Part shown: piece after piece, positions 1 through 47,720 of the stretch
How the letters are laid out: the number at the start of each line of letters is the position of its first letter
How positions within the stretch are numbered: position 1 is the first letter of the stretch
NCBI GenBank assembly: GCA_032718475.1
Contig: JAUCBJ010000702.1
Location: 1 to 47,720 of the forward strand
Reading direction: 5' to 3'
Origin: Nemertoderma westbladi
Lineage: Eukaryota; Animalia; Xenacoelomorpha
Length of the DNA stretch: 47,720 bases
Translations under genes and position numbers: made by a program
The notes under the pieces: model-generated
What the model saw: only the letters and a program-made list of their open reading frames with translations
The model's database searches: none
What the model was told of the DNA's origin: nothing

Positions 1-947
1 GTTGAATGTCGGTTAGTCCGTGACAGTCCGTCAGACAGTCTGGCTCAGTGTTTGAACGTCATTATCTCAGCCACGACTAGTTCGAACTCAGATTAAATTG
101 TATTTCTAGTAGATTCGGCGTATTATTGGTTGAGAAAAGGTATAGATATTGATGAGTTTATGCCACGCCAAACTTTCATAATTAGACAATAAAAAAGTAA
201 AAAAAATCTTATGTGAATTATACCCACTTCGTTTTAGTACAGGAATTTTATATTCTAAACAACCTATTCTCAATTTCATTTTAATCCTGTTGGGAACAGG
301 TGCATTGGCAGGTTCAATGGCGGATAAATGCGGATAAGGCAGCCCAGATAACCCATTGATGGAAAAGGAACGCAATAGGCTGGGATCCTCGAGGAATTTC
401 AGCCATCAGGACGGCCTCACATAGCCGCCGCAACTAATATATTCCCAATTACAAAGATTCATTGTCCCAAATAGGACCAAACTTCCCATTAACATTGTGC
501 GTTCGATATTTACTTTATATTACGGGGTTTTTATTTTGTCAGAATTCCATTAGCTCAACATTCGAATGAAGGATTAAATATTATACATAGGTTATTCTCA
601 TGCATATTAAGCATTCACGCATAACGCTAACTGCTCAGGGAAAGAACTGAATTTATTGGTGTGCCGTAAACTATTATGTTTTACAATTAGATTTCCTAAA
701 TAACACATTGTTATATAAATAATACACTGTGTTGTGATAATGATCAAACTTATGTTTTTGATATATATGTTTTAATCAATCACAATTAAATTGTTGCTTT
801 ATTAGTTCATGGTAAGAGATACATGTAAAATATTGTTAAAATGTAAATAAAATAAACAAGACTTTACAAAATATTATGACTACTACTGTTTATAATGTAA
901 AGTATAATTCTTTGCGCCATCTATCGGATCCTAGTGGATGTTTACAG

Positions 948-1010
948 AAGCCAAATTCAGCAGCTAGGAGTCAACCCTTTGTAGACAACTTCCATCTCCA
1001 ACTAATCAGA
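948..1010 (+). CDS. Putative internal exon (63 nt, KPNSAARSQPFVDNFHLQLIR) of an unidentified Ser/Thr-rich gene
   Basis: tttacAG acceptor, strong GTAAGT donor at 1011, open frame, phase 0/0, compatible with the phase-0 exon at 3826. Confidence 0.5.
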
Positions 1011-1509
1011 GTAAGTGGACTGACTATAAACGGTTATATATAATAACAGTTTTTTTCAGTATACTTTATTACTAACGTATGAAGACCATTTCATAAACTT
1101 CATTAATCCTTCATTGAACTGTTAAAGGGGGGAATCCCCAATCACCACTGAACCTCAACAATAGGAGCCCTAACAATAGGTTCTACAAAGACATTATATA
1201 CAATGGAACTTTAACTACTTTACATAGATATTGGTATTGGAACCTCTTATGTTATAACTCTTATACACAATAATTTGATGCTATTTAAAATATTTTACCG
1301 CTGAAGAGCAATTATTAGGGCCAAATGCATTCGGTTTTTTTTTTTATTTATTTAAATTAATAAATATAAATGTAAACATTATAGAGAATTAAACACGGCT
1401 CGCTTCATGAATAATTATAATATTCAATAAAAATGACGACTGAAGCGGGATGAAGACGGTTGGACTTCAGTTAGACATATCTATTCCTCTAGACTCTCAT
1501 ACAGTCCTG

Positions 1510-3203
1510 CTGATGTAGTTTCAGCGGTTCCCAGTACAGATGATGTAGTTTCAGCGGTTCCCAGTACAGATGATGTAGTTTCAGCGGTTCCCAGTACAGA
1601 TGATGTAGTTTCAGCGGTTCCCAGTACAGATGATGTAGTTTCAGCGGTTCCCAGTACAGATGATGTAGTTTCAGCGGTTCCCAGTCCAGATGATGTAGTT
1701 TCAGCGGTTCCCAGTACAGATGATGTAGTTTCAGCGGTTCCCAGTACAGATGATGTAGTTTCAGCGGTTCCCAGTACAGATGATGTAGTTTCAGCGGTTC
1801 CCAGTACAGATGATGTAGTTTCAGCGTTTCCCAGTACAGATGATGTAGTTTCAGCGGTTCCCAGTACAGATGATGTAGTTTCAGCGGTTCCCAGTACAGA
1901 TGATGTAGTTTCAGCGGTTCCCAGTACAGATGATGTAGTTTCAGCGGTTCCCAGTACAGATAATGTAGTTTCAGCGGTTCCCAGTACAGATGATGTAGTT
2001 TCAGCGGTTCCCAGTACAGATGATGTAGTTTCAGCGGTTCCCAGTACAGATGATGTAGTTTCAGCGGTTCCCAGTACAGATGATGTAGTTTCAGCGGTTC
2101 CCAGTACAGATGATGTAGTTTCAGCGGTTCCCAGTACAGGTGATGTAGTTTCAGCGGTTCCCAGTACAGATGATGTAGTTTCAGCGGTTCCCAGTACAGA
2201 TGATGTAGTTTCAGCGGTTCCCAGTACAGATGATATAGTTTCAGCGGTTCCCAGTACAGATGATATAGTTTCAGCGGTTCCCAGTACATATGATATAGTT
2301 TCAGCGGTTCCCAGTACATATGATGTAGTTTCAGCGTTTCCCAGTACAGATGATGTAGTTTCAGCGGTTCCCAGTACAGATGATGTAGTTTCAGCGGTTC
2401 CCAGTACAGATGATGTAGTTTCAGCGGTTCCCAGTACATATGATGTAGTTTCAGCGGTTCCCAGTACAGATGATGTAGTTTCAGCGGTTCCCAGTACAGA
2501 TGATGTAGTTTCAGCGGTTCCCAGTACAGATGATGTAGTTTCAGCGGTTCCCAGTACAGATGATGTAGTTTCAGCGGTTCCCAGTACAGATGATGCAGTT
2601 TCAGCGGTTCCCAGTACAGATGATGTAGTTTCAGCGGTTCCCAGTACAGATGATGTAGTTTCAGCGGTTCCCAGTACAGATGATGTAGTTTCAGCGGTTC
2701 CCAGTACAGATGATGTACAGTAGTTTCAGCGGTTCCCAGTACAGATGATGTAGTTTCAACGGTTCCCAGTACAGATGATGAAGTTTCAGCGGTTCCCAGT
2801 ACAGATGATGTAGTTTCAGCGGTTTCCAGTACAGATGATGTAGTTTCAGCGGTTCCCAGTACAGGTGATGTAGTTTCAGCGGTTCCCAGTACAGATGATG
2901 TAGTTTCAGCGGTTCCCAGTACAGATGATGTAGTTTCAGCGGTTCCCAGTACAGATGATGTAGTTTCAGCGGTTCCCAGTACATATGATGTAGTTTCAGC
3001 GGTTCCCAGTACAGATGATGTAGTTTCAGCGGTTCCCAGTACAGATGATGTAGTTTCAGCGGTTCCCAGTACAGATGATGTAGTTTCAGCGGTTCCCAGT
3101 ACAGATGATGTAGTTTCAGCGGTTCCCAGTACAGATGATGTAGTTTCAGCGGTTCCCAGTACAGGTGATGTAGTTTCAGCGGTTCCCAGTACAGATGATG
3201 TAT
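1510..3203. repeat. 30-bp minisatellite (TGATGTAGTTTCAGCGGTTCCCAGTACAGA), about 56 near-identical copies
   Basis: Tandem array seen directly. One short insertion near 2716-2722 shifts the register. Source of the LHHLYWEPLK ORFs. Confidence 0.97.
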
Positions 3204-3404
3204 TTCCGATGAGGATTGCGACGATATTCCGCTGAAGGAGGAATCTGTGGGAGCGATTAATAAATTATTTTACTGTGATAAAAACTGTTACTGGCTAATA
3301 CCTTTTTTTATATTTAAAAAACAGTTATATAACTGAGTCCGTAATTTTTATCCCTTAAACTTCAATCGCGTTTCTCAAAATTGCTGGAGTTGACACTCAA
3401 GAAT

Positions 3405-3610
3405 CTAGTACATATCCACCCTTCTACATATCCACACTAGTACATATCCACCCTAGTACATATCCACACTTGTACATATCCACCCTTGTACATATCCACC
3501 CTAGTACAAATCCATCCTTGTACATATCCACACTTGTACATATCCATCCTTGTACATATCCACACTTGTACATATCCAACCTAGTACATATCCAACCTTG
3601 TACATATCCA
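3405..3610. repeat. ~20-bp minisatellite (CTAGTACATATCCACCC-like), about 10 degenerate copies
   Basis: Recurring GTACATATCCA core. Confidence 0.9.
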
Positions 3611-3825
3611 AAGCAAGCAAGCAAAAGAGTAATAATTTAATTAGAGTAATTAAGAGTAAATTAACCATATACAGTAATTATAAAAACCATTTATGTTTTG
3701 AGATAAATAGCGCACTCGCATACATACAGGAAACAGCCAAGAGAGAGCCTTCGGGAAATCTCAGATGTTTCGTGTTATACATTCGCCGATATTTCTCTTT
3801 ACCAGTTTAGACTTTTCATTTTCAG

Positions 3826-4255
3826 AAATCGGTATCTCAAAGCGATAGCCAACCTACCAAGAGTAATTGCGAATCGAGAGTCAAAAGAAATTATCACATC
3901 CGGGAAAAAAGAGACCACGACAATTTCTCAACGACCCACCTTCCTATATTGTCAAGCAGCCAATCAGAACAGACTAATTCCACATCTGGTGATAATACTA
4001 GTTGGGAATCAGATAGCCAATCACTACTTTCTGTGAAAGACTCACAAATAACATCAGACGAAGAAAATACTCTCCATCAATCAACAGATACGCTGAGCCA
4101 ATCAGCGACGACATCGTTGCGGCTGAGCCAATCAGCGACGACATCGTTGCGATATATCTCTCCGCTGCGGGATCCTTTCGAAGCAGTGCGGGAGGAATCC
4201 TTGTTTACTTCGGAAGAAATTCCATATCAGTTTGGGGATATTCAGTTCGGAACAG
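3826..4255 (+). CDS. Exon of unidentified Ser/Thr-rich, probably disordered protein
   Basis: cattttcAG acceptor. Open frame from 3826 (KSVSQSDSQ...) in frame with ORF 3949. Donor ACAG|GTAAAA, phase 1. Internal 30-bp duplication (LSQSATTSLR x2). Confidence 0.65.
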
Positions 4256-4411
4256 GTAAAATACTCAGTTCAGTATAACATATAAAATAAATATTAAATT
4301 TAAATAAAAGTTTAATTATTGTATTCCAAATGTTTGCGCAGGTTACTGATATTTCATAGGCCTACTTTTAAATATTTTTACATTAATATCATTAACATTA
4401 TTTAAATACAG

Positions 4412-4939
4412 AATTTGGATACAACAACGATATTTACAAACGCTACGAGCGAGTCAGCCAATCAGCTGGCCCCCTACGTAACCGCGGTAACAACAGAACC
4501 AATAGCAACCCCACCAGACTACCATTGCGACCCCACACTGGGAAAACCACCTACAGAGATATGGCGGAAAATAAAAACCCTGGCGGTACAAAATACATAA
4601 CCAGACGAAAACATTCCAAATCAGTTGCCGATAACTCGACAACTGATGGTGTCAAATCCCCGGCTGCAGATAGCAGACAAGTTCTACCGCAACTCAGCGA
4701 GAGAGAAAGCAAACTGTGTTTTCATCATCACGTTACCAAGACAACCCAAACAAACAAAGAGAAACGGCGAAGTAAATATTCCTCCTCCATATCATTGCGT
4801 CATTGTGACGTCACCAACGACACGAGCACATGGGTAGCGGGAGTGTCTACCAGGACTGCGAGTTTATCCTGCACAGGATCGGAAAGTGTTGAATCCTGCG
4901 TTAAAACTCAGAGTCTCTTGGCTCTGTCGCTTTCAGAAG
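4412..4939 (+). CDS. Exon of unidentified Ser/Thr-rich protein
   Basis: aatacAG acceptor. Phase-1 entry gives an open frame (EFGYNNDIYKRY...) matching ORF 4525. Donor GAAG|GTATAT, phase 1. Confidence 0.65.
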
Positions 4940-5182
4940 GTATATATATATGTTTGGGACACCGAAGCACTAAATTGTAACTATATTAAGCTACTGTATG
5001 TTGCATTGCTACAGTAATGTTGTTCAGGAGTACCAATCACGTATTCATACCAAATCGCGTATAAAAGACGCGATTTTATCGAATCAAATAGTGTTGGTTT
5101 CATTTTTATCGTATTTTTTTTCTATTTTTCTTTTCATTACAAATAAAGAACTTCTGAGAACATGGAAAGTCTAACAACAAAC

Positions 5183-5242
5183 CTTGCGTAGTGATTGACA
5201 GTTTGCGTAGTGATTGACAGTTTGCGTAGTGATTGACAGTTG
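5183..5242. repeat. 19-bp tandem repeat x3 (TTGCGTAGTGATTGACAGT)
   Basis: Seen directly. Confidence 0.85.
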
Positions 5243-5674
5243 GACACAAAGTTGCTCGAAGTCATTGATTCGCCTTTAACCCTATCGCCTTTAACCATTA
5301 TTGCCAATGCCAAGAGTTAGCTGGTATTGAGCTTACATTCATCATTAGTATTATCTATTCTTTGGAAATCATGAAATATATTCAAGCCACGTTTACAGAG
5401 GCTTTAACTGCAGATAACTTAACTCACATAAATTTTCAAAATAATAAAAAATACTTTTGTTATTGTATTTGTTTTTGACGTTTCCTTTATAACGATGTGA
5501 TGTAGTTGTTGAGTAATCATTGGTAATTGTTGTTGTTTTACTGGTGATTCATCTCAGTTAGCTAACCCAGTAAAGCGTCAGCCTTAAGATGTGAAAGAAC
5601 TACAGTAAGTTGGATCCCTGTTTTCATAAAGATATATTGTAGTGTATAATAAATTATTGTATAATTTATTTCAG

Positions 5675-6537
5675 ATGTTAGTAATAAAACATCTTCAAGA
5701 GACATAAATTCCTTCCAGTCAACATGTAGCAATAACTCAGAATCCAATTCTAAACCTTCAATGTCATCAAAAGAGCACTCAGATAGTTTGCCAACATCTA
5801 TTGTATGCGATCAAGAAAATTTAAACCCAGAAAATGATAGTAACACCTCTGTTGCGGATAGTAACACCTTCAATGCGGATGGTAACATCTCTGTTGCGGA
5901 TAGTAACACCTTCAATGCGGATGGTAACATCTCTGTTGCGGATAGTAACACCTCTAATGCGGATAGTAGCACATCTAATGCGGATAGTAACTCCATCTAT
6001 GCGGATCGTAGCACCTATGTTGCGGATAGTAACACCACTACTGCGGATAGTAACACATCTATTGCGGATAGTAACTCCACTTATGCGGATAGTAGCACCT
6101 CTGTTGCGGATAGTAACACCTCTATTGCGGATAGTAACACCTCTACTGCGGATAGTAACACCTCTATTGCGGATAGTAACACCTCTACTGCGGATAGTTG
6201 TACCTCTAACACATATGTTTGCAACAGAGAAATAGATATGGCGGAAAGTGTCACTTCTACTGCGGAAAGTTGCAACTCTATTGCAGAAAGTAGCACTTCT
6301 GCTGAGGAATATGTCAGCTCTAATACGGAAAGTTGCAGTTCTGGCGACGGCAGGTCTAGAGATTTAGAAGAAACGGCTGAGGAATTATCCGACGCTTCAT
6401 ATTCGACGTCCGATACTCGTTCCAATTCCTCAATAGACTCTCCTAATAACGACGACTTAGTAACCCTAATGACGTCACCGAATAACCACAGCTACATAAT
6501 AGCCAACAGTTACGTATCTGATACAACCGGAAACTGA
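5675..6537 (+). CDS. Terminal coding exon of unidentified Ser/Thr/Asp-rich protein with a 7-aa (ADSNTS[TIV]) repeat
   Basis: ttatttcAG acceptor. Phase-1 entry is in frame with ORF 5761-6537. 21-bp coding minisatellite at ~5837-6200. Ends at TGA. Confidence 0.65.
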
Positions 6538-6751
6538 TTTAAGCTGCTGAAGTAGTGTATACCATTACTACTTGTGCATTTTTACTACAATAAGCTCATA
6601 CTGTAGGTATTGTACAATAATTATTATTTAATTGAAGTTGAAATAATTAAATTAGTTAGACTTTTTAATGTGTAGTCTTAGAGTGTCACAGCGAAAATGC
6701 GAAAATGGCAGTCAAGTAAACACCACCCCCCCCCCCCCCACGCTGTTAGCT

Positions 6752-7500
6752 ATCCACAGTGCCGACAGACCCCAGCAACATAGCGCCCCCAGATCTGGCG
6801 GTCAGCCATACACAGTGCCGGCGGACCCATCAACATAGCGCCCCCAGATCTCGCGGTCAGACATACACAGTGCCGGCGGACCCATCAACATAGCGTCCCC
6901 AGATCTCGCGGTCAGCCATACATACACAGTGCCGGTGGTCCCATCAACATAGCGCCCCCAGATTTCGCGGTCAGCCATACCCAGTGCCGACGGACCCATC
7001 AACATAGCGCCCCCAGATCTCGCGGTCAGACATACACAGTGCCGGCGGACCCATCAACATAGCGCCCCCAGATCTCGCGGTCAGCCATACATACAAAGTG
7101 CCGGCGGTCCCATCAACAAAGCGCCCCCAGATCTCGCGGTCAGCCATACACAGTGCCGGCGGACCCATCAACATAGCGCCCCCAGATCTCGCGGTCAGAC
7201 ATACACAGTGCCGGCGGACCCATCAACATAGCGTCCCCAGATCTCGCGGTCAGACATACACAGTGCCGGCGGACCCATCAACATAGCGCCCCCAGATCTC
7301 GCGGTCAGCCATACATACTCAGTGCCGGTGGTCCCATTAACATAGCGCCCCAGATCTCGCAGTCAGCCATACCCAGTGCCGGCGGACCCATCAACATAGC
7401 GCCCCCAGATCTTGCGGTCAGACATACACAGTGCCGGCGGAACCATCAACATAGCGCCCCCAGATCTCGCGGTCAGCCATACCCAGTGCCCCCGGTCAGC
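6752..7500. repeat. GC-rich 55/59-bp minisatellite, about 13 copies
   Basis: Unit CAGTGCCGGCGGACCCATCAACATAGCGCCCCCAGATCTCGCGGTCAGCCATACA; periods of 55 and 59 measured. Confidence 0.93.
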
Positions 7501-7961
7501 CAAAAACTTTCCAAGTTCAACCCTATTCTCAGCATCATGCTGCCGTGCACGCACAATGTTGTGTGCAGGTTAATCCTGCCGGCGGAAACAGTGCTCATCA
7601 AGCTTCAGACGGCGTCTCTGCAGGGTGGTACAGGTTTTTGGCAATGTGATCTTTCTAACTTTATACAACCATATGTTTAACATCTCATTGCTTTTGTGTG
7701 TATCATAGACAACGTTACGTGCACTGTGTACATCATCCTGGTATATGTACCATCCAGAGACCTACAGAGACATACAGAGAACATGTTTAAATATCACACA
7801 GGTACTATATATGGTTAGGTGAGAGATAGTAGTTCCGTTTATTTACTTCCGTTTGTAAAACACCCTCCACCTTGCATTGTAATTTATTGCACTGCACTAA
7901 AATTATACCCAAACGTGTTAGATGTGAGGGATGCTGGAAACAGAAGATGGAGACAGCATAG

Positions 7962-8084
7962 AAACCGAAGCTTGAGTATTGCTGTTTAGTAGGTACTTAT
8001 TTGTTGTCCCTGTTCACATATAAACCGAAGCTTGAGTATTGCTGTTTAGTAGGTACTTATTTGTTGTCCCTGTTCACATATAAA
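7962..8084. repeat. 60-bp direct tandem duplication
   Basis: AAACCGAAGCTTGAGTATTGCTG...CACATAT occurs twice with period 60. Confidence 0.9.
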
Positions 8085-9356
8085 CATTTGATTTTAAACT
8101 TCCAGCTCATGAAAAATCATTGGCTATATTTACAAGCCATCAAATGATATAAAATGCTAGTACAATCAATATCCAGGTGATGCATATCTGATTGATAGAC
8201 TGATTGAACTTTACAGAAAGAGGACCAATGTATTTTGAAAGTTAATTATTCCATAACCTAATCCGATAAATAATAGCCTTTTTTTTATTCTTCGAGTCAC
8301 TGAATATTGTTTAGGTTGGCGTTAAAATTATTCATCCAAACTACGGTAGGCGGCCTACTAATTGTTATAGTTGAATAGTTATCAGTTAATACTACACCCA
8401 CAATATAAACTATCATACGGTATATTTTATTTATTAATTTATATCTTAAGGGCTAGTTGTGTATCTCCAAATTTTAAGCATTTTAATGACAGAATAACGC
8501 CATCTTGCGTCGAGTATCCATAAGATAACATCGTTTGCCAAGTTTACTCTAAATATACTTCCTGATAAGAAAGACACAATGTAATTAATCTAGATGTTTT
8601 TTATTGTACCTACTGTTACTGTACATATGTGACTATATCGGAACACATTCACAGATAATATTAATTAAATTATATTATGAATTTGCATCATTTTAAGAAC
8701 AAATCTTATGGATATACCAAACCTACCGTAGCCTTAACTTATGTAAGTAGGCCTACACTCTTGTACAATAAGGTTTATTTTACTTTAATTCAAATACAAT
8801 CGTATTTGCAATACTTTCATAATATTGATAATTTGACGATGTATCATGTTTGTAATTGGTGGACCTTTGACCTTATATATTTTAGGTTGTATGTAAGTAA
8901 AACTATATGTAATGTAATATATGTACATTGTGCAGACAATATTTTCTCAAGTTTGTTGGTACTAACTAATGAACTAAAGTATCTCGCTAAGTTTTGTAGG
9001 TCTGGTAGGCCTATGTTCGTATGTAGTTTGTTCCGCAATCGCATATGCTACCTGCACTGTTTGTTTTCGTCATATTACATTTAAAAATTAAAGTTTATTT
9101 ATAAATAGTAATAATTTATATTTACTAATAAATTATTAATATATTTATAATTACATGATATTTACGCTATTTATCAAATCGTTATTAACTATTTACTAAA
9201 ACAAATGTAATCTTGTAAAGGTAATGAGCTAATTTGAAGTAAAAATTCCATTCAAAAATTAATGATAAGGAAATAGTATCGAAATAGTAAAAACATTTTT
9301 CCTCGGCTACGATAATAATATACTTTTACTAGTCATCGGAAATGCGGATTAAGGCA

Positions 9357-11339
9357 GGCCGGTTTACATATGGCCGGCAACTTTTAGATCAACTTTGTCA
9401 GCAACTTGTAGAGCAACCCGACTTACTTATAAATTGCTCCGTGTAAACACAAAAAAAAATCCTGAAAATTGTTTCCTGGAGTTTCCGCTTGGGAGTATAG
9501 TTCTAGGGGGTCCACACTGGAACAGAGTCGTCAGACTTCGTGCGTAATTCATGGCCTAAAGGCCGAAGAAAATTTCCTTTAAATTAAATTATATTTGATA
9601 AAAATGTGTTTTAGTGAAAAATTCCATGGATGTTTATTGTTTACCCCAATTTGAATATTATTATTTCTACTTTATTCCAATGTTTACTCAGTAGTTTTAT
9701 AGTATTAAGGAATACCGTTAGTACTAGTTTAGTACACTATGCACACACACTGAAATAGCTAACCACTCATGAGAGATCGGGTAGTGGTGTGTTATTGGTA
9801 CACCCCCCTCAAAAATTTTATAATATCTAGTTTGCAATTTCTTTTTCCGTTCAGCACAGCAGACTTCTGGAATTATTCAAAATATCTATGAAGTTGAAAC
9901 ACGAAAGATAAATTATGTAGGAAAGTTATTCTGGTACACTTATAGCTTTCCCGCATTACAATGTCCTGCTGTTTAACTAAAGGTTTAATTGATTTACTGA
10001 GGAACTCCAATGTGTCGCAATCCATTCGCAGATATTGCTGATATTGTTGTACATCTACTATGTACCATGTACTCTAATAACTCTTGCATTGTGGATTGCG
10101 ATATGCACTTTCCTATGGAAATATGCAAATTTCCTTTGCTCCCCACAGACAGCCAGGAAATCGGTACACCTTGCGATTTCCTTTGCTCCCCAGACAGCCA
10201 GGTATTGGTGCACCTTGCAATTTCCGTTGCTCCCAAGACCGATCCCCAGACAGCTCCCCAGACCGCTCCCCAGACCGCTCCCCAGACCGCCAGGTATTGG
10301 TACACTTTGCGAGTTCTTTTCTCCCAAGACCGATCCCCAGACAGCTCCCCAAACCGCTCCCCAGACCGCTCCCCAGATCGCTCACCAGACCGCTCCCCTG
10401 ACCGCAACCCAGACAGCTGCCCAGACCGCTCCCCAGACCGCTCCACAGATCGCTCCCCAGACTGCTCACCAGACCGCTCAACAGACCGCTCCCCAGACCG
10501 CTCCCCAGACCGCTCCCCAGACCGCTCCCTGTACCGCTCCCCGGACCTATCTCTGTACCGCCCCCCAGACTGCTCCCCGGACCGCTCCCTGTACCGCCCC
10601 CCAGACCGCTCCCCGGACCGCTCTCTGTACCGCCCCCCAGACTGCTCCCCAGGTATTGGTACACTTTTGTGCCGTTTCCTATTTCGATATTTTTTTGCAA
10701 ATTATTTTATATTTCATCGAGCCGATTTTTATCAAGATTACAAATTTTAAAACCGTTTAGCCAGATCTGCCTTCCCAAGATATGTCTGTCTGTCCGTCAG
10801 TATGTCTGTCCGTCAATAAAAAGCATACTTTCTGTCCAAACAATTCCCTGTATGGGTTTCGGTGACTTAATCTCTGATGTCATAATTCAAATATGGCCTC
10901 GTCGTTTCTGTCTGTATGCCTGTCAATCTGTCCATCAAAATATAACCGACAGTCTGACAGCCAAACAGACAATTTGCAATTCATCAATGATTAAATCTGA
11001 CACTCGAAATGAATTCTGCGACCAGGAATACCCCTATAGCTAAACTTCTAGCTAGATGGTGTGCCTTTTTATAATATTTGACGGTACGAAGAGTAGTGTT
11101 TTTAGTAGTAGAAATAATTTTATGCTACTAAATAGCAGTAAATTATTATAACTATATAAAAAAAAAAAATTTCAACCACCTACAGTTATCAGTGACCATT
11201 ATTCCAAAAATTATTCAATTTGGACAAAGCCTTGCCCTGTTTTACGGTTTTCATTGACTGTGTTAATGAAAAAACTTTCGATTTGGGTAAATTAGTTGCC
11301 GGTAAATTTGCTCTAAAAGTCGCCACGTGTAAACCGGCC
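9357..11339. mobile_element. Putative non-autonomous TIR element (PIF/Harbinger-like ends)
   Basis: GGCCGGTTTACA at 9357 and TGTAAACCGGCC ending at 11339, with looser inverted similarity inward. No transposase. TSD not clean. Confidence 0.55.
10140..10665. repeat. 12-bp minisatellite (CCCCAGACCGCT) interleaved with CAGGTATTGGTACAC modules
   Basis: Seen directly. Source of the SPDR/TAPQ/GSGL ORFs. Confidence 0.92.
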
Positions 11340-11637
11340 TTGAGAAATTCATACAACAAATTTTGTAAATGAAATATAATTAATACCATTTATATACAAT
11401 AATAAATGCGTCAACCAAAGTAGTGAATTATTTCTGTACTGATATTTAGTTTGTCATTAAAGAACTCAAGTTTCCATTAATACACCTTATATCCCGCCCG
11501 GTTATTAATGTCAATTATATGGAAAGATGAAACAATGAATTGAGATCTACGTGCAAAAGAGTTGGCGAGAAATTAATTCAAACTCAGAAACTATATATAA
11601 TTGCAATAAAAAAATCATATTTGGCGCAGCAATTGCT

Positions 11638-11780
11638 ATGGGGACCTCCAGGTCAGATTGGTACCTTGGTAGAGACATAACAGATAAGGAAGCAACCAGG
11701 AAGGCGTTGGGGAAAACGAAACCTGGGACTTTCTTTGTCCGGGATAGTAGCAAACGGGGAAACTACGTTCTATGTGTCAG
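11638..11780 (+). CDS. crk: Crk-family adaptor exon 1 (N-half of SH2)
   Basis: MGTSRSDWYLG...PGTFFVRDSSKRGNYVLCV matches the Crk SH2 (WYWG...GVFLVRDS...GDYVLSV). Donor CAG|GTAAAT, phase 2. Confidence 0.88.
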
Positions 11781-11855
11781 GTAAATATAGTAGCAAACGG
11801 GGAAACTACGTTCTATGTGTCAGGTAAATATAGTAGCAAACGGGGATACTACGTT
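11744..11855 (+). repeat. 43-bp tandem repeat (~2.6 copies) spanning the Crk exon-1 donor
   Basis: Units start at 11744, 11787 and 11830. Confidence 0.93.
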
Positions 11856-12724
11856 AACCCCCCTCCCCACCGATTTTCGTCCCCCCCCCCCCCCCACCCC
11901 ACCAAAAACATTCCCGCATCCAACAAAATTCACCTCCCCCAACCAAACAATATTCAACATCCATCGCAAAGATTTCCGTTTCCTCAAACAAAAATAGGCG
12001 GGTGTAATATATTACCAAATTATAATTACCAAATATGTCAATAATTTTCTCATTATTATATATGGAACCCTAATGGCATATTCGCGTTCTATATAAGATA
12101 GTATATTCTGTCCCATGGTTGACTACAACTGTTCTACCCGTTTCTATAGTAGTAACATCATCATTAAAATGGGGGGGGGGGGGGGGGGCAGCAGCCACAC
12201 CCTCCCCCCCCCCCCCCCCCACCGCCTCGTACGCCTATGTCTCCCTTGTCCCCAATGGCAGAGGCTTTCAGGATGCTTGGGCCGTTGTGTGAGAGATCCA
12301 CTCTGTAGCTGCCGTTAAATCTGCTGTTATAGATAAGGTGTCCAAGATAGAGGAATTCCAAATCAGCTCAACTCCAATTCATTTAATCAAGATAATTGAA
12401 TGCAAACGAAGTATCCTATTCTAATATAATAAATAAGTATCACAGAAATTCGGTTAAATGTAATCTTGTTGAATCATCCGTTGAGAGAGACTTGTGAGAC
12501 AACCATAATGGATTCCGTAAAGGTTGATGCATATTGGAACCAGTTCTGGAACTTAAAGAGTCATTGAATAACTATCTGTTAAGAAATGTCCGTCGATTGT
12601 CTGTTATTTTTATAGACTTCTACAAGGCAGGCATTTACTCAGTATTTTGAACATATATTATATATATATAAATAGATATTTTTTTTAGCACCATTCAATA
12701 TTATTGATTAACATCAATAAACTA

Positions 12725-13045
12725 CCGGGTGTTCCATATTGATTGCCACCCCCCTGGCCAGCCAAAACTGCCAGACACGCACCTTTAGTGTAATATATCA
12801 TTCGAAAGAGAATTTAATTCTGAGCTTGCATGCAAAAATTTAAGGTACAAAACAATAAATACCAACCAAAACCAATACAAAAGTATAAATTTTTATACTT
12901 TTGTATTGGACCCTAAATTTTTGCATGCAAGCTCAGAATTAAATTATCTTTCGAATGATATTACACTAAGGTGCATGTCTGGCAGTTTTGGCTGGCCAGG
13001 GCAAGGGGGGGGGGGGGGGGGGGGCAATCATTATGGAACACCCGG
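12725..13045. mobile_element. Tc1/mariner-type MITE (near-palindromic)
   Basis: TA|CCGGGTGTTCCATA...TATGGAACACCCGG|TA, with inverted arms over 100 bp. Confidence 0.85.
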
Positions 13046-13164
13046 TAGTAACACAGTTTAGTTTAAGCCTCATAGTAAATCTATAGCCTCTTATAGTAAC
13101 CTCTTATAGTAAAAGTATCTGTTAATATTAAAATATATATTGTTGATTTATTTTAAATTTATAG

Positions 13165-13330
13165 ACAACCCGATGATGAAACAGGTCTTCCCCGTGTCAG
13201 CAACTACCTAGTGAAGGTTTTAAACGATGTCTACAGTATAGAGGGAACTCAACAGACCTATAACAGTCTAGATAGTCTTATAGACAACTACTTTGCGGTA
13301 CAACTAGATGATGTTACGTTAAGTATACCG
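13165..13330 (+). CDS. crk: Crk-family adaptor exon 2 (C-half of SH2)
   Basis: Phase-2 entry. RVSNYLV...YNSLDSLIDNYFAVQLDDVTLSIP matches Crk RVSHYII...[24 protein letters not shown]. Donor GTTAGT, phase 0. Not in the ORF track. Confidence 0.88.
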
Positions 13331-14060
13331 GTTAGTACATAACTATACCAGTTAGTAACTAACTATACCAGTTAGTGCCTAACTATACCAGTTAGTAACT
13401 AACTATACCAGTTAGTGCCTAACTATACCAGTTAATGTCTAACTATAACTGTTAAAATGTCTAACTATACCAGTTAGTAACTAAATATACCAGTTAGTGC
13501 CTAACTATACCAGTTAATGTCTAACTATAACTGTTAAAATGTCTAACTATACCAGTTAGTAACTAACTATACCAGTTAGTGCCTAACTATACCAGTTAAT
13601 GTCTAACTATAACTGTTAAAATGTCTAACTATACCAGTTAGTAACTAAATATACCAGTTAGTGCATAACAATACCAAGTGCCTAACTATACCAGTTAATG
13701 TCTAGCTATAACTGTTAAAATATGTAACTATACCGGTTAGTGCCTAACTATACCAGTTAGTGCCTAACTATACCAGTTTGTACCTAATTCTATTGATTAT
13801 TACCGAGCCTATCCAGTTATTGTCTAACTATACCTGTTAATGTATAACTATACCAGTTAGTAACTAAATATACCTGTTAATGTCTAACTATACCAGTTAG
13901 TAACTAAATACATCAGTTAGTGCCTAACTACACCAGTTAGTGCCTAACTACACCAGTTAGTGCCTAACTACACCAGTTAGTGCCTAACTATACCAGTTAG
14001 TAACTAAATATACCTGTTAATGTCTAACTATACCAATTAGTGCCTAACTATACCAGTTAC
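13321..14060. repeat. 20-bp minisatellite (AACTATACCAGTTAGTGCCT) starting at the Crk exon-2 donor
   Basis: About 36 degenerate copies seen directly. Confidence 0.93.
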
Positions 14061-14062
14061 TC

Positions 14063-14913
14063 GGAGCTCCGGAACAATTGCTTTCAGACCAAGGCTCAAA
14101 TTTCACATCTAAGATAATTAATTCCATTTGTGAGATTCTTAAGGTAAAAAAAAAGTGTATACAACCCCTTATCATCAGCAGTCAAATGGGTTGGTTGAGA
14201 AGATGAATAGAAGTGTGTTAGACATGTTATCCCATTTTGTTGACAATAATGGTCAGGATTGGGATCAGCATTTACAGCCGGTACTATTTGCGTATAACAC
14301 ATCCACACATTTAACCAATGGTGAATCTCCATATTTTCTAATGCATGGTCGGGAAGCCATATTTCCTATTGGTGATTTTACTTCACATCAGCCACGCCAA
14401 TATGTTGATGTTAAGGATTATGTAGCTGATGTTAAAGATACATTGGGAGCTGCATTTAAAGTTGTACAAGGTAATATGAGAAAATCCCATATTCGATGGA
14501 AAAGACAATATGATAAAATGGCAAGCAGCCATGGCTTTACAGTAGGTGATAGAGTATTTCTCCATTCTCCTTTGGAACTAAAGGGTTCTGGATATAAACT
14601 GGCGCATCCTTTTGGGACCATTCAAAATTGTCTCAACAACTGAACATAATGTGTACTTGATTATATGTAACAGTAAGAATGATCCGAGACCATTTATAGT
14701 TAATGTGGCTCAGTTAATGCAGTGCATGCAGGTGTGACTCCATTCCTGGGAGGTGGTACCGGTACTTCTGATTAACCTAGAACAAGGTTCCAATATAGAC
14801 TGCAATTAAAGGACTCGACTCCAGATAATGAACACGCACACGCAGGTGTAGATCCGAATGAAAAGGGTGACCATTATTACAACTTGCGTTCTCGCAATAA
14901 TATCAGGAGGTGA
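14063..14913 (+). pseudogene. Ty3/Gypsy integrase remnant (core plus C-terminus), frameshifted
   Basis: GAPEQLLSDQGSNFTS, then a frameshift in an A-run, then TTPYHQQSNGLVEKMNR...WDQHL...YNT...SPYFLMHGR...GDRV. Terminal YNLRSR motif at ~14878. Confidence 0.88.
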
Positions 14914-14975
14914 TAGACTAAACATCCGTCTGGACTATAAGCTTGAGGGACCAAGCACAAGATTGTTATGGGGGA

Positions 14976-15250
14976 TGTGGACTGATCTGATATAGGGATA
15001 GAAGGCAGAGATAGGACATGGCACGGCATGGATTGAGAGGAAGACTCTTCCTCTCACCTACCAGTAGGTGGGAGAGGGGTTTTGTACTGTGGTACTGCTG
15101 TATCTTCAGCAGTTGGTGATGGGTATTTGCAGTTTGTAGTCAGACTTGATTGAGATTATTTATAAATTGTTATTTTTTAATGTTGAAAGAAACTGTTGAA
15201 AATATTTATTGAACTAGTTAAATTTGATGTACTAACATCCCTGACTAGTT
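14976..15250 (+). mobile_element. Probable start of the Gypsy 3' LTR
   Basis: Polypurine GGGGGA immediately followed by TGT, about 60 bp after the integrase stop. Right boundary uncertain. Confidence 0.5.
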
Positions 15251-15253
15251 AAC

Positions 15254-18200
15254 ACAGCGGAAACGGAAGTGACAACCGCCTCCGTGGAAGGAACCCAAAG
15301 AGACAGCGGAAAAGGAAGTGACAACCTCCTCCATGGAAGGAACCCAAAGAGACAGCGAAAATGGAAGTGACAACCGCCTACGTGGAAGGAACCCAAAGAA
15401 ACAGCAGAAACGGAAGTGACAACCGCCTCCGTGGAAGGAACCCAAACAGACAGCAAAAATGAAGTGTCATCCGCCTTTGTGGAAGGCACCCAGAGAGACA
15501 GTGGAAACGGACGTGACAACCACCTCTGTGGAAGGAAGCCAAAGAGACAGCGGAAACGCAAGTGACAACTGCCTCTGTGGAAGGAACCCAAAGAGACAGC
15601 GAAAACAGAAGTGACGACCGCCTCCGTAGAAGGAACCCAAAGAGACAGCAGAAATGGAAGTGACAACCGCTTCTGTGGAAGGAACACTAAGAGACAGCGG
15701 AAACGGAAGTGACAACCGCCTCCGTGGAAGGAACCCAAAGAGACAGCGGAAACGGAAGTGACCACCGCCTCCATGGAAGGAACCCAAAGAGACAGCGGAA
15801 ATGGAAGTGACAACCACCTCCGTGGAGGGAACCCAAAGAGACAGCGGAAATGGAAGTGACAACCACCTCCGTGGAGGGAACCCAAAGAGACAGCAGAAAC
15901 GAAAGTGACCACCGCCTCCATGGAAGGAACCCAAAGAGACATCGGAAACGGAAGTGACAACCGCCTCCGTGGAAGGAACCCAAAGAGACAGCGGAAACGG
16001 AAGTGACCACCGCCTCCATGGAAGGAACCCAAAGAGACAGCGGAAATGGAAGTGACAACCACCTCCGTGGAGGGAACCCAAAGAGACAGCAGAAACGGAA
16101 GTGACAACCGTCTCCGTGGAAGGAACCCAAAGAGACAGCGAAAATGAAGTGACATCTGCCTTTGTGGAAGGAACCCAGAGAGACAGTGGAAACGGAAGTG
16201 ACAACCACCTCCGTGGAAGGAACCCAAAGAGACAGCGGAAACGGAAGTGACAATAACCACCTCCATGGAAGGAACCCAAAGAGACATCAGAAACGGAAGA
16301 GTGGAAATGGAAGTGACAACTGCCTCTGTGGAATGAACCCAAAGAGACAGCAGAAATGGAAGTGACAACCGCCTCCATGGAAGGAACCCAAAGAGACAGC
16401 GGAAATGAAGTGTCATCCGCCTTTGTGGAAGGAGCCCAGAGAGACAGTGGAAATGGAAGTGACAACCGCCTCCGTGGAACGAACCCAAAGAGACAGCAGA
16501 AACGAAAGTGACCACCGCCTCCATGGAAGGAACCCAAAGAGACATCGGAAACGGAAGTGACAACCGCCTCCGTGGAAGGAACCCAAAGAGACAGCGGAAA
16601 CGGAAGTGACCACCGCCTCCATGGAAGGAACCCAAAGAGACAGCGGAAATGGAAGTGACAACCACCTCCGTGGAGGGAACCCAAAGAGACAGCAGAAACG
16701 GAAGTGACAACCGTCTCCGTGGAAGGAACCCAAAGAGACAGCGAAAATGAAGTGACATCTGCCTTTGTGGAAGGAACCCAGAGAGACAGTGGAAACGGAA
16801 GTGACAACCACCTCCGTGGAAGGAACCCAAAGAGACAGCGGAAACGGAAGTGACAATAACCACCTCCATGGAAGGAACCCAAAGAGACATCAGAAACGGA
16901 AGAGTGGAAATGGAAGTGACAACTGCCTCTGTGGAATGAACCCAAAGAGACAGCAGAAATGGAAGTGACAACCGCCTCCATGGAAGGAACCCAAAGAGAC
17001 AGCGGAAATGAAGTGTCATCCGCCTTTGTGGAAGGAGCCCAGAGAGACAGTGGAAATGGAAGTGACAACCGCCTCCGTGGAACGAACCCAAAGAGACAGC
17101 AGAAACGGAAGTGACAACCGCCTCCATGGAAGGAACCCAAAGAGACAGTGGAAACGGAAGTGACAACCACCTCCATGGACGGAACCCAAAGGAACAGTGG
17201 AAACGGAAGTGACAACCACCACCATGGATGGAACCCAAAGAGACAGCGGAAATGGAACAGCCACCTCCGTGGAAGGAACCAAAAGAGGCAGCGGAAATGG
17301 AAGTGACAACCGCTTCTGTGGAAGGAACCCAGAGAGACAGTGGAAACAGAAGTGACAACTGCCTCAGTGGAAGGAACTCAAAGAGACTGCGGAAATGGAA
17401 GTGACAACTGCCACTGTGGAAGGAACCCAGAGAGACAGTGGAAACGGAAGTGACAACTGCCTCAGTGGAAGGAACTCAAAGAGACTGCGGAAATGGAAGT
17501 GACAACCACCTCTGTGGAAGGAACCCAAAGAGACAGCGAAAACAGAAGTGACGACCGCCTCCATAGAAGGAACCCAAAGAGACAGCGGAAATGGAAGTGA
17601 CAACCGCTTCCGTGGAAGGAACATAAAGAGACAGCGGAAATGGAAGTGATAACCGCCTCCGTGGAACGAACCCAAAGAGACAGCGGGAACGGAAGTGACA
17701 ACCCCCTCCGTAGAAGGAACCCAAAGAGACAGCGGAAATGGAAGTGAGAACCGCTTCCTTGGAAGGAACATAAAGAGACAGCGGAAATGGAAGTGATAAC
17801 CGCCTCCGTGGAACGAACCCAAAGAGACAGCGGAAACGGAAGTGACAACCGCCTCCATGGAAGGAACCCAAAGAGACAGTGGAAACGGAAGTGACAACCA
17901 CCTCCATGGATGGAACCCAAAGGAACAGTGGAAACGGAAGTGACAACCACCACCATGGAAGGAACCCAAAGAGACAGCGGAAATGGAACAGCCACCTCCG
18001 TGGAAGGAACCAAAAGAGGCAGTGGAAATGGAAGTGACAACTGCCTCAGTGGAAGGAACTCAAAGAGACTGCGGAAATGGAAGTGACAACTGCCTCTGTG
18101 GAAGGAACCCAGAGAGACAGTGGAAACGGAAGTGACAACTGCCTCAGTGGAAGGAACTCAAAGAGACTGCGGAAATGGAAGTGACAACCGCCTCTGTCGA

Positions 18201-18820
18201 AGGAACCCAAAGAGACAGCGAAAACGGAAGTGACAACCGCTTCCATGGAAGGAACCCAAAGAGACAGTGGAAATGGAAGTGACAACCGCCTCCGTGGAAG
18301 GAACCCAAAGAGACAGTGGAAATGGAACAGCCACCTCCGTGGAAGGAACCAAAAGAGGCAGCGGAAAAGGAAGTGTCAACCGCATTTGTAGAAGGAACCC
18401 AGAGAGACAGTGGAAACGGAAGTGGCAACCGCCCCGTGGAAGGAACCCAAAGAGACAGTGGAAACGGAAGTGACAACCACCTCCATGGACGGAACCCAAA
18501 GGAACAGTGGAAACGGAAGTGACAACCACCACCATGGAAAGAACCCAAAGAGACAGTGGAAACGGAAGTGACAACCGCTTCCATGGAAGGAACCCAAAGA
18601 GACAGTGGAAGTGACAACCGCCTCCGTGGAAGGAACCCAAAGAGACAGTGGAAAAGGAAGTGTCAACCGCCTTTGTAGAAGGAACCCAGAGAGACAGTGG
18701 AAACGGAAGTGACAACCGCCCCCGTGGAAGGAACCCAAAGAGACAGTGGAAACGGAAGTGACAATAACCGCCTAAATGGAAGGAACCCAAAGAGACAGTG
18801 GAAATGGAAGTGACAACCTC
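15254..18820. repeat. 49-bp minisatellite array (~3.6 kb) with a 603-bp higher-order duplication
   Basis: Unit GACAGCGGAAACGGAAGTGACAACCGCCTCCGTGGAAGGAACCCAAAGA (period 15302 to 15351). Identical variant blocks lie 603 bp apart (16162/16765). Confidence 0.97.
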
Positions 18821-19049
18821 GATTTCATCGAGGATTGGCTGAGTTATTATCGTTTAAATATTGGACGTGACAGAACAACAGTTACACTGATTGAGATAGT
18901 GATACCCGTATGCTAAGCTCGCTTACTTTTGTGGCTCGCCCCACACTATAATTCACATATTATTTAAATATTTCATAACTCTGAGTTCAATGTCTGATAC
19001 TGCAATGTTGACAATCTTGAATTTAATTGTAGTTTCGATTTACTTTCAG

Positions 19050-19210
19050 TATCGCCGATTAATGTCAATGGATGAGAGACCCCAACCGAAACCGCGGTCG
19101 CTGACAGCCTGTAGCGACCACACTGGGGGGCCAGACGGATCCTTCACTAACCCATCCGGTTACTGCACAATACCTACAGCCTCCACTCCAACAGATCCCT
19201 TGACCTCCTC
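19050..19210 (+). CDS. crk: Crk-family adaptor exon 3 (Pro/Ser/Thr-rich SH2-SH3 linker)
   Basis: tactttcAG acceptor, GTGAGT donor. Its phase 0-to-2 change is required to join exon 2 (phase 0) to exon 4 (phase 2). Confidence 0.75.
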
Positions 19211-19612
19211 GTGAGTATCAGAATGCCGCAATGAAATGTTAAGCTGTTCGATATTTTACGTTCCTTAAAGATATATATTTTATTTTTAGTTTTTTTTAAA
19301 ATTATTACACCCCCAAGCGAGGCAACTGCGGAATTTAATCATTATTTCAATAAATTGACCAATAAATACAAATATGTTAAAATAGAATATAGGAATGACA
19401 TAATGACACAATATGAATTGATAATGAAATTGAAAATTAATTAACTAAAACGGATAATTGTTATATTATTGTAAAATAAGGATATATTGAAAATATATCG
19501 AGACATGAAAAATATCGAGTGAAAAAATAACGCGAGTAAATATATCGAGAGTCGAAAAATTATCGAAAATATATGTAAATATCGATAATATCGCGAGTTC
19601 AAAAAAAAAAAT

Positions 19613-21998
19613 CAAATCGAGAGTAAAAATATCGAGAATGAAAATATCGAGAGTAAAAATATCGAGAATAAAAATATCGAGAGTAAAAATATCGAGAATA
19701 AAAATATCAAGAGTAAAAATATCGAGAGTAAAAATATCGAGAGTAAAAATATTGAGAGTAAAAATATCGAGAATAAAAATATCGAGAGTAAAAATATCGA
19801 GAATAAAAATATCAAGAGTAAAAATATCCAGAGTAAAAATATCGAGAGTAAAAATATCGAGAGTAAAAATATCGAGTGCAAAAATATCGAGAATAAAAAT
19901 ATCGAGAGTAAAAATATCGAGAATAAAAATATCAAGAGTAAAAATATCGAGAGTAAAAATATCGAGAGTAAAAATATTGAGAGTAAAAATATCGAGAATA
20001 AAAATATCGAGAGTAAAAATATCGAGAATAAAAATATCAAGAGTAAAAATATCCAGAGTAAAAATATCGAGAGTAAAAATATCGAGAGTAAAAATATCGA
20101 GTGCAAAAATATCGAGAATAAAAATATCAAGAGTAAAAATATCGAGAGTAAAAATATCGAGAGTAAAAATATCGAGAATAAAAATATCGAGAATAAAAAT
20201 ATCAAGAGTAAAAATATCAAGAGTAAAAATATTGAGAGTAAAAATATCGAGAATAAAAATATCAAGAGTAAAAATATCGAGAGTAAAAATATTGAGAGTA
20301 AAAATATCGAGAATAAAAATATCAAGAGTAAAAATATCGAGAGTAAAAATATCGAGAGTAAAAATATCGAGAATAAAAATATCGAGAATAAAAATATCAA
20401 GAGTAAAAATATCGAGAGTAAAAATATTGAGAGTAAAAATATCGAGAATAAAAATATCAAGAGTAAAAATATCGAGAGTAAAAATATTGAGAGTAAAAAT
20501 ATCGAGAATAAAAATATCAAGAGTAAAAATATCGAGAGTAAAAATATCGAGAGTAAAAATATCGAGAATAAAAATATCGAGAATAAAAATATCAAGAGTA
20601 AAAATATCGAGAATAAAAATATTGAGAGTAAAAATATCGAGAATAAAAATATCGAGAGTAAAAATATCGAGAATAAAAATATCGAGAATAAAAATATCGA
20701 GAGTAAAAATATTGAGAGTAAAAATATCCAGAGTAAAAATATCGAGAGTAAAAATATCGAGAGTAAAAATATCGAGTGCAAAAATATCGAGAATAAAAAT
20801 ATCAAGAGTAAAAATATCGAGAGTAAAAATATCGAGAGTAAAAATATCGAGAATAAAAATATCGAGAATAAAAATATCAAGAGTAAAAATATCGAGAGTA
20901 AAAATATTGAGAGTAAAAATATCGAGAATAAAAATATCAAGAGTAAAAATATCGAGAGTTAAAATATTGAGAGTAAAAATATCGAGAATAAAAATATCAA
21001 GAGTAAAAATATCGAGAGTAAAAATATCGAGAGTAAAAATATCGAGAATAAAAATATCGAGAATAAAAATATCAAGAGTAAAAATATCGAGAGTAAAAAT
21101 ATCGAGAGTAAAAATATCGAGAGTAAAAATATCGAGAATAAAAATATCGAGAATAAAATATCGAGAGTAAAAATATTGAGAGTAAAAATATCAAGAGTAA
21201 AAATATCGAGAGTAAAAATATCGAGGGTATAAATATCGAGAATAAAAATATCGAGAGTAAAAATATCGAGAGTAAAAATATCGAGAGTAAAAATATCGAG
21301 AATAAAAATATCGAGAGTAAAAATATCGAGAATAAAAATATCGAGAATAAAAATATCAAGAGTAAAAATATCGAGAATAAAAATATCAAGAGTAAAAATA
21401 TCGAGAGTAAAAATATCGAGAGTAAAAATATCGAGAGTAAAAATATCGAGAGTAAAAATATCGAGAGTAAAAATATCGAGAGTAAAAATATCGAGAATAA
21501 AAATATCGAGAATAAAATATCGAGAGTAAAAATATTGAGAGTAAAAATATCAAGAGTAAAAATATCGAGAGTAAAAATATCGAGGGTATAAATATCGAGA
21601 ATAAAAATATCGAGAGTAAAAATATCGAGAGTAAAAATATCGAGAGTAAAAATATCGAGAATAAAAATATCGAGAGTAAAAATATCGAGAATAAAAATAT
21701 CGAGAGTAAAAATATCGAGAATAAAAATATCGAGAATAAAAATATCGAGAGTAAAAATATCGAGAGTAAAAATATCGAGAATAAAAATATCGAGAATAAA
21801 AATATCGAGATTAAAAATATCGAGAATAAAAATATCGAGAATAAAAATATCGAGAGTAAAAATATTGAGAGTAAAAATATCAAGAGTAAAAATATCGAGA
21901 GTAAAAATATCGAGAGTAAAAATATCGAGTGTAAAAATATCGAGAGTAAAAATATCAAGAGTAAAAATATCGAGAGTAAAAATATCGAGAGTAAAAAA
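19613..21998. repeat. 15-bp AT-rich satellite (AAAAATATCGAGA[G/A]T), about 160 copies
   Basis: Seen directly. Degenerate copies at 19490-19612. Source of the KISRV/SIFLL ORFs. Confidence 0.98.
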
Positions 21999-22043
21999 TT
22001 TCCAGACTAAAATAGGAACATGCTAAATTATAAAATAAATAGA

Positions 22044-23457
22044 TTAAACGTTTGCTAGAGTTGCGAGAGATGGGGCAGATGAACAGACCAAGATATGGCA
22101 TTTATCTGTAATGGGCGAGTGACAGAATTTACATGCAAATGAATCCGATAAAGAGTGGAAAGGGCGTTGGTCCAGACAGAGTTTATGGTGGAACCCGTGC
22201 TCTGTCGTCTGACAGAGTTTATGGTGGAACCCGTGCGCTGTCGTCCGACAGAGTTTATGGTGGAACCCGTGCGTTGTCGTCCGACAGAGTTTATGGTGAA
22301 ACCCGTGCTCTGTCGTCCGACAGAGCACGTGGCGGTTCCTTTCTTTGGCCGGCTGATCTCCAGGTGGTCGATTTAAATGCTGAGCCTCGGATGAAACCTT
22401 CGTTAATAAAGTGGTTCTGGCGATCGGCTATAAAAGCTTTATAAGATTGCACCACGTCTTTGTCGAAAATATTATTGTGTTTAGATAGGATGCATTCCAC
22501 TAGAGTTCTTTCTCCCATAGGATTATGTGCTAAAGTTGAGGAGGCATTGGTGGGAAGACCTAGTTTCTATAAAAAGGACGATTTAATTTTATCAAGCTCT
22601 TTTAGATTATTTAGTTTTAAAAACTTCCCATATGATGTAATGGCATATAGAGCTTTCGGGGCGATTTCACCGTTAAATATTTTGAGAGTGGTATCAGCAG
22701 ATAAAAGAGGTAAATAGCTAAGTGAACCTATTATACTGTAGCAATCACGTTTTTTTCTGTCTATATGTCTGCTGAAACTGAGATAAGATTGCACTGTTAA
22801 ACCTAGATAGTTATAGGAATTTTCAATTTTGACAATATCACCACCGAAATAAAATACATCGCTGTTATTTAATCGGCCACCTTTCCTAAATTTTAAGATT
22901 TTAGTTTTCTTAAGGTTAACCATCATTCCATTCTCCGAACACCATAAATGTACTAGGTTTAAAGCTAACTGTATGTCTGTGGCACTGTTCGAGTAAGTGA
23001 CTAGATCATCTGCATAAAATATAAAAGAGATAGTGTGGGCTATAGAAAGAAGTCTGTAGGCCAAATCTGCAATGAATAACGAAAATAATGTTGGAGATAA
23101 ACAATCTCCCTGTAAAACACCTCTAAGCTGGCTAATAACGTTAGAGAGTCTAAGACCATCAAATATACGAATTGAGTTATTGAGAATATCGCGAATAATA
23201 TTATAAACTTTCCCCTTAATACCGGAGTTGTAAATTTTAAATAAAAGTTTAGCTCTAGAAACAAGGTCAAAAGCCTTTTTAAAATCAATAAAACAGGTGT
23301 ATACTTTACGGTCACTGCGTGATGATGAGCTAAGTGAGTTATGTATATGAGAAAGGAATTTATCTAATGCTTGAGTTGTTGACTTTCCACGCAGAAACCC
23401 ATATTGAACCGGTGGGAACTGGGAAGCTAGATTTGACATAATTATTTTGTTAAAAAT
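22044..23457 (-). mobile_element. 5'-truncated non-LTR retrotransposon (LINE): RT domain plus C-terminal Cys/His finger, decayed
   Basis: QYGF..GKST, FIDFKKAFDLV, GVLQGDCLSPTLF, YADDL, NLKKTK, YLG motifs. Continues past an in-frame TAG (22567) and a frameshift to HGFHHKLC...CKFC...HILVC. Confidence 0.92.
22175..22326. repeat. 36-bp tandem repeat x4 within the LINE C-terminus (LCRTTxHGFHHK)
   Basis: Units at 22175, 22211, 22247 and 22283. Confidence 0.9.
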
Positions 23458-23465
23458 CGATGTGG

Positions 23466-23560
23466 CTGGTTGTTGTGAAGGAATTCCACTTCAGTTTCAG
23501 GGTGTGAACGCTTTTCTGGTTGTTGTGAAGGAATTCCACTTCAGTTTCAGGGTGTGAACG
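23466..23560. repeat. 50-bp tandem repeat interrupted by the BEL insertion
   Basis: CTGGTTGTTGTGAAGGAATTCC...GTGTGAACG x2. The repeat resumes at 40426-40449 on the other side of the element. Confidence 0.85.
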
Positions 23561-24833
23561 TGTAAAAGCTTCTGTGGGATATAACTGGCCCCTTTGCTTC
23601 GCAATCCAGTTTCCCCCCAGGCGCTGGAATACTCTAAAAAGGTTCTCTAACTGTATATATATTCCCCTCGCCCTCAAGGTACCGTTACAGGTGTTTTAAC
23701 GGACATAAAAGTCATTCTGCTATATACGTGTTTTAGCGGACATGGTAAGGCAAAAAACCTGCAATGCGACAAATACCTTTCATAGCTTAGCCGTGATGAT
23801 TCATATTACGACATCTAACAGCTGGTTGCTGACATGGAAACAGCCATTGGACGCATGGTTCTTTGTTTGGCTTGAGCCAATCAGAGCGATTTTTCCTGTC
23901 GACGTGTAGCTTTTCGGTCGATCATAAGGAGAGTGTTCAGTCTTACTGTTTTTTCTTGATACTTTGTTGTTATTGCTGTCTAGGCCAGGAACAACGGCTC
24001 TAGAATCAATTTGTTTCATACTTTTAGAAGAAACATTAGTAGGCTAAAATTATAGAGCGTATGACTGTTATCAGTCAGTTCAGTTCAGTTCTTAACAACT
24101 CACATATCGGTACATATCAGTTTATATCATATCTTAACTTACCGTCTTAATGCTGTTTACTATTGTGTTTTGGTTGAATATCATTTGGAGAACATATATA
24201 AAGAACCCAAATTTCCCAATTTTCTTGATACACTACAGGTTAGAGAGACGGGTTATATATAGCGATTGCGACTTATATTGTTGTGGTTTGTAGTGAATTT
24301 AATGCTATTTGATAAGCACTACAGTGGTCCGTTGCTATTCCCTTTATATATGATAAAATTCATTGACGGTCGGCAAATTAGTGAGCAGTATTGTGTGTTA
24401 CCGGTAGTGTGCATGATTGTGACTGATAACTAAGCATTTCCTAAAGAATGCGCCTCATATGTGAATCTTAAGCTTTACCGACTTACCGTTGTGATTAGTG
24501 TAAGTCATATCTCTGTTTACTTAGATAGAGCGCCACGTCCTAAAGGAACTGTTAATATTTCCCGAAAGTGAATAATATTAGTCAGAAATTAATTATTAAC
24601 GATCAATCGAATAATACAATACAGTAAGCTTCACTGCAATAATAATTTAAGCCCTCAGAATCCAGTCTCCCGGGAATATCCAGCGGGTGAATGGACGCGC
24701 ACTAGGCTGGCTTCTGCTAATGTTGTGTTTGTTGGTATTAAATATTTGTCTTCTTCTAAAGTATATTTATAAACCAAAAGACATATAAATTTTGGCAGGT
24801 TAAACTGCTAAAGGTCTTCCAAAAGCGCGTACA
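23561..24833 (+). repeat. 5' LTR
   Basis: TGTAAAAGC...GCGTACA; direct repeat of 39153-40425. Confidence 0.97.
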
Positions 24834-24844
24834 ATAACAGTCAT
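24834..24844 (+). promoter_or_regulatory. Putative self-priming primer-binding site ATAACAGTCAT
   Basis: Abuts the 5' LTR, has no TGG, and is the exact reverse complement of LTR 24061-24071 (ATGACTGTTAT). Confidence 0.65.
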
Positions 24845-25164
24845 TGACTTTATTGCAGTAAGCAATAAAGTTGAAAGTACCGGTCAACCGGTAAACCTGA
24901 ACCGGTACTTCTGTAGGTCAGTAGGCCTAACTGCCAGAACCGGTACTTCTGTAAGTCTGTAGGCCCAACTGTCCTAACCGGTACTTCCAGTATAAGTACA
25001 TTAGTATTATTCGATTTTGATTATTGTATACCGGTAGGTCTCGATATTAAATCGGGGACGCCTGGTTTTTATTGGGATTTTACTTAGGTCTATTTCTGTC
25101 GGTGTTATTTACATGTAAGTTAATATTGAGCTGAAGACGTGTAAGTCTGCTCAGATTATTCCGA

Positions 25165-25742
25165 TAATTGTAGGCTGAGCTGCTGTCTGACTGTTGTTGG
25201 GTTTGGAGAGATTACGGCGTGTGTAGAGTTTGTCTGATAAAGTGCCGTTAGTAAGTTGGGGCAGCCATATGCTGTAAGGTCAATCCCCTCTTAAAGAATA
25301 AGTCGTACTACCGTGTTAGAACGCATACTAACTAACTATTTCAGAATCTGCATATACTGTAGTTTATTTAGGCTTGATCGTAGTCTGCCAGCGTTTTAGC
25401 CTGTGTTTGTTTGTGTGGTCTGTTCAGGTACCGTAATAGTTATTACTCAGATATTTTGTAGGCTGGATTGTTGTCTAGCTATTATTAGGTCTGAAGAGAT
25501 TGCTGCGTGTGTAGAGTTTGTCCGATAAAGTGCCAGTTAGTAAGTTGGGGCAGCCATATGCTGTAAGGTCAATCCCCTCTTAAAGAATAAGTCGTACTAC
25601 CGTGTTAGAACGCATACTAACTAACCGTTTTGGAATCTGCACATACAGTAGTTTATTTAGGCTTGGTGGTAGTCTGCCAGCATTTGGTCTGTATTTTGTT
25701 TGAGTATTCTGTACGGGTAGCGTAATATTTATTATTCAGAGT
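25165..25742. repeat. ~289-bp tandem duplication in the BEL 5' leader
   Basis: Core ...CAGCCATATGCTGTAAGGTCAATCCCC... at 25262 and 25551. Flanks are diverged. Confidence 0.85.
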
Positions 25743-27031
25743 TTATGCGATTATTCGCAACATTCATGTCCCCAAGTTTATTCCTACAGTAATTGTGTTT
25801 GTTATACATACCGTTATAGTTAAATTAACCCCGGTACTACACGGGCTGCTTGGCGTAGGACAAGACTGGTGACTTTGTGCTCTGGTCATTCCAGCAGATG
25901 CCGTGGTTCTTTTAACTGTTCAAGTATATTTAACTACTGATTATTTGTTGTACTAGTACTTGTACCTAATTTAGGGTTTAGTGTACAGTGCTTTCCGAAG
26001 TAATTAGTGTGTAGGCAGTATATTTGTGTTGTAAAGTGGTTAATAGGCACGCTGGATCTGGTAGTCCGCGGTAATTAACTTCTAGGTAGGAACACTCCGT
26101 GATACATAACGTAGTACCTATAGAGATACGGCTATAGGTCGTCAGGCGGTGGTATTTTCTTATCTGGACAGTGCAATATATTTACTACTACTTATTATTT
26201 AAATACCGTAGTATTCTGTCAGTTGTAATAACCAGAAATCTAACCCTTTGTTAGACTGGTTTGTAGACTTCCTGTAAAATTACCCTAAAAATTCGTACGT
26301 AATATTTTTGTTGTGTTTAATTAGAGATTTAATCTCACCCGTATCGTAAGTAATTTGTAGTATTAAGTAACTTAGGTAAATTAGAATTATCTGTTATAGT
26401 GTCCCATAAGTAGCACTCCACTGAGAGCGCACAGCTTCTGTGTAGTGACTCCCCCAGAAATAATAACATTTATTTAAAATATTGACAAAACCCATTTTAA
26501 ACGGGTATATAAATATTATAAATCAACTCAAACGATTTATAAATAGTAGGCCTGCCATACAACAACTAGGTCTCAATATCAGTTGGACTACTGCTTAAAT
26601 AACGGTAATAAAGTGAGTTAAAGTAACCAAGTAACCCTAAAATATTCAGAAATTCAATTATTCTAAAATAATTGACATACCGGGATTTACCATAGGCTTA
26701 ATATATTTATTTCTATAAATTTGAGCTGAAATCATACCGGTACTCTGTACTTAATTCTAGTCCATAATTATACTTATATATACTATAAGTGTAAGCAGTA
26801 TACCGGTATTCACGATAGGCCTATTATATATTTATATATATTTGTGCTAAATTTATATACCGGTACTCTGTGACAAACCTAGTTTACAATACTTATATAT
26901 ATATTATAAGTGCATACCGGTATTCTAATATACTGCAATAAATTACCGGTACTAGGCCAACGGTCATACTGAATTACTAGACTTGCTTTAACTGTAACTA
27001 TAGCAGTAGGCATTCAACTGTATAGCTAAAC

Positions 27032-30000
27032 ATGTCTGACACTCAGCAAAACCTGTCAGACAGTCTAATCGATACAACCATCTGTGACACAGATAGGAGT
27101 GTGGAGCGTTTAAGAAAGGAGTTCAGCTCACCTCCTACTGAAAGAAAAGTCATCCCTCCAGTAGTGATATCGGACCCTAAGCTAATCCAGCACCGTAGGT
27201 CCATCATCGGCACTCGGGCCCAAGTCAAACGGAACCAGGAAGCAGCTGTCCCACAACAGCAACAGCCTAGTCGAGAAATTTGTTCCCAGCGATCCGATAG
27301 CTCCAGTAGTTCGGATACTGTCGAACTGACCCCTGAACGCGGATTGCAGATGACGGCTAAAGCCTACTCGGACCCCCTGCTCACCCTTCCTGCCGCAGTG
27401 CTAACAACTATATCGATTGCGGTGGAGGAACATCAAGCAGATTGGGCGAGAAATAAGCGAGCGACCCAAGATGATTATGCGGGATACGCCAGGGAAGAAT
27501 TGATGTCGATTGTCGAGTCACAATGGAACTTTCCCGGACCCGGACTCCCGTTAGATCTGTCCGAGGCTACTTGGGAAGATATACACAGGATGGGAGTGGC
27601 TAAAGATACGATGGATCCAGCTGTTTGGAAGAGGTCGGCAGCAGGATATGTGCAGGGATTCTTCGGCTCCTTAGATAGATTAGAAGAACAACTGTTTCGA
27701 CAACCCCAAGGACCTCAAGAGCAGGAAGAACTGCTATATCAAGTACGCGAAAGAACCCTACGCATTCGACTAATCCTATCAGCTTTTGAGGAAACTTCCA
27801 AAAGAAGACAGGACACGTCACTGCAGGTTGCTGTCAAAACTTGGTTCCAGCGGGTAGGTCTCCAAGTACAAGAAACAAACCAGTGGAAATCCCAGCTGTC
27901 TGAGAGACTAACTTATGAAGAACCAACCGATGCCACCCTTTCCCAGGTGGAAGGCGAAGAGACCTCAGAGAAACCACGAACGAGAGACGCCATAGACATT
28001 TATCTGTCCGACTATCAGCGATTCCTAGGAGACGAAGAATTGAGGAGACGGCTGTCTGGACTTTCCCCCAATAGTGAAGGAACCCAGCGTGTGTTAGATT
28101 CAATCGATGCTGAAATGTTAGCTGCTAACCAAGCAGAATTTGATGAAAAACTCCGCCTCGCTAGAGTCCAAGAAGAAAAGGTAAAGAAAAGACGGATAGA
28201 GGAACAAAAGGCGGTGGCTACGGCAGAAGCAGAAGCAGAAAGAAAAGCAGCGGCGGTAGAAGTAGAAGCAGAAAGAAAAGCAGCGGCGGTAGAAGTAGAA
28301 GCAGAAAGAATAGCAGCAAAGGCGGAAAGGGCAGTGGCAGAAGCAGAACGGAGAGCGTCTGAGCAAACTACCCAACTGGAGTTGGAAAGTCTGCAAGAGA
28401 CGCAAGACAACATAAATAAACAGTTAACTGCTAGTCACATGCAGATGATGAGACGATCTACTCCCAAACGCCAGGGATACACATCATCGGAGGAAAGCGA
28501 AACCACCGATACTGAAGGCGGAGGAAATAGATCTCGTCTAAGCAGGCGTAGAAAAACATCTCACCGTCACAAATTGCCTGATTTGCCCCCAGCTGTTAAA
28601 AGACAGCTAGCTAGCACAGACTTAGGTGGTACGGAACCCATAGACCAAACTGTTCAGGTCAAAAGACTCCCTACAATAGTTGATGAGCCTGAAATAATTA
28701 GGCCTGTCGTTCCCAAAGTCACTTCTGTGTTAGAGACCCCTGTACTTCCAGAGCTTCACTCTAAATTCCCTTTACACAGTACTACACTGCCTGTACCCGG
28801 TAGAACAGTCCATGAGAATATCCCTGTCCTGGAAGCTGAGAGAGAAATCAAAGATTTGTCTCCCGTCGTCCCGCGTCAGCCCGCTACTATGTTGGCGACT
28901 CCCGCTTCGGCGGTCGAGTGGGTAGAGGAGGGACGGCGGGGGATGAATCTCCTGCTCGGACAGATGCAGGAGACTGTCCACCAGCTTAAGGGAACAGTAA
29001 GGGAAAGTAGAGCAGAGTTGCAAGAAGTGCAGCAAAGTATCGCACTGGAACGCGACAAGTTAGTCAATATACAAAAGGGCATACCAATACCCCCTGTAAC
29101 ATTGTGTCAACCTGTTAGGTCTGAAGTATTACATGCGCAAGGTGTGGAGCCTACACGCATCTATACTGCTAGTGAAGTAGAAACTCCTATAGCAAACCCT
29201 ATTAAGGGTGATTATAGACCTGTTATTAATGATATTCCCTATAGACCTGATAATGATCCGAGAAATTTATATACCGATAATTCGATATTAAATAATACGA
29301 TGGCCCAAGAAAGCTTTACGCGTCAGATGGCTAGAACAGAAGCCCGCCAAGCGGTCAAAGTGGGAGAGATCGTCAAATTCAATGGAGATGAGATGAAATG
29401 GTTACCTTTCAACGAATATTACAAAGACAGCATACAGAACTCTGTACTATCTAACGGAGAGAAACTTAGGTTCCTCATCAAGTGCTTGGAAGGACCTCCC
29501 AAGTTAATGGCGTTAAAGTTTATTGGACATCCAGAAGGATTAAGACAAGTATGGGATACATTAAACATCAGGTATGGTAACAAGGATAACATAGCTAAGT
29601 ATTTGTATGCAAAATTAGTAGCCCCCCGACACTTCCTTAGTAGTGGGATTATAGAGTTTTCCGATGAAATTCAGGAGATCTGTAGACAATTGGACTGGTT
29701 AGGTAAGTCTCATGAATATCAGAGTTCAATGGTTATTGGAGCCGTAGTCTCTACTTTACCAAAGGGTGGAGTATGTACACGCTGGGACAAGAAAGTGTTG
29801 TACATGAATGAACAACAACGACGAAGTCCTACCATGGCTGATCTCATGTCCTTCTTAGATGGTGAGGTAAAACTACAACTCATCAAGCAGTCCAGAGAGA
29901 AAACATCGGAAAATAAGGTAAGTGAGAAACCCGCTTCTAGGAGAAGAATAACACCGGTGTGTTACACTGACGACGGCGAAAGCCAAGTTTCTCAAGAAGA

Positions 30001-30343
30001 GGACAGCGGGAAAGACACCGAGCTTTCTTACTATATTGACAAAACCTCAAAAGATGTAAGTAAATACAAAGCTCGAAACAACGATAGGAGAGAACAGGTT
30101 GCTAAGACCCCTCCTCAGTCTCCTAACAGAATGCACCGAAGAAAACCAGAAGAAAAAGCGAGAGTGCATCAAGTTACCCAAGGTAAGGTAAGTAACATAA
30201 AACCTAACTGTGCGCTGTGCGACGGGACACACCGTTTGAGTGCGTGTGCTGAATTTCTAAAGAAATCCCTTGTAGACAGACGTACAGTCGTGTGGGACAA
30301 GCGGTTATGCTATAATTGCCTCAGACCAGGACACCAACGGTGA
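27032..30343 (+). CDS. gag: BEL/Pao Gag portion of a gag-pol polyprotein (long coiled-coil/disordered N-terminus, DUF1759-like capsid region, zinc knuckles)
   Basis: KFNGDEMKWLPF...EKLRFLIKCLEG...L..RYG motif. Knuckles CALCDGTHRLSAC and CYNCLRPGHQR*TC. Same frame as pol. Confidence 0.92.
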   Translation: MSDTQQNLSDSLIDTTICDTDRSVERLRKEFSSPPTERKVIPPVVISDPKLIQHRRSIIGTRAQVKRNQEAAVPQQQQPSREICSQRSDSSSSSDTVELTPERGLQMTAKAYSDPLLTLPAAVLTTISIAVEEHQADWARNKRATQDDYAGYAREELMSIVESQWNFPGPGLPLDLSEATWEDIHRMGVAKDTMDPAVWKRSAAGYVQGFFGSLDRLEEQLFRQPQGPQEQEELLYQVRERTLRIRLILSAFEETSKRRQDTSLQVAVKTWFQRVGLQVQETNQWKSQLSERLTYEEPTDATLSQVEGEETSEKPRTRDAIDIYLSDYQRFLGDEELRRRLSGLSPNSEGTQRVLDSIDAEMLAANQAEFDEKLRLARVQEEKVKKRRIEEQKAVATAEAEAERKAAAVEVEAERKAAAVEVEAERIAAKAERAVAEAERRASEQTTQLELESLQETQDNINKQLTASHMQMMRRSTPKRQGYTSSEESETTDTEGGGNRSRLSRRRKTSHRHKLPDLPPAVKRQLASTDLGGTEPIDQTVQVKRLPTIVDEPEIIRPVVPKVTSVLETPVLPELHSKFPLHSTTLPVPGRTVHENIPVLEAEREIKDLSPVVPRQPATMLATPASAVEWVEEGRRGMNLLLGQMQETVHQLKGTVRESRAELQEVQQSIALERDKLVNIQKGIPIPPVTLCQPVRSEVLHAQGVEPTRIYTASEVETPIANPIKGDYRPVINDIPYRPDNDPRNLYTDNSILNNTMAQESFTRQMARTEARQAVKVGEIVKFNGDEMKWLPFNEYYKDSIQNSVLSNGEKLRFLIKCLEGPPKLMALKFIGHPEGLRQVWDTLNIRYGNKDNIAKYLYAKLVAPRHFLSSGIIEFSDEIQEICRQLDWLGKSHEYQSSMVIGAVVSTLPKGGVCTRWDKKVLYMNEQQRRSPTMADLMSFLDGEVKLQLIKQSREKTSENKVSEKPASRRRITPVCYTDDGESQVSQEEDSGKDTELSYYIDKTSKDVSKYKARNNDRREQVAKTPPQSPNRMHRRKPEEKARVHQVTQGKVSNIKPNCALCDGTHRLSACAEFLKKSLVDRRTVVWDKRLCYNCLRPGHQR

Positions 30344-33300
30344 ACCTGTTACTCCGACATAAAGTGTGCAAAGTGTGGCGCGAAACATCACATCTTGTTA
30401 CACAGTGAGTTCGAACGAGACAAACAGAGTCAGGTAAGTGAGCCCGAACTACATGTCCAATTCAGTGATGTAAACGACACTGATCAGGAGTCTGAGATGG
30501 AAGGATTCTATACTGACGAATTCTCCGACGCCAACGAATCCTGTTATCTAATCAATACCGCAGTGTATCGAGCACTTACTTATGAAAAGGACACCAACAA
30601 TGAGTTTCCCCCAACTACTTTTGCCAAACAACCATCTTGGAAAGCTCCAACTTCCAACGTAGGAATCAGAGAATTTCCTGTAGTACAGGTAAGAGTTCAC
30701 GGTCTTAACAAAAGTTACATAGTGAACGCCCTCCTTGACTCTGGCAGCACAGGAACATTCATCGATCAAGAACTAGCCGAAGATATCTTTGCTGGACAAC
30801 CCAAGTTCCGGACGAAATTGAATATGTCAGGAATTATGCAGGTTTGGAAATCTACCTTAACGGCAGATTACTATGTAGGTGTGTTGTCCACCCCCCAGGA
30901 TAAGTTAGGAGCACAAGGTATAAGGTCGGTAAAAATGGTGGCTATAAAGAACTTCGCTACTACTCAAGCAGACCTTTATAATTGGGACGAGGATGAGAGC
31001 ATCCAACATCTTAAGATACCTCGATTCCAGACAGAGTATCCTGGAGTGCAAATACTCATCGGCCAAAACGCGCATGAGGCGCTCGAAACATTGGAGAAAC
31101 GGCCTGCTCAACCACAGCCACTGCAAACCTATGCGGTAAGAACTAGAGTAGGTTGGTACTTTACTGGCCCTTCCCGCAGGACTCTCGAAGAGAGAATGCC
31201 ACCAGAACAAACATACCAAGTACACGATTGGGAAGTGGATAGCAGTGAGGTGGACGAACTAACTGAGGGAACACCATACTCCTCAGATAATGACGACATA
31301 TACCAACTCTTCGATGAAGAGAACACCATCGACCTACTTACAGAAAACCAAACTTGGAAAAGTCAGGTGAACCTATGTCAACTGATTCACCCATCGGAAC
31401 CCATCGCTTACAATGACGAACTAAACGATGAGATAGAGCGCTGCAACGCTAGAACTCGGGACGAACTAGCCGTACGCTTCTTTACTCAGGAACTGGTAGA
31501 GCCCAATTCATATGATAAGGCTCTATCGATAGAAGAAGAAAGAGCCAAGCAAATCCAGGAAACAACTACACGTTTTTTAAAGGACCAAGGTAGGTATGAA
31601 ATTGGCCTACCATTTAGAAAACGAGAACCTAGATTTATAAATAACAGACCCTTGGCAGAGAAAAGAATCGCTCAATTATATCGACGCCTTACAGCTAATG
31701 CTTCAGCGAAAGAAATGTACCAAACTCAGCTGAAGAAATTTATAACAAAGGGATACGCGGAGCGAGTACCAGAAGGAACACCAGTGACTGAGAGAACGTA
31801 TTATTTAACACATCATTACGTTCCCAAACCCGGTAAACCCCATGAAGTACGAGTCGTATTTGATGGCTCCGCTCTGTATATGGGCCAATCCCTCAATTCC
31901 GAGTTGTTACCAGGACCCAACTTACTCCAATCTTTGTTGGGAATACTATTAAGATTAAGACAATATTCCATCGCGTTCGCCTCTGATATCGAAGGAATGT
32001 TCTTACAAGTCAAGGCGCTGGATAGAGATAGAGACAGCCTGAGATTTCTGTGGTGGCCTGAAGGAGACCTCAACCAGAAACCGGTAGAGTACTGGATGAC
32101 CATCCAGGCTTTTGGGATCATATCAAGCCCTTCCAACGCCTGCTCCGTGGTGCGAACCACTGCGAATGACAACCGAGACTCCTTCTCCAAAGAAGTGATA
32201 GACAACATAAAACGCAATATATACATGGACGACAATTTAAGGTCCCTTCCATCAGTAGAAGAAGCCATAGCTGTCGCGAAAGGAACGGTAGAGTGTTTGA
32301 AAAGAGGTGGATTTCGACTGACGAAATTCACTAGTAACTCCCGTGAGTTTCTGGAAGCCATACCGGTAGAGGATCGCGGAGCGAAAGACCTAGACTTAAT
32401 AAAGGACGATCTTCCTGAAACCAAGACGCTAGGCTTGAAGTGGGACACTGAAAGAGACATCCTGTTTTTTCAGTTAAAACAGCGAGATAATCCAGTTCGG
32501 ACCAAACGGATTTGTTTAAGTATCCTGAGCACTTATTTCGACCCATTGGGATTTATTAGCCCAGTTATATTGATTGCTCGGAGTTTAGTACAACAGATGT
32601 GGCTTGAAAACCACTCATGGGACGATCCGCTTAAGGGAGAATTGTTGAAGAAATGGATGAAATGGGAAGATTCTCTACCTGCCATCGAGAACTTTATAAT
32701 TTCCCGTGCATATTTTGGCCATGTTCTTCCTACGTATTCCTATCAACTCCATGTGTTTGGAGACGCCAGCGACATGGGAATAGGTATAGTAGCATATCTG
32801 CGAGTCGAAACTCCGGATGGAATCAAAGTCGCCTTGGTTACCTCTAAGGCATTGATTAACAACAAGCTAAAGGTTCCTCGAGCGGAGTTAAAGGCGGCTT
32901 TATACGCTACAGCCATCGGCCGGAACGTAACGCAACAAATCGACTATCCACTGGAGAAAACGGTTTATTGGACCGACGCTTTACTCGTGTTGGAGTATCT
33001 CACCAATGAAGTCTGTCAGTTTAGCGTTTTTGTTACTAACCGAGTAGCTATTATTCTTAGTCGCACAAAGATAGATCAATGGAGACATTGCCCTGGTACG
33101 ATTAATCCAGCCGATATCGCCTCCAGGGGAGCAACTCCACAGGAACTGATAGATACTCCAGATTGGTTGGGTAGACCCTACTTCCTGAGCAAGGAAGAGG
33201 ATGAATGGCCTCCTCACCTTACTACGGCAGAGATTAGACAAGCCAAGGGAGCGGAGACCGTCAAACCTAAAACCCAGGCGAGTAAATCGAAGTTATTTAA

Positions 33301-34999
33301 ACCGACTATCGATCTATCTGTATTACATACTTCCGGGAATGATGCTTCGGATCCACAATCCCTCAACACAAATAAGTCTGTTGTGGAAATTAGAGATAGA
33401 GATTGGAAATCTGGAATACCAGACGTCTCGCAAGGAATCTCACCCATGCTGCAGAGAGCAATGCATCATTACAGTTCCTGGAATCGGCTCTGTAAAGCCG
33501 TCACATATTTAAGACGATGTTTTCATCATCACTACTCCAGGACGAAAACCACTAGTGATCACGCTCCATTGACATCTGCACAAGTTCATGTTATTAAGAA
33601 TTTACCCAAATATAAGATATCTGATCGTTTTCTAAAGGAGAAAATTAGTCACCAGGAGTATGAAGAAACAAATAAGCAGATACTGAGACTCCTGCAATGC
33701 TATGAGGATTCCGAAAAGTACTTCCTGTTGTTGAGAAATCCACAGATGCGCTTAAGGGATCGATTCTCGAGCACAATGATAGATGGGTTAATACGTGTTG
33801 GAGGAAGACTCACCAACGCGCCCTTATCCTTTGACACCAAATTCCCCATACTTATTAGAAATCTTGAAGTACAAATCAAGATGATTGTAGACGTTCACGG
33901 TAAACTTTATCATGCTGGTAGAGAACGAATTCTTAGCGAAATTCGAACTCGCTATTATTTTAATAAACCCCGTAGAGCTCTGAACCAAGTTCTTAGGAAC
34001 TGCATACCCTGTAGGAAAGCATTCAGTAGGCCTTTAACACAGCGAGAGGCAGAATTACCTAGGGAACGAGTAAGCTTCTATGAACCACCTTTTACTAATA
34101 CTGGTGTAGATTTATTTGGCCCTATTGAAGTATATCGTGCGAGGACTATAGTCAAGAGATGGTGTGTCATCTTCGTGTGCATGACTTGTAGAGCCATCCA
34201 TCTCGATATGGTGAACGATCTATCTACCAACAGCTTCGTCTTAAGTTTACGACGACAGATCGCTCGCTTCGGGACGAGTAATACCATGAGATCGGATAAA
34301 GGAACGAACTTCATAGGTGCCAACAACGAGATACAGGCTTACGTGAAGGACTGGAACCAAAGACAGGTGGACGACCAGCTAAGGATAACAGCATCTAGCT
34401 GGACCTTCAACGCTGCCGACGCCCCTTGGTGGGGAGGAAGTTGGGAGAGATTAATTCGAAGTGTCAAAACCGCATTTCACTTTATAGTGCCATGCCGCGC
34501 GTATCTCACCGACGAACTTTTGCGGATGTTAATGGAGGAAATCGCTGCCTATCTCAACGAGAGACCGCTTATGCCAGTCTCATCGAGTCCCGATTCCCTA
34601 GAAGCGCTAACACCCGCGCACTTCCTACTGAAGAAACCTGTAGCCATGCTCCTACGATCGGAGATTGCCGACGGAGACGAATACTGCCGTCGAACTTGGC
34701 AACTTATGCAGTTGCTATCCCGTCGTTTCGCTGACCATTTCGAGAAACATTATCTGCCCACGCTACAACTTCGAACTAAGTGGTTTGCGCAGCAAGAAAA
34801 CGTCAGCGCCGGAGATATGGTGCTTATTGTAGATCCAGACCTCCCACGTAAACGGTGGCAGACAGGTCGTATCATCGAGACACACATCTCAGATGATGGT
34901 TTAGTACGCTCGGTAGAACTCATCGTCATGCGGCGTAACTTCAAGAAGCCAGGCATCATCTTTGAGACGCAACAACTCAATTGCCCAGTTGGTACCTAA
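30344..34999 (+). CDS. pol: BEL/Pao Pol portion: third knuckle, aspartic protease, RT, RNase H, integrase
   Basis: CAKCGAKHHILLH; LLDSGS; RVVFDGS, DIEGMFLQV, YMDD; VFGDAS, PRAEL, WTDA, NPADIASRG; HHCC zinc finger, DLFGP, SDKGTNF, GSWERL; W..GRI...DGLVRSV. Confidence 0.96.
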   Translation, partial: TCYSDIKCAKCGAKHHILLHSEFERDKQSQVSEPELHVQFSDVNDTDQESEMEGFYTDEFSDANESCYLINTAVYRALTYEKDTNNEFPPTTFAKQPSWKAPTSNVGIREFPVVQVRVHGLNKSYIVNALLDSGSTGTFIDQELAEDIFAGQPKFRTKLNMSGIMQVWKSTLTADYYVGVLSTPQDKLGAQGIRSVKMVAIKNFATTQADLYNWDEDESIQHLKIPRFQTEYPGVQILIGQNAHEALETLEKRPAQPQPLQTYAVRTRVGWYFTGPSRRTLEERMPPEQTYQVHDWEVDSSEVDELTEGTPYSSDNDDIYQLFDEENTIDLLTENQTWKSQVNLCQLIHPSEPIAYNDELNDEIERCNARTRDELAVRFFTQELVEPNSYDKALSIEEERAKQIQETTTRFLKDQGRYEIGLPFRKREPRFINNRPLAEKRIAQLYRRLTANASAKEMYQTQLKKFITKGYAERVPEGTPVTERTYYLTHHYVPKPGKPHEVRVVFDGSALYMGQSLNSELLPGPNLLQSLLGILLRLRQYSIAFASDIEGMFLQVKALDRDRDSLRFLWWPEGDLNQKPVEYWMTIQAFGIISSPSNACSVVRTTANDNRDSFSKEVIDNIKRNIYMDDNLRSLPSVEEAIAVAKGTVECLKRGGFRLTKFTSNSREFLEAIPVEDRGAKDLDLIKDDLPETKTLGLKWDTERDILFFQLKQRDNPVRTKRICLSILSTYFDPLGFISPVILIARSLVQQMWLENHSWDDPLKGELLKKWMKWEDSLPAIENFIISRAYFGHVLPTYSYQLHVFGDASDMGIGIVAYLRVETPDGIKVALVTSKALINNKLKVPRAELKAALYATAIGRNVTQQIDYPLEKTVYWTDALLVLEYLTNEVCQFSVFVTNRVAIILSRTKIDQWRHCPGTINPADIASRGATPQELIDTPDWLGRPYFLSKEEDEWPPHLTTAEIRQAKGAETVKPKTQASKSKLFKPTIDLSVLHTSGNDASDPQSLNTNKSVVEIRDRDWKSGIPDVSQGISPMLQRAMHHYSSWNRLCKAVTYLRRCFHHHYSRTKTTSDHAPLTSAQVHVIKNLPKYKISDRFLKEKISHQEYEETNKQILRLLQCYEDSEKYFLLLRNPQMRLRDRFSSTMIDGLIRVGGRLTNAPLSFDTKFPILIRNLEVQIKMIVDVHGKLYHAGRERILSEIRTRYYFNKPRRALNQVLRNCIPCRKAFSRPLTQREAELPRERVSFYEPPFTNTGVDLFGPIEVYRARTIVKRWCVIFVCMTCRAIHLDMVNDLSTNSFVLSLRRQIARFGTSNTMRSDKGTNFIGANNEIQAYVKDWNQRQVDDQLRITASSWTFNAADAPWWGGSWERLIRSVKTAFHFIVPCRAYLTDELLRMLMEEIAAYLNERPLMPVSSSPDSLEALTPAHFLLKKPVAMLLRSEIADGDEYCRRTWQLMQLLSRRFADHFEKHYLPTLQLRTKWFAQQENVSAGDMVLIVDPDLPRKRWQTGRIIETHISDDGLVRSVELIVMRRNFKKPGIIFETQQLNCPVGT

Positions 35000-37626
35000 A
35001 GAGGTGAGGTCTCTATAGGGGTGCCAACAACAGGCGGCGGCGGACTCGTGAGAGTCCGGGGGCACGTTAAAATGGGGCGATAAGTGCAAGGGAGATACTG
35101 AAGGCCCTCGTGTCTAGCGAACCATGAATTGACATGGTGCCGTGGCACCGTCTAGTCGGCCTGTTGCCGTACTGCCAGTCCTGTACACAGTAGGGGTGGT
35201 GGCATAGTGTGATCTGTGGTTTGTGTGTGAACGATCAGTGGCAGTTCGCTAGAGCTTTCTGTTGCTGTGGGTACGTGGTATATGTGAGTGTATGTATGGC
35301 CACTGCGAGTGAGTATGGGAACCCTTGCCGGTTGGTTTAGTCGCCGCTGGTATTAGTAGGACCATATCTTTACTGCGCCCCAGCATACTTTGTGCACACA
35401 AAGTTATTTTGCCCTGACGGCAAAATAAGGTACTCTCCGACTCTTTTATTAGTCGATACAATTTTGTCCCCTCTGATTTTGTTACCGATTTTGTCTTTCC
35501 CGATTATGTCATCTGTGTGTGCATGGTATGTGTCCGATTTTGTGTTTACCTTTTGTGTACTTGATTATCGAACATCTGTTGAGTACACGTGTACAGTGAT
35601 TGGTAAGTGGTGACTTGTTCAGTAGCTTTTTAGCTACAGACAGTATTGCCTTTTCAAATACTGCCAGCGAGGCGGGTGAAAACGGTCAATATTCCAAGTT
35701 GGGTAGCGCAAGCCCACTTGGGACAAGACCGTCGGTTTGGCTCAAGGGCGACCTTGATGCTCGATCGCTATCGACTGGTCCACCCGCTGGTTGACTCTTT
35801 GAGTTGGCTCAATGTACAGTCAGGCCACAGTAAGTTAACAGTAGGCGATCGTATGTGTGCTTGGATCGGCTACACCGACGAGCTGTGCCGGTGTGATCGG
35901 GGGATTGAAAATTGAACCCGGGAAGCATTGGGCTACCCTCCGGCCCAGTCTGATAAAAACGGAGTCGGACTGGCCCCAAGGGTGGTGGGACAGCGTCCGC
36001 CTCATGGGTGCGCCTCGGAGTCATCAGAGAGGAGCCCAGAAGGACGCAAGCGCGTTTATGTTTACTGGAAAGAGACAGAGAACTCTCCGGAAACTATGGA
36101 AGGCAAGACACTCTTCCCACGACCACCTCCCTAATTCCTCGAACATCTAGGGACTCCCCCACGTAATACGTCTGGAGTGGGTGTATGACTATATTGTTTT
36201 ATCTATTTTGTTATATTTTTATATGCGAACTTTATTATGTACTTTATTATAATCGTTTTTATTCAATTTTATTTAGTAGAATGTTATTTTAGTATTATTT
36301 AGTAGATTAGTGCAATATATTAGTGTTTATTACGTACGTAATTACTTATAATATATTTAATATGACGGCGAGAAATAACTCTTTCTTTTTCCTTACTGTC
36401 TGTATTATATTATAAATACGAGACTACATGTAAGATGACATGTCAGTACTTATTAAAGTACAATAAAGCTCCTACTATATTTAAGTATTATTGGTAGGCA
36501 GAGTATTAGGAATGCAAAGTTCAGATCCTCGTGTCTCTGCTAAACCAAGCTCTGGGTAGACCTTGGAAACGACTTGCCTCTTCACACTGACATTGCTTCG
36601 TGCGATATTGCTCTTCTACTTTATATTAAATAATACATATAGTAGCGTGATGTCCCTATAACAGTAGCGTAAAACGCAAATAAATCTGTTAAACCTTTTG
36701 ACCATCTGTAATTTTAGTCGATTAAGATATCGCGGCACCCACCGATATACTTAAAAGACAAATTCTAGAAACAGTGGTTAACGTCCCCAGGCAAGCTCTG
36801 GAATCAAATTGTGTCAATTTTAACATCAAATAATAAAATTCACGGGAATAAATTTAAATTCATGTTTTTAAATGAATTTCATAAATTGTCATTTTGTACA
36901 ATTTATAACATTCCCAAAATTCCATTAATTAATAGATCATGGGAGCGGAGATTCATCCTATTGAGTGTATTAGAGTGCGAGAATCTCCAACATATAGTCA
37001 ATAGCCGATAAAATTAACAAAATCATGCATAAAGAGGATATTGACAACTAAAGAATTATTATTAAATAGCATCCCAGATCTGTATGCATGAGAATTACCC
37101 TAATTCTACCGCTAGCATTCCATAATGTCACCATAGCAACACCCACGCTAGAATTAGAAGCAAGTTAAAAGAACAATAGAAAGCTTGTCACATTGCATAG
37201 CATAGAGAATACATAGCACACTGTTAGTATCCAAGGATACACAGTAATAACGTGACATTCTGGAAGGCACTGACTAACGGACAAATGGCCTGTATGTGTA
37301 CAATTGGTGACAGTTGTGTGGAATTTGTGCGTTTGTAGGTGAATGTTACTGCTAAGGTGTGTTTACAGTAGCTAGTCGCAATTGTGAAAGTAGCCCAACT
37401 CTCCTATAGAAAGAACCTAAAGTGGATTCAAGCCTTTGGGACGGACAGTGGAGTGACTTGTGCCGGTTATCGTTGTCGTGCGGTTGCTACATGTTGGCGT
37501 AAACACCTCGACGACGGTACACCGGCGCTGAGAATCCCACTGTCCGGGGGCAAAGAAAGGTAGGCAGCGACGCCCGCTCGCCTAAACATAAACTCATTTC
37601 GATATTAATAAACTCAGATAGCAGAT

Positions 37627-39126
37627 ATGACGGAGTTGATAGAAGATGATCTTGGTATCAGGGAGCGATATACTCTACCTTTACAAGCATTTGTGGATAG
37701 CTTGATATGCGGTGAAGCCGATCCAACCATTACGGAGGACGATGGTCGTTATATCGAACCGCCGATGTCCCAAGAGCAACTTACGCGTGAATTGGACTAT
37801 CGAAAATTCACCGCTCGCTATACGCATCGTAATGGTACGTATATGGACTTCCTAACTACCGGCCATCCTATCGATTTACATGATACGGACGATGTAGACA
37901 CCGAAAGGGAAATGGTTCTATTTAAATATCATACCCAGCGGAGTCGTAACGATAAACCGAGAATAGATCACGAAAATTCTATTCGTAACAGACTGGGAAG
38001 ACGAACCAATATGCCTAGAATCTGAGGAGATTCAGCCTATCGCGCCCGGAACAGCGACAACGATTACATCCTAGAATGGTATCAAGGTCCACAGTGTCTC
38101 ACTGCGTACAATTATCGCCATGCCAACTATGTTTCTCGGCAACGTTGTCGGTTATGCGCATCGAGAGACCATGTTACGCCCATGGACACAAACGTCTGCT
38201 GTTCCTATTTCCACGAACAACCGGCGATGGAAATTTATTGCGCGTATTGCAGATTTAATAATTTGCACATTTTTGCGGTTTGCCCTCAATTTATGACTCA
38301 ATGTCACCATTGTCAACTAAAGGGACATGCTAGTTTCGACTGCCCTTTTAATCACGATTTGGAAAGCGTAGATGAAATGATCACACTGCGTTACATCAGA
38401 GCTTGGGAAGCGAACGCTGATTTACATTGTGATTCGCGCCATCGCTACTATCCCGGACGCGCTTACGAAGGAGTTTATGCGTTCCATCCTTATCTATTCG
38501 CTTCTGTTGAACAGAAATCACGCATATCGAGTTACGAGCTACTGAAGCGCGTCGGAGAATGTATTTCAACTAAATTTGTACGCAAATTTCTCAGGAGTGT
38601 TAATCCTAGCGACCTTCATTCCTATAACTTAATCAATTATATCCGTCAGGATCCGGACTATGGAGACTTGTTTGTTAACTCACACCCCGAGTTGCAGGAA
38701 GTACATCGACGGCCTTACGAATACCGAGCCTGCGAACGCGAGTTGGAAAGGACCATTAAATCCCGGAAGTTTCTAACTGCCTATGGTCCACCCACGGCCC
38801 TCGTTCAGACCACTCGTAAAGGACCCGTAAGAGCGGCTGTCTTGAAACGAGCTCTCAAAGCCGTTAGACCCCTCTCACCTGACGTTGATGTCAATCAACC
38901 CGGTACTTCGACTGGCGGATACACCGACCATAATCCTACCCCTCTGATGCAATCATATTGCACCCTTCACCCAGGAGTTATAGCCCTCATTGTAAAGTGG
39001 CTCACCCCAAAGAGAAAAGGACTCTTGCTAGCTTTAAAAAACTGCGTAAACGCCGTCCGCGCAAGAAAGACTAACTGTTTAGAGTATTTACGTATATTAG
39101 AAACTGTGATTTTGTATATTTTATAG
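37627..39126 (+). CDS. Extra BEL ORF3 (499 codons, one internal TGA at 38023-38025) encoding a multi-zinc-knuckle protein
   Basis: ORFs 37627-38025 and 38182-39126 are in one frame and the gap reads open (GDSAYRARNSDND...CRLCASRDH). Knuckles CAYCRFNNLHIFAVC and CHHCQLKGHASFDC. Stop lies 26 nt before the 3' LTR. Confidence 0.78.
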
Positions 39127-39144
39127 ATGCAAATCCCATTTTCT

Positions 39145-39152
39145 GGGAGCGG
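39145..39152 (+). promoter_or_regulatory. Short polypurine tract (GGGAGCGG)
   Basis: Purine-rich run directly before the 3' LTR TGT. Confidence 0.6.
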
Positions 39153-40425
39153 TGTAAAAGCTTCTGTGGGATATAACTGGCCCCTTTGCTTCGCAATCCA
39201 GTTTCCCCCCAGGCGCTGGAATACTCTAAAAAGGTTCTCTAACTGTATATATATTCCCCTCGCCCTCAAGGTACCGTTACAGGTGTTTTAACGGACATAA
39301 AAGTCATTCTGCTATATACGTGTTTTAGCGGACATGGTAAGGCAAAAAACCTGCAATGCGACAAATACCTTTCATAGCTTAGCCGTGATGATTCATATTA
39401 CGACATCTAACAGCTGGTTGCTGACATGGAAACAGCCATTGGACGCATGGTTCTTTGTTTGGCTTGAGCCAATCAGAGCGATTTTTCCTGTCGACGTGTA
39501 GCTTTTCGGTCGATCATAAGGAGAGTGTTCAGTCTTACTGTTTTTTCTTGATACTTTGTTGTTATTGCTGTCTAGGCCAGGAACAACGGCTCTAGAATCA
39601 ATTCGTTTCATACTTTTAGAAGAAACATTAGTAGGCTAAAATTATAGAGCGTATGACTGTTATCAGTCAGTTCAGTTCAGTTCTTAACAACTCACATATC
39701 GGTACATATCAGTTTATATCATATCTTAACTTACCGTCTTAATGCTGTTTACTATTGTGTTTTGGTTGAATATCATTTGGAGAACATATATAAAGAACCC
39801 AAATTTCCCAATTTTCTTGATACACTACAGGTTAGAGAGACGGGTTATATATAGCGATTGCGACTTATATTGTTGTGGTTTGTAGTGAATTTAATGCTAT
39901 TTGATAAGCACTACAGTGGTCCGTTGCTATTCCCTTTATATATGATAAAATTCATTGACGGTCGGCAAATTAGTGAGCAGTATTGTGTGTTACCGGTAGT
40001 GTGCATGATTGTGACTGATAACTAAGCATTTCCTAAAGAATGCGCCTCATACGTGAATCTTAAGCTTTACCGACTTACCGTTGTGATTAGTGTAAATCAT
40101 ATCTCTGTTTACTTAGATAGAGCGCCACGTCCTAAAGGAACTGTTAATATTTCCCGAAAGTGAATAATATTAGTCAGAAATTAATTATTAACGATCAATC
40201 GAATAATACAATACAGTAAGCTTCACTGCAATAATAATTTAAGCCCTCAGAATCCAGTCTCCCGGGAATATCCAGCGGGTGAATGGACGCGCACTAGGCT
40301 GGCTTCTGCTAATGTTGTGTTTATTGGTATTAAATATTTGTCTTCTTCTAAAGTATATTTATAAACCAAAAGACATATAAATTTTGGCAGGTTAAACTGC
40401 TAAAGGTCTTCCAAAAGCGCGTACA
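39153..40425 (+). repeat. 3' LTR
   Basis: 1273 bp; four transitions versus the 5' LTR seen by eye. Confidence 0.97.
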
Positions 40426-40584
40426 GAACGCTTTGCTGGTTGTTGTGAACAACATGAATCTTTACCCGTTTTTTACTGTAACCACTTTTTCTTACTTTTA
40501 TAATAGCATGTCACTGTAAGCTGTTTGGATGTCGGCTGAAGGTGTAGCCTTTCATCCACCTCTTGATTTATATTTGTATTTCAG

Positions 40585-40777
40585 GACCTCGGGTGGAGGG
40601 GAGGCGTACATGGCTCTTTACGACTTCAATGCCTCTGACCCTGACGATATGTCAGTACAGAAGGACGAGATTGTCATAGTAGAAGAACGTTTGGCTGAGG
40701 AGGAAGACCAATGGTGGGTCGCGAGGTCCCTGGATGGAACCCGGAAGGGCCAAGTGCCTGCTAATTACTTCAGAAAA
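40585..40777 (+). CDS. crk: Crk-family adaptor exon 4 (N-terminal SH3)
   Basis: ALYDF...DDMSVQKDE...QWWVARS...GQVPANY. gtatttcAG acceptor, phase 2 to 0. Confidence 0.9.
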
Positions 40778-41218
40778 GTTGGTTTTATTGAATTATTTTT
40801 AAATTAGTATAATTACTATATACACGGCAGTTTACGTATTTCACGGTGAATAAAGTCCATAGTATACTCTGCACTGAATTTAAGTTAAATATCCAATCCA
40901 TACTAATTTAAAAACTAATTGATTACATAAATAATTAATTAATTGCTTATTTCCAATATTGACCATTATATTTCTTTATTACAACAATGCGTTGTGTGTT
41001 AAAATTAAATTAAAATTAATTATTATAAAAGTCATTAAATTAAAAAATAAATATATTCTGCTTATTTCCAATATTAATAAAATAAAATTAAATATATTAA
41101 ATAAAATTAAATATATTTTTATATTTTATTTTATTCCAATTTGGATAATTAGTAATAAAATAATTTTATTTCTCGCCATTATTTTTAATTTTTTTTATTG
41201 TATTTATAATTTTCCTAG

Positions 41219-41287
41219 GTTGATATAACACCCGCTCCAATTGGACCACCAAAGAATCCTCGCACCAGTCGCCCCCCATCGAACGCA
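41219..41287 (+). CDS. crk: Crk-family adaptor exon 5 (Pro-rich inter-SH3 linker VDITPAPIGPPKNPRTSRPPSNA)
   Basis: ttttcctAG acceptor, GTAAGT donor, 69 nt, phase 0/0. Confidence 0.72.
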
Positions 41288-41696
41288 GTAAGTCCCCATA
41301 CAACCGAAGTTCCGTGTTAAATAGACTCCGTCGCCATCGTTATGTGTTTTTGGTAAATCCTTACCCCTTAGGGGCGGATACTCTCTCACCGACAGCGCAA
41401 CAGCCCCTACAGACATTACTGGCTGTCTGAGTCTTTTGTGCTGTCTGTAAAATCTTAAAAGTTTTAATAAACTGTATAGGAGCAGCAAAGCCAAGAGATG
41501 ATCTTACAAGATCGCAGCTGATTTTTACACTACTACTGTAGTAACCAGATTTTATCAATACCTACCGTTACTTATCGAATTATCTTGATTGACTGAATAA
41601 ATAGGCCTATAGGGCCTACTGTAACAATTGTTATTGACATGCTTACAACAATTCATACTGTAGTTATTAAATGTTTATTTTCTTTTGTTTTTGCAG

Positions 41697-41795
41697 TCGG
41701 AGCCCAGAGTTAGAACACAAAATACACCATTCTGGGCGAAAGTTATTAAGCCTCGGGTTGCTACTCCATACGATAAAACTGCGCTCTCGTTAGAG
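41697..41795 (+). CDS. crk: Crk-family adaptor exon 6 (N-half of C-terminal SH3)
   Basis: PFWAKVIKPRVATPYDKTALSLE matches the Crk-diagnostic [23 protein letters not shown]. Canonical splice sites, phase 0/0. Confidence 0.92.
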
Positions 41796-42219
41796 GTAAT
41801 TAATTAAAAACCCCTAAATTCTCAATTTCTCTATTTTTTTCACACTAATGACCATTTTGACTATGACTTTTAATGTCTATGCGAATAGTGTATTGGGTGC
41901 CGTTACCACCAAAATAAGTCAGAATAGAGAAATTGAAGCCTGAAAACGGAAGCCAGAAAACGGAAGTCAGAAAAAAGAAATTGAAGACAGAAAAAATATT
42001 TGAATGTCAGAAAAAAATGAAAGTGAGAAAATACAGTAGAAGTAAGAAAATGGAAGTCAGTAAAAATGTCAGAAAATGGAAGTTAAGTAAGAAAACGCCA
42101 CGAATAGAATGCCACCCCAAATTAGATGATTTAACACCAAAATAAATTATTTTGCACCAAATATATTTTTTTGTAGCACCAATTCGCATCGCCTAATTTT
42201 GAATATCCTTCTCACCATA

Positions 42220-42645
42220 AACAATATTCATCCCCCAAAAACAATTATTCATCCACCAAAAATAATTATTGATTCCCCAAAAACAATTATTCATCCCCCA
42301 AAACAATTATTCATCCCCCCAAAACAATTATTCATCCCGCAAAAACAATTATTCTACCCCCAAAAACAATTATTCAACCCCCAAAAACAATTATTCATCC
42401 CCCAAAAATAATTATTCATCCCCCAAAACAATTATTCATCCCGCAAAAACAATTATTCTACCCCCAAAAACAATTATTCAACCCCCAAAAACAATTATTC
42501 ATCCCCCAAAAATAATTATTCAACCCCCAAAACAATTATTCATCCCGCAAAAACAATTATTCTACCCCCAAAAACAATTATTCAACCCCCAAAGACAATT
42601 ATTCATCCCCCAAAAATAATTATTCATCCCCCAAAAATAATTACT
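42220..42645. repeat. 21/22-bp minisatellite (AAAACAATTATTCATCCCCCA)
   Basis: About 20 copies seen directly. Confidence 0.92.
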
Positions 42646-42904
42646 TGTCAACCTAAAAAAATTATTCCAGCTCCAAATACTGTATTTACATGGGCCAAAT
42701 ACTGTATTTTATATTAACTACGCTTTGGTCAGTTGCCATGCATCAGTTACAGTATTCGTATACCGATAGGCCTAGGGTATTGCCTTCAGAACAACGTATA
42801 CTGTTATTAGGTTTCGTACCGATATACCTACAGTATTAGGCCTACTTCAGTTTCAGTATTCGTACCGATAGGCCTATTGCCTATCTATTATTGCGGATAC
42901 TGTA

Positions 42905-43767
42905 GTTCTTTTTACAGAACACTAGCGAACACATAAGAACACACCCGAACACACTCCAAAAACTGCCGAACACAATCGAACACAGTCGAAAATAGAAAGA
43001 GCATAAAAAAATAACACCGGCTACAAACTTTTAGTTAAAATTAGCCACGCGTTGCTTTTCTACAGTTTAAGAAAATTCCCGAAATTATTGAATAAAATTG
43101 TCGCGAAATTAAATATTATTCATTATCAGGTATGTAGGCCTATCATTTGTTAGTTGTGTTCTGCTGTACTCAGTATAACAAACTATGTAGGGAAGCCTAC
43201 CGGGTACCGAACCTGTCACATATATAGTAACAACGGGTTAGCTAATAGGCCTGTTCACCTGTGTACTGGAATAGCTTGGTCTGAGACTGATTGCTGATGA
43301 TATGAATTAGGAAGTTAGGCTCGTTACCGTACTGTACAACGCGTCGGTACAAACATAGGTACCGGTACCGGTACCTACTGTACCTGCCTACTGCTGCACT
43401 GGCATGTAAAGAGCTGGGTCCCGGTTAGGTACCTACCCTGGCAGGTACCGGTAAGGATCTCTGTCCCGGTGCTAACCACACTTAACTTAGGCCTACTACT
43501 ACTGTACTTTGTTAAATTATGAGTTGTCGGCTTAGCCTAGGCCTGACTGATAAGAAATGAATATTTAATTTCGCGGCAATTTTATTCAATAATTTCAGGA
43601 ATTTTCTTATAGAAAAGCAACGCGTTGGCTAATTTTATCTAAAAGTTGGTACCCCGTGTTATTTTTTGTGCACTTTCTATTTTCGACTGTGTTCGATTGT
43701 GTTCGGCAGTTTTTGGAGTGTGTTCGGGTGTGTTCTACTGTGTTCGCTTGTGTTCTGTAAAAAGATC
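42905..43767. mobile_element. MITE with ~215-bp terminal inverted repeats, nested in the foldback element
   Basis: TCTTTTTACAGAACAC...CGAAATTAAATATT and AATATTTAATTTCG...GTTCTGTAAAAAGA are reverse complements. Confidence 0.85.
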
Positions 43768-45279
43768 TAGCCTATTATTGCCTATGGCCTATTACTTATT
43801 CTGTTATTAGGTTTCAGTATTACGGCAGTACTGAAGTTTTCAGATAGGAGGGGAGGGGGGGGGGGGGGGTGGGGGAACTGGACGCAATAAAAATTCATCC
43901 CTCTCCAGGGGAAATTCGACGCAAATAACAGATGATTATACTCAAAAATAAAACTGTAAACTGTTCTATTGTGCTTAGTTTATTGTTTTGTATAACGTGC
44001 CACTGTAACCTGCTCCTTTCCCTAAATTGAGAATTTAACATTGAGGCGGGATATTAATTCGCCAAGGCGAGTTTTGCGTCCAGTCCCCCCCCACCCCTGT
44101 CTCGAAGTTTTTATCTAAAATCCAGGAAGTGTTAGGCTTATTGCTGCAGTAGTATTTGTTTTGGGCGAAAATGTATTGTTTTGAGTGATTTGTCATTTAT
44201 TTTGGTGCTAATAATTGGTTTTGAGGATAGTTTATTTATTTTGGCATTGAATAATTTGTTTTGGTGTTGAATAATTGTTTTTGGTGTTGAATAATTGTTT
44301 TGGTGTTGAAAAATTTGTTTTGGTGTTTGAATAATTTTATTTGGAATGACTTTTTCTTATTTGGTGTTGAATAATTTTTTTTGGGTTACATTATTTAATT
44401 TGGTGTAAAATAATTTTTTTTGTTAAATTTTCATCAATTTTGGGATGACTTTAAGTGGTGGCCGTAAGAAAAAAGAATTGAAGGTCAGAAAAAAAAGGAA
44501 GTGAGAAAATACAGTAGAAGTAAGAAAATGGAACCCGGAGAATGGAAGTCAGTAAAAAGAACTGGAAGTGAGAAACTCCAGCACTTTGGGCGTTGCTTGC
44601 ATTGTCCAGCTGAAATGGTTATTTATTTTATGAGTTGTTGGGCAACAACGGTATGCCTATACAATATCAATATATATCAATATTACATAGATATTCATAC
44701 ATAAACAAAATTTTCCAGAACAATGTCGAACTGAAATAGTTAGATAAAAAAAAAGTTCGGAGTTTTTATTAATTATAAAATTATATGTATACTGTATAAT
44801 ATATATAAGGTACGAATTAATCTGCCGTTTGTAAGCTACTGGTACCGTAGCCCTTTTCTATATACTGATATATATAATGTGCAATCATACTGCTGTACTA
44901 CAACAGTATTACAATTGTAATATGTACTGTGTATATACATTTACTACTGTACTGTAGTAGTAGAATAATTATGATTAAGTTGGCCTAAATAAGATATCCC
45001 ACTCCATAGTGAAATATTCATTCGGCCTGGTAGCTCAGTACACTCACCCGGCTGATGATCGAGCCCCAATAGGGCCGGTTGATATTTTTCGCTATGGAGA
45101 GCATTATCATATTGCCCTATTTACATTATATAAATAATTATGATTGCACATTATAGAAAAGGGGCTACGGTACCGGTACAGCTTAAAAACGGCAGACTAA
45201 CCCCCCCCCCCCCCCCCACAGCCCAGTATTATACTGTAGGTTCTAAGGCACTAAATAAACATCAATCTGTAGAAGTAGA

Positions 45280-45711
45280 CAACGGCGTAGCGAGCCCTTC
45301 TGGCGCCCAGGGGAATGAAGCTGAGATAGCCCCCACCCACCCCCCTTCAATAATTTTAACTTTCATTTATAGAGGTTTTTTTTAATATTATAGAACAGAA
45401 TATAATATTAAAAAAAAACATCTAAAAAACAGTTTACTAAAAGTATAAAACTATATCAAATCTATTATACACAAGTTTGATGGAGTGAAATTATAATACT
45501 GTATATTTAATGGCGAGTGAAGCGAGCAGATAAAATTTTTACATTTTTCGCTAATGACACATGTCCTGTATACTGACTGTATCACAATCCCTGAATTTTC
45601 ACTGATTTGTCTTATTTTTACAAGAATACCCTAACATTTGCCTGGCATTTCGGCGCCCCCGGGTGAGTGCGCCCGGGGGAACATTCCCCCCCCCCCCTCG
45701 CTACGCCTCTG
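45280..45711. mobile_element. hAT-type MITE
   Basis: TIRs CAACGGCGTAGCGAG / CTCGCTACGCCTCTG; 8-bp TSD GAAGTAGA (45272-45279 and 45712-45719). Confidence 0.85.
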
Positions 45712-46428
45712 GAAGTAGACCATTTGAGTGTAGCACTGTAGCAAAACTGCTGAAAGGAAATGGAGTGGAGGACGGTTCCTTAGAAAATTACAAGTACAAC
45801 ACCATACAGTAGTACTGGGGGGGGGGGGGGGGGGGGATCTCCCTTTTGTAAGCTGTACCGGTACCGTAGCCCCTTTTCTATAATGTGCAATCATAATTAT
45901 TATTGTTGTACTACAGTAGACAGTATTACAATGTGTTCTTTACAATTATTATGTTCTTATTGTAGTTATTGATAATGAATGACGGGAATTACCCGCCGAA
46001 ATATATTTACTGTAACTGAGATATATATAATTTTATAATTAATTGGGGGGGGGGGGGGGGGGGGGGCTCCGTGTCATCAGAAAATGACACTATATTACGG
46101 CACGGGTCATGAATTGTGTATATGTATTAATAAAGCAATCTCCCCATATACTTCGCAGTTACACTGTGTGATGTTCTAGAACATCATATTAAATGGACCC
46201 ATGACGATTGAGATACTCGTTGTGATGTGCGTGTTACCACACAGTACTGTAAGACTACGACACGACAGCAGGTAGTTGGGATATTAGATTTTTGTATGAG
46301 ATTTAACTTTTCTGAAATTTCAACATATCTTACATATAATACATAGAAACTGGGATGGAATTTGACTGGCTAATTTATTAACTTACTTAGGTTAGGAATC
46401 CCGATTTTCTATTTGTGTTCTTTTTTAG

Positions 46429-46542
46429 GTTGGCGATTTAATAAAAGTAACAAAGAGGACAATGACAGGGCAATGGGAGGGCGAACTTGGAGGGAAACAC
46501 GGACATTTCCCATTCAACTGCATCGAAGCTTTAGAGCCCTGA
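46429..46542 (+). CDS. crk: Crk-family adaptor exon 7 (C-half of C-terminal SH3, stop)
   Basis: [32 protein letters not shown] matches Crk [32 protein letters not shown]. Ends at TGA. Confidence 0.93.
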
Positions 46543-47198
46543 TCTACTCCTAAACACTCATCAAAATAATGGTTGCCATGGGCGCCAATATAAACTCAAA
46601 TAATAGCGGAGAATTTAAAATGTAGCAGTGTGGTCATAGATAAAGTCACCAGAGACACTATGACGTCACAATATTGCGACGTCACAATATTGCTTGCCTA
46701 TAAAGATGCGCTAATATAAATAATATTTGATGTGTTTATGATAATCTTACAATTTTAACTTTATTATTTTACTCAAGAATTTTTAACACCATTCGTTAAA
46801 TTATTAAAAGAAATATAGATAATACGGAATTATGATTGTATTTTTTACTTATTTGATTGTTGTGATTTAATATATTGAAATTTTATTTAATAAATTAATT
46901 TTTTATTTGATGCAGATGGGCCACCGATTGGACTCTCCCCACAGCTCTAAAATCGATAAAATTGAGTGCAATTTTTTAATTAAATTTTGGAGGTAGATTT
47001 TATTTTTTGATTGGGCCTATGGATATTATTGTAAAGACTGTGGCAAAAATATTTAATTCTTAGCAACGCGACATTTAGACTAGGAGTAGGACTATCATAC
47101 AAAATTAGGCGCGTTGTCTTCCATATGACTAAAGTCAATACCCCTCAGGTGTTCATAATGTGCCGTTTATCTTTGTACTCATCACAATCTTACAGTAG

Positions 47199-47335
47199 CA
47201 GGGGCGTAGCCAGGATTTGTCTAGGGGAGGGGCAAACTTTTGGAATTAAAAATAGTGTGCCTTTTAATATACTGCAGTGTCATAATTCAGTGACCGCGAT
47301 TCACCCCCCCCCCCCCCCCCCCCCCCTCCCCCAAA
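47199..47335. mobile_element. Probable hAT-MITE fragment (one end)
   Basis: CAGGGGCGTAGCCAGGATTT...GGGGAGGGG terminus, similar to the 45280 element. No partner end seen. Confidence 0.45.
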
Positions 47336-47720
47336 AATTTTTTTCTACAAATTTTACTTAAGGGTGGGGGGTACAGTACACCATTTTGGTGAAAAATATG
47401 TCGACATTTTTTTTATGGTCTATTATAATGCATTATTGAATGGTCTTTCCAAATCTGAAAACCACAATTTAATAGCTCTTTTAGTTTTTAAGTTGTAACA
47501 ATCTCCATTTAGGGAATCCTATTGAAATTACTATTACTAAGTATAATGAAAGGTCGATTATCTCCAAATATTTTTTTTATGAAATTGTCAACTTCAAAAC
47601 CCTACTACTTCTACAATTTTTGAGCAATTAGTCTGAAACTTTCTGTGGGTGTCTACATAGCCACCCTGCATAATAGTGTCAGACAACTTTTCGAAATTAT
47701 TTGTTAATAAAATTTAATAC

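Follow-up and report, generated by a model that had tools for sequence, protein, structure and literature searches.

A BEL/Pao retrotransposon located in the window (the whole analysed stretch of DNA, 47,720 nt in length) was found to carry, immediately behind its 5' LTR, a primer-binding site (PBS) that is the exact complement of 11 nt of its own LTR, and it is likely, judging from sequence and from analogy with Tf1, that the element's own RNA (24061–24071) primes minus-strand synthesis instead of a tRNA. This reading, already put forward in the preliminary description of this DNA, is indicated by several observations taken together: the pairing is exact, a TGG is lacking, no variant of the 11-mer is listed for the family, and related families show the pairing with letters of their own. 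A broader model, which we favour with some reservation, is that a widespread BEL/Pao group (from marine-associated samples) swapped tRNA priming for an RNA primer derived from its own LTR. In most families the spliceosome would build this primer by removal of an LTR intron, splicing thereby acting as a switch for reverse transcription, and intron loss would repeatedly have given ready-made primers; the window element would then be one of these derivatives, or else belong to another BEL lineage, separate from the first, that has a Tf1-like primer at the 5' terminus and switches its pairing through the choice of start site.

The element spans positions 23561–40425 (16,865 bp, i.e. 16.9 kb) and is organised as follows:

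23556..23560, plus strand: 5' target site duplication (TSD; GAACG, 5 bp), inside a short host tandem repeat
23561..24833, plus strand: 5' LTR, TG...CA, 1273 bp
27032..30343, plus strand: gag part (DUF1759), closed by an in-frame TGA that lies between Cys-His motifs
30344..34999, plus strand: pol part (protease, RT, RNase H, integrase and DUF5641), from Pfam and translation
37627..39126, plus strand: extra reading frame with Cys-His knuckle-like motifs and an in-frame TGA inside (38023–38025)
39145..39152, plus strand: polypurine tract (PPT), adjoining the 3' LTR
39153..40425, plus strand: 3' LTR, with a copy of the candidate primer at 39653–39663
40426..40430, plus strand: 3' TSD (GAACG, 5 bp)

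The BEL/Pao identity given in the preliminary description was borne out by a profile search, in which the Pfam families DUF1759, Peptidase_A17, Integrase_H2C2 and DUF5641 were detected in Gag-Pol, the domains and their PR-RT-RH-IN order being of the BEL type, as well as by the LTRs with TG..CA ends, the TSD and the PPT. What we take to be the catalytic motifs of Pol were identified from the translation. The best database protein matches of Pol were BEL polyproteins (42–43% identity), with amphioxus, brittle star, ribbon worm and sea urchin providing the best named matches. LTRs, 5-bp TSD, PPT, PR-RT-RH-IN gag-pol and BEL Pfam domains are shared with Belpaoviridae/Semotivirus. However, members of the Belpaoviridae are described by the ICTV as having an 18-nt PBS for tRNA-Arg or tRNA-Gly, a genome of 4.2–10 kb and LTRs of 0.2–1.2 kb (PMC8742986), whereas the window element is 16.9 kb long, lacks a tRNA-type PBS and possesses an extra 3' reading frame.

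Both LTRs are 1273 bp long and differ from each other at four positions (4/1273), and this copy is a young insertion. Its gag-pol frame is broken by an in-frame TGA at 30341–30343 and a further in-frame TGA (38023–38025) lies in the extra frame, the reading frame going on past each. The sequence contexts of the two interruptions are unlike, and they may be explained by programmed readthrough or by two mutations that arose in a young copy. The extra frame (37627–39126) matched no Pfam family, and the searches performed revealed no homologue of it. A very long 5' leader (24834–27031, 2.2 kb), with internal duplications near 25200–25700, and a 3' spacer (35000–37626) bring the element to its large size. 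A second copy of the PPT motif (TGGGAGCGG) was observed at 36940–36948, in the 3 kb that separate pol from the extra frame, and is a possible central PPT or a relic of an older 3' end.

The two sequences on which the proposed priming would depend are the following:

24061..24071, plus strand: candidate self-primer, exact complement of the PBS
24834..24844, plus strand: PBS without TGG and without a spacer after the LTR, ATAACAGTCAT

ATAACAGTCAT occurs only once in the window, at 24834, and its reverse complement only at 24061 and 39653, i.e. in the 5' and the 3' LTR, the match being exactly 11 nt in length. No TGG is present within 30 nt of the 5' LTR, the nearest one downstream being at 25063, and in this respect the element departs from the tRNA 3'-end PBS of the BEL/Pao description, which is not the basis of classification; the PBS is instead of the Tf1 type, complementary to ~11 nt of its own LTR. 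All coordinates previously reported for the missing spacer, the missing TGG and the complement in both LTRs were thus confirmed. The earlier chance estimate of ~3e-4 was of the right order but slightly low, as 8e-4 was computed from the LTR composition. Matches of at least 11 nt to the LTR were observed at five of ~14,290 internal positions (the PBS site included) and, elsewhere in the internal region, in 14 of 14,263 six-offset windows (offsets 0–5); when spliced junctions were also allowed, 3/300 random queries reached the 11-nt level. Overall, the chance of the PBS match is about 1e-3.

An LTR end at 24839 was considered and rejected, since position 24833 is established as the end by both the TSD and the 3' LTR. 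An intron that starts within the window primer or directly behind it was likewise rejected: junctions at any GT/AG yield a match of 10 nt and those at consensus sites only 7 nt, and the GT at 24074 is absent from other copies. The contiguous 11 nt thus exceeds any consensus-site junction in the window, indicating that the primer of this copy is contiguous and not split by a GT..AG segment.

The window family was shown, by contigs from four public sequencing runs, to be high-copy and variable. Among the variants listed for 24020–24260, which were substitutions at a frequency of at least 5% in the three DNA runs that cover the primer, none falls within 24046–24074. In run X1 the summed depth drops from 73,200 (24065–24073) to 6,469 (24074–24082), and four of five contig joints break at 24072–24073; together with the lack of variants, this indicates that conservation ends 2–3 bases past the primer. 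No difference in the PBS (24834–24844) was seen among the 40 of 558 family differences listed. The family contigs contained no spliced joint, but being DNA they carry no information on splicing. Over the initial 460 bp of the LTR (23561–24019), run X5 displayed ~10x the depth of most of the rest, which suggests a more abundant sister family or a derivative with a common U3.

To place the pairing in a wider context, 97 related loci (32–43% identity) were collected in two scans. L081–L097 are BEL/Pao retrotransposons in 17 contigs of bacterial genome bins, and this second locus set probably consists of host contigs (animal host contamination); no relatives of the element were found among the viral contigs searched. 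The test set comprised 20 relatives with a median RT-RH identity of 49%, in which the 5'-LTR end was fixed by a second LTR copy (L026 and L056 were dropped as repeats of L017 and L054, respectively). Some LTR ends were set by eye to CA or TATA; TATA instead of CA terminates the LTRs of L055, L062 and L077. For L041 and L077, the position of the LTR start is approximate. Of ten relatives checked, six have their LTR ends confirmed by a TSD of 5 bp.

The preliminary description had proposed that co-variation between LTR and PBS be sought in diverged family members, and had regarded a normal TGG PBS or lost complementarity in related copies as evidence against self-priming. In two of the 20 relatives (L041 and L073) a TGG site is present and the match to the own LTR is limited to 4 nt, whereas 17 of the 18 others match their own LTR over 10–15 nt, with letters that differ each time, so that the pairing is retained across related BEL families. 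Each of these 17 matches was reached by at most 4/500 (or 1/300) random queries. The match is contiguous (10–12 nt) in 5/18 non-TGG relatives, while in 12/18 it reaches 10–15 nt only across a GT..AG segment of the LTR (71–451 nt); the remaining relative, L088, failed the scan with 8 nt and showed 10/11 across a GT..AG segment on inspection. The offset of the match from the LTR end is 0–4 in all matched elements. L084, L087, L088, L089 and L091 were obtained after the pattern had been seen, and four of these five passed the scan. In a swap test that takes in the window element and leaves out L087 and the TGG elements, a match of at least 10 nt was found with the own LTR in 17/18 cases and with a foreign LTR in 8/306. 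L070, which lies near the window element in trees and has a known LTR start, yielded a best match of 6 nt. Blind scans without a fixed LTR end gave matches of at least 10 nt in 8/12 and 14/62 loci, for which no null was run and, in the 62-locus scan, many loci lack a full LTR; these were kept out of the counts, as were L022 and L058, which were judged by eye. The primer lies 762 nt from the LTR end in the window element versus 44–203 nt in relatives. A poly(A) hexamer is located downstream of the primer in all 17 hexamer-bearing LTRs (of 19), which is what strand transfer after a cut would need.

These data bear on three other explanations. A chance match in a copy that has lost its true PBS is extremely improbable: while a value of ~1e-3 is not decisive by itself for one window of very many scanned, the insertion is young (4/1273 differences), the 11-mer is conserved and 17/18 relatives behave alike. 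Priming of the window family by a host RNA (a tRNA half or other small RNA), with an incidental LTR match, is distinctly improbable. Half-tRNA priming is known in copia lineages (PMC6317226), and the position of the window element within the self-complementary clade is not a firm one; such priming would nevertheless leave both the 1e-3 match and the invariant LTR 11-mer unexplained, the PBS sequences of relatives differ, so no single host RNA fits, and Rfam gave no match in 23500–27100. No tRNA genes were detected in the window. The third explanation, also improbable, holds that priming occurs otherwise and that the pairing represents a structural or regulatory helix (closing off a 5' UTR domain or regulating splicing, packaging or usage of the poly(A) site) or a remnant of the LTR terminal inverted repeats. 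Consistent with it, TGTTAT and ATAACA, which form part of the match, resemble the LTR terminal repeats, and the primer:PBS helix is predicted to close a large folded domain; yet the pairing sits exactly at the primer-binding place in all matched elements, its length of 10–15 nt resembles that of the Tf1 primer, neither of the TGG elements has it, and the LTR end is fixed at 24833 by TSD and 3' LTR.

The GT..AG segments that split the match in relatives are likely to be introns, as judged from their sequence. When the GT/AG rule was switched off, the best split match still fell on GT..AG in 7/13 elements compared with 11/325 random queries (p = 7e-8), the other 6/13 being won elsewhere by a split that, under equal rules, was 1–2 nt longer (5 for L088). 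A full GTRAGT donor is present in 8/13 split elements versus 18/718 GT sites, in a count for which L088 was set by hand and L084 was chosen by homology among three ties. The segments are T-richer than the downstream LTR in 13/13 elements, and joining across the segment improves the predicted duplex by 0.8–8.7 kcal/mol. Between L084 and L087 (RT-RH 90% identical), which have donor and acceptor context in common, two changes across the junction are double-sided (CAC/TAA at the exon end, GTG/TTA in the PBS). Contiguous-type relatives have shorter LTRs than split ones (177–325 vs 365–863 bp, p = 2e-4, window element left out), and at least five changes between contiguous and split primers were counted on the tree. 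The switches and the LTR lengths fit repeated intron loss, loss and gain not being separable from them, and the window LTR, at 1273 bp, is off the size trend. This intron-split form, which was absent from the preliminary description, is the more novel part of the finding.

Survival of such introns through reverse transcription would be accounted for by priming in trans, whereby the primer is element-encoded but short LTR transcripts ending at the poly(A) site, derived from 5' LTRs or solo LTRs and spliced where an intron is present, anneal to unspliced full-length RNA. The poly(A) hexamer lies 0–97 nt after the primer in 16/18 non-TGG relatives and the window family is high-copy, both in keeping with this mode; it is nonetheless considered unlikely, as an intramolecular fold is predicted in the window element, with a probability of 0.86–1.0 for an RNA starting at 24061.

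Whether the window primer could be the 5' end of the transcript, as in Tf1, was assessed from folding predictions and from the following features of the LTR and leader:

23745..24027, plus strand: candidate upstream intron with a GTAAGG donor and a pyrimidine-rich AG acceptor (motif scan)
23877..23941, plus strand: putative rival start site, with CCAAT (23877) and an initiator-like TCAGT (23937) (motif scan)
24062..24077, plus strand: predicted local 6-bp hairpin, which would compete for the primer if the RNA starts further upstream
24737..24742, plus strand: sole AATAAA/ATTAAA hexamer of the LTR, 665 nt downstream of the primer
24844..24874, plus strand: predicted 13-bp hairpin adjoining the PBS (z = -4.0 for 24780–24900)

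A start at 24061, as earlier proposed, is a tentative assignment that we rate slightly short of an even chance. In its favour, equilibrium folds of ~850 nt predicted the primer:PBS helix with a probability of 0.75–1.0 for RNA starts at 24056–24061 and of 0.0 for starts at 24040 or earlier, in which the local hairpin takes the primer, although folding over a contact distance of 770 nt is unreliable. The CCAAT at 23877, the TCAGT repeats after the primer (24071, 24080 and 24085) and the lack of a TATA near -30 were all seen as previously noted. The missing TATA speaks against this start, as does the CCAAT, which lies at -184 relative to 24061 and is better placed for the TCAGT at 23937; the donor and acceptor motifs at 23745 and 24027 point the same way. 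The relatives also argue against it: no start-site signature is common to the primers (a pyrimidine-purine step in 6/18 elements and a TATA near -30 in 1/18), and the match starts 3–9 nt ahead of the splice donor in 13 relatives, so that, were the primer of split families 5'-terminal, their first exon would be a very short one of 3–9 nt. The hairpin after the PBS was not found to be a feature common to relatives. A second, 10-nt complement between LTR and leader (24633–24642 with 24850–24859) lies just past the PBS and overlaps a near-poly(A) motif, which it could help to hide in the 5' LTR only.

Under self-priming, the transcript would fold such that 24061–24071 pairs with 24834–24844, as in Tf1, and the 13-bp hairpin next to the PBS may stack with the resulting helix. 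If Tf1 is a guide, the RNase H of the element would cut just 3' of the primer, whereupon RT would extend the new 3'-OH through ~760 nt of U5/R, with strand transfer to the 3' R presumably occurring via the sequence that lies from the cut up to the poly(A) site. The window primer would be positioned either at the capped 5' end, to which we give a little less than even weight, or internally in the transcript. For 12–13 of the related families, removal of the spliceosomal LTR intron is a predicted prerequisite for the primer. The intron would persist only if its 3'-LTR copy in the template RNA remains unspliced; a spliced 3'-LTR copy would yield progeny with a short LTR and a ready-made contiguous primer, as in five relatives.

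Phylogenetic placement of the window element was examined in trees built only from the loci and database proteins. A FastTree phylogeny grouped it with self-complementary elements, whereas a 30-row IQ-TREE analysis left its placement unresolved. With 1069 Pol columns, its position was outside a group in which the splice-type clade was joined by the TGG elements (SH-aLRT 91), and in the larger tree the TGG elements were nearer to the splice-type clade than the window element, which sits on a long branch (1.65); a single clade of window and splice-type elements was not rejected (p-AU 0.097). In view of this outside or uncertain position, the co-variation in relatives serves as precedent rather than as direct proof for the window family. 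An independent origin of tRNA-free priming in BEL, as suggested earlier, is likely.

A PBS that is the complement of 11 nt of the own LTR, without a tRNA site, is likewise described for Tf1/Tf2 (Schizosaccharomyces pombe), Tj1 and the Tf1/sushi and Tcn1 groups of Ty3/gypsy (PMC7175516, PMC4600332 and PMC6317226). RNase H cuts Tf1 RNA between bases 11 and 12 (PMC7175516), and start-site choice decides whether the self-primer is included in Tf2 (PMC5341516). In Tf1 the primer consists of the first 11 nt of the mRNA, while the start at 24061 in the window element is only a candidate; moreover, its Pol is of the BEL type rather than of the type found in relatives of Ty3/gypsy chromoviruses, so it is not a Tf1/sushi member and at most works like Tf1. 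Outside the Tf1 group, self-priming has been predicted from LTR-PBS complementarity for the TAR lineage of plant Ty1/copia (Houba and Osr-1; PMC6317226), which makes more than one origin probable and lowers the surprise of a further one. BEL/Pao elements are described as tRNA-primed, their replication being poorly understood (ICTV, PMC8742986). Neither self-priming nor a splice-built primer was found reported for BEL/Pao in the titles, abstract openings and passages of openly accessible literature that the search covered, PMC3601003, PMC8220671 and PMC7472051 included, and an intron-split primer was not found in the accessible text on Tf1-type elements. The terms primer, PBS, tRNA and intron are absent from the BEL surveys PMC3118150 and PMC6238403, PBS and tRNA from the BEL survey PMC554778, and BEL and self-priming from PMC10886601. 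Self-priming itself is known in Tf1/sushi and predicted for TAR copia; judged by the literature covered, its occurrence in BEL/Pao would be new. If correct, tRNA-free priming reaches a third LTR superfamily, and self-priming elements may escape control by tRNA fragments; it would also explain why PBS-based finders may miss such elements. A splice-completed primer, if real, would couple reverse transcription to RNA processing in the nucleus and require different handling of the two LTR copies of one intron.

The DNA flanking the insertion contains two further coding-like stretches:

22567–23490, minus strand: RT fragment belonging to a different retroelement (RVT_1, E 5e-29), immediately upstream of the BEL/Pao insertion
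40585–40780, plus strand: SH3-domain exon-like stretch (E 2e-13), located 160 bp downstream of the 3' LTR

The proximity of the SH3 exon-like stretch suggests that the element probably sits in an intron of an SH3-coding gene. Long tandem arrays and several long inverted repeats of a MITE-like type were observed at 15200–22000 and 42280–45900, including an array of 15-bp units at 19466–22000.
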